Shown piece after piece: positions 1 through 64,000 of a stretch of DNA of 64,000 nucleotides. Under the pieces are notes generated by a model. The model ran no database searches, was not told the origin of the DNA, and saw only the letters and a list, made by a program, of their open reading frames with translations. A program made the translations under genes and the position numbers. The first letter of the stretch is position 1, and each line of letters begins with the position of its first letter. The stretch comes from Bacillales bacterium UBA2753 (lineage in GTDB: Bacteria; Bacillota_I; Bacilli_A; RFN20; CAG-826). The stretch spans positions 34,201 through 98,200 of the forward strand of contig DEJH01000041.1 of assembly GCA_002353275.1 (NCBI GenBank), written 5' to 3'.

Positions 1-87
1 CATTCCATGAGAAATAATCGTGCTTTCTAAAGCAACAACTGGTCGATTTTCCTTAATAGCCTTACTAACTTCTGGGTTAATTTTCAT
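1..87 (-). CDS. psuG: pseudouridine-5'-phosphate glycosidase, first 29 codons only (gene continues beyond window start)
   Basis: Reverse complement of 1-87 reads MKINPEVSKAIKENRPVVALESTIISHGM, the conserved PsuG/IndA N-terminus. Start codon is the complement of 85-87. Confidence 0.6.
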   Translation of the reverse strand, partial: MKINPEVSKAIKENRPVVALESTIISHGM

Positions 88-215
88 ATGACGTTTCTCC
101 TAATAAAAATTTACTATCTAGATTATATTATAATCTTTTTGGACACTGTCCCAAGAGAATAATTTAATTATTTATATTTCCTTCTTTTTAATGAAAAGAA
201 TACAATGAAATAGAA

Positions 216-2843
216 ATGAAAAAGAAACACATAGCAAAAGATATTGTAACTTATTCTCCTTCTATGGAAGAGGGGTTAAGCGAAGAAATCGTTAACCAAA
301 GAAAAGAAGAAGGATTAGTTAATATCACTGTTAGTCCTACTAATAAAAGTTATACCCAAATCATCTTTGGAAATATTTTTACTTTCTTTAATATCTTGAT
401 GTTCGCAATCGCGGCAGTCCTTTTACTCGTCGTAGGAGCAAAAGTCGTCACAAACCTAATGTTTTTAGGAATCATTATCGCTAATTTGTTAATCGGCACG
501 ATTCAAGAATGTAAAAGTAAACACACAATTGAAAAATTAAAATTGCTTAATGATTCTAAAATCAAAGTTAGAAGATCATCTAAAGAAGTAGAAATCTTAC
601 CTAGTGAGATCGTTTTAAACGATGTCGTTATTCTTTATCCTGGAGATCAAGTCCCAGTTGATGGAGAGATTCTTTCTAAAGAAGTCATCGAAGTTAATGA
701 ATCTTTATTAACTGGTGAATCTGTCCCAGTAAAAAAGAAAGCTGGAGATACTTTATTTGCAGGAAGCTTCATCGTTAGTGGAGTTGCTTATTTTAGAGCG
801 GATAAGATCGCTAACGACACCTATGTTCAATCAATTGAATCGAAAGCTAAATTAAGCAAACAACCAAAATCTCGCTTAATGTTAGCGATTAATAAAATCA
901 TTAAAGTAATGGCCTTTATCGCTATCCCACTAGCGATCATCGTCTTTGTTAATGAATTTATTCATAACACCATTACTCCACCACTAGATAAACTAGGAAA
1001 TCCAGTTCCATTATTCCCAACTTTCTGGGGACAAGAGAGTTCTTTAACTAATGCGGTATTTTATGGTGGTACCACTATCGCATATATGATTCCATGTGGA
1101 ATGGCCCTTTTAGCCTCTGTCGCCATGGCAACAGGCGTTATTAAACTCGCACAAAATAAAACTCTCGCACAAAATCTATATTCCGTTGAACTCCTCTCAA
1201 GAGTGGACACTTTATGTTTAGATAAAACTGGAACTCTTACTGATGGAACAATGACTGTCACTGAATATCATCTTCTAGATAAGAAAATCAAAGATGAGGA
1301 ATTAAAAAAGCTCATCTCCTCATATCTATCCGCTTTTAAGAGTGAAAACCAAACATCAATCGCGATGATTAATAAATTTGGCAAGAATTTAGAATACGCA
1401 ATTGATAAAACCATCCAATTCTCATCCGCAAGAAAATATTCCGCTGTTAAATTTAAGAATTTAGGTTGGTACGCTTTAGGGGCACCTGAATATCTTACTG
1501 GAGAAGATGAACTTCTTAAGAAAGTGGATGAATACGCTAAAAACGGCTTAAGAGTGATTCTTTTAAGTAAGATTGAGGAAGAATTCACTGATGAAAATAA
1601 ACTCCCAGGAAAAAGAAATAATGTCGCGATGTTTGTAATTAGAGACACTATCCGTCCTGAAGTATATGACACGATGAAATGGTTCTCAGAAAACGATGTC
1701 GATATCAAAGTTATCTCTGGAGATAATATTGGCACGGTCAGTTATATCGCTAAAGAAAGCGGAATTAAAAATTATGACAAAGTCTTTGATATGTCGACTT
1801 ATAAAGAAGGAGACAATTTAGAAGAAATCGTCATGAACCACGCGATTTTTGGTCGAGTCACTCCTGATCAAAAAGCAGATATCATCGCTGTACTTAAAAA
1901 GAATGGTAGAACTACTGGAGTTACTGGTGATGGTCTTAATGACCTTCTCGCCTTTAAACAAGCGGATTGTAGTATCGCTCTCGCTAATGGAGCGGCCGCC
2001 ACTAAAAATGTTGCTAACTTAATTCTTTTAGATAGTAACTTCGCCAATATGAAAGAAGCCGTCTATCAAGGTAGACGTGTCGTTAATAATATCCAAAGAA
2101 GTGCCTCATTATTCGTGATGAAAGACTTCTGTTGGTTATTTATCACTATTCTTCCTATCCTATTAGGCTTACAACATATTATTCAACCAACTGTGATGAC
2201 AATGGTTAATGTCTTTATTACTGGAATCGCATCATTCTTTGTGGCCTTAGAAGCAGATAAGACCAGAGTGAAGGGTGATTTCTTTAAGAATGTTGTTTCT
2301 AGTGGAATCACTTCTGGTATGTATATGTTCTTACCAGTCTTATTCATTATGGCTTATGCCTTAATTAGACAACTCTCTATGACAGGAACAGTGGATGTTA
2401 ATGCATTAAAAACAGTTGTAAGTGATGGACAAGTATTAAAATTTGGTTGGGTAACAGTGATCTCTTTAGCAATCACGATAAGTGGATTTGTAATCTTCTT
2501 CTTTAACTGTATGCCTTTCACTAAATATCGAAAATATTTATATGGAATCACTGTTGGAGTAATTTTAGTGATTCTCTATTTAGCACCTGAATTCTTCATT
2601 ATCAGTGGCACTGATATGCTTGCGGGAGTAGGTGGCAAAATCAGTTTAATGTTTAAATATATCTTCTCTCGCGTTGGGGATAACGCTCAATTTGGGTTAT
2701 ATAAATTAATGGAAACTGAACAGTGGGTATTCCTATTAATATATACATTAATAAGTGTTCCATTATTCATCGGGAACAAAAAAGTCACCGGATGGGTGAC
2801 TGATAAGCTTCTCTTCTCAAAAAGAGAATTTAAGGACGAATAG
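216..2843 (+). CDS. cation-transporting P-type ATPase (Ca/Mg type), 875 aa
   Basis: Actuator motif LTGESVPV, phosphorylation site CLDKTGTLT, hinge motif VTGDGLNDLLAFKQADCSIAL, multiple TM helices at both ends. Confidence 0.9.
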   Translation: MKKKHIAKDIVTYSPSMEEGLSEEIVNQRKEEGLVNITVSPTNKSYTQIIFGNIFTFFNILMFAIAAVLLLVVGAKVVTNLMFLGIIIANLLIGTIQECKSKHTIEKLKLLNDSKIKVRRSSKEVEILPSEIVLNDVVILYPGDQVPVDGEILSKEVIEVNESLLTGESVPVKKKAGDTLFAGSFIVSGVAYFRADKIANDTYVQSIESKAKLSKQPKSRLMLAINKIIKVMAFIAIPLAIIVFVNEFIHNTITPPLDKLGNPVPLFPTFWGQESSLTNAVFYGGTTIAYMIPCGMALLASVAMATGVIKLAQNKTLAQNLYSVELLSRVDTLCLDKTGTLTDGTMTVTEYHLLDKKIKDEELKKLISSYLSAFKSENQTSIAMINKFGKNLEYAIDKTIQFSSARKYSAVKFKNLGWYALGAPEYLTGEDELLKKVDEYAKNGLRVILLSKIEEEFTDENKLPGKRNNVAMFVIRDTIRPEVYDTMKWFSENDVDIKVISGDNIGTVSYIAKESGIKNYDKVFDMSTYKEGDNLEEIVMNHAIFGRVTPDQKADIIAVLKKNGRTTGVTGDGLNDLLAFKQADCSIALANGAAATKNVANLILLDSNFANMKEAVYQGRRVVNNIQRSASLFVMKDFCWLFITILPILLGLQHIIQPTVMTMVNVFITGIASFFVALEADKTRVKGDFFKNVVSSGITSGMYMFLPVLFIMAYALIRQLSMTGTVDVNALKTVVSDGQVLKFGWVTVISLAITISGFVIFFFNCMPFTKYRKYLYGITVGVILVILYLAPEFFIISGTDMLAGVGGKISLMFKYIFSRVGDNAQFGLYKLMETEQWVFLLIYTLISVPLFIGNKKVTGWVTDKLLFSKREFKDE

Positions 2844-3330
2844 GTTTTTGAGAATAATATTTCCTTACCAAATCATATAGCCTTTTTTGTGGATCGGTTA
2901 TAAGTTCTTTTTCGCCTCGAGATTCCGCTATCCTAATAATCGCTTCTTCAATGCTTAAAGAGTGATAAAGAGGATAAACGCTAGCGAGATAAGAGATTGG
3001 TATACTTTTAACAATTTGCTTACAGGTAAGCGAATAAATATATGACCATTCACGTAATAAATATCCAATCCACGCCATAATATGAGGGGCAAGTACTGTT
3101 CCTCTTTTCATATGGATGTTACTAGATACTTGACGGTAAATAAGTTCATCGCCGTATTCATAATTAAAGATTTCTAGTCGGTCCATCCAATAGCTATATC
3201 TAGAGTTAAGATAGACCTTAATGAAATACATTGAAGGAATCCCTTCTTTTGCTGATCTTTCAAAGATTCTAGATTGAAGTTTACAGAGTTCGTAACATCT
3301 ATCATCTTTTTCTCTTAAATAATTCATCAA
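2830..3330 (-). CDS. hypothetical protein, downstream partner of a DUF3990-like gene (possible DUF3791-type partner)
   Basis: 166-aa ORF overlapping the stop of the upstream DUF3990-like gene. Same two-gene arrangement recurs at 25189-26882. Confidence 0.45.
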   Translation of the reverse strand: MMNYLREKDDRCYELCKLQSRIFERSAKEGIPSMYFIKVYLNSRYSYWMDRLEIFNYEYGDELIYRQVSSNIHMKRGTVLAPHIMAWIGYLLREWSYIYSLTCKQIVKSIPISYLASVYPLYHSLSIEEAIIRIAESRGEKELITDPQKRLYDLVRKYYSQKPIRP

Positions 3331-4174
3331 AATAGCTACCCTCCCTTCGATATTTTATTAACGCTAACCTGGCCTTTTGAATGCCTTCGTTAGATAGGTC
3401 GTTTTTAAGTGATAAATAGTGTTCTTTTTCTTTTTCACATAGATACATATGATCTATTTCTTTTAGACACTGGCACGCTTTCATACTTTTAAATACATAT
3501 TGCTTACCTAAATTTGTTGCTGCTAATGCGTGAAGACACGCTTCATCTGTAATTTCGCTTCTAGAAAAAGAGTCAATTGTTTTAAACATTTCGTTATCCG
3601 CAATAGGAGCAATGATTAAATCGCTTTCTTCTACTTTGTTAATCAAAGATTTGATTGAATCATTTATTTCATAATCTTTAAAAGCATTACGATAGTACAT
3701 GACAATATAAAGCCAATCGCGATTTGCGTTCAGTTCTAATATTTTTAAATTAGAATCTTCTTTAAGATAAAAAGCATAAACTGAACTATTTTTAAAATTG
3801 CAAACCCAAGTTGCAGCTTGTCTTAACGATTCCCCAGCATAAAAAGCGGTTCCAAAATCCTTTGGAAGAGAAGAATGTTTATTATCAATCTCTCCATCAA
3901 TATTGTCTTTTGCTCCGTGAAACAAAAGAAGTCTTCCGTTTGCGTCATCTTTATAGATCATTTCTTTTGTTTTATTGAGGTCGAATCTATATTCATTGTT
4001 GAAGAAATATGAATAAAACTTCTCCATACTTTGTTCTGTATATCCACACTCGCCTTTTATCAGGTGATTAACAAAAGTCCTAGAGACCCCAACATTATCA
4101 GCGAGTTCTTCGGTTGATATCCTAAAGAAATCCATCATTAAATTGATATCAGAAAGCAAATTATAGTTCTTCAT
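3302..4174 (-). CDS. XRE-type HTH fused to a DUF3990-like domain, 290 aa
   Basis: N-terminal HTH (ELADNVGVSRTFVNHLIKGE). Central LLLFHGAKDN...DFGTAFYAGESLRQAATWV matches the DUF3990 signature (YHGS ... DFGxGFYxT ... QAxxWA). Confidence 0.6.
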   Translation of the reverse strand: MKNYNLLSDINLMMDFFRISTEELADNVGVSRTFVNHLIKGECGYTEQSMEKFYSYFFNNEYRFDLNKTKEMIYKDDANGRLLLFHGAKDNIDGEIDNKHSSLPKDFGTAFYAGESLRQAATWVCNFKNSSVYAFYLKEDSNLKILELNANRDWLYIVMYYRNAFKDYEINDSIKSLINKVEESDLIIAPIADNEMFKTIDSFSRSEITDEACLHALAATNLGKQYVFKSMKACQCLKEIDHMYLCEKEKEHYLSLKNDLSNEGIQKARLALIKYRREGSYFDELFKRKR

Positions 4175-4200
4175 AATTAGAGTGTAAACTACTTTACACC

Positions 4201-4674
4201 CTATTTCAATTTCTTTTTGTTTTGTCTCTTATTTTTAAAATAATCTTTGATTAAGGAAGAACATTCTTCTTCTAATATTCCACCTTCAACATGAGGATAA
4301 TGGTTCAAATTCTTGATTTCGTTAAAGTTAATTGAAGAAGTAATGGCCCCTCCAGAAGGATCTTTTGCTCCAAAATATACATTCTTAATATAGGATTGAT
4401 ATATCGCTCCCATGCACATTAAACACGGTTCAATTGTGACATATAAATCACAATCAAATAATCTCCAGTTATCTAACTTCTTACTCGCTTTTTTAATCGC
4501 TTCAATTTCCGCGTGATTAATAACAAGTTTTTTACTTTCTTTTAAATTAAATCCTCTGGCGATAATTTTATCGTTATGAACAATTACACATCCAATTGGT
4601 ACTTCATCAATTAAAAGAGCCTTTTTGGCTTCTTTGATCGCTATCGACATGTAATATTCTTTACTATGTTTCAT
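4201..4674 (-). CDS. tadA: tRNA-specific adenosine deaminase
   Basis: CDA zinc-binding motifs HAEIEAI and EPCLMCMGAI, about 155 aa. Start chosen at MKHSKEYYM inside the longer ORF. Confidence 0.85.
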   Translation of the reverse strand: MKHSKEYYMSIAIKEAKKALLIDEVPIGCVIVHNDKIIARGFNLKESKKLVINHAEIEAIKKASKKLDNWRLFDCDLYVTIEPCLMCMGAIYQSYIKNVYFGAKDPSGGAITSSINFNEIKNLNHYPHVEGGILEEECSSLIKDYFKNKRQNKKKLK

Positions 4675-4804
4675 AAATAAGAAAACCGTCGCACACAATC
4701 AAGTTACTTAAGGCTGCTATATTCCTATCCTGACCTGGTTCATAGTCAACTGTCGCAACGGCAAAATAATTATAAACAATTATTTGAAATATGGTCAAAT
4801 TTTA

Positions 4805-4833
4805 TTGTCACAATATAAATTAATGTATATAAT
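4805..4833 (+). promoter_or_regulatory. sigma-A type promoter for tRNA-Ala
   Basis: TTGTCA (4805-4810), 17-nt spacer, TATAAT (4828-4833), about 35 nt upstream of the tRNA. Confidence 0.5.
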
Positions 4834-4869
4834 CATTTTTGCGAGTTTCCAAGAAGAACTTGTTAACAT

Positions 4870-4945
4870 GGGTCTATAGCTCAGTTGGGAGAGCATCTGA
4901 TTTGCATTCAGAGGGTCGAGAGTTCGAGTCTCTTTAGATCCACCA
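4870..4945 (+). tRNA. tRNA-Ala (anticodon UGC), CCA encoded
   Basis: Cloverleaf folds by eye. Anticodon loop ttTGCat, G3:U70 alanine identity pair in the acceptor stem (GGGTCTA / TAGATCC), GTTCGAGTC T-arm. Confidence 0.9.
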
Positions 4946-4958
4946 AAACTAAAATGAT

Positions 4959-4981
4959 ACGCGCTTCGGTGCGTTTTTTTA
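4959..4981. terminator. intrinsic terminator, UUCG tetraloop hairpin plus T7
   Basis: ACGCGC-TTCG-GTGCGT followed by TTTTTTT. Lies between the tRNA-Ala 3' end and the stop of the convergent 4997-7891 gene. Confidence 0.7.
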
Positions 4982-4996
4982 AAACTTATAAACTAA

Positions 4997-7891
4997 TTAT
5001 TCTTTATCAAAAGTCACTTTAATAGCAGGTCTAACAGAATGTAATGTGTCATTAGTAGCAGTTCCATCTACTACAATCTTTCCATCATACATAACCATTA
5101 AAAATTCATCGCTACCTGTTATCCAATAATATGTACCGCCATTATTATATGTAATTATTTCCGCTCCTTTTGCCCTAGCGTAATCACTTGTGTAACATAT
5201 TCTATCTTCATCACTATTAAATCCATAATCGATATTGGAACAATCGTTTTTAGTCGGTAATGAGACCGAAATACTTTTATAGTTACTATGAGAAAATGCA
5301 AGTGAATTAAAGCGATTACTCAACCAATAATATAAATAGTTATTGGTGTTGTTCCCAAGACCTATCGCTCTTGCATCTATAGCTAAATCCGATAATAAAT
5401 AATATTCATCTTCGTTTGTTTGTAATATTCTCCAAGTTATAGGAGTGCATTTAAACCAGTATGTCTTTCCACTTTCGATTTCTTCACCATCATTAAAAAC
5501 ATGAGATTCATAACTTGTTAATAAAGCGTCAACCTTCGCATAATAATGATCTTCATATAGATACCATTCATAAAATGATGGCTCGTTTAATTCTTCCAGT
5601 GAAGAGATAAGCGCTTCATCCGTAACTCTTTCTTGAGGATATATACCATACGTTAATGTATTTTCATCTAAAAAGAGAGGATCGGCACCGCTAACTTCCT
5701 CAATTGAATAAAAGTATGCAAATGCCAATATATTATGAGCAGGCATTTTAAAGGTATAAGTAGCATCACTAACACTAATGTCATTATCAATTTTCCAATA
5801 GGCGAAAACATATCCTTCATAAGGTATAGCTTCAATTGTGATCTGTTCATCAGTTCTTCCTTCGCCACTTACAAGACGAACTTCACCCCTATTAATATCA
5901 GTAGAATAAATATTTATAGTGTATTTAAATGGGCTCCAAGTAGCTTCAAGAGTTATATCTCCAATCATACCTTTATGAATGCCAGAAAAAGATTCTCCGT
6001 TTTTAGTCCACCCATTAAATATGTAGCCATCTCTAATTGGATCAGATATGGTGAATTCATCCTCAATTGTATATTTATTTGGGTAACTAGCTGGGTAGCT
6101 ATTAAACTTTCCCCTATTAAGGACATAAGTAATAGAGTAAGAAATAGGAGTCCACTGGGCAATAAATGTAGTGTCTTCGGTGTAAGTCCATTTTTCGTTT
6201 TCGGAAATGATCTTATTTCCATCTGACCAACCCGCAAATTCATATCCATCTCGAGTTGGAGAAGGAAGTGAAAAAGTTTTATTAAATTGGAAAGATAAAG
6301 ATGATTCAGAAATAATTCCACCATTAGGATTCAAATTAGCGGTAAAGAAATTTCCGTCATTCCAGACAGCCTTAAAAACCTTATTACCAGTAGATCCATA
6401 TGGAATACCTGTTGTCGGTACTATTTGACCAATAGAAGTAGAAGACCAGCATACAAAATCATAACCGGGTTTATGAGGATCAGATAAAATCACTTCTTCC
6501 TCTTCGTTATATGTTTCTGGATTATCAGGAGAATTAATTCCTCCATCCAAATCGTAACGAATTTCATATTCTTTAAGTGGGGTAGTACTAATACGAGTTG
6601 CATAACTCGTTAATCCATATGGAGAAACATCATCGTTAGCTTTGCGTTGATAGAAATAATATAGTTTTGTTGGACTGAGATCAGTGAACAATGGTGAATC
6701 TTGGAAAGAGAGAGATTCGTTATGACGATATTCATAACCTTCAACTTTTTCTAATCTTACAAAAGTATCTCCTCTTTCTAATACAATAGGTGCATCTGGT
6801 AATAAATACCCTCTACTAGAGCAATTACTACAACCACTCATATGACAATTTGGGCATTCTTCTCCCCATAATGCATATAATGTGTCGTCATAATTAAAAC
6901 TGATACTATTACCAGGCGAATAAATTGTTGTTGATTTATAACTATTCCATCCAATAAATACATATCCTTCTCTTGTTGGTTTATCATCTGGAAGTTTAGT
7001 ATAAGAGTCGTGACCTTTCTCTAAGAGAGTTGGACCACCGACTCCACCATTAGGATTAAAATTAATAACATAGTGAAGTCTATCAACATAATCATCCTTA
7101 TATTGATCTCCACATCTAGAACAAGTATAAATTGTATATCCTTGAGAAGTATATGTAGGTTCAACGACTTCTGTCTCGTATAAATGCCCTAAAGCAGGAA
7201 TAGTGACATGCTCAGAATTAATGATGGCATTATCATCACTACAACGTGTGACTATATCATAACTACCAGGGTATTCACATGTAGGTTCACATCTATTTTC
7301 CTCTACTGTATACAAATGTTGATGGCCTGTTTTTGGGATAATAACTTTAGAATTATAATCACATCTTGTGCATGTATCATATTCAGTATATCCATCTTTT
7401 GTACATGTAGGAGCTAGTCCATCATGATGAATCAAATCATGCCCTAAAGCAGGAATAATAACTCTAGTAACATCTAACTCTTGTCCACAAGTTCTACAAT
7501 ATGTGATGTTTTCATAATACCCATCACTAACACAAGTTGGTTTGTGCTCATTACATCCTTCATCAACAAAAGGAACATGAACATGAGGGACAGGATCGAC
7601 GCTTTCCTCTTCTTGATAGCGGCAATAAATACAGGTTCTATGTTTCAAACCACTAGAATATTCAGTCGGTTCATAATCAAAAACCCACTCGCCAAATGTG
7701 TGATTAGCGTAGTCAGATATAACATCATGTCCACATGTTGAGGGATGCCAATGGCCTTCTTCTGAATATGACCAATAATTTGAAAATGTATGCTCGTGAG
7801 GAGGTGGTTCTGAATTATTTCCGTTCTGATTCGAACACCCCAAAAGCAAAAGGGAAACCGCAACTAAAACAAATGTTTTGCTCAATATCAT
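4997..7891 (-). CDS. large surface lipoprotein with Cys-rich IPALGH modules and Listeria-Bacteroides (Flg_new) repeats, 964 aa
   Basis: Signal peptide with lipobox LLLGC|SNQ. Five copies of an H..TC..GY....C.RC......IPALGH module. At least four G-Y-x-F-x-G-W repeats (REGYVFIGWNS, KPGYDFVCWSS, RDGYEFAGWSD, RDGYIFNGWTK). Confidence 0.8.
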   Translation of the reverse strand: MILSKTFVLVAVSLLLLGCSNQNGNNSEPPPHEHTFSNYWSYSEEGHWHPSTCGHDVISDYANHTFGEWVFDYEPTEYSSGLKHRTCIYCRYQEEESVDPVPHVHVPFVDEGCNEHKPTCVSDGYYENITYCRTCGQELDVTRVIIPALGHDLIHHDGLAPTCTKDGYTEYDTCTRCDYNSKVIIPKTGHQHLYTVEENRCEPTCEYPGSYDIVTRCSDDNAIINSEHVTIPALGHLYETEVVEPTYTSQGYTIYTCSRCGDQYKDDYVDRLHYVINFNPNGGVGGPTLLEKGHDSYTKLPDDKPTREGYVFIGWNSYKSTTIYSPGNSISFNYDDTLYALWGEECPNCHMSGCSNCSSRGYLLPDAPIVLERGDTFVRLEKVEGYEYRHNESLSFQDSPLFTDLSPTKLYYFYQRKANDDVSPYGLTSYATRISTTPLKEYEIRYDLDGGINSPDNPETYNEEEEVILSDPHKPGYDFVCWSSTSIGQIVPTTGIPYGSTGNKVFKAVWNDGNFFTANLNPNGGIISESSLSFQFNKTFSLPSPTRDGYEFAGWSDGNKIISENEKWTYTEDTTFIAQWTPISYSITYVLNRGKFNSYPASYPNKYTIEDEFTISDPIRDGYIFNGWTKNGESFSGIHKGMIGDITLEATWSPFKYTINIYSTDINRGEVRLVSGEGRTDEQITIEAIPYEGYVFAYWKIDNDISVSDATYTFKMPAHNILAFAYFYSIEEVSGADPLFLDENTLTYGIYPQERVTDEALISSLEELNEPSFYEWYLYEDHYYAKVDALLTSYESHVFNDGEEIESGKTYWFKCTPITWRILQTNEDEYYLLSDLAIDARAIGLGNNTNNYLYYWLSNRFNSLAFSHSNYKSISVSLPTKNDCSNIDYGFNSDEDRICYTSDYARAKGAEIITYNNGGTYYWITGSDEFLMVMYDGKIVVDGTATNDTLHSVRPAIKVTFDKE

Positions 7892-8020
7892 AAGTTATTT
7901 TTATTATAAATAAATTATGAAAGAATTAATCAAAAAACAAACATAACTAGCAAAAAAACAAGATTGGGCTTAAACTTTTATAATTTTAAACAGTGATCGT
8001 GATCTTAAAAATATGTAAAA

Positions 8021-8106
8021 TCTATAGTTGAAGTATGGAAATTCTATAGTTGGACTATGGAATTTCTGAAGTTGTACTTCGGATTTTCTGAAGTTGAACT
8101 TCGGAT
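8021..8106. repeat. four tandem degenerate 22-bp direct repeats upstream of tRNA-Met
   Basis: tctatagttgaagtatggaa / ttctatagttggactatggaa / tttctgaagttgtacttcggat / tttctgaagttgaacttcggat. Shared core tCT..AGTTG...T..GGA, no spacers. Confidence 0.7.
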
Positions 8107-8241
8107 TTTACTAAAATTGAAGGACTTATTGTGATTAATCATTCCTTTGAAATCTATTTAATAGAAAAGTTATGAAAATATACATTTAAAGAATTTCAAA
8201 GAAGTGTATAATATTAAAAGCCTGAACACAGGCTATAACTT

Positions 8242-8318
8242 GGCTGAGTAGCTCAGTTGGCTAGAGCAGGAAGTTCATACCTTCAAGGTCGGCGGTTCAA
8301 ATCCGTCCTCAGCTACCA
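8242..8318 (+). tRNA. tRNA-Met (anticodon CAU), probably elongator type, CCA encoded
   Basis: GGCTGAGTAGCTCAGTTGGCTAGAGC ... anticodon loop ttCATac ... GGTTCAAATCC ... CTCAGCTACCA. Resembles Bacillus elongator tRNA-Met. A tRNA-Ile2 (lysidine-modified CAU anticodon) cannot be excluded. Confidence 0.8.
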
Positions 8319-8330
8319 TCAGAAAATAAC

Positions 8331-8352
8331 GCCGGAAATTCCGGCTTTTATT
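8331..8352 (+). terminator. intrinsic terminator after tRNA-Met
   Basis: GCCGG-aaatt-CCGGC followed by TTTTATT. Confidence 0.7.
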
Positions 8353-8416
8353 ATATAAATATTTGAGTCGTCCACAATTTGTGGACAACTGAATTGTTAT
8401 ATGTTATCATATTTAT

Positions 8417-9271
8417 ATGATAAAACACTCAGTTAGGTATTTTAACAGTAAACCAGTAAGGGCTATTTGGGATAGTGAGGAGTCTTCTTGGTGGTATTCC
8501 GCTACAGATTTAATTGATATTTTGGTAGAGCCTAACTCTCCGAAACGATATTGGAATAACGTCAAAGTTCGTAATCCTGAGTTGTCTCCTTTTTGTGGAC
8601 AGCAAAAATTGCTCGCTAATGACAATAAGCAATATCTTTCTGAAGTAATAAATGAAAACGGAATCAAACTATTAATAAATATCATTCCATCAAAATACAA
8701 AAAACAGGTTTTGGATTGGATTAATGGAAGTATGGATCCAATCGACGAACAAAGTAAGCGAAAAGCGTATCAACTATATAAAACAAACTTAATAAATGAT
8801 GATGAAATCGGCAAAACCGTTTCTCTTCAAAAAATCCACGCTTACTTATTTGAGGGTTTATATGAATTTGCAGGAAAGATAAGAACTAGAACAATCTCAA
8901 AAGGTGGATTTGTGTTCGCTAACGGTGATTATCTCCCTCAAACACTTTCTCAAATCGATAGGATGCCTCAATCTACATTTGATGAAATTGTTGAGAAATA
9001 TGTTGAAATGAATATTGCCCATCCATTCATGGAAGGAAACGGAAGAGCGACAAGAATATGGTTAGATTTAATATTCATTAAAGAACTTAAGAAATGCATT
9101 GATTGGTCATCAATCGATAAGAAAGACTACTTTGATGCGATGATGGTTAGTCCAAACGATGACACTAAAATCAAAGAAGTACTTAAGAGTGCGTTAACAG
9201 ATGATATTGATAATAGAGAACTATTTTTAAAAGGAATTGATACCTCTTACTATTACGAAGAAGTTGAATAA
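8417..9271 (+). CDS. Fic/Doc family protein (putative AMPylase) with an N-terminal Bro-N/antirepressor-like domain
   Basis: Fic motif HPFMEGNGRATR. N-terminus KPVRAIWDSEESSWWYSATDLIDIL resembles Bro-N. No obvious RBS, so start uncertain. Confidence 0.75.
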   Translation: MIKHSVRYFNSKPVRAIWDSEESSWWYSATDLIDILVEPNSPKRYWNNVKVRNPELSPFCGQQKLLANDNKQYLSEVINENGIKLLINIIPSKYKKQVLDWINGSMDPIDEQSKRKAYQLYKTNLINDDEIGKTVSLQKIHAYLFEGLYEFAGKIRTRTISKGGFVFANGDYLPQTLSQIDRMPQSTFDEIVEKYVEMNIAHPFMEGNGRATRIWLDLIFIKELKKCIDWSSIDKKDYFDAMMVSPNDDTKIKEVLKSALTDDIDNRELFLKGIDTSYYYEEVE

Positions 9272-9274
9272 AAA

Positions 9275-9305
9275 ACAGTGACGCTTTAGTTCGCCACTGT
9301 TTTTG
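9275..9305. terminator. bidirectional terminator between convergent genes
   Basis: AAAAA-ACAGTGACG...CGCCACTGT-TTTTT, imperfect 9-bp stem flanked by A and T runs. Confidence 0.6.
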
Positions 9306-9311
9306 TTGTAT

Positions 9312-12014
9312 CTATGCTCTCACTAATTTAATTGTCGCGGTTGCACTTCCATATTCATCAACACTGATGTTGGTGGCTTCAAAGCTCCATCCTAGAGATA
9401 AACCACTATCGAGTTTGCCATCTCCGTTAAAGAACTGAGACTTATATGCTTCCATTGAGAAGCGATCACCTTGTTTGAAGATGTTATCTTCTCCAAACAC
9501 CGATAATGAACGATATTCTTCATTAACATCATTTCTGATGTAGTGAATCAAATCAAAATCAGTGTCAACACTATTATTTGTGTATTTGTGCCTATGGGTT
9601 GTTGAATCAACTTCCGCATTAACGTGCCACACTCTGATTCCGACTGAGTTCGCTCCTTTCATGCTTAATGCATGATAAGCATTTAATCCAGTTGGAGTAT
9701 ATAGATCTAATAAGATATATTCATCAAATATCTGTTTTGATTCATCCCAATGTGGAGTTAAAAGAATCATATCTCCACTAGATTGAGAATCATGGATTGT
9801 GAAGGTAATTTCATCATCTAAAGAAGTATCACTGCTATCAAAGACATATGGAGAAGCAAATCCCATCGCCATTAAGTTATATGGATCATGTCCTCCCTTA
9901 TCACTTGATTGCATAGTGAAGGCACCAGCTGGAGTAGATTTCATACTTGTATCATAGATATCAGGAATACCTAATGCGTGAGCGAATTCATGGATTGTAA
10001 CCGCCCCATTAATTCCATGGATAGATGATAAGTTATCTCTTTCTAGTTGCTTATAGGCATTTGCAGAAAGACCACTTAATCCATAGATGCCTAACGCGGA
10101 TACCCAAGTATAGCTAGGAATAGATGGTTCATACGTATATGAGTTATATAACTTTCTGCACCAACTACTACTGACAGGATAGCCATTTCTCATACAGTGA
10201 TAGTTCACTCCATAATATGCAATAACATGGTCAATCTTTCCGTCATTATTCGCATCATAATCACTTCTTGTTTCAGTTGTGCCACTTTCATCAAAGTACC
10301 ACTTAACTGCATCCGCTACTAAAGTGGTGATATTTGTGTCTTTATCACCATAATATGTAGATGCCTTACCACATTCATACCATGGGGTGACTGTTCCACT
10401 TACTTTAAGTTCACCAAGTGATTCTTCAAGATAATATGTTCTTAAGCTACGATAAGTAACTTCATCATTATTTCCAAATAAACTTAAAGTTAAATCGTTA
10501 ATGATTTGTTCTTTATGTCCTTTTTCTTCATTAATGAAGTTAGAAGAATCAGTAAACCAAATTGGGATTGCTAAGACTTTGACATCCCCTTTAGTGGATG
10601 TTGATACATGATTATTATTTTCCCAATAAGAATGATAATTCTGAGTTAATTTGGTTTTACTATTGCTCTTAGTAACAGGAACATTAAGTGAAATAGATTT
10701 ACTAACACCCTTATATGTATATGTAAGAGTGACTTTCTTCATATTTTCATCGGAAGTGTCTTCTAATGAAATTCCTAAATCATCACTTCCATTAATCGCT
10801 TCTGGTTCACCAACTTCATATACCGCATAAATCTTACCAGTAACATAAACGTTATTATCAACGATAGTAAAGGCGTCCGCCCCTAAAGGAACATAGATAT
10901 CAATAAGGTTCTTGCCGTCAAATACTTTCACTTTTGAGTGAATAGCCTTTTCTTGATCACTATCTTTACCATAAGTAATCGTGATATTAGTCTCACCAAC
11001 CCCTACAGTTTTAAAAATTCTTGAATAACCATAAGAGGTTGATCCATGAGTCAAGGAAACAACAGAAGTATCTTCGATCTCGACTTTGATAGACCCACTT
11101 AATGGATTAATTTCATAGTTATCATAGAAACACACAAATGGAGTGTTGTCCGTACTCTTTTCAATTAATAATTCATCATTATCGCGTAGTTGAGTTCTGT
11201 TATTGCCATAAAACACTTGTAAGACATCTGGATCATCATGAGTTAGAGTGAGTTTACAAGTAAATCTCTTAATAAATACGTCATTACTATCTAAAACATT
11301 GATGTAGAAGTATTTGGTGCCGTAACTTGTCGTATTATTAACATCAATCATGAAAGAGATGTCTCGATCATCTCCAGTAAAGATGACTGAATTTTCATCT
11401 TTTGGTTCAAAAGTTAAGGAATAATTCTCAAAGTTAGTAATTTCAATCTCTGGCATTGGGTAGAACTTTCCAGACATTGGAATTGAGATGTTGAAATCAA
11501 AGTTATAGCCAGAGTCACCTATTGTGACTTCATCTGATCTTGAAGTTAATATTGCTTTCACATTCGCATATTGATCACCAACAGTGATGAAGATGTTCAT
11601 TATATCAAGAGCATAAGACTTTCCTTTCTTCATCATTTTGATTTTTAAATCTGCTCGATCACCCACTTGAGCGGTTTCTTTTGTGGTGATGTTATTATTT
11701 GTGTCTATTGAACAAACGTCTTTATATGTGTCATTAAAACTAAATTCATAAACAAGAGAGTAATTGCTACCAGTGTAATCCCCCAAATCACAAGATAAAT
11801 GATATTCACCACTTAAAGGAAGATCTAATGTATACCAGATATTAGTTTCTCCAGAAACATGTTTCACTAAAGAATCATCTTCTTTTATATGGATTGATGG
11901 AGTGCCTTCTTCTGGATCTCCACCTTCTTTACCTCCGCTTGAAGAAAAACATCCAGTAACAAAAGGGGCTAATAATGATAATGTAAATAAACCAGTCAAA
12001 AAATGTTTTTTCAT
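9312..12014 (-). CDS. M6 (immune inhibitor A-like) zinc metalloprotease lipoprotein, 900 aa
   Basis: Lipobox FVTGC|FSSSGG. HEFAHALGIPDIYD matches the M6 HExxHxxGxxDxYD signature. Confidence 0.8.
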   Translation of the reverse strand: MKKHFLTGLFTLSLLAPFVTGCFSSSGGKEGGDPEEGTPSIHIKEDDSLVKHVSGETNIWYTLDLPLSGEYHLSCDLGDYTGSNYSLVYEFSFNDTYKDVCSIDTNNNITTKETAQVGDRADLKIKMMKKGKSYALDIMNIFITVGDQYANVKAILTSRSDEVTIGDSGYNFDFNISIPMSGKFYPMPEIEITNFENYSLTFEPKDENSVIFTGDDRDISFMIDVNNTTSYGTKYFYINVLDSNDVFIKRFTCKLTLTHDDPDVLQVFYGNNRTQLRDNDELLIEKSTDNTPFVCFYDNYEINPLSGSIKVEIEDTSVVSLTHGSTSYGYSRIFKTVGVGETNITITYGKDSDQEKAIHSKVKVFDGKNLIDIYVPLGADAFTIVDNNVYVTGKIYAVYEVGEPEAINGSDDLGISLEDTSDENMKKVTLTYTYKGVSKSISLNVPVTKSNSKTKLTQNYHSYWENNNHVSTSTKGDVKVLAIPIWFTDSSNFINEEKGHKEQIINDLTLSLFGNNDEVTYRSLRTYYLEESLGELKVSGTVTPWYECGKASTYYGDKDTNITTLVADAVKWYFDESGTTETRSDYDANNDGKIDHVIAYYGVNYHCMRNGYPVSSSWCRKLYNSYTYEPSIPSYTWVSALGIYGLSGLSANAYKQLERDNLSSIHGINGAVTIHEFAHALGIPDIYDTSMKSTPAGAFTMQSSDKGGHDPYNLMAMGFASPYVFDSSDTSLDDEITFTIHDSQSSGDMILLTPHWDESKQIFDEYILLDLYTPTGLNAYHALSMKGANSVGIRVWHVNAEVDSTTHRHKYTNNSVDTDFDLIHYIRNDVNEEYRSLSVFGEDNIFKQGDRFSMEAYKSQFFNGDGKLDSGLSLGWSFEATNISVDEYGSATATIKLVRA

Positions 12015-12142
12015 TTTTTTACTCTCCTATTAATTCTTTTTAAGTATAAATCAAATTCGTCATGTATTTTATGTAGAATTCATTTTTTCTTGAGTCAATC
12101 AAACAATAACTTTTATTAACATTCTCAATAAATGTGCCTGTT

Positions 12143-12165
12143 TGTGTCCTACTTTATATGATATT
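12143..12165 (+). promoter_or_regulatory. operator-like motif TGTGTCCTACTTTATATGATATT, copy 1, in the WYL gene promoter
   Basis: 22 of 23 nt identical to 13953-13975. Followed by TATAAT at 12166-12171. Confidence 0.5.
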
Positions 12166-12187
12166 CTATAATACAAGGAAACCAAAT

Positions 12188-13072
12188 ATGTCAAAGATTT
12201 CGCAAGAATTAAAAGTCCTCTTATATCTCAATCAAAGATATACGAGATCAAAATGGATTACGATTAAAGAAATCGCTAATTATCTTGAAGTTAGTAATAG
12301 ACAAGCTAGACGATATCTAGAAGATTTAAACATGATTCCAGAGATTGATGTCGGCACTAAGCTTGGTCGTAATGGAGGATATCGCTTAAGAACTCCATTA
12401 GATAAAGGTTTTGCCATGCCAGAAAACATCGTTTTAGCGTTATCAATCGCGATGAAACGTAATGAGAAAATAGAAACTGTGTTATCTACCTTACCAAACT
12501 ACGTTATTACTGATTCGATCATTGGAGATAATGAAATAGAGAATGACTCATTAGATAAGTTAGAAATCATCATCAAGGCAATTCAGAACCAAAAACAAGT
12601 CGCTTTCCACTATCAAGATATCCCTCAACTATATTTAGTGGATCCATATAAAGTTGTTTTAACAAATCACACCTATTACTTATATGCAAGGCATGACGAT
12701 GTCACAAAGAAGTTTGATATAAGTGATATAAAGGAATTAAAACAATGTGGATCTTTTAAGCCATCAAGCAAAGTTAATGATGAAATACTAAATAAACTAA
12801 GTAGATACGGAGTTAAAAACGGCAAGGAAGCCACCTTAAGAGTTAAATGTGTAGATATGAAATCCTTGTTAACTTTTGATAAATATTTTGAAGGTAAAGG
12901 GGTCAAAAACACGAAAGAACTCACTTATTCTGTTATTGGTAACAGTGAAAATGAACTCTATTATCCATTGTTTAGAATAAGCACAAAGAGTTATAAATTT
13001 TTAGACGAGGAATTCAAAAAGAAATATATAACTTATTTAAAAAATCAAATTAAGAGTATCAAGGAAAAATAA
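12188..13072 (+). CDS. WYL-domain transcriptional regulator (HTH-WYL, YafY/BrxR/CapW-like)
   Basis: N-terminal HTH IKEIANYLEVSNRQARRYLEDL ... GGYRL. Central WYL-like block VAFHYQ...YLVDPYKVVLTNHTYYLYARHDD. Start moved to MSKISQ (RBS aaggaaacc). Confidence 0.7.
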   Translation: MSKISQELKVLLYLNQRYTRSKWITIKEIANYLEVSNRQARRYLEDLNMIPEIDVGTKLGRNGGYRLRTPLDKGFAMPENIVLALSIAMKRNEKIETVLSTLPNYVITDSIIGDNEIENDSLDKLEIIIKAIQNQKQVAFHYQDIPQLYLVDPYKVVLTNHTYYLYARHDDVTKKFDISDIKELKQCGSFKPSSKVNDEILNKLSRYGVKNGKEATLRVKCVDMKSLLTFDKYFEGKGVKNTKELTYSVIGNSENELYYPLFRISTKSYKFLDEEFKKKYITYLKNQIKSIKEK

Positions 13073-13073
13073 T

Positions 13074-13925
13074 ATGGACTTAAAAGACGAATTCGATTTA
13101 GCGGTATATGAAAGTATCCCTTTTCATGGGCACATAAACACCAAAAGAAACGATAACAAATACTATGATGATGCCTATGCTGAACCAATAAAGAAATATT
13201 TTAAAAGTAATGGAGTCGAGTCATACGAGGTAAACTACAGCAAGCGATATAAATGCACATCTATCTGTGCCTTTGCTTCTAGTGGTAGGATTTGCTATTT
13301 ATATTTCAGACCAAAGAACGCTAAATTTGAGGAAAGCCTATCTAACGACTTATCAAACTCCAGGCCAACAAAAATGGATGCCGTCGTTAAAGACACTAAT
13401 TACGAATGCAAATGCCAAGAAATCGTTAGCAAATCACATACACCATTAAGTGTTAAATATTTAGAATCAAATCTTTTTAAAGAATTTAATGTTAATAATT
13501 ACAACGTAAAACCAGTTGAAGAAAAAGGTGAAGAAACCGGCAAACCATCAATAAAACAAGTTTTGGAATTTGACGTTAATGAACTAAATATAAAGTTGAA
13601 AGGCAAAAATAATTATTCCAATCTTCACTTCGACTTAAAACAATTGATTTGCCACCTAATCGCAATCGCTAATAATAATCAAAGCAATTCACCAAAAATT
13701 CTGAAATATGTATTTTTCACCCCTAACAAAGAAGTCGTTTTGAAATATAAGAAGGTTGAAAAACTGTATAAGGAGTTGAAAGAAGAAATAAACGCAATAT
13801 TAAACAAGGATAGTTCAATTTCTAGATTTGCGGAGAACCACAACATTAAAATCATAATTGATGACTCAAGTTTTGTGGAAATCAAGGACGTTGAAGACTT
13901 CAATTACCTAGAAGCTTTTAAATAG
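13074..13925 (+). CDS. hypothetical protein translationally coupled to the WYL regulator; N-terminal region has a PD-(D/E)xK-like D...ECK pattern
   Basis: ATG 2 nt after the WYL stop. MDAVVKDTNYECKCQE fits the hD-x11-ExK nuclease motif. No recognisable family for the C-terminal half. Confidence 0.55.
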   Translation: MDLKDEFDLAVYESIPFHGHINTKRNDNKYYDDAYAEPIKKYFKSNGVESYEVNYSKRYKCTSICAFASSGRICYLYFRPKNAKFEESLSNDLSNSRPTKMDAVVKDTNYECKCQEIVSKSHTPLSVKYLESNLFKEFNVNNYNVKPVEEKGEETGKPSIKQVLEFDVNELNIKLKGKNNYSNLHFDLKQLICHLIAIANNNQSNSPKILKYVFFTPNKEVVLKYKKVEKLYKELKEEINAILNKDSSISRFAENHNIKIIIDDSSFVEIKDVEDFNYLEAFK

Positions 13926-13952
13926 TAATAAAACATAACTAACCCGCCATTA

Positions 13953-13975
13953 TGTGTCCTACTTTACATGATATT
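13953..13975 (+). promoter_or_regulatory. operator-like motif TGTGTCCTACTTTACATGATATT, copy 2, upstream of 14009
   Basis: Near-identical to 12143-12165. Sits about 35 nt before the 14009 start. Confidence 0.5.
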
Positions 13976-14008
13976 TATATTATGTAGAGAAAATGAAAGG
14001 ACACTATT

Positions 14009-14524
14009 ATGGCGGTTTTTAATAAGAAGAAACTATATAGTATCTTAGTGAATACTTATGATGTTGAAAGTAAAACAGCAGAAATCATCATTGATAATTT
14101 AGAAAGTAGGCATCATCTTTCAGAATCAGAAGAGATATTGCTTTTGTCTCACGAGATTCCTCAATCTTTTATTAATGAAATTCAGCAGATGGATAGCACT
14201 ACCTTTGTAGGTCCATTCTTTTATATAGGTGGAAAAATATTCGCTTCAAAGAAAAAGGTATCACCTTTTGATCAAAAGCAAAGATTCTTTGATTCAGAAA
14301 TATCTCATTTCGATTTCTTTAACACTCTTCTTATTGATGGAGATTATGGCAATTATCCACGAGGAAGAGTGATTTACGACTCTTTAAATTCAACATACCT
14401 CATATATATGGATAAGAGCCTCTTCAGAAAAAACATCAAAGAACAAATATTGATGGAATTTGGATTACAGGATGAAAAAGTGAGTTTTAAAAATGACACT
14501 CACTACACTCATGATTACTTATAA
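14009..14524 (+). CDS. hypothetical protein, 171 aa
   Basis: ORF preceded by RBS aaaggacact and by operator copy 2. No recognisable motifs. Confidence 0.55.
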   Translation: MAVFNKKKLYSILVNTYDVESKTAEIIIDNLESRHHLSESEEILLLSHEIPQSFINEIQQMDSTTFVGPFFYIGGKIFASKKKVSPFDQKQRFFDSEISHFDFFNTLLIDGDYGNYPRGRVIYDSLNSTYLIYMDKSLFRKNIKEQILMEFGLQDEKVSFKNDTHYTHDYL

Positions 14525-14526
14525 AT

Positions 14527-14760
14527 ATGTTTGAACTAATTTGTATGTCTATTTTAGGTATCGCTTATATCGATGCATTTGTAAAAGAAGAAATAGAAGA
14601 GAAAGCGCAAAAAGAAAAAGAAAGGATTAACGAAATAAAAATATCAGTGTTTTGTTTTGCAATTAGACATCATCTTAATTATGACAATGTCGTAAAAATG
14701 CTCCAGAATAAAACACTAAAATTTGAGGATATTAGAAAAGATAGATATGAACATAAATAA
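14527..14760 (+). CDS. hypothetical protein, 77 aa
   Basis: Starts 3 nt after the 14009-14524 stop. Coiled-coil-like EEIEEKAQKEKERINEIK. Confidence 0.45.
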   Translation: MFELICMSILGIAYIDAFVKEEIEEKAQKEKERINEIKISVFCFAIRHHLNYDNVVKMLQNKTLKFEDIRKDRYEHK

Positions 14761-14890
14761 AACCAAAGAACGGATCATTAAAGAGTTATCTATTAATAAA
14801 ATTAAAGGGATTGGATGGTTACAAAAGAAATATAAGATCAGCTTCCGCTTAGCGAAGGAAATCTACCTCGAACATTGTAATAAATCATAA
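14747..14890 (+). CDS. possible 47-aa helix-hairpin-helix protein (below the ORF-track length cutoff)
   Basis: MNINKTKERIIKELSINKIKGIGWLQKKYKISFRLAKEIYLEHCNKS. L..I.GIG...A..I matches an HhH motif. Overlaps the preceding ORF by 14 nt. Confidence 0.3.
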   Translation: MNINKTKERIIKELSINKIKGIGWLQKKYKISFRLAKEIYLEHCNKS

Positions 14891-14989
14891 TACAAATACT
14901 ACTACTTTAAGATGGTATTTTTTTGTCACATATTTATATAGATATTGATTGAATCAATTCAATTGTTTTGTTAAAGTAAAAGTGGGAGA

Positions 14990-15201
14990 GCGAAATAATA
15001 TTATGCCCACCCAAATGTCGATTCAGAGACATTAAACCTGATGCACTTGTGGTGGCGCACAATAAAACGCTAATACAATAGGTGTTAGCAATGTCACATA
15101 TACATTGCGTGATACAACCGATCTTCGCGATGTGATCCCAAATACATCGTTTGAGACAATCGACCTTCGCAATGTGGTCCAGAAAACATTGCTTTTTTAT
15201 T
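14990..15201 (+). ncRNA. candidate structured RNA or leader: three related hairpins ending in an intrinsic terminator
   Basis: Hairpins GCAATGT-cacatat-ACATTGC, CGATGT-gatcccaaat-ACATCG and GCAATGT-ggtccagaaa-ACATTGC, then TTTTTTATT. Upstream helices ATGTC...GACAT and CCACC...GGTGG. About 150 nt upstream of 15356. Confidence 0.3.
15169..15201 (+). terminator. intrinsic terminator (third hairpin of the structured region)
   Basis: GCAATGT-ggtccagaaa-ACATTGC followed by TTTTTTATT. Confidence 0.6.
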
Positions 15202-15355
15202 GAAAGAAGATTAAGGAATAGGATGACTACAAAAAACCCTATTAGTAAATCCACAATAAAACATAACCATAATCAGCAAAATATTAAAAACGTGGTAGTT
15301 TTTACTATTTAGTTTGCTTAAAAGTCATTTATGACTTATTATCATATTAATCCTT

Positions 15356-16579
15356 ATGGATCAAAAAAATCAGAACCGTTCTAAATATATATTACTAACC
15401 GTATTATTCATTCTTCTTTTAGGGGTGATTATTACTTTCCCTACTTCTTTAGCTTTAGATTTTGCTAGTAAGAACACTTATCGACTTGTGATATTTGGTT
15501 TTTCTGTTTTTGATATATTCACTTTGTTATTTTTATCCATTGCTGAATTTGCCTCTCTATTTTTTGATAAGACTGCAAATAAGAAGACATTATTCGCTAC
15601 AATTTTCTTTTTAGTCGGATTCTTATTCTCTTCTGATTGGTTTGAATCAGTCAAATATATGGGAGCGAATATCACTAATGAACTCATATTAATGTGTTCC
15701 ATCATTTCTAATATCTCTTTATTGATTGGAATTATTTTCTTATTCAGTTTTATCCAACAAGATTATGAGATAAAGAAATATAATATCTACCACTATTTCG
15801 CTTTATCTTTGCCGACAATTCTATTTATTCTCTTCTCGATTATTCAATTAGATATTGGAGTGATTATTGTTACTTCTCTTGAATGTGGATATATATTCTT
15901 CTTTGTTATTCTTTATTTAATTAAACTCAAAGGAAAGAATGATAACTTCGCGGGTTATATATCTTTATTAATCGTTTCTTTAGTAAGTGTTTCTCTTTTA
16001 TTAAACGTCTTAGAATTTAATACATATATCCATCTATCTTCACTAGGAATGGTCTCTTTCTTATTCTTTATTATCTATAGCGGATATATCTTCATCTATG
16101 TCAATTATCTGATTGATAAAACGAAAAAGACATATAACTATGAAGATAAGATTAAACAAAGTGAAATTAATATAGATAACAAGATGGAAGTGAGCTGTTT
16201 TAATTCTTTTGATTGTTTTTATAAAGGTAGTAGAGTGAATTTCCCATCAAAGAAAAGTAAAGAATTCTTCGCTCTTCTTGTTTCTCTTAACGGAAAAGCC
16301 TTAACGATGGAAAAAGCGATTACATATCTATATCCTGATAAAGATATTGAACTCGCTAAACGTAGCTATCGCGATATCGTTTATAAATTAAGAAGATATT
16401 TCCAAATCATTAAGTTTAATGGAGTAACCTTTAAACGAGCAGAAACAATATTAGATATCTCCTATATCAATTGTGATTATCTTGATGTCATTAACAAAAA
16501 GAAAAAATATGATTCTTCTTCATTAATGCCTGAATATGATTGGTCAATAGAACTAGAATCAACTTTAGAAAATATTTAA
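15356..16579 (+). CDS. membrane-embedded transcriptional regulator: N-terminal multi-TM domain plus C-terminal OmpR/SARP-type winged helix
   Basis: About 8 predicted TM helices in residues 1-250. C-terminus VNFPSKKSKEFFALLVSLNGKALTMEKAITYLYPDKDIELAKRSYRDIVYKLRRYF matches the trans_reg_C / BTAD pattern. Confidence 0.65.
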   Translation: MDQKNQNRSKYILLTVLFILLLGVIITFPTSLALDFASKNTYRLVIFGFSVFDIFTLLFLSIAEFASLFFDKTANKKTLFATIFFLVGFLFSSDWFESVKYMGANITNELILMCSIISNISLLIGIIFLFSFIQQDYEIKKYNIYHYFALSLPTILFILFSIIQLDIGVIIVTSLECGYIFFFVILYLIKLKGKNDNFAGYISLLIVSLVSVSLLLNVLEFNTYIHLSSLGMVSFLFFIIYSGYIFIYVNYLIDKTKKTYNYEDKIKQSEINIDNKMEVSCFNSFDCFYKGSRVNFPSKKSKEFFALLVSLNGKALTMEKAITYLYPDKDIELAKRSYRDIVYKLRRYFQIIKFNGVTFKRAETILDISYINCDYLDVINKKKKYDSSSLMPEYDWSIELESTLENI

Positions 16580-16651
16580 ATAATTTTGGCACTTATTTGG
16601 CACTTACATCCCTATATTAATTTCTAAGTAAAGAAATAATAGGAATTTTTA

Positions 16652-17239
16652 ATGGTTGGACAATTTTTTAAATCACTTGGTTTAGCGATTCCAATGGCGA
16701 TTATAGGCGCCATCTATTTCGCACTTGGCTATGCGATGCTTTCAGTAATAAAAGACACATGGGCGGCGATTATCGTTTTATTCTTTATCAATATGTTCAT
16801 TACCTTTATTTTCACGAAGATTAATTCTGCTCTTTGGCGAGGAATGAACTTCATGTATCATTTCTGGGTTTTAGCAGTTGTTGTCGGAATGTATTTATAT
16901 TTCTATTACAACCAGTTAAAACTAGAAGATTCATGGTCATATTACATCGTTGGTGAATTCACCATCCTCTTCTTTATTGTCCCAGAATGTACATCAGGTT
17001 GGACGAGTTATCTTGTCACAACTTATATTGATGATGTCGAAGTGGATAGTTATATCTCTAAAGAATATACCTCAGGTACTTTAGTGAAACTTGGTTTTAT
17101 GGCGTTAGGCACTGCTTTATTCTCTTTAGCGATTGTCTTTTTCCACACGACAGGATTCTTCATTGTTTTTGGTGGACACTGTTTATACCTACTTGTAATG
17201 TTCTTAATCGGATTAAAAGGATTTATAGACGATCGATAA
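16652..17239 (+). CDS. hypothetical integral membrane protein, 195 aa
   Basis: 5-6 hydrophobic helices. No known motif. Confidence 0.6.
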   Translation: MVGQFFKSLGLAIPMAIIGAIYFALGYAMLSVIKDTWAAIIVLFFINMFITFIFTKINSALWRGMNFMYHFWVLAVVVGMYLYFYYNQLKLEDSWSYYIVGEFTILFFIVPECTSGWTSYLVTTYIDDVEVDSYISKEYTSGTLVKLGFMALGTALFSLAIVFFHTTGFFIVFGGHCLYLLVMFLIGLKGFIDDR

Positions 17240-17356
17240 CACAAAATAGTTAATTAATCATTGATGAAGCAAATGATTGAGGGAGATACCTTAGAGAAAT
17301 CTAGGGTATCTTTTTTTAACAAATATCTCTATGATATAAACAGGAGGAAACATGAT

Positions 17357-18328
17357 ATGACAAATTTCCAAGTATATCGTAAAACATTATCCTATTCCGC
17401 TTTAGGTTTCTTAGTGGATCTATTCGCTATGGCCTTATTAGGTGGATTAACCGCTGGAGGATTTTTAATCTTTAACCAACAAACTGATAAAGCCTTAATC
17501 GGAATGGCCGTAGGTTTTGCTATTGGAGTGGTACTCGCTATATTAATCAGTGTCTTTATTTCTAATCGAATTAAAGCCGCTCAAATCGCGATGATGGTTA
17601 AAGGAGTAACAGAAGGAAATCTTCCAGAACATACCTTCTCAGAAGGCTTTAAAGAAATTAGAGGAAGATTTGGTAAAATCACTGCCTTCTATTTCATCAC
17701 GAGTGCGATTAAAGGCGTCTTTAGACAATTAGGTAGAGCCATTAACCGTTTAGGTACTGCTTTAGGAGGAGATGTTGGTAACAGCATCACTTCCGTGATC
17801 AATTCCGCGATTGAAACTATAATCGCTTATTTATGTGATTGCTGTTTAGGTTGGATTTTATATCGTAAAGATGAAAACGCTTTTAAAGCAGGATGTGAAG
17901 GAGCAGTTATCTTCTTTAAACACGGTAAAACATTCGCTAGAAACGCTGGTAGAATCTTCGGCATGGGATTATTATCCCTCATCTTAGTGGGTGGAGGTGT
18001 ATTTGGTTTATCTTATATCATCTATGCTCAATTCCCATCAATGTTTGAAACATTAAGAATGGAAATCATTGAAGCCTTTAATAGAGGTGGAGAAGTGATG
18101 CCAGAAGCCCTTAACAGTGTAAGAAATTTAGAGCTCATCTTTGCAGGAGCGACTTCATTAATCTTATGGTCCACAATCCATTCAGTCTTATTTAGACCAT
18201 TCATCTTAGTGGGTGTTCTCCGTAACTACATGGAAGCTGGCTTAAAAGATGTTCCTACTGAAGCAGACTTTGCAGAACTTGATAAGAAATCACCTAGGTT
18301 TGCAAGACTTCATAGCAAAGTAGAATAG
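17357..18328 (+). CDS. hypothetical integral membrane protein, about 324 aa
   Basis: Start moved to MTNFQVYRK, 8 nt after AGGAGG. Several TM helices. Confidence 0.6.
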   Translation: MTNFQVYRKTLSYSALGFLVDLFAMALLGGLTAGGFLIFNQQTDKALIGMAVGFAIGVVLAILISVFISNRIKAAQIAMMVKGVTEGNLPEHTFSEGFKEIRGRFGKITAFYFITSAIKGVFRQLGRAINRLGTALGGDVGNSITSVINSAIETIIAYLCDCCLGWILYRKDENAFKAGCEGAVIFFKHGKTFARNAGRIFGMGLLSLILVGGGVFGLSYIIYAQFPSMFETLRMEIIEAFNRGGEVMPEALNSVRNLELIFAGATSLILWSTIHSVLFRPFILVGVLRNYMEAGLKDVPTEADFAELDKKSPRFARLHSKVE

Positions 18329-18340
18329 TTGATTAAACGA

Positions 18341-18371
18341 AAAACCACAGACATTCAACATCTGTGGTTTT
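18341..18371. terminator. bidirectional intrinsic terminator
   Basis: AAAA-CCACAGA-cattcaaca-TCTGTGG-TTTTC between convergent genes. Confidence 0.65.
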
Positions 18372-18415
18372 CATATACCTTTCTATCCTAATGTGCATTT
18401 AGCACAGAAGTCTTC

Positions 18416-18757
18416 TCACTTACTCTCTAAACACGATTCAAACAATTCTTTTAATTCGTATATGTCCTTACTAATTACTTCGTAAACAGTTGTGTAATCA
18501 GTAGCGCCATATTCATGAACAATTCCGTTTCTAAATCCGACTATATCTCCCCATGGAATATGTTCGTACTTCTTCTTAAAATCTTCAGACAATTGATTTA
18601 TATGCTCTATCATCTGTTGAAGTCTAAACATTGTCGCATCAATGGTTTTAATGTCACTAATGAATTCTTCAAAGGATAATCCTTTCGTGTAATTGATAAT
18701 CGCATATAGCTCAATTAAGGATTTCTCGACATAATACGAATCGTCTTTGCTACCCAT
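18416..18757 (-). CDS. hepT: HepT-type HEPN ribonuclease toxin (DUF86)
   Basis: 113 aa. R-x4-HxY HEPN motif FRNGIVHEY. Overlaps the upstream nucleotidyltransferase gene by 8 nt. Confidence 0.8.
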   Translation of the reverse strand: MGSKDDSYYVEKSLIELYAIINYTKGLSFEEFISDIKTIDATMFRLQQMIEHINQLSEDFKKKYEHIPWGDIVGFRNGIVHEYGATDYTTVYEVISKDIYELKELFESCLESK

Positions 18758-19229
18758 ATATTTTTATACCTCCTTTCATTATTTCGTTAACTAAGTCGAT
18801 ATTGTTATTAAGTTCACTACTTCTAATGAGATCAACTTTTTTGTGGAGTGATTTTCTTAATTTCTCGATTAATCCAATAAACTCTAATCCTTGTAATTTG
18901 GAAGAAACATAGAGATCAACATCACTCTTTTCATTAGCGGTTCCTTTAGAATAACTTCCAAACAAATAACAAAAATCAATCTTATCTTTGTATTCATCAT
19001 CAAATAGAGATGTAACAATATCTTTAATATCTTTAATTGATAAAAGTCCTTTTTCTTCTGTTATCTCACATTTTTCCGCTAAAGCATCGATAAAAGCTTT
19101 TCTCTTAAAACTATCGCCATATTCATTATCACTTTCATATCTACGATAAGTTCTAACTGGAATATCAATCATTGTTGCAGCGTCGATTTGAGATAACCCA
19201 TATTTTTCTCTAATTTCTTTTAGTTCCAT
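18750..19229 (-). CDS. mntA: MntA-type minimal nucleotidyltransferase antitoxin with N-terminal XRE HTH
   Basis: LFGSYSKGTANEKSDVDLYV (GS...DxD NTase motif). N-terminal MELKEIREKYGLSQIDAATMIDIPVRTYRRYE HTH. Start chosen at MELKEI. Confidence 0.7.
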   Translation of the reverse strand: MELKEIREKYGLSQIDAATMIDIPVRTYRRYESDNEYGDSFKRKAFIDALAEKCEITEEKGLLSIKDIKDIVTSLFDDEYKDKIDFCYLFGSYSKGTANEKSDVDLYVSSKLQGLEFIGLIEKLRKSLHKKVDLIRSSELNNNIDLVNEIMKGGIKIYG

Positions 19230-19261
19230 AATTGTTTTCCCAATATCAATATACCATCGTT

Positions 19262-19326
19262 GTCCTCTTAATAAAAGAGAAAAGGGACAATTTGTCCTCA
19301 TTGTTTTAGTTTAAGAGGACAAATTG
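19262..19326. promoter_or_regulatory. nested inverted repeats with three GTCCTC/GAGGAC half-sites upstream of mntA
   Basis: GTCCTCTTAA (19262-71) pairs with TTAAGAGGAC (19311-20). CAATTTGTCCTC (19288-99) pairs with GAGGACAAATTG (19315-26). Either an operator for the HTH-MntA or a terminator for the upstream gene. Confidence 0.5.
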
Positions 19327-19336
19327 GACTATCACC

Positions 19337-20236
19337 TTAAATATGAATATCTCCATGTAAAATATTTTGAATATCTTCTTTAACAGAGTGAATATCACTA
19401 TTAGATAATAATGGGATAATCTTCTGTATTTGATTTGGCGTTTTGTTCCACCACTCAAGTTTTTCTAATAACTCAATCATTTCATCATCAAATCTTTTTC
19501 TGATTACTTTAGCAGGATTACCGACCACTACTGAATATGGAGGAATATCGCTCGCCACTACCGCGTTAGCGCCAATAATGCATCCATCCCCAACTTGTAC
19601 CCCTGGTAAAAATGTCACATTTTGACCAATCCATACATCATTACCAATAACAGTATCGCCTTTATAAGGCAAATCTTCTTTTTTGGTTGCTTCTTGTTTC
19701 CAACCATTAAAGATATAAAAAGGATAAGTAGAGACTGAATTCATTTGGTGATTCGCTCCATTCATAATAAATTCAACACCTCTACCAATTTGGCAGAACT
19801 TGCCAATGATTAACTTATCTCCAATAAAATCATAATGATGAGTAACATGCCTTTGGAAATTCTGACCATCAAAATATGTATATTCACCAACTTGGATGTT
19901 TGGAACACCCATAAGAGTTGGTTTTACGTATACAACACTTTCATCTTTTGATTTAAGTGGATGTATCCTTCTCCAATCTGGTTTATCAGCTTTTTCAGCT
20001 CTAAACATTAAATCATCAGTTTCTCGATCAGATAAATCTAAGAACTCATTTGCATTAACATCAAATTCAAGAATTAACTTAATGACTTTGTCAAAAGACA
20101 TATCAGTTAATCCTGTTTCAAGCTTATTAATCATTGATTTATGAGTGTACCCTAAAGCCTCCGCAAATTGTTGCTGAGACATGTTGTTTTCTAAACGAAT
20201 CTTTTTGATTCTATCTCCTAATACTTTGTACGCCAT
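19337..20236 (-). CDS. XRE-HTH fused to a Vat/CatB-type hexapeptide-repeat xenobiotic (streptogramin A-type) acetyltransferase
   Basis: N-terminal HTH MSQQQFAEALGYTHKSMINKLE. Hexapeptide left-handed beta-helix region VIGNDVWIGQNVTFLPGVQVGDGCIIGANAVVASDIPPYSVVVGNPAKVIRKRF. Start chosen at MAYKVLG. Confidence 0.7.
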   Translation of the reverse strand: MAYKVLGDRIKKIRLENNMSQQQFAEALGYTHKSMINKLETGLTDMSFDKVIKLILEFDVNANEFLDLSDRETDDLMFRAEKADKPDWRRIHPLKSKDESVVYVKPTLMGVPNIQVGEYTYFDGQNFQRHVTHHYDFIGDKLIIGKFCQIGRGVEFIMNGANHQMNSVSTYPFYIFNGWKQEATKKEDLPYKGDTVIGNDVWIGQNVTFLPGVQVGDGCIIGANAVVASDIPPYSVVVGNPAKVIRKRFDDEMIELLEKLEWWNKTPNQIQKIIPLLSNSDIHSVKEDIQNILHGDIHI

Positions 20237-20254
20237 ATTGTTCCTTTCTAACCT

Positions 20255-20319
20255 GGTCGAATTCGACCACTTTAAACGCATCAAATTCGACGCGTTTAAT
20301 CTAATTTGCTCGAATTCGA
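20255..20319. promoter_or_regulatory. palindromic operator cluster upstream of the HTH-Vat gene
   Basis: Perfect 14-bp palindrome GGTCGAATTCGACC, inverted repeat TAAACGC-N12-GCGTTTA, third TCGAATTCGA element. Confidence 0.45.
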
Positions 20320-20635
20320 TCAAATTAACCGTATTTTTCTATAAGCGGCTTAAATCTTTGTAATTTGACACGATATCCAACAGAAATAATAATATCCAAA
20401 CTATAAAATTTATGTGTCCTAACAATTGTTCTTTTACCTTCCAATTGAACTTGTGCATTTTTTGCACATGTTGATTGTTCATTATAGACACTATTATCAC
20501 TTTCATTCTACTTTAAATTTAATTAATATTCTACGAATTAATGAAGTATTTTGGATATATAAAAAAGACTTAATGATCACATCTTATGATCTTTAGGTCT
20601 TTATTATTTTATATGTGCATTTTTTGCACACATGC

Positions 20636-21007
20636 TTATTTTGTCGCGTATAGCCCGTGTAAATTACAGTGTTCCACAACACGGATTACTTTCTCTCCTT
20701 CAAGAAGAGCGAACTTCACTACTGGTTCTTCTCCTGGTTTTAATACTTTTCTTTGATTACCAAAGTTAGTTTCAATAGCGATCCATTCAATATAATGATT
20801 CTCCATCATTGGATGCTTCACTTCTCCAACAGTAACAGTAACAACATTATCTTTTACTTCATATACTGGAACATGTTTCTCTACCGCTCCATCAGAAGTA
20901 TTAGGAATCATTTCACTCATTGGTTCACCACAACAAATAGTAGGTACGTTTCTTTCATTAACAATCGCGATAATCTTCCCACAGTGTCTACATTTAAAAA
21001 ATTTCAT
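20636..21007 (-). CDS. dfx: desulfoferrodoxin (2Fe superoxide reductase)
   Basis: N-terminal desulforedoxin-like CRHCG...CCG centre plus C-terminal SOR centre (H..H..C.H: KHVPVYEV ... EHCNLHGLY). 123 aa. Confidence 0.85.
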   Translation of the reverse strand: MKFFKCRHCGKIIAIVNERNVPTICCGEPMSEMIPNTSDGAVEKHVPVYEVKDNVVTVTVGEVKHPMMENHYIEWIAIETNFGNQRKVLKPGEEPVVKFALLEGEKVIRVVEHCNLHGLYATK

Positions 21008-21099
21008 AGTCGCCTCCTTATATATCCTTATATTCTTATATTAATATATGTATCCCTTATTAGAAAACACTTAAATATGAAATAAGTGTCCTCTAATAA

Positions 21100-21130
21100 A
21101 GGGAGCTACCCTTCAATATAGGTAGCTCAC
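21100..21130 (-). terminator. hairpin downstream of the 21147 surface-protein gene
   Basis: GAGCTACC-cttcaatata-GGTAGCTC 8-bp stem. Flanking T/A runs are weak. Confidence 0.4.
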
Positions 21131-21146
21131 CAATTATTGTGTTTTA

Positions 21147-24100
21147 TTAGTCTTCTTTCTTTTTACGGAGTAAGAAGTAACCACCGATTGCAATCGCTGC
21201 AATACCAACAGTGACAATCACGATGATTGAGGTGTTAGTGGTTTGAGTAGAAATGACATTGAGCATGATACGACCATTACCAACAGGTGATGGACTTCTG
21301 TTCATAAAGTCACTTGAAATAAGCACTGGATCCACTCCACCAACAAAGTATTTGCCAACGATATAATCGTATCTGGCAACACATTCAGTAATTGTTGCAG
21401 ATACTCCTTCAGCGTTCTTTGCAAATTTCGCTTGATCTGTAGTACTTAATTTGTCATATTCGGCTTTAAGTAACGCCCAAGTCCAACGAGTATCGCCCTC
21501 TTTGAAGTTGAATGTTGGTTTGCTTGTTCCTGCTTGAGTACATGAAATAGCACCAAGGAATGTTGAAGCAAAGCTTGTGGCCTCATCTCCAACATATAAC
21601 ACAGCAATTGATTTAACACCATACTTTGAACTATCTTGTGTACCACTAATTGTAATTGTGATTGCACCAGAAGCGTTACCACTAAAATTATATGTCGTAA
21701 CAGCGCCAACTAAAGATGTTGATTTCGAACAGGTAAAGCTACTAGATCCCACTTGTACAGAAATATCAGAGCCTTCAGTATTTGACATAGCTTCAACAAC
21801 GACATTTTTAATAATTCTTTCTTCATCGGCTGGTGTAGTTAATGTTAATGAACTAACTTTGTCATTGTTTGAACCGTAGTTGATACCAAATACTTCGCTA
21901 AATGCGTTTTCTGAAGCATTAGCCTCTATTGTCCATTCAACACCATCAGCAGCTGTTGCTGATCCGTTACATTTTTCTGTAAATTCCATAATAGAGGCTT
22001 CTTTTGAGTGATCTCCAACAGTAACTGTAAATGTTGTTGCAAGATAAATATGTCCTGCATCTTCTTTTTTTGTAACTGAAATTGTTACTCTTCCATAACC
22101 AGTAGGCTGAACTCTATTATCGTTAGTAATTGAGGCGATGTATGAGTCTTCACTAGTTAATGAATATCCAGTTACAGCAGATGTACCATCAGTGATCGTT
22201 GGAGTTGCAACACCATCAGCGACATCTAGATTCATATTTGAAGCAGCTAGTTGAACTTTTGGTTTATCGGAAACCTCAAAAGTAACAGTAATGTTTTGTA
22301 CTTTGTCTGTTCCAGATGAGCTAACAATCGAGAAATATTTGCCTCCTACAGTTGTTGATTCTGTTGGATGTTCACTATTTCCGTAATAATTTGTGAAACT
22401 TCCTTGCAAAACGGTGTCATTGTATGAAATACCTGTAATTGTTCCAGGTATTTCAGTGGTGTTATACAAATAACCAACTGGACTTCCTTTAAATTGCATA
22501 GAAAGTGTACCGCTTGTATTGTTTTTTATAACATTACTTGTTCTCCAACTAATATCAATTGAATCATGGTTGGTACAAGTGGCTTTTGAAGTCTTTATCG
22601 CGTTATCTTCGTCACCATATGAACTCTTGGTCAAATCAGAATAAGACATTGTAAAAGTATATACTAATTTTGGAGCCTCAACTTCACCACTAACAGAATT
22701 ATTTGTTAATGGGGTGGCACTTCCTGGGATAGTAGATTTCTTTGTCGCTGTAACAGAAACAGTACAAGATCCGGCAGTAGAAGGAATTGTTGTACTTGAT
22801 GATAAATCAACATACGCCTTAACATTTTGTCCAGTTGATCCAGACAAAGTTCCTGTAACGGTTAAATTACTATAATCCCAATCTGTAGAACCGGCATCAG
22901 AAATCGATGCAGTAACGGTTCCACCAATAGCTGTAATAGCATCTAATGATTTAGACCATTCAGCATAAAGAGTAACATCGCTAGAAATTGTGAACGTTGC
23001 TGAACCACTCGCAGCGTAATGAGTTCCTTCACCATCGTTTTGAGTGTTCCAACCAGTAAATGTATAGTCAGTTTTGACTAACGATCCTGTGTTTGCTTTT
23101 ACAGTAACTGTTTCGCCACTAGAATATGCTGTGTCATCTGTAGGAACGTCACCTCCAGTAGCTCCGTTTGCGTTATAAGTGACCGTACAAGTGGTAGCGG
23201 TTGTTTTATAATTTACAGTTAGTTTCTGCAAATAATATCTTTTAGTCGATGTGACAGTAAAAGAAGTTTGCTCTGTAGAACTAAACGTTACGTCGTGTTT
23301 AGTGAAACTGGAATCGCTACTGGTAGAAAAACTACCTTGAGATTCGCTGTTAGCCGTTACTGTAACAGTTACATTATCAGTACCATATATTTTTGTTGTT
23401 AAGCTAACACTTTCAATTTCAACATCCTTGTTACTAATTTGTGTAGGAATAGATACAGTAAATGTTCCTCCTCCACCACTAGCTCCCAATTTAAGCGTTT
23501 TATTATCTTGTGGATAGACTCTATTCATGTCGCTAAAAGTCAAATTGCTGTCAATTGTGTAATGATAGTCTTCTTTCAGAGCGGTATCACTAGTAATCGC
23601 TGAGCTGCTACCACTATCTCCACCTGACGTTGTTCCAAAAACCGCATCTAAAGAGGATGGCTCCGCAGCGCCACATCTCGTGCAAATACCATTTACATAG
23701 TTATGCCCTAACGCAGATGATTCGTCTTCGTGTTTATGCTCGTGACATGTAGAACATTCGTAATCGGTATATCCGCCTTCTGTACATGTTGCTTCATGGA
23801 TTGTTCCTGAACCCCATGAGTGCCCTAATGCAGGAATTGCTTCAACAAGTTCATATCCGCATTTAGAACATGTTTTTTTATGTGACCCAGCTTCTGTACA
23901 TGTTGCTGCTTGAGTTACTACCCAATCTCCATATGTATGTTCACATGCAGCGGATACTTTCCAAACATAATAATTAGGGTAACTTGACAAGTTAGATGTT
24001 GAATAGAATTTAATGTTGTTCCCATTCTTACCCAGAAATCTGTTGCTTGAATTGTATAAAACGCCAGTAGTGCTGCCAGTTCCTTTACCAACATGTAAGT

Positions 24101-24470
24101 TAGAACCGCTTGCTCCATGACCAAAAGTAGCACCATTATTACCTGTAGCAGTAACATAAACATCCCCGTTTTTTAAAGTAAACGTGTCTGTAGATTTTGT
24201 TACACTATAAACAATCCACTCGGATTCAGTCGTAGATGTAGCAACACTTGAAGTACTACTAATTCCAGATGATGGGCTGTTATTCGCCATTTGTGCAAGA
24301 ACAACATTATCACCAGTTGACAAGTCACTAATAGAGCTTACTTTCGTGTAAGTGTTTGTTAAAGCATATGATGCTTTCACATCACTATTACTTCCAATAG
24401 CGACACCCACTCCAATTGCCATAGCGATACCGACGAAAGCCGTGGCAATCTTTGTAAATAATTTGTTCAT
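21147..24470 (-). CDS. large surface protein with Cys-rich IPALGH modules, a Listeria-Bacteroides repeat and a C-terminal TM anchor, about 1108 aa
   Basis: N-terminal signal/anchor MNKLFTKIATAFVGIAMAIGVGVAIG. TCTEAGSHKKTCSKCGYELVEAIPALGH and CTEGGYTDYECSTCHEH...SSALGH modules. TYNANGATGGDVP...YTFTGWNT repeat. C-terminal IVIVTVGIAAIAIGGYFLLRKKKED. Start may be 18 nt further upstream (MERREIM). Confidence 0.8.
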   Translation of the reverse strand: MNKLFTKIATAFVGIAMAIGVGVAIGSNSDVKASYALTNTYTKVSSISDLSTGDNVVLAQMANNSPSSGISSTSSVATSTTESEWIVYSVTKSTDTFTLKNGDVYVTATGNNGATFGHGASGSNLHVGKGTGSTTGVLYNSSNRFLGKNGNNIKFYSTSNLSSYPNYYVWKVSAACEHTYGDWVVTQAATCTEAGSHKKTCSKCGYELVEAIPALGHSWGSGTIHEATCTEGGYTDYECSTCHEHKHEDESSALGHNYVNGICTRCGAAEPSSLDAVFGTTSGGDSGSSSAITSDTALKEDYHYTIDSNLTFSDMNRVYPQDNKTLKLGASGGGGTFTVSIPTQISNKDVEIESVSLTTKIYGTDNVTVTVTANSESQGSFSTSSDSSFTKHDVTFSSTEQTSFTVTSTKRYYLQKLTVNYKTTATTCTVTYNANGATGGDVPTDDTAYSSGETVTVKANTGSLVKTDYTFTGWNTQNDGEGTHYAASGSATFTISSDVTLYAEWSKSLDAITAIGGTVTASISDAGSTDWDYSNLTVTGTLSGSTGQNVKAYVDLSSSTTIPSTAGSCTVSVTATKKSTIPGSATPLTNNSVSGEVEAPKLVYTFTMSYSDLTKSSYGDEDNAIKTSKATCTNHDSIDISWRTSNVIKNNTSGTLSMQFKGSPVGYLYNTTEIPGTITGISYNDTVLQGSFTNYYGNSEHPTESTTVGGKYFSIVSSSGTDKVQNITVTFEVSDKPKVQLAASNMNLDVADGVATPTITDGTSAVTGYSLTSEDSYIASITNDNRVQPTGYGRVTISVTKKEDAGHIYLATTFTVTVGDHSKEASIMEFTEKCNGSATAADGVEWTIEANASENAFSEVFGINYGSNNDKVSSLTLTTPADEERIIKNVVVEAMSNTEGSDISVQVGSSSFTCSKSTSLVGAVTTYNFSGNASGAITITISGTQDSSKYGVKSIAVLYVGDEATSFASTFLGAISCTQAGTSKPTFNFKEGDTRWTWALLKAEYDKLSTTDQAKFAKNAEGVSATITECVARYDYIVGKYFVGGVDPVLISSDFMNRSPSPVGNGRIMLNVISTQTTNTSIIVIVTVGIAAIAIGGYFLLRKKKED

Positions 24471-24705
24471 AATCTCTCTCCTTTCCATTTTCCTCCTAGT
24501 CATTACTAGTGAGGTTATAAACAAAATATTCGATTGATTTACTCTGTTAGTTAGAGCAAGCGATCAATCAACATGAGAGATTATGAATAACATATTTTGG
24601 CCATTAACATGTTTACACATCTCAACAAACACATTGAACGATCCTTTTACACGTCACTAACGCATAAATAATCAATAATATATTAATACATACGCGAGCA
24701 TATAT

Positions 24706-24775
24706 GCACTTAGGGGGTGCATACACGTAAGCAAAGTAATGATGAAATGTAATTTTATTTATGCACCCCCTAAGA
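24706..24775. repeat. GC-rich 15-17 bp inverted repeat CACTTAGGGGGTGCATA ... TATGCACCCCCTAAG with 38-nt spacer
   Basis: G5/C5 tracts stand out in 30% GC DNA. Lies in the divergent region between the surface-protein gene and the NUMOD-type gene. Confidence 0.5.
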
Positions 24776-24791
24776 TAGGGTTATAATATAT

Positions 24792-25208
24792 GTGAATATG
24801 AGTAAAATAAGACTCCATTATCGGAAATCTTTAATATATCAATATTCTCTTTCTGGAGAATTTATTAATAGCTACCCTAACTGTGTTATCGCTGGAAAAG
24901 AAAATTATTTATATCCTCGAGTAATTGAAAAATGTACCAGAGGAGAGCTTTTAAGCGCGGGTAATTTTATTTGGAGAAGAGTCTTACCTAATACCAGTAA
25001 AACTAAAATCAAAGTAGAGATAAAAGAAAATAAGAGAAGTTATTCTCCAATTAAAGTAAATCAATATGATTTAGATGGTCACTTCATTAAGTCGTATTCT
25101 TCGATTAATGAAGCGAGCAAAAATAATCATATTGATAATAAAAGTATTAGAGAAGTGATTAAGGGAAGACAAAGAAAAGCTGGTAACTTCATCTGGAAAA
25201 AAGGGTGA
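24792..25208 (+). CDS. NUMOD-type (homing-endonuclease-associated) DNA-binding repeat protein without a nuclease domain, 138 aa
   Basis: Two repeats of I.QY.L.G.FI.SY.S..EA.K......I...IKGRQRKAGNFIW(K/R), typical of NUMOD modules in phage and HNH/GIY-YIG endonucleases. Confidence 0.5.
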   Translation: MNMSKIRLHYRKSLIYQYSLSGEFINSYPNCVIAGKENYLYPRVIEKCTRGELLSAGNFIWRRVLPNTSKTKIKVEIKENKRSYSPIKVNQYDLDGHFIKSYSSINEASKNNHIDNKSIREVIKGRQRKAGNFIWKKG

Positions 25209-26223
25209 TAACCTTTTCTTTTGCTCTCATCCATAGGAATTTATAAATCACATCGGTGATTTCTTTTTTTATTCCCTTGTTTAATAAATAAACATTTTCT
25301 TGAGTAACCACTAAAGTGGAATGACTATTAATCTTTTTAAAGAGTTCAAATACTTCTTCTTGTCCAAAATATCCGATTGGGAAGATAACAAGATCAGTGT
25401 TTTTATCCACTAGCTTATTAATAAGATTAATATTGACATCTCTTAAATCAACGCATATCGATAATAAAGACTGATTATTTTTCTTAGAGATGAAACAGTT
25501 TTCTTTCTCACTATATAGATAATCAGATTCATTAATCTCTCTTATATAATAAGAAAGATAATATAATCCTAAACATTGTCTTAACATTTTATTTGATTCA
25601 TCAAATAAATAAATATATGAATCAGGAAAAACTAATAAGGAGGAGAATATGTTCTCCTTAACATTAAATAATAATGAAAGTCGATGAATAGTGTCGAGTG
25701 AGGCTCCATTAAGAAAGGAATCACTACGGTAGTATTTACTAAGTGAGTGAGAATTAATTCCTAAAAGAAGAGCGACATCAGTGAGCTTAAACCCTTTCTT
25801 CTTGCATAGCTTCTTTAATAAAGCGGTCTCATTCACTTTTTTAACAAAGTCATTTTTCAGATTTGAGAAATCCATTTCATGGTAGATATCATATTTCTTA
25901 ATAAAGTTAGACAAAGGCCAATAAAGAAAGAGATATTCAAAACTACGATTAATCGATAAGAACAATTTGTAATATGATTCTCCTAAAAATAGAGAAAAGA
26001 AAGAAATATCCGCGTCATGAATTAGTTTGATTCTATATGTTTCTTCCACCACTCTTTCAATAGAAAGATTGATGTTATATTGATTATGTTCTAATTCGTT
26101 AATAAAAGAGGAAGAAACAATATGTTCTTCAATTGATTTATATGAATAACCGTTATCAAGTCCATAAGAGATTAAAGCGGCTAATTTATCAATGATATCT
26201 TTCTCGTAATATACTTTAATCAT
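25189..26223 (-). CDS. hypothetical protein, downstream partner of the DUF3990 gene, 344 aa
   Basis: Start overlaps the DUF3990 stop by 4 nt (ATGA). Central HTH-like segment KKGFKLTDVALLLGINSHSLSKYYRS. Confidence 0.55.
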   Translation of the reverse strand: MIKVYYEKDIIDKLAALISYGLDNGYSYKSIEEHIVSSSFINELEHNQYNINLSIERVVEETYRIKLIHDADISFFSLFLGESYYKLFLSINRSFEYLFLYWPLSNFIKKYDIYHEMDFSNLKNDFVKKVNETALLKKLCKKKGFKLTDVALLLGINSHSLSKYYRSDSFLNGASLDTIHRLSLLFNVKENIFSSLLVFPDSYIYLFDESNKMLRQCLGLYYLSYYIREINESDYLYSEKENCFISKKNNQSLLSICVDLRDVNINLINKLVDKNTDLVIFPIGYFGQEEVFELFKKINSHSTLVVTQENVYLLNKGIKKEITDVIYKFLWMRAKEKVITLFSR

Positions 26224-26882
26224 TTTTCTAGTCTCATTAAGTCTCTTACTCTTTTACCTAGAGAACTTCTTTCTAGTCTTTCAAGTTCACGATATGAATT
26301 ATCCGCTCCATCTTTATGTCGGTGATATCTTTCAAAATAAATTTCTTCTGATTCTTTCGCTTCAACAAAAGAGATGGAATTAAATGCCTTCTCACTAATT
26401 AAGACATATTGTTTTCCAAGATTTCCTAACATATATATCTCTTCTAATTTTTCATATGTTAAAACGTTCCTAATAAACATTAATGGGAATCTGAAATACG
26501 CATCATCCGCGCGATAGCCAATCACCACATCATAAAGAGAAACATCAATATAATATTTCTCTAAATACGCTAGGATATCAGAATATTCAATTCTATCAAA
26601 AGATGGAATCTCTCTAAAATGGATTAATATCGCTATCCAATTAAGAACACTATATTTATTCTTATCTGTTAGATCTAATATCTTTAATCCTCTCTCATCG
26701 ATTAAATATTTATTCGCATATCCTTTGTCCGTATTTCTATTTGCCCATTCTTTTGCCATATCAAGATTTTGGGTACAGTAAAAACCAAGTCCATAATCAT
26801 TATTAGGGTTACTTCTTTCATAATGATATATTGGATGTTCAATTACTATTTCACTCCCGTGATAAATTGTTCTTTTACTCAT
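26220..26882 (-). CDS. DUF3990 family protein, 220 aa
   Basis: N-terminus RTIYHGSEIVIEHP...NDYGLGFYCTQNLDMAKEWA matches the DUF3990 signature. Confidence 0.7.
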   Translation of the reverse strand: MSKRTIYHGSEIVIEHPIYHYERSNPNNDYGLGFYCTQNLDMAKEWANRNTDKGYANKYLIDERGLKILDLTDKNKYSVLNWIAILIHFREIPSFDRIEYSDILAYLEKYYIDVSLYDVVIGYRADDAYFRFPLMFIRNVLTYEKLEEIYMLGNLGKQYVLISEKAFNSISFVEAKESEEIYFERYHRHKDGADNSYRELERLERSSLGKRVRDLMRLEK

Positions 26883-27031
26883 GGTGATATTATAGCAATT
26901 TTGTCCGCATTTTCAATAAAAAGCAGTATTTTTTTACTTGTTTTTATGTATTTCACGGACAAAATATCGTATTAAGTTCTTATATTAAAAATCTACAATT
27001 ATATTAAAAAGAATAATATAATATTATTACT

Positions 27032-27982
27032 ATGAATATCATATTCTTTGATTCAACTGAGAAATCTTCTTTATATAGAGATTCTTTTAATGTTATTAAT
27101 AAGAATGTCTCTCCTTTTAAAGAGATGATTAAAAAAGAAGATATTTCTTCTTATTCAATTTCGATTAATGACGAAGAAAAAATCTCTTTAAAAGATACAT
27201 TCTTATTTTTAATCAACATCAAAGAAAGTGGATCGCTATATGTCTTATTTAATAAAAATGATTTTAATAAAGAAGAGATCATTAAGAAGATTACCGAATT
27301 AAAAGATATCAAAATTAATAATAATGTTATTTCTATTGATAAACATAATAGACTATTTGATATCTTAGAAACCTATCACCCTTTGATATATCTATATATT
27401 GAGAAACATGATTATTATCTGAATAAAGACGAATTAAAAGAAATATATAAAGGTAATTCTCCTTTCTTTATTATTGAAAAAGAAATAGAAGTAGAAGAAC
27501 CAATTATTGTCACTAACAAAGAAGACGGGAAGAAAGAAAAAAAGAAATTTTCTTTTAAGAACTTCATTCTTCCGATTAAGAAATATAAATATCATTTCCT
27601 TTTCTTAACTGTTTCTTCTTTTCTTGTTGGCTTTGCTTTCTCTCTTGGATTATTTAACTCCATATTAAATAAAGGAATATCAGTCTTATTTTATATCTGT
27701 GTTCTCGTTGGAGCGTTTTTACAAACATTCATCTATTACGATTATTTCAAAGAGAAGAAGATTAAAGATAAATTATTCATCTATTCATTATCTTTCTCCG
27801 TTTTAGGTGGTCTATTCTCTATGGGTGCGTATTCTTTATATCACTCTATCGATAAGACTGAAGGAAAAGAAAATGTCTCCTTTATCTTATTATTAATGTT
27901 ATCTTTAGTCGTTTCTCTTATCTTTGTTGTTATAAGTGTATTAATTGGATATCTCATTAATAATAAGAAAAAGAAGAAATAG
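27032..27982 (+). CDS. hypothetical membrane protein (soluble N-domain, about 4 C-terminal TM helices, poly-Lys tail)
   Basis: ORF with TM-rich C-terminal third. No motif recognised. Confidence 0.55.
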   Translation: MNIIFFDSTEKSSLYRDSFNVINKNVSPFKEMIKKEDISSYSISINDEEKISLKDTFLFLINIKESGSLYVLFNKNDFNKEEIIKKITELKDIKINNNVISIDKHNRLFDILETYHPLIYLYIEKHDYYLNKDELKEIYKGNSPFFIIEKEIEVEEPIIVTNKEDGKKEKKKFSFKNFILPIKKYKYHFLFLTVSSFLVGFAFSLGLFNSILNKGISVLFYICVLVGAFLQTFIYYDYFKEKKIKDKLFIYSLSFSVLGGLFSMGAYSLYHSIDKTEGKENVSFILLLMLSLVVSLIFVVISVLIGYLINNKKKKK

Positions 27983-28049
27983 CCTATACGTTTTTAACAT
28001 TTACCCTTACTTTATTAATATAATAAGTGTATCCTATATCTACTGAGAT

Positions 28050-28646
28050 ATGAGAAATAGCCAAAAAGTATATTTAATATTCAAAAGATTAATAGGCATA
28101 TTTGGTTCCATTATTGGAATTATTTTTTGTTTCTTCTTCTTCTGGTGGTGGATATATCTTATTAATATTGTAATCACTAAAGGACATCCAACTTTTGTCC
28201 ATGAAAGAGTAGGAAGAAATGGAAAGCCATTTAAGATCGTTAAATTCAGAACGATGAGAAATGATGTTGACCCTAATCTCACAAGTTATGAAATTGATAA
28301 AAGTGAAGCAGTCACTAAATTCGGTCATTTCTTAAGAAAGACATCATTAGATGAAACTATCCAACTCGTTAATATCTTTGTAGGTCATATGGCGTTCATC
28401 GGCCCTCGTCCATTAATCGATAAAGATGAAGATCATATTACAATTGAGTTAAGAAAAGAAAACGGTTCAATTAAATTAAGACCAGGAATAAGTGGTCTTG
28501 CTCAAATTAATGGAAGAACAGGTGTCTCTCCAATTGAGAAAGCTAAATATGATGAATATTATTACAAACATTTCTCATTATGGTTTGATATCAAATTATT
28601 CTTCGCGACAATATTCAAAGTTCAAGTCAGTCAAAAAGGAAGCTAA
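28050..28646 (+). CDS. small monotopic phosphoglycosyltransferase (bacterial sugar transferase, PglC/WbaP C-domain type)
   Basis: One N-terminal TM, then ERVGRNGKPFKIVKFRTM ... GPRPL ... ISGLAQINGRTG. Characteristic Bac_transf motifs. Confidence 0.85.
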   Translation: MRNSQKVYLIFKRLIGIFGSIIGIIFCFFFFWWWIYLINIVITKGHPTFVHERVGRNGKPFKIVKFRTMRNDVDPNLTSYEIDKSEAVTKFGHFLRKTSLDETIQLVNIFVGHMAFIGPRPLIDKDEDHITIELRKENGSIKLRPGISGLAQINGRTGVSPIEKAKYDEYYYKHFSLWFDIKLFFATIFKVQVSQKGS

Positions 28647-28668
28647 TTCAACACTAGCTTCCTTTTCA
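28633..28668. terminator. bidirectional terminator
   Basis: GGAAGCTA-attcaacac-TAGCTTCC with AAAA before and TTTTCATTTATTT after. Confidence 0.65.
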
Positions 28669-28669
28669 T

Positions 28670-29797
28670 TTATTTCTTCCAGATTTCTTTATTAACGACA
28701 TCAATCTTCTCTTTGATGATCTTTGTTACTCTCTTAGAGACATCAGTGACATCATAATTTTCTGGAATCTTCGCAAACTTATATCTCATGAGTTCAGTAT
28801 CAATTGCAAGCATAATACCTTCTTTATCAATACCACTTACCACGATTGAACCAGCTTCCACTCCTTCAGGTCTTTCTGTTGATGTTCTTATTAATACTGC
28901 CGGAAAGTGTCTCATCGCACTTTCTTCAGTAAGAGTGCCACTATCACTTAATGTAATAAAAGCGTTCTCTTGTAACTTCACATATTCTAAGAAACCTAAT
29001 GGTTTAAGATTTCTTACTAATGGATGCATCTTAAATTTATTAATCTCAAGTCTCTTCTTGGTTCTTGGATGAGTGGAGAAGATCACTGGATATCCATATT
29101 TCTCAGCGATTTCATTAATCGCTGGCATAAGAGAATTAAAATTCTTTTCAATATCGATGTTTTCTTCTCTATGAGATGAAACAACGATATATTTTCCTTT
29201 TTCTAATCCTAAATCTTTAAGAACTTCACTCTTTTCGATTTTTTCATTATTCGCATTAAGTACTTCTAGCATTGGAGAGCCAGTAACAAATGTATATCTT
29301 TCTTCAATGCCCTCTTTCATTAAGTTCGCATATGCATGATTCGTATATGGAAGATTGATATCAGAGATATGATCAACAATCTTTCGATTAATCGTTTCAG
29401 GAACATTCCAATCTCCACATCTATTTCCAGCTTCCATATGGAAGATAGGAAGCTTTAAGCGTTTCGCGCTTATCGCACATAAAGCGGAATTCGTATCTCC
29501 TAAAATAAGAACCGCGTCAGGATTAATCTCTTTTAAAAGGTCATATGATTTAGAAATTGCATTACCAATTGTTTCTCCTAAATTCTTACCCGCACAGTTA
29601 AGGTAATAATCAGGTTCTCTAAGTTCTAACTCTTCAAAGAAGATCTTATTGAGTTCATAATCATAATTTTGTCCAGTATGGACTAAAATATGTTTAAAAG
29701 ATTCATCTCGATCAAGTTCTTTTATCACTTCAGATAATCTAATGATTTCTGGTCTAGTGCCAATAATCGTGACCACTGTTATTTTCTTATTGTTCAT
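28670..29797 (-). CDS. capG: UDP-N-acetylglucosamine/UDP-2-acetamido-2,6-dideoxy-hexose 2-epimerase (non-hydrolysing, Cap5G/FnlC-like)
   Basis: VVTIIGTRPEIIRLS ... HTGQNYDYELNKIFFEELELREPDYYL ... HMEAGNRC. Strong resemblance to S. aureus Cap5G. Confidence 0.85.
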   Translation of the reverse strand: MNNKKITVVTIIGTRPEIIRLSEVIKELDRDESFKHILVHTGQNYDYELNKIFFEELELREPDYYLNCAGKNLGETIGNAISKSYDLLKEINPDAVLILGDTNSALCAISAKRLKLPIFHMEAGNRCGDWNVPETINRKIVDHISDINLPYTNHAYANLMKEGIEERYTFVTGSPMLEVLNANNEKIEKSEVLKDLGLEKGKYIVVSSHREENIDIEKNFNSLMPAINEIAEKYGYPVIFSTHPRTKKRLEINKFKMHPLVRNLKPLGFLEYVKLQENAFITLSDSGTLTEESAMRHFPAVLIRTSTERPEGVEAGSIVVSGIDKEGIMLAIDTELMRYKFAKIPENYDVTDVSKRVTKIIKEKIDVVNKEIWKK

Positions 29798-30894
29798 TTC
29801 TTTATTACCTCTTCTTTATATGTATCATGGGTATTTGGATTATATATCTCACTAATCCACATTATCGTATGACTATTTATTTTACCGATATTGGTTATTT
29901 GGTGAGTGTATCCAACTCTTATATCAACTGGATGAGGATTATTACCATTAACTTTGTTAACAATCACCTCATCAGTGTTGATATCTCGTTGGATAATCTC
30001 ACACTCCCCAATAACTGTATAAAATATTTCTTTTTTATATGTGTGATAATGTCCCCCTTTAGTGATTCCTGGGAAAGATACATTATCACTTATTTGTCCC
30101 CACTTTTTTGATTTATAAAGTTCTTCAAAAGATCCTCGATTATCTCTAGCGAAGTTAAATTCGTGTACTTCGCTTAGATAATCACAGAACATTTTGAATA
30201 ACTTTAATTCAAATTCATTATGGATAAGTGGAAGATGTCTTTCGCTTTCAATTTCACTTTTAAAATAATATAAGAGATCAGCGAGTTTGCCTAAAGAACA
30301 GTCATATATAGGATTAACATATAAGATATCTTTACTTCCATTATGTTCTTTTGAGTTAATCACTCTTATGAATTCATCACATATATCATCAATATAGTTA
30401 TAGTGGACAACATATTCTCTATCTCTTATTTCAATAGGAAGATTATTTGCAATGTTATAACAGAATGTTCCTGCTGCAGAGTTATAGTTAGGTTTAATCC
30501 ATTTACCAAATACATTATGTAAACGATATACATATACTGGTAAACCAGAAGAGAAGAGATAATCTTCCGCGAGTTTCTTACTTTTACCATAATCATTATC
30601 TAAACTAGCTTGAGTGCTACTAGAGATGATGATTGGAATATTTCTTTTACTTTCTTTAATGAGGTCCACGACTTTCTTAGTGAAATTCGTGTTTCCATCA
30701 TAAAACTCTTCTTTTGTGAGTGGTCGATTGATACCAGCGAGATGAATAACAAAATCACATTTAGATATATATTCTTTTAATTCTTCTTCAGTGGATCCTA
30801 GATCATATTTAAAAACATTATGTCCTTCTCTACTTAAATGAAGAGACATATGTCTTCCTATAAATCCGTTTGATCCAGTTACTAAGATGTTCAT
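29794..30894 (-). CDS. capF: CapF/FnlB-like bifunctional reductase (SDR domain plus C-terminal cupin) of the UDP-L-FucNAc pathway
   Basis: NILVTGSNGFIGRH Rossmann motif, KPNYNSAAGTFCYNIA, C-terminal cupin FPGITKGGHYHTYKKE ... TIMWISEIYNPNTHDTY. Collinear with S. aureus Cap5F. Confidence 0.85.
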   Translation of the reverse strand: MNILVTGSNGFIGRHMSLHLSREGHNVFKYDLGSTEEELKEYISKCDFVIHLAGINRPLTKEEFYDGNTNFTKKVVDLIKESKRNIPIIISSSTQASLDNDYGKSKKLAEDYLFSSGLPVYVYRLHNVFGKWIKPNYNSAAGTFCYNIANNLPIEIRDREYVVHYNYIDDICDEFIRVINSKEHNGSKDILYVNPIYDCSLGKLADLLYYFKSEIESERHLPLIHNEFELKLFKMFCDYLSEVHEFNFARDNRGSFEELYKSKKWGQISDNVSFPGITKGGHYHTYKKEIFYTVIGECEIIQRDINTDEVIVNKVNGNNPHPVDIRVGYTHQITNIGKINSHTIMWISEIYNPNTHDTYKEEVIKK

Positions 30895-31024
30895 ATCTTC
30901 TTAAACATTATAAAAAAACTAATCAAATTTTTCATCTCAATAAAATATGAGTTCTTACAATTACAAACAAAATTTATTAATTAATAAATATCCACCGGAC
31001 AAACCGCTTTTTGATTAAGTTGAT

Positions 31025-31216
31025 TTATTTCATCAATTTCTTTAAATCTTTAGTGCTAATATCTTTCTCTTTATCGTCTGTCGCACGCAAAACAATGACA
31101 CCAGATTGAGTGTAAATGGCTTCAACATAACCACTATTATTAGAAAAGTCATTGACATTATCAAAAGATGTATCGCTTGATTCTAAATTCAAAATATTTT
31201 CATTTGGTTCTAACAT
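31025..31216 (-). CDS. small hypothetical protein, 63 aa
   Basis: Short ORF directly downstream of 31242-32084. No motif. Confidence 0.3.
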   Translation of the reverse strand: MLEPNENILNLESSDTSFDNVNDFSNNSGYVEAIYTQSGVIVLRATDDKEKDISTKDLKKLMK

Positions 31217-31241
31217 ATTTGCACTCCTATTTTATCATATT

Positions 31242-32084
31242 TTATTTTTCTTGCATAATTTTTAAGGTTTTATTCAGATAAGGATAACTATTTAACTTTT
31301 CTAGTCTGTATATTTCATAATAAAGAAGAGGGATGGTAGAAATCAAAATTTCTTTAAATTGCTCATCAACTAAGTTTGTATCAATCGTTTCGTTGATGTA
31401 ACAAATAGAAAGATTTTCAAAATAATTTAATATGGCAACTCTTTTTCTTTTAAAAATATACAAAAGTTGAGTTCCGCCAATAGTATTGGCGTAGAGATTT
31501 TTAGTATTCATTTTATTTTTTATGATTGTTTTAGAAAAATCACGAGCATCTTGATTTAAAACGTTGTTTTCACCAATAAGAATCGTTGCTATGTTGAAAC
31601 ACAAAACTTCTTTGTAAGTAGCGGGGTGTTTCTTTGTGATTTCACTAAATTTATTGAAAACTTCTTTTTGATCAGATAAAGATGGCTCAAATTCACATTT
31701 CCATTTAAACTCCGCAAAGGTTGAATTCATTGTTCTAGTAACAATGTTTAAATCATCAATGATAGATTGATTAAACTCTTTGATGAAAGCATTAGTTTTC
31801 TCAATTCTTGCATATTTTTCTTTTTTTGAATTGATAAGCGAAGAAGTGAGAAAAGTAGCAATACCAGTTAACCCGATAACTAAAGACAGTAATGTTGTCC
31901 CAAGACCGACATAAAGTTGAATTCTATTCTCGCTTGTAGGGTTGGGCAAAACTTCCTTTAATAATAAAACAACAACATAAATTGAAGCCAAAAGCAAAGC
32001 AACGGCTAAAAGATAAAACAAAATATGAGGGATTGCTTTACCAATGCTTCTAATATTTTTTCTTGTTTTATTATTTAGTTTCAT
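31242..32084 (-). CDS. hypothetical membrane-anchored protein, 280 aa
   Basis: Two N-terminal TM helices, then a soluble domain. No motif. Confidence 0.55.
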   Translation of the reverse strand: MKLNNKTRKNIRSIGKAIPHILFYLLAVALLLASIYVVVLLLKEVLPNPTSENRIQLYVGLGTTLLSLVIGLTGIATFLTSSLINSKKEKYARIEKTNAFIKEFNQSIIDDLNIVTRTMNSTFAEFKWKCEFEPSLSDQKEVFNKFSEITKKHPATYKEVLCFNIATILIGENNVLNQDARDFSKTIIKNKMNTKNLYANTIGGTQLLYIFKRKRVAILNYFENLSICYINETIDTNLVDEQFKEILISTIPLLYYEIYRLEKLNSYPYLNKTLKIMQEK

Positions 32085-32298
32085 TGCTTATATTTTATAT
32101 AAGATTAACAGTATTACAAATACTATTTTTGCAAGATACCTTAATATTTTTATTAAAATGTCTTTAGCATCATCCAAAAATTAATCACTCCACTACTGAT
32201 GCGACAAACATGAGCTATCCTCAATTAAAAAAGCAAGAACTACTTGCCATTGCCTTTGCCGAATAAATGGAAGATGGTTAAGGAGAATATCTTTATAT

Positions 32299-32877
32299 CT
32301 AACATAAGGATATGTTTTTAACATATTCATAATCTAGTTCAGCTTTTTGCTTTGGATCATGGGCTCTATTATTTTTTATTTGAGCCCATCCCCCTAATCC
32401 GGGTTTAACATCAAATGCATTAGGAGTATATAATTCTCTTAATCTCACTAATTCTTCTTCATTATATGCCACTCCTGGTCTAGGGCCAATAAAGGCCATC
32501 TGACCAATAAAGATATTAAATAAATGCGGAGTTTCATCCAAAGATGTTTTTCTTATAAAACTACCAAATTTAGTTTCCATCCTGTTATATTCTTCAACAG
32601 TTATATCAATTGGAGCGACTTCAGGCACATCCATTCTTATAAAACAGAACTTAATTAATCCGAATACTTTTTATTCTTCCCTAATCTTTTCTGTATATAT
32701 AAATAAAGGATACCCTTTAGTCACAAATAAATTAATAAGGAATATCCACCAGAGCAATAAGGGAGTACACACCAAGATTCCCACAAAAGATCCTACTATC
32801 TCAATAATTCTTTTAATAACTAAGTAAAATTCTGACTCTTTCTCATATTTTTTAAAGCGAAAAAGTGTACCAATCAT
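32299..32877 (-). pseudogene. frameshifted paralogue of the 28050 phosphoglycosyltransferase
   Basis: 68-aa N-terminal piece (TM plus KGYPLFIYTEKIREE) and 111-aa C-terminal piece (KFGSFIRKTSLDETPHLFNIFIGQMAFIGPRPG...) in different frames. The conserved RVGRNGKPFKIVKFRTM block is lost between them. Confidence 0.6.
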
Positions 32878-33016
32878 TTCAAAAATGTTAAATACGTATT
32901 ATTTTGTTGACGAAAAATTCACCCATTCGAGGAGTGTTTGTTCAAACAAAATAGTCATACACTCAACAGATGTAATAAGCGCAAGCAGTAACTACATTAA
33001 AAAATAAATCAAGACA

Positions 33017-33694
33017 CTAAAGTTTAAAAATTAGCATTGCGTTTAAATTCCAATCAACTTGATTTCTTATTTTCTTTGTTCCGCTTCTCGACGCTTCATT
33101 TAATTCTTTTATACACTCATTTCTTATTTCGGCAGGCAAGAATAATAACATATTCCTGATATTCATAAGTAATGAACTTCCTGATTCTCCTGTATCTAAT
33201 GTCACTTCTCTAAAATTTCTATAATTAATGACCGTCCTATTATGTCCAATTACATTTCGCAAAGTTATTAGAGCATCTAAATTTTTCTTTAAAATCAATT
33301 TATCACCAAATATTGTAGATTTACGCTCATTGTTTAAAGACCAAATAACGTTTATTAAAGTACTAAACAAAGAGAATGAAATGTATTGATATAATGGCTT
33401 ATCGGTGTTTATTCCAAGTTCAACTGCACTTTTAAAATTATTACAAATATAAGCTCTATAAGATTCCTCTAAAAACCCGATATATTTGTATAAGATTCTT
33501 CTTATCCTTTTATCATACCGAAATGCAGTCGCCACTTCTTTATATGTTGGCTTTCTATCAACAATAAAAGACGATAAATATTTTGCCATTCTAACGTGTT
33601 CTTCTAATCCTCTAAGCTTGATATATTCTTTAGCGGAGGCTATCTCTTTTTCGTCTACATCAACCAAAGAAAAGAAATTATCATAATCGATCAT
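33017..33694 (-). CDS. Abi_2 family (AbiD/AbiF-like) HEPN-domain protein, 225 aa
   Basis: AFRYDKRIRRILYKYIGFLEESYRAYI matches the Abi_2 core. C-terminal Rx4H HEPN motif LRNVIGHNR. Confidence 0.65.
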   Translation of the reverse strand: MIDYDNFFSLVDVDEKEIASAKEYIKLRGLEEHVRMAKYLSSFIVDRKPTYKEVATAFRYDKRIRRILYKYIGFLEESYRAYICNNFKSAVELGINTDKPLYQYISFSLFSTLINVIWSLNNERKSTIFGDKLILKKNLDALITLRNVIGHNRTVINYRNFREVTLDTGESGSSLLMNIRNMLLFLPAEIRNECIKELNEASRSGTKKIRNQVDWNLNAMLIFKL

Positions 33695-34326
33695 ATCATT
33701 ATATGGTTAGTTTGAATTATTTCATTTACCGTTTCAATTAAAACTGAGAAAGATTGCTTACCGGTTTGTTTGTTTAGGTTGATGTTTTTCTTTCTTAAAT
33801 ATAGTTCCTTTATTTGTTCCCAATAACCATTTCTTTTTAAAAATAAGAATCTGTGTTCAAAATTTCTTGACTCAGGAACTTTGTTCCAAATATATCTACA
33901 AGTGTTTTTTTCTTTTATATTTACAATTTTATACAAGAAGCCATCATTCGCTTCTACCATGATTGCAACATCAAATGAAAAGTCATAATCTTCCAGTTGC
34001 CCTATAAAGCATGTTATCACTTGTGTTGAGTCGCTAACTTTAGCCTTATAGCCACAAGCATACTTAAGAGCGTCCATAAATAAGTGTTTTATTTTCTTTG
34101 GATTATCTATTAGCTGTTTTTTGTCTCTTTGAAGAATTAAATTGTAATCAAGATCCACTTTTTTATTATTGCCATTAATAGTCATAAGGCGACTTTCGCC
34201 ACTTCCAATTAATTTAAACGAAAATGTAAAATAATCCTTAAGATGTTTTTGAGCGCGGATTATTTTCGATTCACAAAATTCACAATAAGCAGTCCTTTGG
34301 TGTTTGCTTTCAATATATCTAAACAT
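33691..34326 (-). CDS. minimal Pol-beta superfamily nucleotidyltransferase (SMODS or MNT-like), 211 aa
   Basis: IGSGESRLMTINGNNKKVDLDYNL (GS-x13-DxD) plus downstream acidic FDVAIMVE. Stop overlaps the Abi_2 start (ATGA). Confidence 0.55.
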   Translation of the reverse strand: MFRYIESKHQRTAYCEFCESKIIRAQKHLKDYFTFSFKLIGSGESRLMTINGNNKKVDLDYNLILQRDKKQLIDNPKKIKHLFMDALKYACGYKAKVSDSTQVITCFIGQLEDYDFSFDVAIMVEANDGFLYKIVNIKEKNTCRYIWNKVPESRNFEHRFLFLKRNGYWEQIKELYLRKKNINLNKQTGKQSFSVLIETVNEIIQTNHIMI

Positions 34327-34362
34327 AGTATTGTAAACTCTCCTTTTAATAAACGGGTTAAA

Positions 34363-37300
34363 CTAACTATTAATTAGATTAAAAAGTTTGGCGACATTAA
34401 CAGTGTAATATCTAGCGTTTTTCCTATTCTTTTTGCCATAAATAAGATTTAATTCAATCAGCTTACTTATAATTTTATTATTTTCGTATTGACTGCAACC
34501 TATTTTAACTTCCTCAATAGGATTGTTATCGTTTGATAAAGAGTAGTATAATTCAGGATTAATCATTTTAATACATAAATAAGCCTCGCTTAAACGAACT
34601 ATATCAAGCATTTTTTCCCGTGCGATAATGCAATATTTGCTATCATTATTTTTTTCGTTATATAGATATGAAATAAGATCATATGGGGTGTCGTTTTTAT
34701 AATTGTCTTCATATACCAGATTAAATATTTTTTCAAAATCCCCATCACTTAATTTGTCTGTAATAAGCTGATTATAGGACTTTAAAACGATTGACCTTCT
34801 AGCAGATTTAGGGAGATCGCTATTGAGCAAAGTCAAATAGTCATCTCTTGATAAGCCGACATTGCCCAACTCATCAATTAAAGAATTGTCCTTTTTAAGT
34901 ATTGCTAAAATGGACTTTGATTTATTCGCTACAGAGGTCAATAAGTATTTATCAACTTTAATGTGGTCAGAAGCAATTAAAGAAGTAATCCAAATGTCTT
35001 TATTTACTTCAGAATAATTAAATGTTACAGTCGAAGATATTGCTTTGGAAATAGAATCCACAATGTCGCTATTATCATTTACTAAATCAGAATTAATAAA
35101 TTTTACAATAAGAGGTTTTTCAGTTATCTCACCACTCAGCACTTTATAATTGTTCAAAATATACTGATTGTAATCATAAGAGGGCAAGACTTTTGAAATT
35201 TTTATTAAATCAACCCAATTTTGGCACTTATTGTAATTCAATATTGCGTTATAAATATTAGTATCCAATTTTTCAATATAGTGCACAGATTTCAATAGTT
35301 CAACGTACGATTGTCTTAATTCCAGAGTAATATTTGAATCCGTTAATATTTCTTTCACTGTTTTTTCGTCATCACTAAATTGTACCCTGTGTTCAACTAA
35401 GCTCTTTAATACTAAAACTTTATTATTCTTTAGATATTCACTTTTCTCGAACATAGAAGAAAGACTAATTTCATCAACAATGTTATATATAGTAGCTAAA
35501 TTTACAAAATTTATCTCATACATAGAATCATGGACAATTTCGTCAAATACCGCATTTTCAAATTTGGATGTTTTGTCATAAGACAAATTATCTAACTTTT
35601 CTATGTTTAATATTTTCAACATTCCAAAAACAATATCATTCGAATCAAAAGATGTAAAAATAGATGAAATCGGCGAATTATGTTTTTTAACATAATCCGT
35701 AATACAATTATCAATATTGTATCTTTCTAATAGTTTATTACGATGTAAAAGAACAACAAGACCATCTTTTTGTACATTTGAAAGTATATTGCTTTCTAAC
35801 ATATCAAAAACAATATACTTATAATTTTTATATGCGGCAGAAATCAATTTAATGATGTCGTAATTATTGGCGTAATATCTTGCAACAAAATTTTTGGTAT
35901 CTGTGGAGCGTTTGGACAAATAATCTAAAAAGCATTTCTTTTTATCGGAGACACCATTAAACGACAACAGCCCTTCAATGAGAGGGCAAATCAAAATTTG
36001 TTTTGTGTTGAACCTTGTAACGTTTAATTTATTTATTACTTTAAGAGGATTATCTACATTAGTTAAGCAATCAATATCTGATTCTGAAATAATTTTAACA
36101 ATTAAATCAGTATCCAGTTGTGAATCCAACTCACCAATGTACATGAAATAAGTTTCATCAATATAACCATTTCTCAAGGCGAACATTAGGAAACCATCAT
36201 TATCAATTTCTATAATTTTATTATTGTCAAAACGCTTATTGTCGAGCAGCTGTTTGACACTGTAACTATTTATTTCTTCGATATCATTAGAAATATTGCT
36301 TATTTTTTCTTGGATTTGATTTCTAATTTCAGTGGAAATCTCCTCTAGAGTGTCGAAAATATTTTTTCCAAAATTTGAATTGATTGAATTAACAGAGTAT
36401 GCAAAGTATCTGTTGTTGCTGTTGTAAGGATAGGCTGAACGATTATCTACGTAAAATCCTTGAATGTTTCTATTTATTGATGAGTCTAGAGATTCTACAG
36501 ATGCATAACCTGATGGCACACTAGATACAAAATTGCCGTTGCTATAAATAATTCCTTTAATTGCATTTATTATTATCCTTTTTTTATCTCTTTCATCATC
36601 AGAAATGGTGCCTATTTTTTGTTCCAGTTGGCTTTTATCATTTCTCAAACTTTCCAGCGCAGCATTAATAGCATTGTTTTTTTCTTCATGAAAAATAGAA
36701 TATAATCTTCCTTCACCCTTTTGCAGAAGATGATATTCTTTCATGAAAAGGTTCTTAAAAACCATCATCGCAAACAATTTTTCGTTGCTTTCGACATTGT
36801 TTAAATTTGTCCTAAGAAACTCGTAATCATTAACAATATTATCAATTAATCGTTTATCTTTTAAGAAATAACTAATTTCGCTTATAAATGAAGAGTCAAT
36901 TGATACATTGCCTTCCTTTAACTTTTCTGCTTCTCTTAATGTGTTTTCAATTATTTGTTGAACATTTTCTACTGTCAAAACAGGATAAAACGGAACGATA
37001 AAATCGAAGAACTTTGCTTTTTCAACAGGGCTATTAAACAAATCATCTCTAACACAATAAATAAACTTTATCTTTTTTGATTCATCTTTAAATAACACAT
37101 TATTGTTTATTATTTGGTTAATTTCCCTTAAGTTAGAGATTAATTTAACGGAATCAAATCTATCAATATCTTCAAAAAAAACTATTTTAATATTTGATTG
37201 CTTGAAGAAATAGATAATTTCATCAATAAATTCATTTAAAATCGACTCATCACTCGTTGAATTTAAGCCTATTTCTATATCGCCATATAAAACCTTGATT

Positions 37301-37971
37301 GTTTTAAATATTTTTGGAATATAGCAAACAAAAGCAATAAAAGAAAGCAGCAAAAATGGCAACATCCAATAAAAAGTGTAGATAGACGAATTAGGAAGCA
37401 CGTTATATAATTCCATGAGAGAAAATAAAAGCAAAGTGACAAACGACACAAATATGAGTGCAAACAATAAATAAACGCAACTTTTCGATGATATTCTTTT
37501 AATGTTTGATTCCGGAACTATTTTCTTGTCAACGCTATAAAGCAATTGTTCAAGAATACTTTTTTCTGCATTTTTAATATCAATCTGGTGAGTGAAATCT
37601 GGCAGATGATCATCATTTAGTTCATCACCGTCGCCTTCTTTTTTTGCTGCATTTGTTTCTTTAATGACCGCTTGATTAGCACCATTATTTTCTTTGAAAT
37701 TCGCAAGCGTTATATTAAAGGACACATCTTTATAAACTGTTTTGTTTGCTAAAAATGTTTTTATAAGACTGCTCTTGCCTGACCCATATGGTGCAACAAT
37801 GCCAATGTTATAAACACCCTCTTCTTTAATAGCATATTCCAAAACACCAACTTGTTTTTTATAATCACCATAATTATTAACAGGGATGTTGGTTATATAT
37901 TTAATAGAATCTTCATTAGCCGAAGAGTCATTAGTCAAATCGTTTTTCTTCATTCCTTTGAAAATACACAT
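34363..37971 (-). CDS. KAP-family P-loop NTPase with intra-domain TM hairpin (YobI-like), 1202 aa
   Basis: Walker A IGIVAPYGSGKSSLIKTF. Two TM helices (YLLFALIFVSFVTLLLF / WMLPFLLLSFIAFVCYI) inserted before Walker B KIVFFEDIDRFD. Long C-terminal helical region. Confidence 0.8.
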   Translation of the reverse strand: MCIFKGMKKNDLTNDSSANEDSIKYITNIPVNNYGDYKKQVGVLEYAIKEEGVYNIGIVAPYGSGKSSLIKTFLANKTVYKDVSFNITLANFKENNGANQAVIKETNAAKKEGDGDELNDDHLPDFTHQIDIKNAEKSILEQLLYSVDKKIVPESNIKRISSKSCVYLLFALIFVSFVTLLLFSLMELYNVLPNSSIYTFYWMLPFLLLSFIAFVCYIPKIFKTIKVLYGDIEIGLNSTSDESILNEFIDEIIYFFKQSNIKIVFFEDIDRFDSVKLISNLREINQIINNNVLFKDESKKIKFIYCVRDDLFNSPVEKAKFFDFIVPFYPVLTVENVQQIIENTLREAEKLKEGNVSIDSSFISEISYFLKDKRLIDNIVNDYEFLRTNLNNVESNEKLFAMMVFKNLFMKEYHLLQKGEGRLYSIFHEEKNNAINAALESLRNDKSQLEQKIGTISDDERDKKRIIINAIKGIIYSNGNFVSSVPSGYASVESLDSSINRNIQGFYVDNRSAYPYNSNNRYFAYSVNSINSNFGKNIFDTLEEISTEIRNQIQEKISNISNDIEEINSYSVKQLLDNKRFDNNKIIEIDNDGFLMFALRNGYIDETYFMYIGELDSQLDTDLIVKIISESDIDCLTNVDNPLKVINKLNVTRFNTKQILICPLIEGLLSFNGVSDKKKCFLDYLSKRSTDTKNFVARYYANNYDIIKLISAAYKNYKYIVFDMLESNILSNVQKDGLVVLLHRNKLLERYNIDNCITDYVKKHNSPISSIFTSFDSNDIVFGMLKILNIEKLDNLSYDKTSKFENAVFDEIVHDSMYEINFVNLATIYNIVDEISLSSMFEKSEYLKNNKVLVLKSLVEHRVQFSDDEKTVKEILTDSNITLELRQSYVELLKSVHYIEKLDTNIYNAILNYNKCQNWVDLIKISKVLPSYDYNQYILNNYKVLSGEITEKPLIVKFINSDLVNDNSDIVDSISKAISSTVTFNYSEVNKDIWITSLIASDHIKVDKYLLTSVANKSKSILAILKKDNSLIDELGNVGLSRDDYLTLLNSDLPKSARRSIVLKSYNQLITDKLSDGDFEKIFNLVYEDNYKNDTPYDLISYLYNEKNNDSKYCIIAREKMLDIVRLSEAYLCIKMINPELYYSLSNDNNPIEEVKIGCSQYENNKIISKLIELNLIYGKKNRKNARYYTVNVAKLFNLINS

Positions 37972-38272
37972 GGTATCACCCTCTTATCAAACACAATAAT
38001 AAAATAACTTATCAATTACTTTCAGTAAAGAGATAAAAGACAATTAGTGAAACTAGTAATATCAAATAATAAAAGAACACATACAATGTCAGTGTTAATT
38101 AAACAACTGATAATAAGACACTATTACTTAAATATAATCTTACTAGTTGTATATGATTCAAATGATGTTGATTTATATAAATCTATAAGTCTGCCATTAA
38201 AACAAAATGCATAGACATATTTATCTTTCTTTATAATATTTCTAATAGATATAGATAAAAGTTTTTAGGATG

Positions 38273-39310
38273 TCAGATTTTAAATCTGTCAACCAAATCA
38301 ATAAAAGGTTTTAGCACTTCATCAGAGTTGAATTTCCTTGAAAAAGAAAAGCAATTAGTTCTCAGACTTCTTATTAGCTTTTTGTTTTTTATGGCAAACA
38401 GTGTTTTGTTGTATAAATTATCTTCAAGTTGGTCTAAGTTCACAAGGAAGCCGGTTTCATTTTCTTTAACCAATTCCGAATTATATTTCCAGTCAGTTGT
38501 AATGACAGGTAAACCCGCCATAAAAGATTCAATAATTGAATGTGCCATCCCCTCTCCTTTGTAATAAGTAGGGAACAACATACAATAATATGAGGAAAGA
38601 ACCCCAATTACATTCTCGTGAATAACACCCAAATACTTAATGTTTTCATCTAAATAACCTGATAATTTTGAGTCCATATCTTTCTTTTGTATTTGTCCAT
38701 AGATATCTAATTTCACATCATAATTATCTCTTGCAAGACGTTTTATTACATTGCAAGCTTCGAACACACCTTTGGATTCTTCGACTCTTGCAAAAAAACA
38801 AAAACGATATTGCTTTGATTTATCAAAAGCAGCCAAACTCTCTTCAAACTCTTTTGGAGTGATTTGCTCTTTTGAAGAGAAAGTAGGAATGTACAAAAGA
38901 TTTTCAAAACCATAACTATTAAAAACATCAATAGCGTGCTTGTTTTGAAGTACAACACACCTAAAACGTTTAAGAGGAGATAATTTTCTTTCATATTTCT
39001 TGTTTTGAATCAAGTCCACTACCCAGCCACCGACAGCCAAATAGTAAAAATTCTTATTCTTAAAAATTCTTGATAAAAAAGTATAGAAAAACAAGGCTTT
39101 CCTTCCACCAGGAAGCAAAAGAACATTGTTGTGTTTTTTAATTTGTTTTAAGGAAACAAAGAATAGAGACAAGATATTTTTATGACCATAATTCAAAATT
39201 TCAATCTCATACCCTCTTTTTTCAAAAGATGATATTACATCGTTAGTTTTTGATTGTTGTCCATCAAACTTGTTTTTATCTATATGACATATCACTAAAA
39301 TTTTTTTCAT
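38273..39310 (-). CDS. GT1/GT4-family glycosyltransferase
   Basis: C-terminal KGEGMAHSIIESFMAGLPVITTDWKYNSELVKENETGFLV retaining-GT motif. Confidence 0.8.
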   Translation of the reverse strand: MKKILVICHIDKNKFDGQQSKTNDVISSFEKRGYEIEILNYGHKNILSLFFVSLKQIKKHNNVLLLPGGRKALFFYTFLSRIFKNKNFYYLAVGGWVVDLIQNKKYERKLSPLKRFRCVVLQNKHAIDVFNSYGFENLLYIPTFSSKEQITPKEFEESLAAFDKSKQYRFCFFARVEESKGVFEACNVIKRLARDNYDVKLDIYGQIQKKDMDSKLSGYLDENIKYLGVIHENVIGVLSSYYCMLFPTYYKGEGMAHSIIESFMAGLPVITTDWKYNSELVKENETGFLVNLDQLEDNLYNKTLFAIKNKKLIRSLRTNCFSFSRKFNSDEVLKPFIDLVDRFKI

Positions 39311-40257
39311 AGTTGCTTTTTTTGATCTAATAATTTTGAAATGTCTATCATACTCCCAGTTACTTCGTTCATTTCCTTAGATTCAAAAGATCCAATTCCG
39401 CCCGACTTAATAAAAGTGAATTCGCAGAAATGTAAACCGTTTTCATTTTCAATAAAGTCGACACGGCAAAAAGGAAAGTTCGAAGCATATTTACTAATAA
39501 ATAGTTTCATATAATTAATATTAGGTGGGACAACTAATTGGTTTTTGTTGGAACCCAATGGGTTCCAATAAGAATCATAAAGAAGTTCGCTTTTTTTCTC
39601 ACTTTGTCGTTTATTAACAACATTCACGAATTTAATTTGACCATAGTTAGTCATAAATTCATATTCTGTCGCATTATCCATATCAATATATTCTTCAACA
39701 AAAATCAAAGGCTTGATGTATCTATAATTGTTTTCAAAACAAGTATAGTAATGATTATATTTCATAGCTATTTTTAACATTCGATACACCGCTTTAAGAC
39801 TCTTAATTTTGATGCCATATTTTCTAGTAATAACACCATTGTTATAAATAAAAATGTCACCGCAAGAATGGTTGGATTTAATCACAAATCTTTTAATCGA
39901 ATCTTTATTATTAGAAATCCATTTTTCTAATTCTCTCACATCATCAGTAAAGAAAAGTGCTTTTGGCACAATATCACCATCGCCACTATCGGCTAGATAT
40001 TGTTTAACTCTATATTTATCTGATAATATGGTTTCTTTTGAATCAAAATAGTAATGTTTAATATAGTTTATTTTGTCAAAAAAAGTCTTAGGGTTCTCAA
40101 GATTTAAATTGACCTTATATTTTTTACGATATCTTTTTAATGTCCATTTTTGAGGATTGTTTCTATAGAAAAAAGTAGAAAGAATGCATCTCTTTTTCCC
40201 TAACCAATACATAGTAGTTGGGAAATTTGTTTTTAGAAAAGTTTGAACATTACTCAT
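39307..40257 (-). CDS. TupA-like ATP-grasp protein (teichuronopeptide-type)
   Basis: ENPKTFFDKINYIKHYYFDS ... LSDKYRVKQYLA pattern typical of the TupA-like ATP-grasp family. Overlaps neighbours by 4 nt. Confidence 0.5.
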   Translation of the reverse strand: MSNVQTFLKTNFPTTMYWLGKKRCILSTFFYRNNPQKWTLKRYRKKYKVNLNLENPKTFFDKINYIKHYYFDSKETILSDKYRVKQYLADSGDGDIVPKALFFTDDVRELEKWISNNKDSIKRFVIKSNHSCGDIFIYNNGVITRKYGIKIKSLKAVYRMLKIAMKYNHYYTCFENNYRYIKPLIFVEEYIDMDNATEYEFMTNYGQIKFVNVVNKRQSEKKSELLYDSYWNPLGSNKNQLVVPPNINYMKLFISKYASNFPFCRVDFIENENGLHFCEFTFIKSGGIGSFESKEMNEVTGSMIDISKLLDQKKQL

Positions 40258-40308
40258 AAATATAATTATAGGAAAGGGAATAATAAAAAAGCAAAATAAA
40301 GAATTTAT

Positions 40309-42612
40309 TTACTTTTTAATTATTGATAAAAGATCATTTGCATAAAGTTCAATGTTTAATTCGTTTTCGGCAGTCTTTATTGCATTAGTTTTTCTAAAAA
40401 TGTTTTTCTTAATATCATTAATAGAAAACTTAATAGATTCCAATAACTCACTAGATCCATGTCCGTTAATGATAATTGAATTATTCTCGTTCAAGATGTC
40501 GGATAAATTTGATGAGAGATTACATATTGGAGTAACACCCAAAGCTAGAGATTCACTAATTTTGGTTGGGAAACCTGCTTTCGCAAACACTTTCTCTTCA
40601 TCCCTCAATAAAACGGAATAATCAGATTCGGCGTATTTATTTAAAATGAATTCCTTGTTTTGTCTACCAAAGAAACTAATTACGTTTTTATCATATTGTA
40701 GAACATTATGCTTCGTCGCCCATTCCTCATTAACGCCAATAATATTAAAATGAACGTCATTCTTTTTAGACATTTCACCTAAATTGGAAAAGGTTTCAAT
40801 AATGGTTGGAAGAAGATCCTTGTTTTCAGGATTTCCACAATAAATATAATTAATTCCAGTATGCTTCACTGGTTTTTGTCTTAAAGATGAAATGTAATTA
40901 TAGTCAAAACAAAATGGTACATAAACGCATTTCATTTCTCTTTTGCTTATCTTGTTAAATAAATATTTGCTTATCACAATGAAGGAGTCGTTTTCGTTGT
41001 AATAGTCATTTACAAAATAATGGTTAATTTTGAATGCTTTTCTAGATAAAACGTTATAATCTTCAAACTCATCTTTTGTGTATTCCTCTGTAATGATGTA
41101 GGAATAGTTAACTCCACTTTCATAATACTGCGCTCTTACCCAGGTATAGAAAGAATACGAATATTCGCAACTAAAGAAGATATGAACTGGGTGTTCAATA
41201 TTATTTTTTAAATATAAGTATACTTTCCATTCAAATAGCAACTGATTAATAACTTTAGAGATGAATGAATTTCCACTACTTCGTAAAGATACATATTTTC
41301 CAAAATAACTTTCTTGTACTTCCTTTTTCTTTGTGTAACCACTGCCAATGCAAATCACATTGTATCCATATTTCTTATATACCGAGGCAATACTTCCGAT
41401 ATATGTAGCAAACGCATTATCATCAGGAAATTTTGCCTTTGTAACAAAAACAACAGTTCCCTTATTATCTTTAAGTTCTTCTTTTCTAGTTATTTCTAGG
41501 TCCTTTTTGTATTTAATAAATGTTTTTATTGAGACTGCTATGGCAAATAGAACTGTAAATATCAAAACAATATTTAGCAATGCTTCGTTGGAGCCAAAAG
41601 CAGAGAATCCAAACAAATTGATTAACTTATTCTTAATTACAAGAACAAATAAGCACGATATAGAGAAATATGCCAATAGCCATACAAACAAAGCATATTT
41701 TCTTCTTGATAATTTAACTTTTTCGACATTAAACAAATAAATTGAAATAAGTAAAATTAACAGCATGACAATTGAAGAAGCAATAATCATAACCGTTTGT
41801 AAAATTTTGTTTCGACTAGTTTTATTTAGTGTATCAAGTTTGCCTAAAAGATTGTTTTCTTTAAAGTTACCACCTAAGATAACTTTTCCACCACATCCAT
41901 TTACATAATTTACAAAGTTGTTATAAACATAGCCGCTTTCTTGCGTGTCTGAGGTAAGCATATCAAAAACACAGGTGAATTTATCTGATAAGAAGTTTTC
42001 ACTAACAAAAACACAGTTTGAGAACGAATTATTGAAATAACTTCCGCGAGATCTCCAACCAGAATTAGTAATAGAAGTGTTATAAAAACCTCCTATCTTA
42101 AACGGATAGACCACACCATTGATCGTTATACTAACATCAACATCAACTATTTTCTTTGGGTCAGATACAAAATCCGAGACCATGTCTTGAGGGACATAAA
42201 TATAATTATCGTTTTTAAGTTTATCCCAGCGATTGTCACTATAGACTCTATATTGATTATAGATACTATTTAAATTGCTTTGCTTTGCACTTACCAAATT
42301 ACATTGCTTATCGTTAATCAAAACTTCATCAAGAGAATAGCCAATCATATTGTTATATTCGGAATCGTTTTTTAACTTAAAGCTCATAAGCGAATCATAA
42401 TCACAAGAACTATGATTGAGATCAGTTTTAATCACTAGAGAGCTACCATTTAGGTTGTTGCTGCAGTAATCGTCGATTAAAACCTTTTTTGAATAATTCG
42501 AACCCAAATAGAACGGACTAGAAAAAAGCGCAATTACGTCAATAATTACAACAAGGCCAAGTATAATTAAATTTTTAAAATTAATTTTTTTCATAATTTG
42601 CTTGACCTTCAT
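40309..42612 (-). CDS. membrane-anchored glycosyltransferase (N-terminal TM/extracytoplasmic domain plus C-terminal GT4 domain), 767 aa
   Basis: TM helices around residues 15-35 and 290-370. C-terminal EGFPTKISESLALGVTPICN GT4-like motif. Confidence 0.65.
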   Translation of the reverse strand: MKVKQIMKKINFKNLIILGLVVIIDVIALFSSPFYLGSNYSKKVLIDDYCSNNLNGSSLVIKTDLNHSSCDYDSLMSFKLKNDSEYNNMIGYSLDEVLINDKQCNLVSAKQSNLNSIYNQYRVYSDNRWDKLKNDNYIYVPQDMVSDFVSDPKKIVDVDVSITINGVVYPFKIGGFYNTSITNSGWRSRGSYFNNSFSNCVFVSENFLSDKFTCVFDMLTSDTQESGYVYNNFVNYVNGCGGKVILGGNFKENNLLGKLDTLNKTSRNKILQTVMIIASSIVMLLILLISIYLFNVEKVKLSRRKYALFVWLLAYFSISCLFVLVIKNKLINLFGFSAFGSNEALLNIVLIFTVLFAIAVSIKTFIKYKKDLEITRKEELKDNKGTVVFVTKAKFPDDNAFATYIGSIASVYKKYGYNVICIGSGYTKKKEVQESYFGKYVSLRSSGNSFISKVINQLLFEWKVYLYLKNNIEHPVHIFFSCEYSYSFYTWVRAQYYESGVNYSYIITEEYTKDEFEDYNVLSRKAFKINHYFVNDYYNENDSFIVISKYLFNKISKREMKCVYVPFCFDYNYISSLRQKPVKHTGINYIYCGNPENKDLLPTIIETFSNLGEMSKKNDVHFNIIGVNEEWATKHNVLQYDKNVISFFGRQNKEFILNKYAESDYSVLLRDEEKVFAKAGFPTKISESLALGVTPICNLSSNLSDILNENNSIIINGHGSSELLESIKFSINDIKKNIFRKTNAIKTAENELNIELYANDLLSIIKK

Positions 42613-45302
42613 ATTTTTGCACTCCTCATTTTTTTCATTTCAAAGAAGCAAATTAATGGCAACCCTGCCGCAAGAATTGCACAGGCCAAAACATTTCCTA
42701 AAATAATAAATTCCCATCCAAACACATTTCCAAATACTTTTCCAAAGATAACAGAGCATGAGATTTTAATAACTGCAGCAGCTATATATAAAGCAAGCTG
42801 TGCCTTGATAATTGATAATCCGTTTGCAATAGCGCTAAACGAAACAGCAACAATCCAGAAAAATGCATAAAGAAGGAAGAAAAGAAGAGTCTTAAAATCT
42901 ACTGGAATTGTATTACTACCAAGCCATATATCAAGTAATGGTTGGAAGAATACACCAATAAGTACTAATAAAACTGTAAAAACGGCAACAAATAACAATA
43001 ACCTCTTAATTAATTTTTTAATGCCATCAACATCGTTCGTTTCCTTCATTTTTGTAACCATCGACCAATATGGAAGCGTAATAGTAGCAAATAAGGAAAT
43101 AACAACCTGAATCAATTTGTTGTAATCCGTATATAAAACGGTTGTACTGGATCCATAAAAGTTGGATATTAATAATTCATTAGTAGAATTGATTGCTAGG
43201 AGCATCATCTGAATAACGAAGAATCCTAAACCTAATGACATTACTTCTTTGGTAGCAACCTTAGTAAAATCATTCTTCTTCAATCTGTAATTAGGGAAAT
43301 ATTTCTTCCAGACAATTATTGTTCCCACTATTAAAGGAATATTGATAACACAGAAATACACTATTGATATGCTTATGAGCTTTGCTTCGTTTCCAGGAAT
43401 TTGAATAATGGCGGCAAAAAGCATCAAGCACAATGTAGAAATAAGGGCAAACGAATTTGCAAAAGCCTGTTTTTGTAATGCCTGAAGAATGACAGTAACA
43501 TTTTTCAAAGAGAACTCAATACAAATAGAGGCGATGACAATAAGTAAACTTATTCTTAATACTATAGGAGATATGATTTCTGAGCTAATGCCTAGAAGCA
43601 TATTGATATCTAAAGTAAATATTAAAACCGTAGCAACTAGAAGAATCACTAAGGACATAAGAAAACTATAAACATACGTAGAAGTGATTAACTCATTTTG
43701 CTTCTTAATGTCATTTTCTAAAAGTGGCTTAATAAGTTTGTTCCTCAGACCATTTCCTAACCCCAAATCAAAAGTAATAATCATGCTCATGATTGATAAA
43801 ATGGTTAACCAAATACCAAGAACGCCCTCGTTGTTAAAATAACGAATGTAAAGAGGGTATGAGAAGAATCCTAAAACTAATGACAATCCTTTAATCAAAA
43901 ATGACATCAACACATTTCTTTTAAGAATCGAATCATTGTCTTTTTTTGTTAACGATTTAATAACACTTTTTTCATCAAAAGGATCAAAAACAGCAGAGGA
44001 AGAATCTTTATCTAATCCATCTTTGATTAATAAGAAAACCAATATGTAATCAAACGCGATACCTTGGTGAGGTTCTTTAAACATAATTAATAAATATAGG
44101 ATTGTTAAAAAAATTTTATCTTCAAGTTCTATCTTTTTTGAAAAGAAAATACCTAATATAAGGAAAACCGGAAATGTTAGACCAAGAATTCCAAATTCGG
44201 CCATGAAATAAGTAAGAGTAGATGTTTGGGCATGAATGTTTTTTTCAATAGCTTCGGTTGCATAATATTGGCTCATTTTAGCCATACCATTTCCAAATAT
44301 TGGGCTCTTAAGCCAGCACTGAAAGTCAAACACAATTGAGTTAATTCTATCTCCACCAAAAATAACAACCTTGCCATTTACCACTAACTTAGAGAAAACG
44401 CTAGGCATCCATTTTGATAAAAGGGGGACAATTTCTTTTTGAAAAACTGTAAATGATATGACTATGCCGAATATCAATAGATAGAAAAATGCCGTTAGCC
44501 AAATATTCTCGACTTTCCTATTAATCAAAAGTATTAACACGACCGCAAGACACAAATATCCAAAAGTGGAAAAGGTCAAAATAAGACCTAATAAATAAGT
44601 AAGGAAAAATATCTTTCTAATTTTCTTCCTAAACAAAATTTCAAAACTTAGCGCTAGCAAAAGAAAAGTAGCAAGTAAGCCTGGTTCCCAAAACGCTCCT
44701 TGCATTCTTGTTTCTCCATATTGAAATGTTAAAAAGAAGTAATTGTAAAATACTGTTCCTTTTCCAGAAATAAATGTTGGGAAGAAAGAATAGTTAATAT
44801 CAGTGATTAATGTAGGTATGAAAACGATAATCGCAAATAAAGTTAAGATAAAAATAGCGATTTGGTAATATTTAATAAACTTATCAAAATTGAATAATCT
44901 TGCGATTATAAATGCACAGCATATCCTTAATCCATATGACATGTACATCATTAGAGAACTTGTCTCATTAGCCGCAAAGATGGTGATAAAAGCGTTTAAC
45001 GCAAATATGCCAAAAGCGATCATCATCCATGTTGGTCGCTTTTTCTTTATCATGTTTGCAACATAGGAAGATCCATTGATGAATATGTATATGAACGCAA
45101 CAGTTAAAACTGAAATCAAAAGAACAAGTGTTTGATAGAAAGTGTCATCAAGAAGATATGTATATGTATAACCGCTGTTTAAGAGAATAATAGCGAAAAC
45201 AGCAACCGCTAAAAGACCACGGAAAAGTTTGCTCTTGTTGTTAGTAACAAATAAGCGTAAATCTGAAAATACTGAACAAATATTTTTAATTACCACGTTC
45301 AT
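42609..45302 (-). CDS. fused Wzy-type polymerase/O-antigen-ligase domain and Wzx-type flippase, 897 aa, about 20 TM
   Basis: N-terminal half has the Wzy_C-like RMQGAFWEPGLLATF loop. C-terminal half (from around KNVLMSFLIKGLSLVLGF) is a polysaccharide-biosynthesis (Wzx/MOP) flippase domain. Confidence 0.7.
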   Translation of the reverse strand: MNVVIKNICSVFSDLRLFVTNNKSKLFRGLLAVAVFAIILLNSGYTYTYLLDDTFYQTLVLLISVLTVAFIYIFINGSSYVANMIKKKRPTWMMIAFGIFALNAFITIFAANETSSLMMYMSYGLRICCAFIIARLFNFDKFIKYYQIAIFILTLFAIIVFIPTLITDINYSFFPTFISGKGTVFYNYFFLTFQYGETRMQGAFWEPGLLATFLLLALSFEILFRKKIRKIFFLTYLLGLILTFSTFGYLCLAVVLILLINRKVENIWLTAFFYLLIFGIVISFTVFQKEIVPLLSKWMPSVFSKLVVNGKVVIFGGDRINSIVFDFQCWLKSPIFGNGMAKMSQYYATEAIEKNIHAQTSTLTYFMAEFGILGLTFPVFLILGIFFSKKIELEDKIFLTILYLLIMFKEPHQGIAFDYILVFLLIKDGLDKDSSSAVFDPFDEKSVIKSLTKKDNDSILKRNVLMSFLIKGLSLVLGFFSYPLYIRYFNNEGVLGIWLTILSIMSMIITFDLGLGNGLRNKLIKPLLENDIKKQNELITSTYVYSFLMSLVILLVATVLIFTLDINMLLGISSEIISPIVLRISLLIVIASICIEFSLKNVTVILQALQKQAFANSFALISTLCLMLFAAIIQIPGNEAKLISISIVYFCVINIPLIVGTIIVWKKYFPNYRLKKNDFTKVATKEVMSLGLGFFVIQMMLLAINSTNELLISNFYGSSTTVLYTDYNKLIQVVISLFATITLPYWSMVTKMKETNDVDGIKKLIKRLLLFVAVFTVLLVLIGVFFQPLLDIWLGSNTIPVDFKTLLFFLLYAFFWIVAVSFSAIANGLSIIKAQLALYIAAAVIKISCSVIFGKVFGNVFGWEFIILGNVLACAILAAGLPLICFFEMKKMRSAKI

Positions 45303-46273
45303 CTTTTTCTCAAAACATGGTTCCTAATTGAAACCAAAAACTCCTTAAACCTTAAAGATAATGGTTTACATATAATATGATCACAGTAATTTTGATATCT
45401 CTTGTTTTCACGACTATCAATTAAGACATTCAATTTACGGTCCAAAGAATAAACAGGCACTTCACAGAATCTTTTTGTCATAACGTTTCTTTTATATTTC
45501 TTGAAATTAATTTGATTATGAATACTAAATGTGTCCACACCGATATTTCTAATCAAATTAACTTTTGGGGAGATTACATAAAGATCTCGCATCATAATGC
45601 ATTCAATTAAGTGGAAATCCCATGAATTAAATCTTTTCTCCTTAAGATACTTGGTTCTTTCAAAAAGGACTGATTTATATTGTTGGTTCGCCAACGCCTT
45701 ATTCTTGTATTTGCTGAAAAACTCTTCTTTAAATAAAGGTGAATCCACTTCTTCAAGATAACGTGGGTAATATTTCTTAAACTTACTAGACCAACTTGCC
45801 CATCCACAAGGGAGAAGCGCTTTCACTCTAAAGCAATCAGTCTTACATTTTTCAAATTTGTTGCCACCATAGTTCGTACCGCAAACTAAAAATGTATTTT
45901 CATCATCTTTGTAGTAATCAAGCATTTGTTCGCAATATGAGAAGAATGATTCATTAGGTAAGTTATCATCTTCAATAAAAATACACTTTTCTTCTTTATC
46001 AAATATTTCCCAAGCACCAATACCGATGTTTTGATATACACCTCTATTTTCTTTGGCAAAGTCTTTAATAACTTCACAGTCCCAATCAATCATGCTTAAA
46101 ACAAGATTTCTAACTTTCTCTACTTCTTGTTTTTCAGTTTCGTTTCTTCCTTGGTCTGATCTTAAATAGAGTTTTGACGGTTTAACTTTCCTTAGTACAT
46201 CAAAAATACGAGGCAAGCTCTCACTTCTCTTGAATAGGAATATACAAACAGGGATATTAAATTGAGTAGACAT
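45299..46273 (-). CDS. putative GT-A fold glycosyltransferase (GNT-I/HlpA-like)
   Basis: IPVCIFLFKRSESLPRIFDVLRKVKPSKLYLRSDQGR pattern. Weak family assignment. Confidence 0.45.
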   Translation of the reverse strand: MSTQFNIPVCIFLFKRSESLPRIFDVLRKVKPSKLYLRSDQGRNETEKQEVEKVRNLVLSMIDWDCEVIKDFAKENRGVYQNIGIGAWEIFDKEEKCIFIEDDNLPNESFFSYCEQMLDYYKDDENTFLVCGTNYGGNKFEKCKTDCFRVKALLPCGWASWSSKFKKYYPRYLEEVDSPLFKEEFFSKYKNKALANQQYKSVLFERTKYLKEKRFNSWDFHLIECIMMRDLYVISPKVNLIRNIGVDTFSIHNQINFKKYKRNVMTKRFCEVPVYSLDRKLNVLIDSRENKRYQNYCDHIICKPLSLRFKEFLVSIRNHVLRKR

Positions 46274-46385
46274 ATTGATTCTCGTATGGTTGATTCTATC
46301 ACAAATGCGCTTTCGTTGTATAGAACACGATATTTAAAAAATAACGTGATTCTTATATAACGTACATGGAATTTGTATGTTTTCG

Positions 46386-46415
46386 ATAATAAAAATGATT
46401 GCAATTATGCAATCA
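46386..46415 (-). terminator. intrinsic terminator downstream of the GT2 gene
   Basis: On the minus strand, TGATTGCA-taat-TGCAATCA followed by TTTTTATTATCG. Confidence 0.6.
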
Positions 46416-46439
46416 AGAAATTAAGAAATAGCTATATGA

Positions 46440-47222
46440 TTAAGTCTTCTTCATATATCTTAAACGCCTATAGAAAAAGTAGAGTCCATTTCTCCAGGCA
46501 TATAAGGTTGATTTGACCTTTCCAAACCCATATAATTTTTGGAACATTTCTTTATGATATTTGATTAAACTAACCTTGCTTTCACTTGATAAAGAAGAAG
46601 ACATTCTTCTATAAGAAGCTAATACCTTTTTTAATCTATAACAATTGGCTTTTTCAGATAACTTAATCCACAAAGCGTAATCATTTCTTTTCATGATTGA
46701 ATTTGGTATCTCTAAGTCAGGATAAATGTCTCTTTTATACATGACTGTCAAGCAACCAACATAGTCTGTTTTGATAAATGTTTTATGTTTCATTCTAAGC
46801 GGTCCAGTAACATACACACCTCTTGAACAACCGTCCTCATCAATCTCGTTATAATCAGTGCATGAGAAAGAATAATTATGTTCTTTCATGAACGATAGTT
46901 GTTCTTCTAGCTTTGTTTCTAACCAAATATCGTCTCCATCGAGAAACGCAATATATTCACCATGTGCATTCTTTATCCCTCTATTACGGGAGAACGCCGC
47001 TCCTGATTGAGCTTCATTTTCAAGCAAAACAATCCTGCTATCATTTATTGATTTAACAATATCAACCGTTCTATCTTTTGAATAATCATCAATAACAATA
47101 ATCTCAAAATTTTGATATGTTTGGATCAATATAGAATCAATAGTAGTTTTAATTGTTTTCTCACAATTATATGCAGGAACTATTACAGAAACAAGGCTGC
47201 TATCTTCTTTCGTTTTAATCAT
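46440..47222 (-). CDS. GT2-family glycosyltransferase
   Basis: VSVIVPAYNCEKTIKTTIDSILIQTYQNFEIIVIDDYSKD and DGDD motif region. Start chosen at MIKTKEDSS. Confidence 0.85.
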   Translation of the reverse strand: MIKTKEDSSLVSVIVPAYNCEKTIKTTIDSILIQTYQNFEIIVIDDYSKDRTVDIVKSINDSRIVLLENEAQSGAAFSRNRGIKNAHGEYIAFLDGDDIWLETKLEEQLSFMKEHNYSFSCTDYNEIDEDGCSRGVYVTGPLRMKHKTFIKTDYVGCLTVMYKRDIYPDLEIPNSIMKRNDYALWIKLSEKANCYRLKKVLASYRRMSSSLSSESKVSLIKYHKEMFQKLYGFGKVKSTLYAWRNGLYFFYRRLRYMKKT

Positions 47223-47291
47223 ATCGGTTCTTTTCAATAATAACAAATTATTGAGTGTCTAACAACACCGTAACATTATAGGAGACAAAGA

Positions 47292-48988
47292 TATAACTTG
47301 AAAAACTAAATTCCGTTTTTAGAATTAAACTTTGTTTTTCGGAATTTTCTCTTACAAATGTTATGTTTTATATGTCTATGCTTCCGTCGAAAGGAGGTCA
47401 TCATATGAAACAAAAGCATATGACAAAAGAAATGCGAGAACGCATTGAAAAAGGTATTAGAGAAGGTGAATTTTTAATAGAAATTGCTAATGCGATCGAT
47501 AAAGACCCTACTACTATATCGAAAGAAGTATACAAACATAGAAATAAGGTTATAAAAGATCCTAAATCCACTGTTGTATCTAGCTTCTGCACAAAGTGTT
47601 CTAATTTTCAAAAATGTGACATTATCCATTTATGCAAAACACAAGGATGCAGCAAAAAATGTAAAAGTTGCTCTAGTCTTAATCCAACATTAATTTGTTC
47701 ATTTTTTATCGAAAACAAATGTAAAAGATTAAGTAGATTTCCTTATGTTTGTAATGGATGTAGTAAAAGATTAAGGTGTCGATTAGAAAAATATGAATAT
47801 GTTCCTATAACCGCTCAAAGGGATTATGAAAAAGAACTTCATGAATCTAGACAAGGATTAAACCTCACTGGTGATGAATTTAAAAAGATTGATGAGGTTT
47901 TCAAGGAAGGATTTGAAAACGGACAATCCATCAATCATATAATCGCTAATAATCCAGAACTTAAGATATCAGTTAAAACAGGATATAACTATGTCAATTC
48001 TGGTAATTTCCAGGTTAAACACAATGATTTACCTAACTATATGAATCATATTCTTAAGAAAAGGAAGATTATTTCTAAAGATTATGAATATCAAGAAAAT
48101 AGAGATATGAACCGTAAAGGAAGGGAATATTACGATTATCTTCTATATATCGACACAAACGATATTGTTTATCACGGAGAACTAGACTGTGTTGGGATAA
48201 CAAAAGATTATGTCGGAGCTTTACTTACTATCATCATTCCTAAATGGAGTTTCTTACTTTTATTTAAGCTAGACATAAAAGATATGGCTCACGTTAATAG
48301 TTGTATCAATTTTGTTTATAAAGCAATGGGTTATGACAAATTCAATAAATATTTAGGGGTTCTTTTAACAGATAGAGGCCCAGAATTTAATGACTATCAA
48401 GGAATTGAATTTGATGAAGATGGGGTTAGAAGATGTAGACTATTCTACTGTGATTCAGGTCAATCCACTCAAAAACCATTTGTAGAAAGAATTAATCGAG
48501 AAATAAGAAGATATGTCTTTAAAGGACAATCGGTTGAGAATTTATCTCAAATAGACTGTGATTTAATCGCTTCTTACATTAACAACATGACTTTAGATGG
48601 ATTAGGCAATAGAACGCCATATGAATTCGCGAAAAGATTTTTAGGTGAAGAAATCCTAGAAAAATTAAATATCGAATACATTAAAGCGAATGATTTAATT
48701 ATCAAAAATATCGATTAAATAAAGCACGAATTAAAAAAATCCAAGTAGAAGGAAGCTACCTGGATAAGCATATGACGGAAGCATAGAACTGAATTTACTC
48801 TTACAACGGAATTTACCGTAATCTTTTCTTATGCTTTCCTAACTCTATTTTTATCGCTATTTTTGTTGCTTTGCAAGAGTTTGAAACACTTAATTCCGTT
48901 TTAATTAAAGAAAAACTCCGTTAAATAGCATTTAATCTTTCAAACAAAATTTTAATTCTATAAACGGAATTTAGTTTTGCAAGTTACA
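47292..48988 (+). mobile_element. IS30-family-like insertion sequence (about 1.7 kb)
   Basis: About 45-bp imperfect terminal inverted repeats (TAACTTGAAAAACTAAATTCCGTTTTTAGAATTAAA vs TAACTTGCAAAACTAAATTCCGTTTATAGAATTAAA on the opposite strand). Multiple subterminal AATTCCGTT/AACGGAATT copies. Flanked by direct 14-bp ATAGGAGACAAAGA (47278-47291, 48989-49002). Confidence 0.6.
47405..48718 (+). CDS. IS30-family DDE transposase with Cys-rich N-terminal extension
   Basis: N-terminal HTH MTKEMRERIEKGIREGEFLIEIANAI. DDE core (GELDCVG ... LTDRGPEF ... ERINREIRRY). C-terminus FKGQSVENLSQIDCDLIASYINNMTLDGLGNRTPYEF matches the IS30 signature. RBS GGAGG. Confidence 0.75.
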   Translation: MKQKHMTKEMRERIEKGIREGEFLIEIANAIDKDPTTISKEVYKHRNKVIKDPKSTVVSSFCTKCSNFQKCDIIHLCKTQGCSKKCKSCSSLNPTLICSFFIENKCKRLSRFPYVCNGCSKRLRCRLEKYEYVPITAQRDYEKELHESRQGLNLTGDEFKKIDEVFKEGFENGQSINHIIANNPELKISVKTGYNYVNSGNFQVKHNDLPNYMNHILKKRKIISKDYEYQENRDMNRKGREYYDYLLYIDTNDIVYHGELDCVGITKDYVGALLTIIIPKWSFLLLFKLDIKDMAHVNSCINFVYKAMGYDKFNKYLGVLLTDRGPEFNDYQGIEFDEDGVRRCRLFYCDSGQSTQKPFVERINREIRRYVFKGQSVENLSQIDCDLIASYINNMTLDGLGNRTPYEFAKRFLGEEILEKLNIEYIKANDLIIKNID

Positions 48989-49085
48989 ATAGGAGACAAA
49001 GAATATACAAAAGAAAAGTTGACCAGCATCAGCTTAGAATCTCACTCAAAAAGGAATATACAATCGCTTTGTCGTAGTAAACTAA

Positions 49086-49646
49086 TTAAATAATATTAGC
49101 TTTATTCGGTAAATATTTTGACAAAACAACAAGTATGTTGCTACAGTTAAGTTCAATGGCTAGCTTGCTTAATCTTTCCTTATCAACTCTGCTAATCATA
49201 TTGTTTTTTGCAAAATCTTTTGCTTCCTGTGTTTTGTTTGTTAAAGTTTCTGGCTCAACTTTTAGAAAAACATTTTCGGCGTTTTTGCAAAACCAAACAA
49301 GTTCATATTCTTTTTCGTTAATGTAGTCACACAAATTGTGAAAGAAAGAACCTTTCTTATACGCTTTTTCAGTCGAATCGGTATCAATGAAATAAATAGT
49401 AACTGTCTTACCACCTTCATTATATGACCTAAACATGTTTTTAAGATTTTTAATTTTGTTCTCGATTTTTTTATTTTTGTAATTTGCTTTGCCACCTAAT
49501 GTAATCCACTGAATGTTAACACCAGACGTGTCAAAAAAGTGTTTAATCACATCGTTAATATAGACAGCATCTGTTTTTTCTTCACTCGAGGTTTCTGCAA
49601 CAAGTAAAAGTTGAAGAGGATTATCCATTATTTGTTCCTCCTCCAA
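49086..49646 (-). CDS. small acidic Toprim-like/DUF4276-like protein partnered with an ABC-type ATPase
   Basis: LLLVAETSSEE and IYFIDTD acidic clusters. Start overlaps the upstream ATPase gene by 26 nt. Confidence 0.45.
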   Translation of the reverse strand: MEEEQIMDNPLQLLLVAETSSEEKTDAVYINDVIKHFFDTSGVNIQWITLGGKANYKNKKIENKIKNLKNMFRSYNEGGKTVTIYFIDTDSTEKAYKKGSFFHNLCDYINEKEYELVWFCKNAENVFLKVEPETLTNKTQEAKDFAKNNMISRVDKERLSKLAIELNCSNILVVLSKYLPNKANII

Positions 49647-50994
49647 AAACTTTTACAAAATCTACAGAACTGATATTAAATGGTGAATTAGGAATCATTC
49701 CATGTCTATATAAATTAACGACTGAATAATTACCATTTCTCTTCCACGAAGTAATTTTTTTGCCGTTGATGAAATCAATTGAATGTTTTAATTTATATTC
49801 ATCCAGTAACTCCATTGGGCCTAAATTATGTGTTGTGAAAATAAATTGTCCATTGGTAAAACCAATAAAATACTCAATTAGTTTGCATAAATATACATCG
49901 TGAATATTGGAATCAAACTCATCAATAAAAACAATTTCTCCATTTTCAATCGCATTTAAATATGGGAATAATGTAATCAATTTCTTTACTCCACTACTTT
50001 CAAATTCAGAAGACACTTCAATATCTTTTGCTTCGCCTTTATAAACAAGTATTTTTTTGCAGTAATATTTCTCTCTGTTTATGGTTTTATCAATTTTAAT
50101 GTCCTTTAAATCTGGCTTAAACACTTTGATAAATTGGCACACCCTCTTGATCTCTTTTTCATATTCCTTAAATTTTTTTAAATCAACTTCATCTATCTCG
50201 TTATCTATTAATACTTTTTGCGTCTTTAAATCGTTCTTTTCTTTATTCATTTGAATCTTATCTATAATTGCAATAATGCGCTCATATGACTCATAGTGTT
50301 GATCTCTTTTGTCAATATAAACATTAATACTAATAGCAAATAATAAAGTATTTAAAATCGCATAGAAAAATGATGTTTCTTTGCCTGTTAAATGTTTCTT
50401 ATAAGAAACTTCTCGCTGTGTACTATAAACAATCAATGATACTAATGCAGATGCCGATTCTAATAAGTTTTTGGTTTCTTTTTCAATGTCGTCTTTTAAA
50501 TGAATAACACGATCATTCAAGTAAACAAAATCTCCATCTTTGGTTTCAAATACTTTTTCTTCGTTATCAATATTTCCCCATGTTTGGCCTTGAACGACAC
50601 TTAATAACTCATGAATAATCATTAAGTTTTCATCTTTTAAAGAATACTCAAGAATATGATGAAAAACATCTCGCGTCCTGCCGTTTTCAATCATCGCAAA
50701 ATATAAATCTATATAAACTTTTTCGATTTGATGATTGATCAATTCTTTAAAGCCGCCAACATAACTCTCGCCTCTTAAGTAATTGGGATTTAATAATGTT
50801 CTCTTATAAATGTCTAAAGTATGTGCTATTGCGGTCTTGCCTTCGCCATTTGTGCCATAAATTGCTTTAACCATTGGTTTTTTACCATATGTGTCATCAA
50901 TCGTTTTATTTGCAAACTGTATTTCAATTGGCTCATCAAGGCACTTAACACCATATGTTTTTAAGTTAAGTAAAACAAATCTGGTATTTTCCAT
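49621..50994 (-). CDS. ABC/OLD-type AAA ATPase (AAA_15/AAA_21-like), 457 aa
   Basis: Walker A IYGTNGEGKTAI. Walker B IVFIDEFDSNIH. H-loop FTTHN. Long helical insert between. Confidence 0.75.
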   Translation of the reverse strand: MENTRFVLLNLKTYGVKCLDEPIEIQFANKTIDDTYGKKPMVKAIYGTNGEGKTAIAHTLDIYKRTLLNPNYLRGESYVGGFKELINHQIEKVYIDLYFAMIENGRTRDVFHHILEYSLKDENLMIIHELLSVVQGQTWGNIDNEEKVFETKDGDFVYLNDRVIHLKDDIEKETKNLLESASALVSLIVYSTQREVSYKKHLTGKETSFFYAILNTLLFAISINVYIDKRDQHYESYERIIAIIDKIQMNKEKNDLKTQKVLIDNEIDEVDLKKFKEYEKEIKRVCQFIKVFKPDLKDIKIDKTINREKYYCKKILVYKGEAKDIEVSSEFESSGVKKLITLFPYLNAIENGEIVFIDEFDSNIHDVYLCKLIEYFIGFTNGQFIFTTHNLGPMELLDEYKLKHSIDFINGKKITSWKRNGNYSVVNLYRHGMIPNSPFNISSVDFVKVFGGGTNNG

Positions 50995-51217
50995 AGTTAA
51001 TCACGCTCCGTATCAATATTATATTATCTTTGATTTTCATATTTCAATATAAAATATACATTTTGTATTTTTTGTATTAACAACATAAAAATTATGTGTT
51101 ATCTTTTATACATGGAATCTAAAAAGCTTCCTCAATTATAGATAATTATAGTCCTTTAACAATCATCGTTGTTGGATAAGGATTATAACAGCAACGATGA
51201 TGTGTGGAATAAATTCC

Positions 51218-51245
51218 GCCATCATATTTTGATGGCTTTTTATAT
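51218..51245 (+). terminator. intrinsic terminator/attenuator in the leader of 51276
   Basis: GCCATC-atatttt-GATGGC followed by TTTTTATATT, 30 nt before the AAGGAGGT RBS. Preceded by a 10-bp stem ATCATCGTTG...CAACGATGAT. Confidence 0.55.
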
Positions 51246-51275
51246 TCAAATAACATAGAAAGGAGGTAACTAAAC

Positions 51276-51524
51276 ATGCAACTTGATTCTGTTTTAGCCA
51301 AAAATCGTCCATCGCCATGGAACGAAGCCGACTATATTGAAGCGTACAAAAAAGTCGTCCCAAGCGCTACTCAAGACGACAATTATGATATTGCAGCTGT
51401 TATAACAAGCGGCGGTGTTAACGGACACGCACTAATGTACTACAGTTACAATAGAAGCCATGATAATCAATATCATATATGTTATCATTTTGTTTCTGAT
51501 AATGAATTAGTTTATTTCATTTAG
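51276..51524 (+). CDS. hypothetical small protein, 82 aa
   Basis: Strong RBS AAGGAGGT 7 nt upstream. No motif. Confidence 0.5.
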   Translation: MQLDSVLAKNRPSPWNEADYIEAYKKVVPSATQDDNYDIAAVITSGGVNGHALMYYSYNRSHDNQYHICYHFVSDNELVYFI

Positions 51525-51755
51525 AAAAAGAAAGCATCCATTAATCGTCCTAACACGCATGATTTATGTGATGTTTTTTTATAAACATTGTTCTAATCGT
51601 GTGCTCTACATTTTTTGTAGCTATTCGAGACAAAGCACCGATGTTATTTTTTGCGCGGTTTCATGTATTTGCAATAAATAAAATATAAAAGGGCTCTATC
51701 TACACGAAAGATCATAAAGCCAATATTTCATAAGTGTTTGTCTAATTAAAGGGCT

Positions 51756-51985
51756 TCACTTAACACCATTATATTTCTTCCTACTATATAAAGCGTATCT
51801 GAATACATATTTCCAGCTCTTAAGCCAATTTAACTTTTGAGTGTTCTTATAAGCAACATGCATATGTTTAAGTAATTTAAACTTATTATAGTTTTTACTT
51901 CCTGGATGGATAACATATGTCATTAAGACAGATTGGTTTCCATATGCCTTAATATTTCTAACCAGAAGACGTAGTCTTCATGTCT
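51756..51985 (-). pseudogene. 3' fragment of a GT2 glycosyltransferase gene, paralogous to 58745-59491, with internal frameshift
   Basis: Translates to RHEDYVFWLEILRHMETNLS*, then after a frameshift ...KLLKHMHVAYKNTQKLNWLKSWKYVFRYALYSRKKYNGVK*. The intact gene reads HEDYILWLSIL...GFNWLKSWMLVFRYALYSKKKYRDVK. About 80% nt identity. Confidence 0.65.
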
Positions 51986-52017
51986 TTACATTTAGTATTA
52001 TGAGCAATAAATAAAAA

Positions 52018-52164
52018 GGGTCAAATCAATCAACCAATAGTACCAACGCATAAAATACGTTGTACTAACTCGACCCTATAAGGGCCATTACTCCACCGAC
52101 TCTCAAGAGCCATAGGTGGGTTGACAACCGTGATCAATCACTTTAGCTACCCTTAAAAGGGTCC
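52018..52164. other. GC-rich, highly self-complementary 150-bp element of unknown nature
   Basis: GGGTCaaatc...GTACCAACG-cataaaata-CGTTGGTAC...GACCC, then CCACC-gactctcaagagccatag-GGTGG, ending AAAAGGGTCC. Far above local GC content. No ORF. Confidence 0.3.
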
Positions 52165-52341
52165 TTATATTCTTTTGAAGACAGATTATCTTGAATCATG
52201 TCCTCTTTTTTGTTTCGTATATATTTCTGGACTTTCTTTGTATCAAGACCCGCTGTTGATACGTAGAAACCTTTCGTCCAAAAATAAAATATTGTTTTTT
52301 ATAACAACCTTTATAAAAGTGGCTTGGCTCAACTCATTCAT

Positions 52342-53139
52342 TTAATACATATATTCCAAAGAAGATAATGGATCTTCCTGTTCAATTAATATCTTGTCTT
52401 TATATTTAAGTCTATATTTAGTAGGAACATTAATGTCCTCTTTGATATATCTAATCATGTTCCCTTTAGTTGGTGCTTTTAAGTTATGACCACCTAAAGA
52501 AGATATATCTAATTCAAAAATGAATTTTCCTTTTTTGATTATTATCTTATCTTCTTTTTTAGATAATATCTTTCCTCCATTATATGTACAGAAACGATAT
52601 TCATAATCTTTGCCTTTGATGAAACAAAGTAAACCAGTGAAGTTAATAAATCCTAATAATGGAATAGTTGCTATCGCTAATGTTACTGTACACTCCTCAG
52701 TTACTGAGTTATACCAGATATATTTGGTAGGGAAGGAATGACCACTATCACCTTCGATATATCCTAAAGAATTACTAAATGTGATTTTCTTATTCTTATT
52801 TAAAGCAAGCACTCCATTAACTCTATGATACATGGAATATATTTCATGTTTACATTCCATAGGAAGAATAGAGAAAGGTCCCATTACTTTCTTAGATAAT
52901 GGATGTAGTTCTCCTAATGTAAGATTTCCTTCTAATGAAATATCATCTTCATGAATATTAATACTAATAACATTATTATTTATATCTACTGATTTAGTGT
53001 CTTTAACAAAATATCCTTTAGTGGGTGTTACTAACTGCAACATATCTCCCTCGTTAGCATGAGAGACAATTAAAGCAAAAGTATATCCATCATTACTGAT
53101 AAATTTATAGTATTTACCAAAGAATCTATTTTTCTTCAT
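52342..53139 (-). CDS. hypothetical protein, 265 aa
   Basis: ORF with mixed beta-rich sequence. No motif recognised. Confidence 0.55.
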   Translation of the reverse strand: MKKNRFFGKYYKFISNDGYTFALIVSHANEGDMLQLVTPTKGYFVKDTKSVDINNNVISINIHEDDISLEGNLTLGELHPLSKKVMGPFSILPMECKHEIYSMYHRVNGVLALNKNKKITFSNSLGYIEGDSGHSFPTKYIWYNSVTEECTVTLAIATIPLLGFINFTGLLCFIKGKDYEYRFCTYNGGKILSKKEDKIIIKKGKFIFELDISSLGGHNLKAPTKGNMIRYIKEDINVPTKYRLKYKDKILIEQEDPLSSLEYMY

Positions 53140-53279
53140 GTAGTCTTGATTTTATTATACATGAATTGTCTTTCGCCGACTGTAATAATGCCTAATTTTA
53201 TTTGGCACAAATCATTCCGGCTGTAACAACCTTTGTTAATCAATGAAGAATAAATGACCTTATAATCATTAGCCAAGAA

Positions 53280-54077
53280 TTATTGTATCTTTTGAGTAAA
53301 ACATTCATTTAACAAATCATAATGAAAGACTTGATCAGCAATAATGAACGTAATAACAAAAATCAAAAGCAGCCCAATACAAGTAAATGTTAAAATTAGT
53401 TTTCCTTTTTCAGATAACAAGCGATTTTTTATCCAAAGATAGATTTTTGATTCGCTCCCATAATCAAATTCTTTAATGGCTTCAATTGGCAAATCACCTT
53501 TCCAAAACTTTAGGCTTCCTTTTTTATTGTCAAAATCTATTTCTATTTTTTGTGCGTAAAACATCATAGTGTCATCATTCATTGGCTTAATGGGCTTCAA
53601 TAAGATTCCACCATCGCTTGTTGGGATATAAATACACAGCCCTTTATCTTTGCCTGCCACGACAATGCTGTATCGTTGTTGAGGTATCTTTTTCCTTTCA
53701 TTATATTCAACGCCATTAGCTTCATATCCATCAAAAACTTTGCTGAGAGGAGTTCTGTTAAAAACTATGTTTTGCATCCACAACATATAGCTTCTTGCTC
53801 TTTGAGAAAAATAAAAATAGTCTAGGAAAAAGTAAATGATCGCCACAATATTCCCTATAATTTGAAAGATAAGTTGAAAAACATATTCGGGTTTTGCAAA
53901 AGAGAAAAGAAAATTAAATACAGTAAACTCAATTAAAAATATGGCACGGACAATTTTCTTAAAAAGAAAATAATTTTTCAACTTAGCATCTTTCATTATC
54001 CCATCAATGGCAAAAAACGCTAGTTCTTCTATGAGCGTCAGCAGAAAGAAAATTGAAGTGATAATCGTTGTGTACAT
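53280..54077 (-). CDS. hypothetical membrane protein with C-terminal PH-like region, 265 aa
   Basis: Three N-terminal TM helices and a C-terminal TM. No catalytic motif. Confidence 0.55.
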   Translation of the reverse strand: MYTTIITSIFFLLTLIEELAFFAIDGIMKDAKLKNYFLFKKIVRAIFLIEFTVFNFLFSFAKPEYVFQLIFQIIGNIVAIIYFFLDYFYFSQRARSYMLWMQNIVFNRTPLSKVFDGYEANGVEYNERKKIPQQRYSIVVAGKDKGLCIYIPTSDGGILLKPIKPMNDDTMMFYAQKIEIDFDNKKGSLKFWKGDLPIEAIKEFDYGSESKIYLWIKNRLLSEKGKLILTFTCIGLLLIFVITFIIADQVFHYDLLNECFTQKIQ

Positions 54078-54500
54078 GTGTCAGTTATCCTTTTAATAAC
54101 TCAATTATAATCTAAATCAACTTGCACTTCTCTCTTTTTGATAGATTTATAGGCATATAAGGAATAAGCATCATCATGCACGTTAAAGATATAATTATGT
54201 TGGACAAGTAATACCCGAGCAATAATGGTACTGCAATCAGTTTGCATATTTCTGCTTACGGTCTGCATATTATTTGGTCATTTATATGCAAACAATTTAT
54301 ACTCACTAAACACTTTTGCGATATTTAGTAAAACTGGTTAGTAGAAAAGTGACGTTAAATCTAAGTTATAGCGTAAACTTTTGTATTTTTTTCAAATTAT
54401 TACGCTTTAAAACCCATTTTTCGTGATTCGCATGAATAATCTAAAAAAACATAACAAAATCGCATGTTATGTATTTTTTGTAACCCCTACATTTACTACA

Positions 54501-54646
54501 TGCAGAAAAAAGAATACCAACAATTAATTAAAAACATCAAAGATAAATTAATAAAACTCCAATCATCTATATCAGTGTACGCTTTTGGTAACACAAGAGG
54601 AGGGATGGGCATTAAAAAATTAGAAGACTTAGATATATGGATTTGA
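54501..54646 (+). pseudogene. possible remnant of a minimal nucleotidyltransferase (N-terminal GS/DxD region only)
   Basis: VYAFGNTRGGMGIKKLEDLDIWI resembles the MNT motif LFGSxARGxxxxxSDIDL, but only 48 codons long. Confidence 0.25.
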
Positions 54647-54864
54647 TAACGGTTACATGAAATTATATTAATTGTATGATTGTAGTTGACAATAGGTGCC
54701 AAACATTAATAAATTATTGATACAAGAGATATCCTTTATAGGATGAAGAGGTGCCGAGTGATCGACGCCTTTTTAATTTTTATTCACCAAATTTATCATA
54801 CTATTTTGCCTAATCTATTTTCTAAATAAGCAACAAAAAGGAATAAGTCTCAGCTAAAAACAAA

Positions 54865-56355
54865 TCAGTATTTTAAAAAAATATAGTTAATAAATTCTAT
54901 TAGTGAAGTCTTTGAATCTAAACTATCATTAAACAATATGCTATCTACATCAATAGACTTCTTAAAGTTTGTTATTTTGATTAAATAATTTAACTCGTTT
55001 TGGATATATTCAACTATGCGATATTCTGAGAACAATTTAGAATGTCCTTTAATTTGATTATTATCGTTAATTTCATAAATTATTGGAAACAAGTTCACAA
55101 TATAATACATAAGCGAATAATAGAGTTTAAGGAATTTTCTTTTTCCTTCTTTTGTTTTACCGTAATATTCATCAAGATTATTCTTAAAATAATTAACAGT
55201 ATCACTCCACTGATGAATATTGGTTCTTTTGCCTGATCTAATCTTTTTACTACTATAATTAGGCGGCTCAATTCCAATATTATAATGCTCATTAAAGTAG
55301 TCACAAACAGAAACAATGAACAACGAAACGTTTGTTGAAACATTAGCACCATGTTCCAATGCTTCTTGTTTTGCCTCAGCGGTAAATATTTGTGATAAAT
55401 TATCTTTAAATGCTGAGCCTTCACGAATAATAAAGTCAGGCGTTATATCCTCAATATTTTTTTCGAATAGCCATTCCAAATCGAAGAGATGATTAGTTGA
55501 ATTAGCTTTGGTCCATACATCTTTCAAAAATGGATAATATTGTCTGAGGGTATAGGATCTTAATACCTTTGAATTAAAATACCTCATTCCATTTACAAAT
55601 ACTTTTTGTTCATTACTTAGAGACAATTTTTTGTTACTAATTTCTTTAGTTTCTGCATCTATTAAATCAGAAACTAGATTCATTTTAGAACAAACATCAT
55701 TAATGTTTTTTTCGGGCGCTTTCTCTAAGCTCTTATCTGGCAAATAAATATAAACTCTCTTGTCAAGGCTTGCTGGTTTAGAAGATATGTCATATTGAAT
55801 TAAATCAAAATGAGGAGGTGAGGCACTTATTATTGATGGATAATTCTCCTCCTTTTTTAACACAATATAAACAAACGCTGTATTTTGATTAGATTTATAC
55901 GTGTAACTTTTGTATTTTAAATAATCGCTAGCGAGATTCAATAAAACTAATTTATTCTCCATTTTATACTCAATAAATAATTGCGTTGTTTCATCGCTGC
56001 CAAAAACATTTTTTACCTGGATATAGCCATCTACATAACATTTATCCCATTGAGTAGTTCTTGTTTTTAAACTGGTTGTGCTTCTAAGGGAATCAAATTC
56101 AGACATCGTTAGTTTGTTTTTAAGTTCAATTGGAAATTCATTAACGGTCAATTGCGTTGTATATCCCTTATTTTTTAATAAACAGCTCAACATAGCCGTT
56201 GAAAATCCTGCAACCGTTCTTTCGTTTGTAAAAAATGCACGGTTATCAGTTTGATAATCAAATATTTTTTTATTTATATTAAATCTTAAAGCATATTTTT
56301 TGATGCTTTCATCTAGTTCAAAAATTATGCTATCTAAATCGGTCTTTGTTATCAT
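54865..56355 (-). CDS. hypothetical protein, 496 aa; N-terminal region has a PD-(D/E)xK-like D...EYK pattern
   Basis: VDGYIQVKNVFGSDETTQLFIEYK fits hD-x14-ExK. Remainder unrecognised. Own promoter region (660-bp gap upstream). Confidence 0.6.
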   Translation of the reverse strand: MITKTDLDSIIFELDESIKKYALRFNINKKIFDYQTDNRAFFTNERTVAGFSTAMLSCLLKNKGYTTQLTVNEFPIELKNKLTMSEFDSLRSTTSLKTRTTQWDKCYVDGYIQVKNVFGSDETTQLFIEYKMENKLVLLNLASDYLKYKSYTYKSNQNTAFVYIVLKKEENYPSIISASPPHFDLIQYDISSKPASLDKRVYIYLPDKSLEKAPEKNINDVCSKMNLVSDLIDAETKEISNKKLSLSNEQKVFVNGMRYFNSKVLRSYTLRQYYPFLKDVWTKANSTNHLFDLEWLFEKNIEDITPDFIIREGSAFKDNLSQIFTAEAKQEALEHGANVSTNVSLFIVSVCDYFNEHYNIGIEPPNYSSKKIRSGKRTNIHQWSDTVNYFKNNLDEYYGKTKEGKRKFLKLYYSLMYYIVNLFPIIYEINDNNQIKGHSKLFSEYRIVEYIQNELNYLIKITNFKKSIDVDSILFNDSLDSKTSLIEFINYIFLKY

Positions 56356-57014
56356 TGCTTATTTTCTCCTAAATGTTATCAACGAATTTATTTTCAAATA
56401 TAGCAAGGCAGCAATGCCTTACTGATATATTAAACTTAAATATAATTTAAATTCCTTATTATTAATATTGTTGCATTTAATTATGGTTATACAAGATATA
56501 TTTTAAGAAACATACTTTATATAGTATTTATAACGCTCGTCAAGAGTGCTTATGTTGACGTTTGCAATCCTAATAGAAGATATCTTAACAAGTTTTAAAA
56601 AGACTTGATGAATAGATGGACAAACAATACGCTAATCAGCAATATCTGTACAAAAATACATAGATATACCTTCAATTTTATTTAGTGTTTGATTAAATTA
56701 TTCACTATGTTTCTGAAAATCTAAATTTGCATTAACTTTTGCGTTAGTAGACGATTCACCATATAAAGGAAGTAGTTAAACATTAAGCATAGCGACTTAA
56801 TAGAGTTATACCCTTACACTATAATAGTCATTAAGATTATCTAATCCAACAACCTCATCATTTGTTGTCCCCAAAAGAGTTTGCATAAGCAAACAGATGT
56901 AAGTAATAGTCCTAGAAATAGAATAAAAATGTAGGTATTGCCAAAAGCATTATTTTTTGATTTATTAGTTCAGCAAACTGTCTTTCGTCAACTATATTAA
57001 TACAAAAAAATAAA

Positions 57015-57767
57015 CTAAAGCATTTTTATTTCATTTCTGGTGTTGTTGAGAATGATAGATATTTTAGATGTGTCGAGAATCTTAAAATTAAAAGTATCAG
57101 AACTAACATTGTACTTATAAACGACATCAGGGAAACAAATGTATATGATATCAAACATATATTTTTCTGAAACATTTAAATTATGAAAAAGTTCCTTTTC
57201 GATATAACCCTGCATCATTTGTGCCATTTCTTCTTGATAATCAACTCCCTCAGAAATAATTGCATAGTCAATATAGACACCAACAATGTTGTTAGGTAAC
57301 AGTTCGTAGTTATCATTGAGTTTGCGTATTTTTTCATTAATCTTACTTACAATCATATGAGAATTAAACTCATCGCTTGGTACAAAACCAATTTGCCCTG
57401 CAAGCACCAAATCGCCATTTGATCTTTGCAACAAAACTATTATCCCGTTTTGCACGCTTGAAATATAAAAAACAGGGACACCACTTGCATCCTGATATAC
57501 TCTGTCTTTATAGAATCCTAGGATGTTCAAAAAGCCCTCTGGAATGTCTTCTAAATTCTTGTTCATATATTTTCGTAGTAGAGAATTTAAGGTGTTCTGT
57601 GTATCAGAGGCGGCCGTAACAATTTCTAACCCAACTGAATCAGATTTGAAATCCGGACTTTCGTTTTTAATTAAACTATTAAAAGATGGGTCAAAAGTTA
57701 ACTGTATATAGTTTTTAGCAAGAAGCTCGTAAAAAGTTTTCCAATAGTCATGATGTGTTTTATCCAT
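57015..57767 (-). CDS. hypothetical protein, about 250 aa
   Basis: ORF 68 nt downstream of the TIR-like gene. Start chosen at MDKTHHDYW. No motif. Confidence 0.55.
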   Translation of the reverse strand: MDKTHHDYWKTFYELLAKNYIQLTFDPSFNSLIKNESPDFKSDSVGLEIVTAASDTQNTLNSLLRKYMNKNLEDIPEGFLNILGFYKDRVYQDASGVPVFYISSVQNGIIVLLQRSNGDLVLAGQIGFVPSDEFNSHMIVSKINEKIRKLNDNYELLPNNIVGVYIDYAIISEGVDYQEEMAQMMQGYIEKELFHNLNVSEKYMFDIIYICFPDVVYKYNVSSDTFNFKILDTSKISIILNNTRNEIKML

Positions 57768-57865
57768 GTTTTTAAACCTCTTAAATTTTTGCACCAATTG
57801 ATTATTCTTTGAAATTCCGTTAAACGCCGCTCTTTTGTACGCTTGTAGAACTTGTGAAAATAACC

Positions 57866-58693
57866 CTAAAAAATATTCAAATCAATATCAAGACCTGACG
57901 CTTTCATATTTTTTGCTATTTTTAACTGCCAAATCTCGTCATTCGTCATTCGGACATATATTACTCCGCTAATATCACCCGGCGTTTCTATATCATCGTT
58001 TTCTAAAACAGCACAAACCTTTTCTCTTCCTAGTGTGCCAATCATAAAGCCATGCTCAAAAACCACATTTTGACGAGCGCGATATTTTGCTTCATCTTGT
58101 TTATTTACTTCATAGCCAATATCACATTTTGTATACAACACAATACAAAAACAAACGTCACCAGAATAGTTCTCAATCTTCTCGATAATGGTTTTACCGC
58201 CATCCGGTTCTTTGAATAAAACAATTGGATTATACCCAAGTTTCCTAACAAGATTCTCTATCGATTCCAACCTATTGGTGTCGTGACCATGCACAATGAA
58301 AACATTTTTAGAATTATTTTTTCCAATAAATGTGTTTTTAGAAACTAATGCATTTTTCTCGCTAAGGGCTTTTTTTACGAACTCCTCAGTAACGTCCTTT
58401 GAATTTCCTCTGCCATTAATTACAGTGTCTTCAGATATACCCAAAGCGGCAATGCCAGCAGAGTAAAATCTATTTCGTATGCTATGCATTTCGTTCTCAA
58501 TTGTATCTTTTGTTTCACATATTTTAAATCTATCAATGCAGCTTTTATTAACGATATAGCCATTAACCAAAAAATCCTGTTCAGATATGTATAATTTAGT
58601 CAATTCTTCTACTTTCTCAAATGACAAATCACACAAAAAAGAGGTTGTATCCTTCTTGTGGTTGGAATGTTTAACTAAAATGTGATAATACAT
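57866..58693 (-). CDS. TIR-like nucleotide-binding domain protein (CAP12/PycTIR-type TIR_like) with unknown N-terminal domain, 275 aa
   Basis: C-terminal NVFIVHGHDTNRLESIENLVRKLGYNPIVL ... YRARQNVVFEHGFMIGTLGREKVCAVL ... PGDISGVIYV matches the TIR_like (COG4271) pattern. Confidence 0.7.
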   Translation of the reverse strand: MYYHILVKHSNHKKDTTSFLCDLSFEKVEELTKLYISEQDFLVNGYIVNKSCIDRFKICETKDTIENEMHSIRNRFYSAGIAALGISEDTVINGRGNSKDVTEEFVKKALSEKNALVSKNTFIGKNNSKNVFIVHGHDTNRLESIENLVRKLGYNPIVLFKEPDGGKTIIEKIENYSGDVCFCIVLYTKCDIGYEVNKQDEAKYRARQNVVFEHGFMIGTLGREKVCAVLENDDIETPGDISGVIYVRMTNDEIWQLKIAKNMKASGLDIDLNIF

Positions 58694-58744
58694 ATTTATT
58701 CCTCCTTAAATACAAATCGTAATCTTCAAAAAATAATACAATGT

Positions 58745-59491
58745 CTACTTAACATCCCTATATTTCTTTTTACTATATAGAGCGTATCTAAATACCAACA
58801 TCCAACTCTTCAGCCAATTAAATCCTTGTGATTCATGGTATACACGATACATCGATTTAACTAATTTAGATTTGTTAGAGTTTTTGCTATTTTGATGAAT
58901 GACATAAGTTGCTAATACTTTATGGTTACCTTTGGCAACTATTCCTCTTTTAAGAATAGATAACCACAAAATGTAGTCCTCGTGCCTATCATATGTTTCA
59001 TCAAAGAAAACATCACCAATAACTTCTCTATCATACATAGTGGTTAGACAAGATAAAGGATTACCTCTTAATGCTTTTTTATAATTAGTTTCTTCAGGTA
59101 CAAAGAAATCAGTACATGTATGTTCTGCTTGTCTTCTATATCCCGCTGAAATAAGTGGCCCATTATCTTTAATAAATTCTAATTGGCATTCTAAATAATT
59201 AGGATCTAATAAATCATCAGAATCTAAAAATGTGATATATCTGCCAGTCGCGTGTTTTAATCCGATATTTCTCGCTACTGCAGATCCACCATTTTTAGGT
59301 GTTTGAAGCACCACTATTCTTTCATCATCTTCTACTAACTCTTTTATAAATTCAAAAGACCCATCAGTAGAACAGTCATCCACAATAATCCATTCCCAAT
59401 CTTTAAATGTTTGAGAAAGGACACTATCAAAAGTAGCCTTAAAGACTCGTTTGCAGTTATAAGATGGGGTGATGATGGTGATTAAAAACAT
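58745..59491 (-). CDS. GT2-family glycosyltransferase
   Basis: ITIITPSYNCKRVFKATFDSVLSQTFKDWEWIIVDDCSTDGS and FLDSDD motifs. Confidence 0.85.
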   Translation of the reverse strand: MFLITIITPSYNCKRVFKATFDSVLSQTFKDWEWIIVDDCSTDGSFEFIKELVEDDERIVVLQTPKNGGSAVARNIGLKHATGRYITFLDSDDLLDPNYLECQLEFIKDNGPLISAGYRRQAEHTCTDFFVPEETNYKKALRGNPLSCLTTMYDREVIGDVFFDETYDRHEDYILWLSILKRGIVAKGNHKVLATYVIHQNSKNSNKSKLVKSMYRVYHESQGFNWLKSWMLVFRYALYSKKKYRDVK

Positions 59492-59515
59492 AATAATTTA
59501 TCTCTTTGTTTAAAT

Positions 59516-62119
59516 TTAATCATCTTCTTTATCAAATGAAGGTATAACTACTTCAGATGCTCTCCATTTTGATTTATAAAAGCAAGGAACAAATTTCAAA
59601 ACCATATCTTCTTTTAATAAATGATAGTCAAAATCCAGATTGTAAAAACCGAAAGTAAAATATCTGGTGTTTTTACCTTTTATTGATCCAAACATTTTTT
59701 CTGTATCAATGGTTTTCAAATATCCAAATTCAAATGATTCAAATTTAAAGTTGAGAGTTTTAATGTCATAATCTGTTAAAAAGGATTCGTTGGTTTGATT
59801 TATGAAACGAATTTGATCTTCTGGTGTTTTTTCAAAAATAAAAATATATTTAAAATACTTTCTTGTAAACTCTTTCCCAATTTCAACTGCATCTTTATTA
59901 TTTACAGAGAGTACTAAGAAATCGTATATTTTCCTCAATCCTTTATAAAAACCAATTGTGTAAAAATCAGTCCTGACAGTATCAATATAGTTGATTAATT
60001 TAATTAATTTATTTTTTTTGGAACTAAAGTTTGATGGCTCTTCGTCTATTATTCTAAATTCGAGATCCACATATTCATTAATCATTTTAGATCTAAAACC
60101 ATCATCAATTTCGCTTGTTGGCTTCAGCAATTCAAATATAATGGCTTCCGCGTCTTTAAAATTCTTCTCGTATTTAAGAATTCTAGCATAATTAGCCTTA
60201 AAATAAGGGTTATCCGGAATGTACTCTAATGCGATTTTAATATGACGTTTTGCCTCGTCATAATTACCTACCTGATTATTTAAGAAAATAGAATAAATAC
60301 TCTCAATGTATGGAGCATTTGTTTCGTCGGCCTGTTCTAAAGCAATTTCAAAACATTCTCTAGCTTTATCAATAATGTAATTTTTTGCATAACAATAACC
60401 TGCAACTTTATATAAATCAGCAAATGAAGGAGAGGCTTTAGATGCTTTGTCAAACCAATCATCCATTGCATCAATATCCTGCTTGTTGGACGAATCAATA
60501 AAGTTGAGCATATAAATAGTGGCTATTTTTTCACTAGAGGTTTTTGGATTTAACGATAGAGGCTTATTTTTGCTTGTAATTTTATCATTTGTATAAAGAT
60601 TTTCAATTATACTTTCTAACTTATTGCTGCGATTAAGATAATCATTAAAAGAAATATCCTTTTTATTTATTTTCACCGATAAATATTTTCGTGCAAATTC
60701 TGGAACGCTATAAACACCGCGATCTATTTGCTGAAGAAAATTACAAGCACACAGTTCGTTTACGGCTAGTGCAGCCGATTCATAATCTTTATCGTATATA
60801 TAAACTATTTCAGCCATACCAAAATCTTTTTGTTTAATCATCATAATTGTTAAAACCGATTTGGCAGGTTCTGATAGTTTTTCAAACACATTTGATAAAC
60901 AATACTCGACTATCTCATCTTGATTTTTAATAACAAAATCTGGATTATTGCCTTTCCCGACATTAATTATGAACCATTTAATACAAAGCGGAGAACAATA
61001 AAGCTTTTCAGTATAATTATCAACTTCCTTATTACTAATATTTTTTAATAAGGTAACATCATAAACATCAACAAGTCTCCTAAAATAAAAATTGGCTTCA
61101 TCTTTTGTAAACGGATCTAAGGGAATTCTGGTTTCAAATTCCCCGATTCCAATCCTAGAAGTTATTAGAATTTTTGATCCATCAGGTACTTCTTCAAAAA
61201 GCTTTCGAACATCATTTGTATTAATTGTTTCAAGATTATCCAAAATTAGAAGCGTTTTAAAAGCGCCCATATAAAATAGCAAGTCATCGATTGCTGAAAC
61301 TTTTTCTTTATTTAGGATTTGATTTCTTTTAATACAATCATCGAAAGATTTGACATAGTTTTTTATATTTTTAAATTCGCCATCAACCAACGATTTTGTT
61401 TTTAATGATGTCCATAACACTTTCTCAAATGGAAAATCGTCCTCATCAATTAAATCCGAAATTAAACTAAGAACAATTGATGTTTTACCAATTCCTCCAT
61501 CTCCGATAATTGTTATAATCGGATACCGTCCATATAATTTTCTTTTTATATCTTTTTTCTTTTCTTCTCTCCCAATAAAACCAGTATCATCGTAATCTAC
61601 CAACGGCAAATTATTTTCGATCTGAGTTTGAATGTAAAGCAAGTCAAAATTTGGAGTTTTTTCATAGAAAACATTTGGATTTTTATCAATTAGTTCTATA
61701 CTGTTGTTTAAATGAGAAAAGCCAATAATAGTGTTAAAATTACTATAATCTCTTACAAATGATAATATTATCCCTTCTTCATCATGCTTGATTGGCCTGG
61801 AATGCATAACCTTGTTTCGAATAGGCGTGATTTCTTTTAATTTGGAGATTATTTTTTTTGTAATTACCGGATCTATATTATTTATTTTAAAATGTTGGTT
61901 TAATATTTCGACATAATCCCCAAAGTCTAAATACATAACGATGGAAGAATGGTCGTTTTTATCAATTTCTTTATTTGCTGCTCTTTCAAGTGCTTTTTCA
62001 GAGTAACCAAAAATATTGACATTGTTTTCAATAATGTATTCTCTCATATCGAGTTCAATTGAAGAAATATACTCAAACAACAAATTTCTTCTTAATTTAT
62101 AGTTCAAAAAAGTTGGCAT
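59516..62119 (-). CDS. STAND (NB-ARC-like) NTPase with C-terminal TPR repeats and an N-terminal HEPN-like domain, 867 aa
   Basis: Walker A ITIIGDGGIGKTSIVLSL. Walker B KTLLILDNLE. TPR-like helical repeats from about residue 560. N-terminal PIRNKVMHSRP (Rx4H). Confidence 0.75.
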   Translation of the reverse strand: MPTFLNYKLRRNLLFEYISSIELDMREYIIENNVNIFGYSEKALERAANKEIDKNDHSSIVMYLDFGDYVEILNQHFKINNIDPVITKKIISKLKEITPIRNKVMHSRPIKHDEEGIILSFVRDYSNFNTIIGFSHLNNSIELIDKNPNVFYEKTPNFDLLYIQTQIENNLPLVDYDDTGFIGREEKKKDIKRKLYGRYPIITIIGDGGIGKTSIVLSLISDLIDEDDFPFEKVLWTSLKTKSLVDGEFKNIKNYVKSFDDCIKRNQILNKEKVSAIDDLLFYMGAFKTLLILDNLETINTNDVRKLFEEVPDGSKILITSRIGIGEFETRIPLDPFTKDEANFYFRRLVDVYDVTLLKNISNKEVDNYTEKLYCSPLCIKWFIINVGKGNNPDFVIKNQDEIVEYCLSNVFEKLSEPAKSVLTIMMIKQKDFGMAEIVYIYDKDYESAALAVNELCACNFLQQIDRGVYSVPEFARKYLSVKINKKDISFNDYLNRSNKLESIIENLYTNDKITSKNKPLSLNPKTSSEKIATIYMLNFIDSSNKQDIDAMDDWFDKASKASPSFADLYKVAGYCYAKNYIIDKARECFEIALEQADETNAPYIESIYSIFLNNQVGNYDEAKRHIKIALEYIPDNPYFKANYARILKYEKNFKDAEAIIFELLKPTSEIDDGFRSKMINEYVDLEFRIIDEEPSNFSSKKNKLIKLINYIDTVRTDFYTIGFYKGLRKIYDFLVLSVNNKDAVEIGKEFTRKYFKYIFIFEKTPEDQIRFINQTNESFLTDYDIKTLNFKFESFEFGYLKTIDTEKMFGSIKGKNTRYFTFGFYNLDFDYHLLKEDMVLKFVPCFYKSKWRASEVVIPSFDKEDD

Positions 62120-62295
62120 ACTAACCCTTTATTTATTTTATTATTATATTTCCTATGCTACACATGCAACAAATTGTTATTAAAAATTGTTTTTAAAAAT
62201 CATTAACCAAAAACTATAAATTTTTATTGACATCAATTTGTATTGTAGTAATATATAGTCAATCGAAGAACCTATTCGTCGTCAAGAGGGATGGG

Positions 62296-64000
62296 TTATT
62301 TTTTTGCATTTAATTCCAAATACATTCTTTTGGCATAATTGTCAGTCATGCCACTAATAAAATCAATTATGAGTCTCATTTTAAGATATGCAACCATTTG
62401 TTTATTTGCGCCATCAATCTCAATAAAAAAATTATCAATCAATTTTTCAGGAATCAACAACAATATTTTATTCCTATAATCTCTGTCTTTTATTCCTTTT
62501 GAATTCTTAATTGTTTTATTTCTTTTATTTATTTTTGCATCAATAATAGCATCAAAAAACTCGCTCAATAGAAAGTTTAAAATTTTGTTTCCTTGAATTT
62601 CGTTAATAATAATTAACTTTGACGAAAATACTAAATCTGTTTTTATCTTGCCAAGTAATTTAATTATTTCGTGATATTGAGAAAAGTGGAGTAAATGAAA
62701 ATCCTCGCCAACCCCATTAACGACTATATGTTTATAAACGTTTAATCCAGTTTGAGGTATTGTTCCAATTTGATGGTAATTAAGTGAGGCGATTATATTT
62801 TCTCTCAATTCACTCAATAAAGGCCTGATTGTTATTTCGAAAGCCTCATGTCGATTTTTGTTATTCTTTATAGCTTTCGAAAATTTATTATCTAGCGAAT
62901 TATAAAAATTTGAGCAAATTGCATTCTTGTTGTTTTTGAAATAAAAAGCAAAATCTTCAAAAGATAAAACCTGCTTATGAATCGAATCTTCCAAATCCGA
63001 AAACAAATATGCGATATCATCTGCGGCCTCCAATACACAAGCAAAAGGATTCCTTTTGCCGTATATGAATACACCCAAATTATACAAATCATCTATGACG
63101 CTTTGTTCAGACAAAAAGAACCCAATTTTATTATTTTTTCCATTAGAAGAATGTGGGTATTTAATTATTGCGCCAAGTACTCCGGCCGACAAAGATGCGC
63201 CTCTCTTGTTTTTAAAAGGCATTAATTTTGAAGCAATTCTTAAAGATTGCGCATTTCCATCAAAAGAAATTAAATCATTAAAATAACTTGGGTATTTAAT
63301 TCCGATGCCATATTTGTTTAAAAAATCACCCTTGCTTTTAAAGAACGAATTAATGGTTTGTTCACCGGCATGACCAAAAGGCGGATTGCCAATATCGTGA
63401 AGCACACCAATAGTTCTACATAAAGAAATAGAATCTTGTAAATCAAACGTTAAAAATTTGTTGTTTATTGAAGCAGAATTAATAAAAACTTCCAACATTG
63501 AATTGCCTACTATTTGTTCAATGATAGCCGATACCTCAAGCGAATGAGCCAATCTTCTTCTTGAGTGATCAAATTCATCCATTAAGAAAAGTTGGGTTTT
63601 GTCTTGCAATCTACGGAATGTAGAAGAGGAAATGACCCGCAAATAATCAGATTCAAAATATGATAGTTTTTGTTCTCTATTACGAATATAGACACTATTG
63701 AACTGCTTTCTTATGCTCCATAATGCACCAGATGCATACTTATATATGTCAGCATAATTATTTGTTTGGACACAATTAATGAAATTATCTAAATTTTTTG
63801 CAGAATATGATGACGAGAATTTTGATCTTAAAAATACAAAGATGTTAATTAGATTTTTATATTTTTCAAAAAAATATTTAACATTGAGATAATTATTATT
63901 GTGAAGAGCAATCCTTAAGACGTGTTTTGCAGCGCAAAAAGCATTGATATCTATACTATTTTTTGTGATCTTAGAATGTGAAAAATCATCAATGTATGCT
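62296..64000 (-). CDS. dGTPase-family HD-domain triphosphohydrolase with N-terminal extension (5' end beyond window)
   Basis: STFRRLQDKTQLF, HSRRRLAHSLEV and LHDIGNPPFGH motifs. The reading frame stays open with no stop from 63642 up to 64000. The track start at 63640-63642 is a TTG. Confidence 0.7.
   Translation of the reverse strand, partial: AYIDDFSHSKITKNSIDINAFCAAKHVLRIALHNNNYLNVKYFFEKYKNLINIFVFLRSKFSSSYSAKNLDNFINCVQTNNYADIYKYASGALWSIRKQFNSVYIRNREQKLSYFESDYLRVISSSTFRRLQDKTQLFLMDEFDHSRRRLAHSLEVSAIIEQIVGNSMLEVFINSASINNKFLTFDLQDSISLCRTIGVLHDIGNPPFGHAGEQTINSFFKSKGDFLNKYGIGIKYPSYFNDLISFDGNAQSLRIASKLMPFKNKRGASLSAGVLGAIIKYPHSSNGKNNKIGFFLSEQSVIDDLYNLGVFIYGKRNPFACVLEAADDIAYLFSDLEDSIHKQVLSFEDFAFYFKNNKNAICSNFYNSLDNKFSKAIKNNKNRHEAFEITIRPLLSELRENIIASLNYHQIGTIPQTGLNVYKHIVVNGVGEDFHLLHFSQYHEIIKLLGKIKTDLVFSSKLIIINEIQGNKILNFLLSEFFDAIIDAKINKRNKTIKNSKGIKDRDYRNKILLLIPEKLIDNFFIEIDGANKQMVAYLKMRLIIDFISGMTDNYAKRMYLELNAKK

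Follow-up and report, generated by a model that had tools for sequence, protein, structure and literature searches.

We found a five-gene cassette organized in two operons, predicted to form a regulon under the control of its own WYL transcription factor. The cassette lies on the + strand of the window, that is, the whole 64-kb stretch of DNA analysed here, and consists of a regulator-ORF2 operon followed by an ORF3-ORF4-ORF5 operon. With respect to function, we favour a WYL-controlled nuclease module triggered by single-stranded DNA (ssDNA), equipped with polymerase-derived accessory proteins and most likely engaged in conflict (anti-phage or anti-mobile-element), a reading to which we give about an even chance. 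About 12 related cassettes served as the comparison set. The elements of the cassette are as follows.

12136..12167, + strand: promoter/operator 1, ahead of the regulator-ORF2 operon
Elements of promoter 1: GCC at 12136-12138; TGTCCTA box at 12145-12151; extended -10 TGATATTCT at 12159-12167
12188..13072, + strand: wHTH-WYL transcription factor, 294 aa (Pfam and PADLOC HMMs)
13074..13925, + strand: ORF2, 283 aa, PD-(D/E)xK-type (restriction-endonuclease-like) protein (invariant residues, AF2 model, transitive profile link)
13946..13979, + strand: promoter/operator 2, ahead of the ORF3-ORF4-ORF5 operon
Elements of promoter 2: GCC at 13946-13948; TGTCCTA box at 13955-13961; extended -10 TGATATTTA at 13969-13977
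14009..14524, + strand: ORF3, 171 aa, PolC-fingers module plus a novel C-terminal domain (HMM, AF2 model)
14527..14760, + strand: ORF4, 77 aa, hydrophobic N-terminus followed by a charged helix (homologues behind ORF3 elsewhere)
14747..14890, + strand: ORF5, 47 aa, small, possibly winged-helix module (homology to the N-terminus of an exonuclease-less PolC)

The original prediction rested on a 23-nt sequence duplicated ahead of the two operons, and this duplication is real. With a tolerance of up to three mismatches, the 64-kb window contains TGTGTCCTACTTTAYATGATATT at two positions only, 12143-12165 and 13953-13975, each on the + strand, and none of 100 dinucleotide-preserving shuffles of the window contained a match. 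The repeat can be extended to 30 nt (12136-12165 versus 13946-13975, 87% identity), and the degenerate core TGTCCTAN{5,8}TGRTAT recovers the same two sites only in the window, with 0.06 expected. Phylogenetic footprinting revealed the motif GCC-N6-TGTCCTA-N6/7-TGrTATT ahead of both operons in every related lineage compared, with no further site in about 600 kb searched. The promoter-1 motif also precedes the regulator gene in L001, L003/4, L029, L030, L037, and L040, and the second operon is preceded by the promoter-2 motif in L001, L003/4/6, L028, L029, L030, L037, L040-42, and L043. Both promoters keep it where ORF2 is only 33-75% identical and the flanks have diverged. Moreover, the full motif is confined to loci carrying a regulator of the window type, with no match in 33 other loci (372 kb together). 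This conservation at both positions, together with the co-occurrence with the regulator type and the absence elsewhere, substantiates the proposal that the repeat is a common cis-element of the two operons.

The assignment of the first gene to the WYL-HTH regulators is likewise sound. Its product matches the Pfam WYL family at residues 124-185 (2.8e-8; 34.1 bits, cut-off 21.8), the Pfam HTH_11 family (1.4e-5; 25.3 bits, cut-off 25), and the PADLOC WYL model (6.7e-20). Residues 2-72 also give partial Pfam matches to Rrf2 and HTH_Mga, and a search of the PDB returned the HTH of AtxA at 1.6e-4. No Pfam WCX match was detected at E<=1, and a conserved C-terminal region of roughly 100 residues has no assignment; WCX is present in the Bacteroidales counterparts of the regulator (6e-11 to 3e-9). 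We place the start at the ATG at 12188 because all orthologues begin with MSKISQELK; an alternative ORF starting at the GTG at 12134 would cross the repeat. Orthologues with 62-81% identity occupy the equivalent position in related cassettes. The TAA stop codon of the regulator (13070-13072) is followed one base further by the ATG of ORF2 (13074), the two genes overlap in orthologues, and they are fused in L030, all of which bears out the tight coupling between them.

Sequence alone assigns the window regulator to neither the activators nor the repressors of this family. The wHTH-WYL domain type is common to the mycobacterial PafBC and SiwR, to DriD of Caulobacter, and to CapW and BrxR of CBASS, BREX, and other defence islands. 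The profile of the window regulator's subgroup matches no solved WYL regulator, and a mixed profile including Bacteroidales members matches PafBC at 2e-14, DriD at 3e-10, CapW at 2e-5, and BrxR at 4e-4, so that the similarity to the last two is seen only through those members. As in PafBC, SiwR, and DriD, the regulator gene sits next to or inside the set of genes that it is predicted to control, and an ssDNA signal would be expected here too. However, the window subgroup has no detectable sequence similarity to these three regulators, its box sequence and cargo differ from theirs, and the regulator is a single gene rather than a PafB/PafC pair. As in CapW and BrxR, it heads a patchy, defence-island-associated operon and autoregulation is likely; unlike in these systems, the operator is asymmetric, the WCX match is lacking, and the cargo corresponds to no known defence system.

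The position of the box is more informative about the mode of control. A promoter scan detected no canonical sigma-70 -35/-10 pair at either site. A gap of 7 nt separates TGTCCTA from the conserved TGn-TATT extended -10 downstream of it, so that the box occupies -29 to -23 from the inferred start, and GCC-N6-TGTCCTA spans about -38 to -23 in both promoters. For promoter 1, the conserved TGn-TATT and the spacing to the Shine-Dalgarno sequence put the predicted transcription start near 12174, and with it the box centre at about -26. GCC-N6-TGTCCTA is asymmetric, and dyad symmetry was found in none of about 20 sites. The DriD site is an inverted repeat upstream of -35, and the operators of CapW and BrxR are said to be inverted repeats. 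PafBC binds at -26 and SiwR requires a conserved -26 element (PMC10693628), and the promoters of both regulators lack a -35, as the window promoters do with respect to the inferred start. PafBC, DriD, SiwR, and CapW sense ssDNA through the WYL domain (PMC11804915, PMC9186387, PMC10693628, PMC11662680).

In this context, the regulator most likely recognizes GCC-N6-TGTCCTA in both promoters and presumably controls its own gene. The notion that chance duplication, or a generic promoter element unrelated to the regulator, accounts for the repeat has almost no probability in our view: the repeat does include a -10-like element common to any promoter, but the shuffles, the lack of a third copy in 64 kb, and the restriction of the motif to loci with the regulator gene all speak against it, and the parts best conserved across lineages, GCC and TGTCCTA, are precisely those that do not resemble a promoter. 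A BrxR/CapW-class repressor, as first proposed, deserves far more weight, although we place it somewhat below an even chance. In that case the same parts would work by occupancy of the box, which would keep both operons off until ssDNA frees the regulator. BrxR, a WYL regulator encoded beside defence genes, is reportedly a repressor released by ssDNA. CapW, similarly located, is another (PMC11662680). Furthermore, RNA polymerase could be kept out by a regulator bound from -38 to -23 on an extended -10 promoter, and the extended -10 TGnTATT could give basal transcription in the absence of an activator. Nevertheless, the repressor reading is unsupported by the site, because the box is asymmetric, is centred near -26, and belongs to promoters without a recognizable -35; the latter is typical of activator-dependent promoters, and the -26 position agrees with the sites of the PafBC and SiwR activators. 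The site geometry hence favours direct activation of the PafBC/SiwR kind, with release of a repressor as the alternative.

ORF2 accompanies the regulator as its conserved core partner. Its family comprises about 380 clusters, and about half of the ORF2-family loci have no WYL gene nearby. The D...ECK motif recognized earlier in this 283-aa protein proved invariant, D102, E111, and K113 being retained in 25 family members together with S69, S70, R72, E86, D92, E116, K189, Q190, and H194. The AF2 model (pLDDT 94.6) predicts a helix at 70-81, strands at 84-89, 99-105, and 108-113, a helix at 188-201, and a strand at 208-216. This order fits the alpha-beta-beta-beta-alpha-beta core of PD-(D/E)xK enzymes, with D and ExK on adjacent strands. 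ORF2 has no direct match in Pfam, PADLOC, PHROG, or NCBIfam and no sequence match in the PDB, and its model returned no significant Foldseek match in PDB or BFVD. The link to known families is transitive. Comparison of the ORF2 alignment with a 303-aa protein of L048 by hhalign gave 89% (E 2.3e-6); this protein scores 27.5 bits on Pfam REase-ARP (PF22558; cut-off 27) and also matches PDDEXK_13 and PDDEXK_11, and along with the L040 relatives it ties ORF2 to these three families. ORF2 shares the D...ExK signature of REase-ARP and other PD-(D/E)xK families, and relatives that take its place in the cassette score at or close to the REase-ARP cut-off, but ORF2 itself represents a separate family with the additional invariant motifs ASSxRL and KQLxxH. 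From the motifs and the transitive profile link, we infer that ORF2 is a PD-(D/E)xK nuclease-like protein.

The second operon retains pieces of a replicative polymerase. The original prediction had listed three small ORFs of 171, 77, and 47 aa, which lie where it put them, and each has conserved homologues elsewhere. The N-terminal four-helix module of ORF3 (about residues 1-62) is a degenerate fragment of the PolC fingers: at E<0.01 its HMM matches 72 of the 120 PolC-family proteins, with a best value of 6e-8, and every match falls on the fingers, PolC residues about 1187-1311. The C-terminal domain (about 65-171), with the motifs GPFF, SH, DYGNYPRGRV, D, and D-HY-H, is novel, with no match in Pfam, PDB, or Foldseek. 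The AF2 model of ORF3 has a pLDDT of 86.5. A long form of 463 aa in L043 carries a palm/fingers fragment, in which two of the three catalytic Asp are lost, fused to ORF3. ORF3-type genes adjoin PD-(D/E)xK genes in L035, L045, and L048. ORF2 and ORF3 probably act as a complex, since they are fused in other genomes (P0029 and P0101).

ORF4 homologues follow ORF3 in L001, L003-6, L030, L037, and L040-42, and no family match was obtained for ORF4 in Pfam, PADLOC, PHROG, or NCBIfam. In three related lineages the cassette ends in an exonuclease-less PolC paralogue, and ORF5 is a homologue of the first 45-50 residues at the N-terminus of this enzyme. It shares 53% identity with residues 9-44 of the L003 polymerase (tblastn, E 3e-4), and the ORF5 family HMM matches the N-terminus of the short PolC at about 1e-24. 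Stand-alone ORF5 homologues occur in L043 (65 aa), L035 (97 aa), and L045 (96 aa). The HhH-like character formerly ascribed to ORF5 was not recovered, the sole hint being that the homologous N-terminus of the polymerase weakly resembles FtsK-gamma, a winged-helix domain (E 0.096). Altogether, the claim that the cargo has no known family applies to ORF4 and the ORF3 C-domain, and not to the ORF3 N-domain (PolC fingers), ORF5 (N-terminal module of the PolC paralogue), or ORF2 (REase-ARP link).

The PolC paralogue of the related cassettes (893-896 aa) has neither N-terminal domain nor OB fold, exonuclease, or C-terminal end, and it aligns to the Geobacillus PolC core from one end to the other (E 2e-189). 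It is a rare paralogue, with 41-42% identity to the host PolC, and it appears catalytically intact, all three catalytic Asp being kept in the three lineages. Such an enzyme would suit a translesion or mutagenesis function no less than defence. The window contains a polymerase-less form of the cassette, as do the majority of cassettes (window, L001, L029, L030, and L037). Compared with PolC, only relics are left in the window, where no PHP domain, palm, or catalytic residues are encoded; tblastn with the L003 polymerase revealed no other remnant of the polymerase body, and the DNA homology to L003 stops near 14875. Distant ORF2 relatives in Bacteroidales likewise come after a WYL regulator, beside truncated DnaE-type polymerases. 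These are apparently dead, with at least the third catalytic Asp gone; DNA synthesis therefore cannot be the conserved function.

The surroundings of the cassette are in keeping with a defence island. Neighbouring genes encode AbiEii (L003 and L037), TIR (L001 and L048), type IIG and type I restriction-modification (L040 and L043), HepT/MNT (L048), a PvuRts1I-like enzyme (L045), and an SLFN-like helicase plus MazG (L038), and Fic/Bro-N genes are found within the window. This evidence comes from about 10 contexts and is anecdotal rather than a statistical enrichment. No PADLOC defence model matches ORF2-ORF5 or the polymerase of the relatives, and our searches turned up neither a known defence model nor a solved structure or paper corresponding to the cassette. 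The distribution is patchy and cross-phylum. A conflict role is the most likely one because of this distribution and the defence or toxin-antitoxin neighbours, and it is more likely than a role in DNA-damage tolerance.

The latter would make the cassette a DNA-damage tolerance or mutagenesis system, functionally analogous to the LexA-controlled ImuA-ImuB-DnaE2 (ImuC) mutasome, which we consider unlikely, albeit worth weighing. WYL sensing of ssDNA at stalled forks would induce a nuclease and accessories serving an error-prone, proofreading-less PolC paralogue. The adaptor part, filled by the dead Y-family ImuB in the mutasome, would fall to the dead PolC fragment of ORF3, and the window copy would be decayed or a polymerase-less remnant. 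The relatives' PolC, rare, distinct from the host enzyme, and with its catalytic Asp in place, argues for this view. So does the regulator: the WYL activators PafBC, DriD, and SiwR are in charge of DNA-damage regulons, two of them (PafBC and SiwR) through -26 elements, which the box near -26 without a -35 recalls. Erill et al. reportedly found in 2006 that imuABC, too, has a patchy distribution and spreads horizontally. Both systems would be stress-regulated and patchy, combining a second, proofreading-less C-family polymerase with a dead polymerase-derived adaptor and an accessory protein. Yet none of the four mutasome hallmarks (RecA-like ImuA, inactive Y-family ImuB, DnaE2-type polymerase, LexA control) is present. 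The regulator belongs to the WYL proteins, a fragment of the C-family enzyme PolC makes up the dead component, a PD-(D/E)xK protein stands in place of a RecA-like one, and the polymerase is of the PolC type and missing from most cassettes, including the window. The losses in the Bacteroidales partners and the restriction-modification, Abi, and TIR neighbours, which are not repair genes, also weigh against it, and no mutasome of this kind appears in surveys of bacterial polymerases (PMC12926913, PMC6511836). Alternatively, the polymerase, nuclease, and regulator could serve the propagation of an unrecognized mobile element as its maintenance or replication module. This we regard as quite improbable. 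L003, L004, and L006 do carry identical cassettes (ORF2 100% identical) in differing flanks, an ORF2 relative in L010 sits among DnaB, FtsK, DnaA-like, and PolC genes, and the cross-phylum distribution would be in line with mobility. However, no integrase, transposase, relaxase, or terminal repeats adjoin the cassette in the window or the loci inspected, the cargo proteins have no matches on 2.9 million viral contigs, and the polymerase is mostly absent or dead.

In the nuclease module that we favour, ssDNA arising from DNA damage or from phage or plasmid replication would be sensed by the WYL domain, by analogy with the studied WYL regulators, and would turn both promoters on. The first operon would then supply more regulator and the nuclease-like effector ORF2. 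The second would provide ORF3, a catalytically empty relic of the PolC fingers joined to a novel domain, along with ORF4 and the DNA-binding-type module ORF5. The polymerase-derived parts among them may guide the nuclease, be it to DNA structures of the replication type or to partners in the replisome. With relatives that also carry a proofreading-less PolC copy, the cassette has the appearance of a DNA-processing system, induced by stress or phage, that has not been described before.

The product of 12188-13072 carries both domains of the predicted WYL-HTH regulator: HMM searches identified the WYL domain with Pfam (2.8e-8, above the cut-off) and with the PADLOC WYL model (6.7e-20), and the HTH at the N-terminus with HTH_11 (1.4e-5). 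The gene starts at ATG 12188, where all orthologues open with MSKISQELK; the GTG at 12134, used in the mechanical ORF listing and the public gene calls (312-aa product), is an artefact whose frame crosses the operator. ORF2, the 283-aa protein, begins one base past the regulator stop codon, in line with the tight coupling proposed for the pair. In L030, one of the related loci fetched from metagenomes, a WYL regulator and an ORF2 homologue form one continuous 591-aa frame (4996-6771), which may be a true fusion or an error of sequencing.

The duplicated sequence reported for both promoters, TGTGTCCTACTTTA(T/C)ATGATATT, is present in two copies:

12143-12165, + strand: 23-nt repeat, copy 1, 23 nt upstream of the regulator ATG at 12188
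13953-13975, + strand: 23-nt repeat, copy 2, 34 nt upstream of the ATG at 14009, which opens the ORF3-ORF4-ORF5 operon

Allowing up to three mismatches, no third copy was found in the 64-kb window, and none of 100 dinucleotide-preserving shuffles matched the repeat. The similarity extends upstream to 30 nt, including a shared GCC. Homologues of ORF2, ORF3 and a polymerase described below served to gather related cassettes from metagenomes. We found the element ahead of the regulator gene, and again ahead of the second operon, in the window, L001, L003/4/5/6, L028, L029, L030, L037, L040-42 and L043, with the consensus nGCC-N6-TGTCCTA-N6/7-TG(A/G)TATT and neighbouring bases that vary between lineages. 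Identity of ORF2 between these lineages and the window is only 33-75%. When the window and the fetched loci were searched with a regular expression for the full element, matches were confined to loci with this regulator type, at those promoter positions, and there were none in 33 other loci totalling 372 kb. This restriction, together with conservation despite the divergence of ORF2, is incompatible with the repeat being a generic promoter element and supports the element as the predicted site of the cassette's WYL regulator.

The sequence of the regulator cannot settle whether it activates or represses. No solved WYL regulator matched the profile of the window's subgroup, so the attempt to place it near activators or repressors was abandoned; a mixed profile including Bacteroidales members did match PafBC (2e-14), DriD (3e-10), CapW (2e-5) and BrxR (4e-4), its closeness to PafBC and DriD being due to the Bacteroidales members only. 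In the promoters, only one -10-like element spaced suitably from the Shine-Dalgarno sequences is conserved, the extended -10 TGn-TATTnn. Setting it as -15 to -7 places TGTCCTA at about -29 to -23 and GCC at about -38 to -36 of the inferred start. A consensus scan found no -35/-10 promoter at either site, and the box was rejected as the -35 of an alternative sigma factor given a spacing to the -10 of only 9-10 nt. The element is not a dyad; at most, GCC and GTCC are half-sites repeated directly at a distance of one helical turn. PafBC activates its promoters by sigma adaptation from a site at -26, and SiwR, a homodimeric WYL activator, requires a conserved -26 element containing GGA (PMC10693628), a triplet also present in the complement of the window's TGTCCTA. 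An asymmetric element near -26 with no -35, as at the PafBC and SiwR sites, leads us to favour activation, on balance, over derepression. The WYL repressor CapW is likewise responsive to ssDNA (PMC11662680), and under either mode ssDNA is most likely the signal. The Shine-Dalgarno region of ORF3 (14000-14005) holds GGACAC, the reverse complement of the box GTGTCC (13954-13959) and about 40 nt downstream of the box. The same hexamer precedes ORF3 in L001 and L030 and is absent in L003 and L040; it could be a second half-site or chance.

ORF2 belongs to a family of 43 clusters by word-indexed search and 380 clusters by exhaustive search (E<=1e-3), and its members carry no precomputed Pfam domain. 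Across 25 diverse members, S69, S70, R72, E86, D92, D102, E111, K113, C114, E116, K189, Q190 and H194 are invariant, so that the D...ECK motif of the original prediction (D102, E111, K113) stands. The very confident AlphaFold model (pLDDT 94.6) predicts a helix (70-81), three strands (84-89, 99-105, 108-113), a helix (188-201) and a strand (208-216), and this modelled order, with the invariant residues on it, is that expected of a PD-(D/E)xK core. Two proteins found in the same cassette slot provide a transitive link to described nucleases. A 306-aa protein of L040 matches the ORF2 profile with 76% probability (E 2e-5), and a 303-aa protein of L048 does so with 89% (E 2.3e-6), the MD...ECK and KQ..H motifs falling inside the aligned region. 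The latter also matches Pfam REase-ARP (27.5 bits, cut-off 27), PDDEXK_13 and PDDEXK_11. From the invariant residues, the model order and this link, ORF2 is probably a PD-(D/E)xK nuclease-like protein of a family not described before. ORF2-ORF5 themselves gave no match in Pfam, PADLOC, PHROGs or NCBIfam. A PDB sequence search with the ORF2 and ORF3 profiles returned nothing meaningful, and the ORF2 model had no Foldseek counterpart in PDB or BFVD at E<=0.001. A scan of viral contigs found no ORF2 relatives, a scan of the genome collection found only distant ones (24-36% identity), and hhalign detected no similarity between ORF2 and the AddA and AddB nuclease domains of L007, taken as single-sequence templates.

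In about half of the fetched ORF2-family loci, WYL gene and polymerase are both missing from the vicinity. There, ORF2 stands alone, lies beside a SLFN-like helicase and MazG (L038), or is fused to parts of ORF3. In protein cluster P0101 (483 aa) a whole ORF3-type protein precedes the ORF2-type domain, and in P0029 (358 aa; L007 6001-7077) ORF2 bears the N-terminal module of ORF3 on its C-terminus. These fusions are Rosetta-stone evidence of an ORF2-ORF3 partnership; in the window, the conserved residues of both proteins are all intact. In L038 (5754-9981) and L039, an ORF2 homologue and two small genes of no assigned family are immediately preceded by a MazG-like gene and a SLFN-group-3/DUF2075-like helicase, the latter with weak PADLOC matches to PDC-S41, Nhi and AbiO; this looks like a different system re-using the ORF2 module.

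The three small ORFs of 171, 77 and 47 aa have conserved homologues in other loci. ORF3 (41 homologous clusters; model pLDDT 86.5) comprises two domains. The C-terminal one, with the invariant motifs GPFF, SH, DYG-YPRGRV, D and D-HY, occurs elsewhere alone (about 110 aa) or after other N-terminal regions. It found no match in Pfam, PDB or Foldseek, and its HMM finds no PolC similarity; the ORF3 model had no Foldseek match in PDB at E<=0.001. An HMM of the N-terminal domain, built without the L043 sequence, matched 72 of 120 PolC-family proteins at E<0.01 in a database of 2,621 sequences (best 6e-8), always at PolC residues ~1187-1311. Moreover, the ORF3 homologue of L043 is 463 aa long and runs on into PolC palm/fingers sequence, IKFLYWMPASLEQIRVAYFLAKV aligning with PolC; it has a precomputed DNA_pol3_alpha match and has lost two of the three catalytic aspartates. 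The HMM matches and this long form indicate that the N-terminal four-helix module of ORF3 is a degenerate fragment of PolC fingers. It took an HMM to bring out this homology, BLASTP of the long ORF3 forms against the cassette polymerase being not significant. ORF4 follows ORF3 in seven lineages. ORF5 aligns to residues 1 to 45-50 of the L003 and L040 cassette polymerases. Its stand-alone homologues in L043, L035 and L045 make it a module in its own right, and the reading as a mere pseudogene stump was dropped. ORF3, ORF4 and ORF5 are real genes, two of them PolC-derived. The view that the cargo has no known family therefore stands as far as direct library matches go, and does not hold for the ORF3 N-terminal domain and ORF5, which are PolC-related, nor for ORF2 with its link to REase-ARP. 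Another arrangement of the same small modules is found in L045 (2130-7619), where a WYL/WCX regulator, a PvuRts1I-like SRA endonuclease, a PDDEXK_4 protein, a 96-aa ORF5-like protein, a 110-aa ORF3 C-domain protein and more genes of no assigned family cluster.

In the fuller cassettes of L003/5/6 and L040-42, the order is regulator, ORF2-type protein, box, ORF3, ORF4 and a polymerase of 893-896 aa, the L003-type and L040-type polymerases being 53% identical; in L043 it is box, long ORF3, ORF5, a 98-aa ORF and a 741-aa polymerase. A representative is:

L003 7744-10434: short PolC

The cassette polymerase aligns end to end (E 2e-189) with the Geobacillus PolC crystal construct, engineered without the N-terminus and exonuclease, and all three catalytic aspartates persist, in PDIDLN and K(M/I)DILG. 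It is therefore a naturally occurring PolC in which N-terminal domain, OB fold and exonuclease are missing. Only four clusters among 5.8 billion sequences (P0225-P0228) are of this type, those inspected all lying in this cassette; next come ordinary Bacilli PolC proteins of 1,470-1,490 aa, at 41-42% identity. DNA homology between the window and L003 ends at ~14875, just past the ORF5 module, and no further polymerase remnant was found in the window, whose cassette copy is the polymerase-less form. Downstream of it, we observed an RNA match and its neighbour:

15077-15192, + strand: Rfam Fusobacteriales-1 RNA (RF02920), full model, 53 bits (gathering score 52.1), E 1.9e-5, between ORF5 and the following gene
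15356-16579: 407-aa membrane-protein gene

Despite this match, the host resembles a low-GC Bacillota bacterium, not Fusobacterium. The window belongs to a gut-metagenome contig of 116 kb (ENA ERZ964416).

In Bacteroidales metagenome-assembled genomes, distant ORF2 relatives (24-30% identity) directly follow a WYL+WCX regulator and have truncated DnaE-type proteins (366-840 aa) on their flanks; in these, the third catalytic Asp is replaced by Asn or the active site is wholly gone. Thus, in two phyla, WYL regulators travel with ORF2-type proteins and with shortened derivatives of C-family polymerases, the polymerase being of the phylum's own type, PolC in Bacilli and DnaE in Bacteroidales. TCTGCC-N7/8-TTTTGC-like sequences, which differ from the Bacilli box, are repeated in the Bacteroidales WYL/polymerase intergenic regions and shared among them, and are candidate operators of that regulator branch:

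L013 6738-6861 and 8650-8760: TCTGCC-N7/8-TTTTGC-like repeats
L014 9760-9913 and 14790-14935: same repeats
L019 6394-6509: same repeats

The invariant core is a PD-(D/E)xK protein plus an ORF3-type protein, with the polymerase optional and often dead. DNA synthesis therefore cannot be the conserved activity, a consideration that leads us to read the polymerase-derived parts as modules that may target, sense for or scaffold the putative nuclease. A conflict function is suggested by the genomic surroundings. AbiEii adjoins the L003 and L037 cassettes, TIR genes lie near those of L001 and L048, and type IIG and type I restriction-modification genes adjoin L040 and L043; L048 also contains HepT/MNT and AbiEii, and L045 the PvuRts1I-like enzyme with another WYL regulator. 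The window contains a Fic/Bro-N gene and a DUF3990 pair:

8242-8318: tRNA-Met
8417-9271: Fic/DOC gene with Bro-N domain
3302-4174, - strand: DUF3990 gene, overlapping its partner
2830-3330, - strand: 166-aa partner

Lying a few kb from the cassette, the Fic/DOC-Bro-N and DUF3990 genes are possibly of toxin-antitoxin or abortive-infection type. However, no cargo protein matches a PADLOC model, and the neighbourhoods amount to a few individual cases rather than a statistical result; we give a conflict role about an even chance. A damage-tolerance role is possible and rather doubtful, and the remaining probability falls to a mobile-element function or something else. Also in keeping with a conflict function, L003, L004 and L006 share a 100% identical ORF2 (P0005) amid different flanking genes (SpoU methylase; PNP_UDP_1 and MazG-like; PTAC and TSCPD), with no integrase in view beside these cassettes.

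A specific form of the conflict reading, which we consider unlikely, is that derivatives of the host replicative polymerase make up a new class of system, with dead or truncated PolC (Bacilli) or DnaE (Bacteroidales) as sensors or decoys. The polymerase copies would either bait replisome-targeting phage factors or detect the primer-template structures that form as foreign DNA replicates, and in both cases the dedicated PD-(D/E)xK nuclease would then be licensed; an ssDNA-sensing WYL regulator would hold the entire module in check. If so, the recruitment of PolC-type and DnaE-type proteins in different phyla would mean that the polymerase-nuclease pairing evolved at least twice.

We found nothing in the literature comparable to a WYL plus PolC/DnaE cassette. 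Two surveys of C-family polymerases, which drop truncated or inactive fragments, report nothing comparable (PMC3919608, PMC12926913), a survey of Y-family polymerases and mutasomes does not mention such a cassette (PMC6511836), and the cargo has no description in PADLOC 2.0, Pfam, NCBIfam or PHROGs. As a class, a stress-sensing regulator with an inducible DNA-processing cassette is a known kind, here in a new variant form, and the regulatory half is a new member of the WYL regulators with a well-defined box not described before. There is also a real chance that the whole belongs to a categorically new type, an immune module derived from polymerases.

A general role as ssDNA alarms is becoming apparent for WYL regulators, which turn on either repair regulons or immune systems. 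The regulator-operator pair found here is compact, with two sites and an asymmetric -26 box conserved across lineages, and could reveal whether the actinobacterial activator mechanism also works in low-GC gut Bacillota. Within the cargo there are at least two protein families whose structures are confidently predicted and for which no relatives are known by structure or by sequence, and the components are small and experimentally tractable. New to the literature is the habit of WYL-nuclease modules to be accompanied by cut-down or dead copies of replicative C-family polymerases, one of them a rare natural exonuclease-less PolC. Whether polymerase relics guide a nuclease in immunity or the cassette is a PolC-based counterpart of the ImuABC mutasome, either role would be undescribed, and the mutasome reading, if correct, would have consequences for mutagenesis in gut bacteria.

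Follow-up and report, generated by a model that had tools for sequence, protein, structure and literature searches.

The window analysed here is a 64,000-nucleotide stretch of a contig from Bacillales bacterium UBA2753, a gut bacterium of low GC content whose genes carry strong Shine-Dalgarno sites. As originally predicted, it holds a defence island set within a locus for polysaccharide biosynthesis. Three adjacent minus-strand open reading frames, all of which we find to be real genes, encode a TIR-like protein of 275 aa (57866-58693), a middle protein of uncatalogued family (frame open from 57015 to 57797) and a 496-aa protein, likewise uncatalogued (54865-56355). The middle gene had been described as encoding 260 aa at a distance of 68 bp downstream of the TIR-like gene. 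The gene itself stands, but its length and spacing require revision: ATG 57767 is most likely the start codon, yielding a 250-aa product (57015-57767) that begins 98 bp downstream. This assignment follows from an AAGAGG ribosome-binding site, from annotation at 250 aa on metagenome contigs, and from the homologues, every one of which is 249-250 aa long. The gap ahead of the 496-aa gene, previously given as about 660 bp, measures 659 bp (56356-57014).

An intact GT2 glycosyltransferase gene of the TuaG-like type (58745-59491, minus strand; Pfam Glycos_transf_2, 1.3e-35; NCBIfam TuaG-like, 4.8e-59) lies between the TIR-like gene and a STAND NTPase. Profile matches confirmed both the STAND NTPase (59516-62119, minus strand) and the dGTPase-family HD hydrolase next to it (62296 to beyond the window end at 64000, minus strand). 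The NTPase contains NB-ARC (Pfam, 2.9e-07) and TPR (TPR_19) regions, and an N-terminal HEPN-like region with a weak Pfam match to HEPN_Swt1, and it matches the NCBIfam model of the DS11_antiphage C-terminal region (2.9e-07); an R-x4-H motif (IRNKVMH) is readable in its translation. The hydrolase matches dGTPase (PADLOC, 7e-61) and dGTP triphosphohydrolase (NCBIfam) models and is 576 aa long on the source contig. An alternative genetic code was considered for the difference from the 448 aa listed, and was rejected, since no stop codon interrupts the frame before the window ends. The STAND NTPase and the dGTPase are neighbouring, separate defence genes. The earlier picture of defence genes bracketed by two GT2 sequences thus does not hold, since these two genes lie outside the bracket and others of defence type (AbiLi-like, YobI-like NTPase and Abi_2) are dispersed elsewhere through the polysaccharide locus.

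The 275-aa TIR-like protein

The C-terminal domain of the 275-aa protein was correctly assigned as TIR_like/CAP12-type: residues 130-250 match CAP12-PCTIR_TIR (PF10137) at 118.3 bits, above the Pfam gathering score of 24.7 (E 2.4e-34). The preceding N-domain had been thought novel. However, residues 1-273 align with positions 1-275 of 278 of the PADLOC PDC-S35 model PDLC05007 (E 7.9e-74), four more PDC-S35 models match (E 1.9e-66 to 4.5e-42), and there are thousands of homologues of about 275 aa. With a full-length match of this kind, the N-domain is not novel. The family comprises more than 6,900 homologous clusters spread over phyla, and has an N-terminal domain of about 100 aa that is conserved family-wide, a variable linker and the C-terminal TIR domain. 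The window protein is at most 51% identical to any other sequence found.

In alignment with the solved Cap12 TIR proteins 7un8 and 9lmq, the motif NVVFEHG, which contains E213, falls opposite NVVFEFG; E213 is invariant among 30 homologues. By analogy with SfSTING, we take the NVVFE glutamate to be the catalytic residue. CAP12 and Pycsar TIRs become NADases upon oligomerisation (bioRxiv 10.64898/2026.04.30.722052). Membership of the PF10137 TIR subfamily, together with the Cap12 motif glutamate, makes the proposed role as an NAD-degrading effector plausible. Indeed, the subfamily and the NVVFE(F/H)G glutamate motif are common to the 275-aa protein and to the TIRs of CBASS Cap12 (TIR-STING, TIR-SAVED) and Pycsar PycTIR, and by analogy the same chemistry, oligomerisation-dependent NAD+ hydrolysis, may be expected. 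In contrast to these systems, no CD-NTase or pyrimidine cyclase occurs among the window or contig neighbours, the protein has no match to a STING, SAVED or cNMP-binding sensor, and its TIR domain forms the C-terminal part, preceded by an N-domain specific to the family. The NCBIfam Cap12 models score only 36.6 and 28.8 bits, far short of the cut-off of 450. Thoeris also differs, as the TIR is of the PF10137 and not the ThsB type; none of nine scanned proteins matches a Ths model (PADLOC), so there is no adjacent ThsA.

PADLOC derived its PDC models from genes that sit inside BREX, DISARM and type I RM systems (Payne et al., bioRxiv 10.1101/2024.01.29.577857). The window protein resembles PDC-S35 in its two-domain architecture of about 275 aa, in matching end to end and in having no conserved partner. 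It differs in location, lying outside BREX, DISARM or RM systems, with a GT2 gene on one side and the unrelated 250-aa gene on the other. Clustering of up to three ORFs on each side of the TIR-like gene across 80 genomic loci revealed no conserved partner, the commonest neighbour family occurring in 4 of the 80, and full-length homologues occur alone on small plasmids. A hidden downstream partner was considered and rejected: ten close same-strand genes following TIR-like relatives, a sugar dehydratase and a hydrolase-like gene included, are mutually unrelated. On sequence grounds, we class the protein as a stand-alone TIR protein of the PDC-S35 type, an already catalogued single-gene candidate; PDC-S35 is a candidate family only, with no main-text mention found in the literature searched. 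Most likely, the conserved N-terminal domain would sense an infection cue and drive oligomerisation of the TIR domain, which, judging from family membership, would then hydrolyse NAD+ via E213 and bring about abortive infection.

The uncatalogued 250-aa and 496-aa families

The original prediction that no named defence system is matched fails for the 275-aa protein (PDC-S35) and stands for the other two, neither of which matches Pfam, NCBIfam or PADLOC. Searches with PDB sequence profiles gave only a borderline match, to ORF99 (PDB 3djw), and profile-profile comparison detected no relationship between the two families.

The suspected PD-(D/E)xK signature (D...EYK) of the 496-aa protein is present, as D109 and E129-Y-K131. 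The family consists of 123 clusters at 50% identity, and across 68 divergent members, with identity to the window protein down to 16%, the sole invariant residues are E45, E73, D109, E129, K131, D144 and K147. Secondary structure prediction places a helix at 47-62, strands at 66-77, 105-115 and 123-132, and a helix at 138-151, so that the family has the conserved E...D...(D/E)xK residues on a predicted alpha-beta core of matching order. The nuclease-like domain spans approximately residues 40-170, and is followed by a C-terminal region of about 300 aa that is mostly helical and variable. From motif, fold and defence-island contexts we infer a stand-alone PD-(D/E)xK nuclease (E45, D109, E129-x-K131) that would most likely cleave nucleic acid on infection, with the variable helical domain perhaps restraining or targeting it. 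The hallmark E...D...ExK and the order of secondary structure elements are shared with stand-alone PD-(D/E)xK defence and Abi proteins and effector domains (among them Cas4, NucS, the type II restriction enzyme SwaI, NucC, HamA and the Avs4 N-domain). Unlike these, neither the 496-aa nor the 250-aa protein has a sequence-level match to Pfam, NCBIfam or PADLOC nuclease families, the C-terminal helical domain of the former has no recognisable relative, and the latter lacks the canonical lysine.

The 250-aa family is small (8 clusters) and shallow, with identities of at least 58%, so residue conservation is uninformative. A structural model of the protein shows two alpha/beta lobes and superposes on the cores of CdiA-CT, NucC and restriction enzymes, which suggests, tentatively, a fold like that of restriction endonucleases (PD-(D/E)xK). 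The canonical D...(D/E)xK motif is absent from the protein; P38-D39...E48-I-V50 has a valine at the position of the canonical lysine. Going by the predicted fold, it is most likely an autonomous nuclease or toxin-type defence gene with a non-canonical active site.

Both families are found among Abi, retron, KAP or AAA_21 genes, mostly within polysaccharide loci, and defence-type neighbours are present in every context examined. For the 250-aa family there are four other informative contexts: behind the NDT+RT pair of a retron II-A, behind a 394-aa membrane protein, adjoining Abi_2/SIR2/GmrSD genes, and adjoining an AAA_21 pair. A metagenome scan for further contexts returned just one 1.1-kb contig, and no flanking cassette-like motifs were found around the gene. 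When the unannotated neighbours of 250-aa and 496-aa homologues were scanned (PADLOC, Pfam), the sole clear match was the retron II-A NDT effector. The 250-aa gene probably travels between islands as a bare gene, landing behind differing complete systems, PDC-S35 in the window and a type II-A retron elsewhere. The 496-aa family was seen in six other contexts, including a 93%-identical copy in a related locus, L099. Abi_2 adjoins the gene in three of the six, and the window holds an Abi_2 stub. Abi_2 was rejected as a partner on the grounds that the Abi_2 proteins are only about 23% identical and occur in tandem, convergent and divergent orientations.

Glycosyltransferase copies and the history of the island

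GT2 sequence does occur at both ends, as had been reported. In addition to the intact gene, a decayed 3' fragment (51758-51974, minus strand) covers aa 177-248 at 61% amino acid identity (tblastn) and 74% nucleotide identity (blastn). It is a diverged direct repeat (family D1) of the 3' end of the intact gene, 6,989 bp apart, and derives from a second GT2 allele. An IS30 transposase is located nearby (47363-48718). Homologous GT2 copies, intact or fragmented, border cargo in three other loci (L004, L011 and L099). Downstream of the 496-aa gene and convergent with it, a plus-strand stub (54494-54637) retains the C-terminal 48 codons of an Abi_2-family gene, equivalent to aa 266-313 of the Abi_2 protein of L099 at 92% identity (tblastn). 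The GT2 remnants in the window and the three other loci, together with this stub, point to repeated turnover of cargo.

The 659-bp non-coding spacer has a terminator-like hairpin at 56879-56894, about 120 bp past the 250-aa gene, and blastn to L099 shows that the 496-aa module ends, on its upstream side, at 56432. A heavily decayed GT2 3' remnant may also lie within the spacer, at about 56764-56832, tentatively assigned by transitivity. An Rfam scan of 51000-60000 gave no match.

The intact GT2 gene would be the recombination anchor. Diverged GT2 3' remnants lie downstream of successive cargo blocks, and related genomes carry different cargo at the same GT2 site, features reminiscent of 3'-end accretion hotspots such as the integrative islands at tRNA genes. 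In contrast to the latter, there is no integrase or att-like repeat here, and the anchoring gene encodes a glycosyltransferase and sits in a polysaccharide locus. The GT2 remnants share 51-84% protein identity, a range better explained by homologous or illegitimate recombination between alleles than by site-specific integration.

Such a permissive, fast-evolving locus might also accumulate passengers, and the 250-aa gene, the 496-aa gene or both could be non-immune selfish or housekeeping genes, such as free-standing nucleases of the homing type or remnants of mobile elements. Movement as gene-sized units with unrelated flanks, nuclease-like folds or motifs in both proteins, the adjoining disrupted GT2 copies, the nearby IS30 transposase, and the lack of a match to any known defence model are consistent with this. 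We nevertheless consider it unlikely: insertion sites vary among contexts, indicating no fixed homing site; neither family has a match in phage, plasmid or viral-contig collections; Abi, retron, KAP or AAA_21 genes abound in every context seen; and the 496-aa family is uniform at about 490 aa over deep divergence, which suggests selection on the whole protein. At somewhat less than even probability, we propose that the 496-aa family comprises uncatalogued stand-alone anti-phage nucleases, with a PD-(D/E)xK core and a fast-evolving helical sensor domain, that the 250-aa family is a second of this kind, and that both spread independently of integrases as bare gene-sized cassettes into the GT2 hotspot of polysaccharide loci.

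Association of the three genes

The three genes had been put forward as one cassette. When the 80 genomic loci of TIR-like relatives were searched by tblastn and by profile (E<=1), none contained a 250-aa or 496-aa homologue, and the trio was found together elsewhere only in copies of the same locus, an outcome that the original prediction had itself named as its refutation. Neither the TIR-like nor the 496-aa family is beside the 250-aa family in any of its four other informative contexts, including that of an 86%-identical protein, and the same is true of the TIR-like and 250-aa families in the six other contexts of the 496-aa family, including that of the 93%-identical protein. DNA homology to related loci (blastn) is restricted to gene-sized blocks. 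The absence of co-occurrence elsewhere, the lack of a recurrent neighbour and the gene-sized homology blocks argue for independence of the three genes. A single three-gene anti-phage system could draw on co-linearity on one strand and on the identical copies of this locus on other metagenome contigs, and nothing more; the spacer with its terminator-like hairpin and module boundary sets the 496-aa gene apart, the combination does not recur, and the 93%-identical 496-aa gene resides in another island, where both of the others are missing, making such a system highly improbable.

The TIR-like and 250-aa genes are more closely spaced. They are on the same strand, 98 bp apart, and the terminator scan predicted no terminator between them, with a terminator-like site located beyond the 250-aa gene; on this spacing they may be co-transcribed in the window. 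The tentative GT2 remnant in the spacer suggests possible arrival as a single cargo block, and 250-aa homologues have no conserved upstream region of their own and usually lie close behind a same-strand gene. These features would suit a lineage-specific two-gene system, with the 496-aa gene separate, in which, for example, the TIR protein acts as sensor or signal generator, with the role of effector or modulator falling to the 250-aa nuclease-fold protein. However, no TIR-like gene adjoins any other 250-aa homologue, not even the 86%-identical one; the 80 loci with PDC-S35-type relatives all lack a 250-aa homologue and show no conserved downstream gene; elsewhere a complete retron II-A precedes the 250-aa gene; and an argument from adjacency would equally enrol the GT2 gene, 51 bp upstream. 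We regard the pairing as quite improbable, noting that independence of the 250-aa gene rests on 8 clusters and four informative contexts, a statistically small basis for judging a lineage-specific partnership. The locus is thus probably a patchwork defence island, grown by repeated recombination at the GT2 gene of a polysaccharide locus, in which the three genes are independent single-gene modules and not one system.

This removes a false lead, in which adjacency within a defence island was misread as a three-gene system; comparative context resolves it into three unrelated modules. The candidate PDC-S35 TIR family gains a further instance in the 275-aa protein, from a Firmicute-like gut genome. 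The rare, nuclease-like 250-aa and 496-aa proteins are two new candidate single-gene defence nucleases, and their families offer cheap candidates for single-gene phage-challenge screens. Alongside them stands a recombination hotspot: defence cargo lands repeatedly at the GT2 gene, which ties surface-polysaccharide variation to immune-gene turnover at one hotspot.

Gene layout and the TIR-like protein

ORF calling places three genes on the minus strand of the window at the positions originally predicted: a TIR-like gene (275 aa, 57866-58693), a middle ORF first placed at 57015-57797, and a 496-aa gene (54865-56355). The size of the middle protein was revised, with 250 aa being most likely as opposed to 260 aa. 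The putative start, ATG 57767, has an AAGAGG ribosome-binding site 7 nt ahead of it, and the gene is annotated with 250 aa in the source contigs. Homologues are all 249-250 aa and share the start M-[DEK]-[KR]-THHDYWK, with the exception of one that carries a 3' extension. Starting at ATG 57767 leaves spacers of 98 bp (TIR-like/250-aa) and 659 bp (250-aa/496-aa). The genetic code is standard, G+C is ~28-34% along the whole window and composition is unbroken at the segment. The locus is identical on a 116-kb gut-metagenome contig and a few others.

The TIR-like protein contains a CAP12-PCTIR_TIR domain (PF10137, residues 130-250, 118 bits in Pfam), confirming the C-terminal TIR_like/CAP12-type domain of the original prediction. 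PADLOC matches PDC-S35, a single-gene phage-defence candidate family, over the whole protein (residues 1-273, E 7.9e-74), with four sister PDC-S35 models also matching (1.9e-66 to 4.5e-42). By sequence, the protein is a member of this already catalogued family. PDC models derive from genes located inside BREX, DISARM and type I RM systems (bioRxiv 10.1101/2024.01.29.577857). A homology search returned >6,900 homologous clusters at E<=1e-10; the best ~120 of these, with few exceptions ~275 aa long, span Bacilli, Clostridia, Bacteroidota, Pseudomonadota and others. An alignment of 30 homologues reveals conservation of both the TIR domain and the N-terminal domain (MYYH...YDL...DGY...RFKI). The latter, previously described as novel, is also covered by PDC-S35; given its conservation it is not novel, though it is uncharacterised.

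The family profile matches the solved Cap12 TIR proteins 9lmq and 7un8 (SfTIR-STING), and the invariant RARQNVVFEHG (E213) lines up with R-D-NVVFEFG of solved Cap12 TIR proteins. No cyclase, SAVED, STING or Ths component was detected near the gene by Pfam or PADLOC, in either the window or the contig neighbours, and NCBIfam Cap12 scores are far under the cut-off. Together, these rule out a CBASS, Pycsar or Thoeris component. NADase activity of CAP12/Pycsar TIRs arises on oligomerisation (bioRxiv 10.64898/2026.04.30.722052). The PDC-S35 protein is probably a self-contained sensor-effector, in which infection would trigger the N-domain, followed by oligomerisation of the TIR domain and depletion of NAD+.

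The 496-aa and 250-aa families

An exhaustive HMMER search of 1.84 billion representatives yielded 123 proteins of the 496-aa family (E<=1e-3), nearly all of them between 470 and 510 aa in length. Across 68 full-length members, with identity to the window protein down to 16%, the only invariant residues are E45, E73, D109, E129, K131, D144 and K147, with R46, Y130, A142 and F161 nearly invariant. The predicted model (pLDDT 81.5) places the conserved residues on a helix (47-62), three strands (66-77, 105-115 and 123-132) and a further helix (138-151). Judged by sequence, the invariant set is a classic PD-(D/E)xK constellation, and the D...EYK signature tentatively proposed for this protein corresponds to D109, E129 and K131, with Y130 nearly invariant. 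The remaining ~300 residues, at the C-terminal end, form a helical region without any invariant position. Foldseek gave no significant PDB match for the model, with SwaI, HincII, Cas4 and cap-snatching endonucleases recurring in the list, and none of the 68 members has a Pfam or PADLOC match. We infer a probable role as a regulated PD-(D/E)xK nuclease, for which the variable helical domain would provide trigger or target specificity.

Just 8 clusters make up the 250-aa family, with 58-100% identity to the window protein. The model (pLDDT 78.7, pTM 0.71) consists of two similar alpha/beta lobes and bears a resemblance to the CdiA-CT fold, with P38-D39...E48-I-V50 occupying the place of PD...ExK. 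The lysine is missing, which renders catalytic competence uncertain. Its assignment, the least certain of the three, is to a probable small module of nuclease or toxin type. No kinship between the 250-aa and 496-aa families was found, and neither family has a match in phage, plasmid or viral-contig collections.

Genomic independence of the three genes

The three genes had been proposed to form a single anti-phage system. We sampled the genomic surroundings of relatives of the TIR-like protein at 80 loci (33-57% identity to the window protein, with full-length architecture in approximately two thirds). Neither tblastn nor the family HMMs (E<=1) detected a 250- or 496-aa homologue in any of them. 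Clustering of up to three ORFs on each side of the TIR-like gene across the 80 loci revealed no neighbour family in more than 4, and those 4 are near-identical loci. Close same-strand genes downstream of the TIR-like relatives have no relation to one another, and a full-length homologue occurs alone on a 6.7-kb Acinetobacter plasmid and on a Bacillus plasmid. An HMM scan of all the loci compared here, with the profiles of the three families, likewise found no co-occurrence between the families beyond copies of the window's own locus.

Similarity to other loci at the DNA level (blastn) is confined to gene-sized blocks, including 56998-57776 for the 250-aa gene and 54493-56432 for the 496-aa module, the latter 92% identical to L099 (L-numbers denote other loci carrying homologues of the 250- or 496-aa protein). 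The 250-aa homologue is found beside Abi_2, SIR2_2 and GmrSD (L010), behind a 394-aa membrane protein and ahead of a Bac_transf gene (L008), and as an 86%-identical copy that adjoins an AAA_21 pair and has an ORF on the opposite strand upstream of it (L101, L102). In L004-L007, on contigs from bovine and rumen metagenomes, it lies immediately 3' of the complete protein pair of a type II-A retron, an NDT_II-A/STM3845-like effector and an RVT_1 reverse transcriptase (L004 5023-6937).

The 496-aa gene neighbours Fic and SMEK_N in L011, sits between AAA_13 and Abi_2 and AAA_21 pairs in L012-L015, and is surrounded by Macro, ADP-ribosylglycohydrolase, helicase and PLD genes in L016-L018. In L104-L106 it is flanked by Abi_2 and a KAP NTPase, and in L107 by KAP/AbiH and an AAA_21 pair. 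In L099 a 93%-identical copy has Abi_2, AbiJ and RelA_SpoT as neighbours. Abi_2 was considered as a partner and rejected: these neighbours are ~23% identical to each other and vary in orientation, as expected of co-residents. In the window, a stub made up of the 48 C-terminal codons of an Abi_2 gene (54494-54637, plus strand, 92% identity to the intact L099 gene) lies downstream of the 496-aa gene and convergent with it, matching a 60-aa ORF called on the opposite strand. This remnant marks the recent loss of an adjoining Abi gene, and the window's module stems from a 496/Abi_2 arrangement in which Abi_2 was later lost.

Three autonomous modules is the best-supported reading. The original observation was largely right; reading the genes as a single system lacks support. 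The analysis shows to which families the proteins belong, which motifs are conserved, what the folds resemble and that the genes are independent in genomic context; every functional step is one that we infer.

A GT2-flanked island in a polysaccharide locus

Seen as a whole, the window is a polysaccharide locus in which defence-type genes are mixed with GT1, GT2 and TupA-like genes. As predicted, glycosyltransferase (GT2) sequence is present at both ends of the segment, with an intact gene at 58745-59491 (minus strand) and a decayed 3' fragment at 51758-51974. The latter corresponds to aa 177-248 (61% aa identity) and forms a diverged direct repeat with the intact gene, 6,989 bp away. Intact, frameshifted or fragmentary GT2 copies flank defence cargo in four related polysaccharide loci, including a frameshifted copy in L004 (11611-12359) and a 3' fragment in L011 (3514-3636). 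In L099 (5668-6405, 7799-7927, 11903-12453 and 13298-13423), an intact GT2 is followed by fragments of aa 7-49, 64-207, 213-247 and 206-247, with the 5' fragment directly abutting the 496-aa module. The L099 pseudogene appears split by inserted modules. A 70-nt piece of the window's 659-bp spacer (56764-56832, a tentative GT2 copy) matches one decayed L099 GT2 3' remnant, tentatively suggesting separate arrivals for the TIR-like/250-aa block and for the 496-aa block. Searches of the island for an integrase, att-like repeats, RNA families and cassette motifs gave no hit.

The predicted upstream genes are indeed a STAND NB-ARC/TPR protein and a PADLOC-type dGTPase. A length mismatch of the dGTPase was dismissed, as the frame simply extends past the window end. 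The STAND gene (59516-62119, minus strand), encoding NB-ARC and TPR repeats after an N-terminal region, lies only 24 bp from the downstream GT2 gene. The N-terminal region is weakly similar to HEPN_Swt1 and DS11-antiphage, and an R-x4-H motif (IRNKVMH) can be read in it; the protein therefore resembles an Avs-like STAND whose effector would be a HEPN RNase. A 1,202-aa YobI-like P-loop NTPase (34363-37971, minus strand; PF20693, 5.5e-78) among glycosyltransferase genes is a probable further conflict-system gene. An AbiLi-like AAA_21 ATPase with an overlapping 186-aa partner ORF (49086-50994, minus strand; PADLOC AbiLi, 2.5e-29) is separated from another GT2 gene by an IS30-family transposase (HTH_38; 47363-48718, plus strand).

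The stretch from the 496-aa module to the GT2 remnant contains two 265-aa ORFs (52342-53139 and 53280-54077, minus strand) that are not present in L099. Neither has a family match; one resembles a membrane protein with hydrophobic ends, and the other has a sub-threshold Tocopherol_cycl score. An Abi_2-like gene (225 aa, 33017-33694, minus strand) and the adjacent 211-aa ORF (pair 33017-34326) lie ~23 kb from the 250-aa gene in the window. In L010 (1627-2939), a 211-aa ORF and a 226-aa Abi_2-like ORF come straight after the 250-aa homologue, and the Abi_2-like protein is 59% identical to that of the window. This points to reshuffling of the same modules between related islands.

The GT2 copies that border the cargo suggest that this gene serves as a hotspot at which recombination or insertion recurs and defence genes build up. 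What is new here is confined to this GT2-anchored hotspot and to two candidate families that had not been catalogued, their kind (stand-alone defence genes of nuclease type) being a familiar one.

Follow-up and report, generated by a model that had tools for sequence, protein, structure and literature searches.

Organization of the gene and its locus

The window analysed here, a stretch of 64,000 nucleotides of contig DEJH01000041.1 from Bacillales bacterium UBA2753, carries on its minus strand, at 59516..62119, a single open reading frame which, according to the ORF list, includes its stop codon and encodes a protein of 867 aa (Table 1). A copy identical in protein sequence (P0001) is present on a 116-kb gut-metagenome contig. 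Altogether, 180 homologues were found; 120 of these were listed for domain and motif counts, and 31 family members were used for HEPN profile searches. An earlier note on this DNA had described a tripartite layout, with a HEPN-like domain, a STAND NTPase and TPR repeats. All three parts were upheld and the motifs named in that note were located in the translation (PIRNKVMHSRP at residue 99, GDGGIGKTS at residue 206 and LILDNLE at residue 291), but a fourth part, a C-terminal cold-shock domain (CSD), had been overlooked. The full-length AF2 model of the protein has a pLDDT of 88. Judging from its sequence, the 867-aa protein is most likely a bacterial immune sensor of the NLR-like kind that works as a single protein, with a domain predicted to cut RNA at its head and a degenerate form of an RNA/DNA-binding domain at its tail.

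Table 1. Position and supporting evidence of the features of the STAND gene within the window
Feature	Coordinates	Strand	Basis
Whole HEPN-NB-ARC-TPR-CSD gene	59516..62119	-	ORF list; identical P0001; 180 homologues
Intergenic region 5' of the gene, 176 bp, AT-rich; presumed promoter region	62120..62295	-	Sequence
All-alpha Swt1/Abi2-clade HEPN domain, residues 1-150; predicted RNase effector	61670..62119	-	Profiles, hhalign, AF2, invariant residues
Rx4H motif R101-N-K-V-M-H106, catalytic motif of HEPN	61802..61819	-	Translation; invariant in 80 sequences
Linker, residues 151-180, with invariant N170-L171-P172 and D-[YF]-D-D motif	61580..61669	-	Alignments A1 and A2; pLDDT 66-79
Nucleotide-binding domain of NB-ARC module, residues 181-335	61115..61579	-	Pfam; invariant columns
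Walker A / P-loop GDGGIGKT, residues 206-213	61481..61504	-	Translation
Helical ARC / winged-helix region, residues 336-485	60665..61114	-	AF2 secondary structure; Foldseek to CED-4, ZAR1, NRC4
TPR-like alpha-solenoid, residues 486-785; predicted sensor	59765..60664	-	TPR_19, TPR_2, TPR_16; paired AF2 helices
Cold-shock-like OB domain, residues 790-860; degenerate in this clade	59540..59752	-	AF2 strands; family alignment

The STAND gene is located within a surface-polysaccharide locus interspersed with inserted defence cassettes. Upstream of it lies a gene for a dGTPase (PADLOC, 7e-61) and downstream one for a PDC-S35 TIR protein (PADLOC, 7.9e-74), and further along the window there are genes for an Abi_2 protein and a YobI-like NTPase as well as a pair of AAA_21 genes. 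The polysaccharide genes of the window include two GT2 genes, one at 46440..47246 and the other next to the STAND gene, as well as two GT1 genes, a gene for a TupA-like ATP-grasp protein and epimerase genes; additional polysaccharide genes are found upstream on the parent contig. As this locus illustrates, defence cassettes can insert into the surface-polysaccharide loci of a gut bacterium of Gram-positive-like type, which accounts for seemingly odd pairings, such as that of a STAND gene with a glycosyltransferase gene. An orphan 3' remnant of a GT2 gene was observed at 51759..51974 and another one in locus L084; these remnants mark cassette turnover. No identical att-like core was found between the GT2 gene and the 3' remnant, the two copies sharing only ~70% nucleotide identity. 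Scans of the DNA for promoter and terminator consensus sequences returned counts close to the shuffle expectation and were uninformative in such AT-rich DNA (30% GC).

The adjacent GT2 gene (58745..59491; Glycos_transf_2, 1.3e-35) is on the same strand and begins exactly 24 bp past the stop codon of the STAND gene. The earlier note had given this spacing correctly and had regarded the GT2 gene as an odd operon partner. In one alternative reading, the two genes would constitute a functional operon, with the glycosyltransferase modifying, for instance, a surface receptor or nucleic acid as part of the defence. The shared strand and short gap, together with the lack of a terminator-like site between the genes (in scans uninformative for AT-rich DNA), render co-transcription plausible in this contig. 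However, a GT2 gene adjoins the STAND gene in none of 76 relatives. In the 78%-identical relative, the STAND gene is followed by an unknown gene of 190 aa and AAA_15/AAA_21 genes; in the relative with 75% identity, yet another gene follows, again not GT2. The only other GT2-like matches in the loci of these 76 relatives lie ~7-8 kb away (L005 and L078). Furthermore, all-vs-all clustering of 688 neighbour ORFs placed no neighbour family in more than 6 of the 76 loci. The GT2 protein itself is TuaG-like (4.8e-59), many other polysaccharide genes are found in the window, and the GT2 remnants point to turnover of cassettes. A functional two-gene operon is therefore extremely unlikely; the GT2 gene is a chance neighbour from the polysaccharide locus and not a functional partner of the STAND gene.

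The N-terminal domain is a predicted HEPN RNase

A lone match to Rx4H is trivial, and the significance of the motif in the 867-aa protein derives from its conservation across homologues. R101, N102 (the polar residue expected next to the arginine in HEPN) and H106 are invariant in the 80-sequence alignment, and in alignment A2 these three residues and E22, D24 and D65 are all invariant. At the equivalent position, 116 of the 120 listed homologues carry RN/RDxxxH and 3 others RKxxxH, whereas the last one is truncated at the N-terminus, so that Rx4H is present in all 119 homologues with a complete N-terminus. Because the three homologues that apparently lack RNxxxH carry RKxxxH instead, the effector is fixed as HEPN across the family, and effector swapping within it was ruled out.

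Profile comparisons place the domain in the Swt1/Abi2 clade of HEPN. The match of the 867-aa protein to PF18731 (HEPN_Swt1) is below the Pfam gathering score (17.4 bits vs 27.5; E = 0.0056), but 15 of the 31 family members matched this profile, with the best E-value of 9.3e-6. Abi_2 (Pfam) was matched by 4 of the 31 members, and the HEPN portion of NCBIfam DS-11 by 23 of them, the 867-aa protein included at 3.9e-8. When the domain was compared by hhalign with the Abi_2 protein encoded in the same window (E = 4.2e-4, 34% probability), the Ex3R and RNx3H motifs were in register, with the upstream acidic motif E22-L-D24-M-R26 aligned to LEESYR of the Abi_2 protein. HEPN domains are recognized by an Rx4-6H motif that lies where a core helix ends and the loop leading to the next helix starts, and by a conserved acidic residue upstream of it, typically within Ex3[KR] (PMC3710099). 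In the AF2 model of the N-terminal domain (pLDDT 89), Rx4H spans the junction between helix 84-105, at its end, and the beginning of the loop that leads to helix 112-128. Thus, the HEPN-like N-terminus proposed in the earlier note is supported by the profile matches across the family, the register of the hhalign alignment and the placement of the motif in the model, and the domain is assigned to the Swt1/Abi2 clade of HEPN, with intact catalytic residues and a predicted RNase function. A sequence considered as HEPN in another context, P0297, proved to be a scrambled fragment, probably a misassembly, and was rejected.

The central domain is an NB-ARC-type STAND NTPase

The P-loop NTPase, likened to NB-ARC in the earlier note, matched Pfam NB-ARC (PF00931) over residues 185-322 with 30.4 bits, above the gathering score of 23.5, and the same family is part of the precomputed annotation of nearly all homologues. 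G206, G208, G209, G211, K212 and D294 are invariant among 80 sequences. GDGGIGKT conforms to the Walker A consensus GxxxxGK[ST]. The Walker B motif (hhhhD) corresponds to LLILD294, which overlaps LILDNLE (residues 291-297), the second acidic position being occupied by N295. The further motifs of STAND NTPases, as reportedly set out by Leipe et al. in 2004 and in the plant NB-ARC literature, are hhGRExE, a sensor-1 arginine (TTR-like RNBS-B) and GxP. In the 867-aa protein, FIGRE at residues 181-185, with invariant G183 and R184, is located ahead of the P-loop; the TTR-like T320-S321-R322 is invariant at all three positions; and the ARC region contains a GxP-type motif, SPLCIKW (residues 376-382), in which P377 and W382 are invariant.

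Foldseek searches of the AF2 model against the PDB gave as top matches a STAND-TPR protein (6mfv, 1.2e-11), ZAR1 (6j6i, 2.4e-8) and EfAvs5 (9jap, 1e-7), with NRC4, SAMD9, CED-4, Roq1 and Avs4 (8dgf) among the further best matches, so that the model is closest to solved STAND, NLR and Avs structures. Collectively, the profile, the motifs and the predicted structure support the assignment of the core to the NB-ARC-type STAND NTPases (AP-ATPase clade). The matches of the protein are to HEPN and STAND proteins; neither an N-terminus unlike HEPN or any nuclease nor clustering with housekeeping ATPases was found.

TPR solenoid and a degenerate cold-shock-like domain

The TPR-like repeats noted earlier were detected by Pfam, with TPR_19 at residues 618-666 scoring 27.1 bits against a gathering score of 25. 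The solenoid is followed by a C-terminal domain that AF2 models as an OB fold of five beta strands (residues 797-805, 810-815, 820-824, 840-848 and 851-858), with block pLDDT values across residues 790-860 mostly of 87-93. PF00313 occurs at the C-terminal position in 58 of the 120 homologues listed, and one relative carries three CSDs in tandem. The family CSD profile A3 matches UNR at 1e-18 and CspA at 1e-12, with CspB within this range, and its matches in the PDB are CspA, CspB, UNR and YB-1.

By contrast, the CSD of the clade that includes the 867-aa protein, when searched alone, had no match in Pfam or the PDB, and hhalign of the clade's domain against CspA gave a weak probability of 4.7%, with the alignment in register. 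It is the alignment of the whole family, together with the AF2 fold, that indicates the probable homology of this domain in the 867-aa protein to CSDs. K-M-F810-G-S-I813 replaces RNP1 (K-G-[FY]-G-F-I), with serine in place of the second phenylalanine, and Y820-F-T-F823 replaces RNP2 (V-F-V-H-F), with phenylalanine in place of histidine. Given that RNP1 and RNP2 are not retained here, whereas relatives at 47% identity keep both (GYGFI and FFH), we refer to the domain as degenerate and CSD-derived. CSDs bind single-stranded nucleic acid; however, with the second RNP1 phenylalanine and the RNP2 histidine lost and the CSD unrecognisable alone, nucleic-acid binding by the 867-aa protein is doubtful.

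Conservation and distribution of the family

The domain order HEPN-NB-ARC-TPR-CSD is fixed across phyla. The NTPase domain is the most conserved part (all-pairs identity of 0.45) and the TPR region the least (0.22); a conserved NTPase combined with the most variable TPR/CSD portion fits the expectation for a switch joined to a diversifying sensor. Among species representatives, at least 357 loci encode family members, distributed patchily over many phyla, and members are also carried by 4 plasmids and by a contig of a Heimdallarchaeota MAG. No homologue was found in the phage genomes searched.

No partner gene is conserved in the clustered loci described above, and tblastn of all neighbours in the window against the loci of 80 relatives found no recurring partner, which supports the four-domain family being a single-gene system. 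The family members are often found amid defence genes: the neighbours of relatives include matches to models of Shosta, PARIS, Lamassu, AbiE, Avs1, DRT, restriction-modification and PDC systems.

The distribution bears on the possibility that the protein is a housekeeping or regulatory STAND, either of the MalT/GutR/AfsR type or an RNA-metabolism or stress factor in which CSD and HEPN act on host RNA. Some of the homologues are labelled 'LuxR family glucitol operon transcriptional activator' by JGI, and CSDs typically serve in cold-shock responses and as RNA chaperones. However, domain searches of the 867-aa protein detected neither an HTH nor any other output domain that binds DNA, and the invariant catalytic residues of HEPN point to a nuclease output. 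Moreover, the patchy occurrence in multiple phyla, the copies on plasmids and the variable, defence-rich neighbours with no conserved operon argue against this role, and in the window itself the gene is flanked by a dGTPase gene and a TIR defence gene. Such a role is, in our view, very unlikely.

Proposed mode of action

Considering the domain composition, the protein is probably a stand-alone, single-protein STAND/NLR anti-phage sensor of the abortive-infection type, with a ligand-triggered HEPN RNase. At rest, it would be an autoinhibited monomer. A phage-derived ligand, perhaps a protein fold of the kind known from characterised Avs proteins or perhaps single-stranded nucleic acid bound via the CSD, would engage the sensor end formed by TPR and CSD, releasing the NB-ARC switch for ATP-dependent oligomerisation. 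The oligomer would then bring together the single HEPN domains of adjacent protomers. Because HEPN RNases require that two Rx4H motifs meet at the interface of a dimer, this pairing is expected to create active, metal-independent RNase sites. Cleavage of cellular and viral RNA would halt translation and abort the infection.

An alternative retains the same effector and switch, but assigns ligand recognition to the CSD, which, with the TPR region as a scaffold, would sense phage ssDNA or RNA, such as replication intermediates or abundant transcripts, and trigger oligomerisation. Throughout the family, the extreme C-terminus, which is the sensor end, is invariably the place of the CSD, and some members carry up to three copies of it. 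In addition, CSDs, such as those of the proteins matched by the family profile, bind single-stranded nucleic acid, certain Avs families have yielded no protein trigger, and CSD or OB-fold sensors are not mentioned in the text of the Nature 2026 STAND survey (0 occurrences). On the other hand, the aromatic and histidine residues of RNP1 and RNP2 are partly lost in the clade of this protein, phage proteins are bound in every Avs family characterised by a sensor of the same type as the large and variable TPR solenoid, and the CSD might just as well serve to hold the RNase on its RNA substrate. We regard this alternative as rather unlikely for the 867-aa protein, and its extension to the family as a whole, an NLR-type receptor reading nucleic acid in which one or more CSDs capture phage ssDNA or RNA, the NB-ARC module oligomerises and the HEPN RNase is activated, as less likely still. 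The question thus posed is whether the CSD at the sensor end of a STAND protein senses nucleic acid, tethers the substrate or is a relic. If it did read nucleic acid, the family would provide the first case of a prokaryotic STAND that senses nucleic acid, built on the NB-ARC chassis of plant R proteins and Apaf-1.

The ligand-triggered, abortive-infection mechanism favoured here would, if true, extend the known range of NLR-like immunity in bacteria by an NB-ARC-type receptor whose output is an RNase. Because the system consists of a single gene of ~870 aa with clear catalytic residues to mutate, the family is easy to test.

Relation to known systems

The four-domain architecture is not new. 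It was listed computationally in 2013 by Anantharaman, Makarova, Burroughs, Koonin and Aravind as Swt1-like HEPN + STAND + TPR (+ S1/cold-shock OB), with Npun_F6454, MED222_16016, Desac_1927 and the B. cereus protein gi 229028907 as examples (PMC3710099). The 867-aa protein shares the domain order and HEPN clade of this group and, by its sequence features, belongs to it; it is a real, further instance of an architecture already in the literature and not a new kind of system. The 2013 account comprises a table entry and one sentence, in which the family is not delineated and neither gene neighbourhoods nor a structure nor experiments are presented, and our literature search found no experimental paper on the HEPN-NB-ARC-TPR-CSD family. 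Unlike the group entry, the 867-aa protein has a degenerate CSD and sits inside a polysaccharide locus.

The likeness to Avs, claimed in the earlier note, holds as far as the arrangement of effector, STAND NTPase and repeat sensor in one gene is concerned. Avs1-5 and Avs7-24 (Lee et al. 2026, PMC13581612) likewise combine an effector at the N-terminus with a STAND NTPase and, at the C-terminus, a TPR-like sensor, and are single-gene systems in defence islands; activation of their effectors by ligand-induced oligomerisation is established (PMC13581612), and Foldseek matched the solved structures of Avs4 and Avs5. However, the PADLOC models of Avs1-5 gave no match at E <= 0.01, the only matches being to PDC-M34B (3.9e-4) and PDC-M01A (4.4e-3), and we therefore call the protein Avs-like and do not assign it to any of the named Avs families. 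In contrast to Avs, its NTPase scores as NB-ARC (AP-ATPase clade), its effector is fixed as HEPN and not swapped, and there is an extra CSD at the C-terminus.

Among named proteins, the N-terminal domain is most closely related to DS-11, a single-protein system from DefensePredictor with a CBS domain pair and a C-terminal HEPN domain (PMC13092281; NF053863). Residues 18-114 align to its HEPN part (202-292 of 305) with E = 3.9e-8 and 32.8 bits, far under the equivalog cut-off of 260 bits for NF053863, so that the effector domain alone is common to the two. DS-11 is experimentally anti-phage, and mutations of its catalytic HEPN residues abolished defence (PMC13092281). Its HEPN domain is controlled via CBS domains, which the 867-aa protein lacks, and DS-11 has no STAND, TPR or CSD.

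The same logic is seen in RNase L (ankyrin - pseudokinase - KEN/HEPN) and in the CXorf38-type HEPN-NACHT proteins of animals (PMC3710099). In these proteins, ligand binding to the repeat sensor leads to oligomerisation, assembly of the HEPN RNase and antiviral RNA decay (PMC3710099). The sensor and switch modules are unrelated to those described here, and the likeness is one of analogy or domain reuse, not orthology. With ZAR1, NRC4, Roq1, CED-4 and Apaf-1, the 867-aa protein shares the NB-ARC module (Walker A and B, the TTR-like T-S-R and the GxP-like motif), whereas their effectors are CC, TIR or CARD in place of HEPN and their sensors LRR or WD40 in place of TPR and CSD; the Foldseek E-values for the plant and animal NB-ARC proteins range from 2.4e-8 to 1e-5.

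Domain architecture of the HEPN-STAND protein

The 867-aa open reading frame described in the earlier note is present in the window, with its three motifs in place (PIRNKVMHSRP begins at residue 99, GDGGIGKTS at 206 and LILDNLE at 291). The full-length AlphaFold2 model, computed from an 80-sequence alignment, was confident (mean pLDDT 88, pTM 0.67); the units it resolves are listed in the table. Pfam NB-ARC matched residues 185-322 (30.4 bits against a gathering score of 23.5), and Foldseek comparison of the whole model with the PDB returned the STAND-TPR protein 6mfv (1.2e-11), the ZAR1 resistosome, EfAvs5, NRC4, SAMD9, CED-4, Roq1 and Avs4. Furthermore, the P-loop residues G206, G208, G209, G211 and K212, the Walker B residue D294, G183-R184 of an hhGRE-type motif, T320-S321-R322, a TTR-like sensor-1 motif, and P377 and W382 of a GxP-type motif are invariant in the family. 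Thus, the core is an NB-ARC-type STAND NTPase, as had been proposed. The TPR-like repeats were also borne out, by TPR_19 on residues 618-666 (27.1 bits against 25) and by paired helices in the model.

Several lines of evidence converge on the claimed HEPN-like N-terminus. The query alone gave sub-threshold matches to HEPN_Swt1 (17.3 bits, E = 0.006) and Abi_2 (E = 0.03); among 31 diverse N-termini of the family, 15 matched HEPN_Swt1 (best 9.3e-6), 4 matched Abi_2, and 23 matched NCBIfam NF053863, titled 'DS-11 CBS domain-containing anti-phage protein', within its HEPN segment (positions ~202-292 of 305; query, 3.9e-8). In hhalign, the family profile matched the window's own Abi_2 protein (E = 4.2e-4), a bona fide member with 30.9 bits against a gathering score of 25.6, and the motifs fell in the same register: IELDMR with LEESYR (Ex3R) and IRNKVMHSRP with LRNVIGHNRT. 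Residues E22, D24, D65, R101, N102 and H106 are invariant in the family, and Rx4H was present in all 119 homologues with an N-terminus (116 with RN or RD, 3 with RK). In the N-domain model (pLDDT 89), helix 84-105 ends in the motif, which runs on into the start of the next loop. HEPN domains are described as having Rx4H in this position, a polar residue after the arginine and an upstream Ex3[KR] (Anantharaman et al., PMC3710099). We assign the N-terminal domain to the HEPN domains of the Swt1/Abi2 clade.

A C-terminal cold-shock domain, degenerate in the query clade

The layout had been called tripartite. HEPN, NTPase and TPR all stand, and the count of three does not: a fourth domain, a cold-shock domain (CSD) that is degenerate in the query clade, was overlooked. 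Precomputed Pfam annotation places PF00313 at the extreme C-terminus of 58 of the 120 listed homologues, and the family C-terminal profile matched solved CSDs (UNR 1e-18, CspA 1.2e-12, CspB 4.5e-12). The homologue P0199 (1034 aa) ends in three tandem CSDs, which recalls the multi-CSD protein UNR, the top PDB match of the profile. The domain is degenerate in the query and its five closest relatives; the query has F810-G-S-I in place of [FY]-G-F-I (RNP1) and Y820-F-T-F823 in place of h-F-F-H (RNP2). Searched alone, the query clade gave no Pfam or PDB match, and its hhalign match to CspA was weak but in register. AlphaFold2 still predicts a five-stranded barrel with high confidence. Taken together, the family matches, the predicted barrel and the lost RNP residues therefore define the architecture HEPN - NB-ARC - TPR - (degenerate) CSD. 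The CSD could serve as a single-stranded nucleic-acid sensor, as a tether for the RNA substrate or, in the query clade, be a relic. A variant in which the CSD itself senses single-stranded nucleic acid would suit the CSDs of the wider family; set against the degenerate motifs of the query, we regard it as rather unlikely.

A surface-polysaccharide locus with defence-type genes

The window belongs to a gut-metagenome contig of 116 kb. Several features suggest a low-GC Gram-positive host: a GC content of ~30%, surface proteins with Listeria-Bacteroides repeats and InlB B-repeats, an M6 peptidase and the TuaG-like GT. A surface-polysaccharide locus extends from ~28 kb to past the window end. Its genes in the window include a UDP-GlcNAc 2-epimerase, an FnlA-like epimerase, two GT1 genes, a TupA-like ATP-grasp gene and two GT2 genes; two acyltransferase_3 genes and additional genes of the GT1 and GT2 families lie upstream on the parent contig. 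Defence-type genes or cassettes, at least six in number, are scattered through this locus, among them Abi_2, the YobI-like NTPase, the AAA_21 gene with its small partner, PDC-S35, the HEPN-STAND gene and the dGTPase. The locus appears to act as an insertion hotspot for defence genes. The AAA_21 ATPase and its overlapping partner are likely a two-gene defence cassette; a similar pair occurs on L084, the contig carrying a 78%-identical relative (~72% nt identity across the partner plus the neighbouring 3' end of the ATPase gene). No cyclase gene was found near the TIR gene. The dGTPase may act in defence or housekeeping.

Features of the HEPN-STAND protein and of its genomic surroundings
Feature	Position	Strand	Remarks
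All-alpha domain	residues 7-150		AlphaFold2 model
RNKVMH (Rx4H)	residues 101-106; 61802..61819		
Linker	between all-alpha and NTPase domains		AlphaFold2 model
Alpha/beta NTPase domain	residues ~181-335		AlphaFold2 model
Helical and winged-helix region	residues ~336-485		AlphaFold2 model
~14 paired helices	residues ~486-785		AlphaFold2 model
Five-stranded beta unit	residues 797-858		AlphaFold2 model
Surface-polysaccharide locus	28670..64000; L001 (parent contig):1-7224		
Abi_2 (AbiD/F-type HEPN) protein	33017..33694	-	adjoining 211-aa ORF in 33017..34326
YobI-like P-loop NTPase, 1202 aa	34363..37971	-	5.5e-78; beside Abi_2 and 211-aa ORF
451-aa protein	47363..48718	+	N-terminal HTH_38
AAA_21 ATPase (457 aa) and overlapping 186-aa partner	49086..50994	-	
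Orphan GT2 3' remnant	51759..51974	-	last 72 codons; 61% aa identity to residues 177-248 of intact GT2; same stop position
Island ORF	52342..53139	-	
Island ORF	53280..54077	-	
Island ORF	54865..56355	-	
Island ORF	57015..57797	-	
PDC-S35 candidate single-gene defence protein, CAP12/Pycsar-type TIR	57866..58693	-	TIR at residues 130-250; PADLOC 7.9e-74, Pfam PF10137 2.4e-34
GT2	58745..59491	-	Glycos_transf_2 1.3e-35; TuaG-like 4.8e-59, below equivalog cut-off
HEPN-STAND gene	59516..62119	-	defence-type, within polysaccharide locus
dGTPase	62296..>64000	-	directly upstream of HEPN-STAND; PADLOC 7e-61, TIGR01353 1.6e-72; 576 aa on parent contig; below 'anti-phage dGTPase' NCBIfam cut-offs
AAA_21 pair	L084:7075-8944		
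GT2 remnant	L084:9096-9462		after the AAA_21 pair; 84.5% nt identity to intact gene

The four island ORFs had no significant Pfam or PADLOC match, nor, for 57015..57797 and 54865..56355, an NCBIfam match; they are possible uncharacterised defence genes. One of the four has a weak tocopherol-cyclase-like match, another looks membrane-embedded, and near-identical copies of the 496-aa island protein occur on several further contigs. The 451-aa protein, whose gene is flanked by polysaccharide and defence genes, is possibly an IS30-like transposase.

The GT2 gene had been regarded as an odd operon partner. Its adjacency is confirmed (24 bp past the stop codon, same strand); the partnership is not, and the juxtaposition is incidental. 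None of the window neighbours recurs beside the homologue in GTDB-derived loci, and clustering of 688 neighbour ORFs from 76 loci yielded no family that occurred in more than 6 of them or at a fixed position. On L084, an unknown gene of 190 aa and AAA_15/AAA_21 genes come after the HEPN-STAND homologue; on L085, which carries a 75%-identical relative, the neighbour is yet another one. We thus rejected GT2 as a partner, and a functional two-gene STAND-GT2 operon is very improbable. The GT2 remnants point to scars left by cassette turnover or recombination; no identical att-like core was found with GT2 and its remnant.

When 150 genes directly beside relatives were compared with PADLOC, the models matched included Shosta, PARIS, Lamassu, AbiE, Avs1 and DRT, a number of PDC candidates and type II restriction-modification. 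Against this defence context, a housekeeping or regulatory role of the HEPN-STAND gene seems improbable.

Proposed mechanism and relation to known systems

HEPN RNases need juxtaposed Rx4H motifs. They are metal-independent (PMC3710099), and Avs/NLR proteins are activated by ligand-induced oligomerisation, according to a 2026 STAND survey (PMC13581612). Applied to what was observed (the domain composition, conservation of the catalytic and NTP-binding residues, the organisation as a single gene and the defence context), these properties lead us to propose that the protein is probably a ligand-triggered, oligomerising HEPN RNase causing abortive infection. The resting protein would be an autoinhibited monomer; binding of a phage-derived ligand by the TPR/CSD end would allow NB-ARC to drive oligomerisation and the HEPN domains to pair into active RNase sites, and the ensuing RNA degradation would stop translation and abort the infection.

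Such a protein would work in an Avs-like manner, as the earlier note held, yet it matched none of the PADLOC models for the named families Avs1-5. The initial finding is thus real and its interpretation is supported after three corrections: four domains, no match to the named families Avs1-5 and an incidental GT2. For any part of the query, the nearest relative with experimental validation is DS-11 (CBS and HEPN), which shares the effector domain only and loses defence when its catalytic HEPN residues are mutated (PMC13092281). We found no experimental work on the query family in the literature. The HEPN-STAND-TPR-CSD architecture has already been described (Anantharaman et al., PMC3710099), and the query is a further example of an architecture known by computation. 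The text of the 2026 survey, which covers 589 STAND clades and names Avs7-24, does not mention a CSD or OB-fold sensor (PMC13581612). To a specialist, meeting a HEPN-STAND-TPR protein within a defence island would come as no surprise; the conserved C-terminal CSD poses a testable question.

Distribution and conservation of the family

Scanning one genome of each species with a degenerate pattern recovered at least 357 family loci, those listed coming from Clostridia, Bacilli, Actinomycetota (many Streptomyces), Alpha- and Gammaproteobacteria, Bacteroidota, Myxococcota, Cyanobacteria, Planctomycetota, Chloroflexota and Acidobacteriota. An exhaustive search with the N-domain profile gave 1633 representatives at 50% identity with E <= 1e-3 (189 at E <= 1e-30), nearly all of them either contig-end fragments or proteins of ~850-900 aa that carry the domain N-terminally. 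The HEPN effector is fixed in this family, whereas in many Avs families it is swapped. All-pairs identity was highest in the NTPase domain (0.45) and lowest in the TPR (0.22) and CSD (0.24), consistent with a conserved switch and a putatively diversifying sensor. The homologue was found on four plasmids, annotated just as 'NB-ARC domain-containing protein', and in none of the phage genomes searched. A 4984-bp contig of an Asgard-archaeal MAG (Candidatus Heimdallarchaeota; L067, JAEOTE010000179.1) carries a homologue that matches residues 3-441 at 33% identity; the contig is short and the match reaches its end, so that it may reflect contamination or recent transfer.
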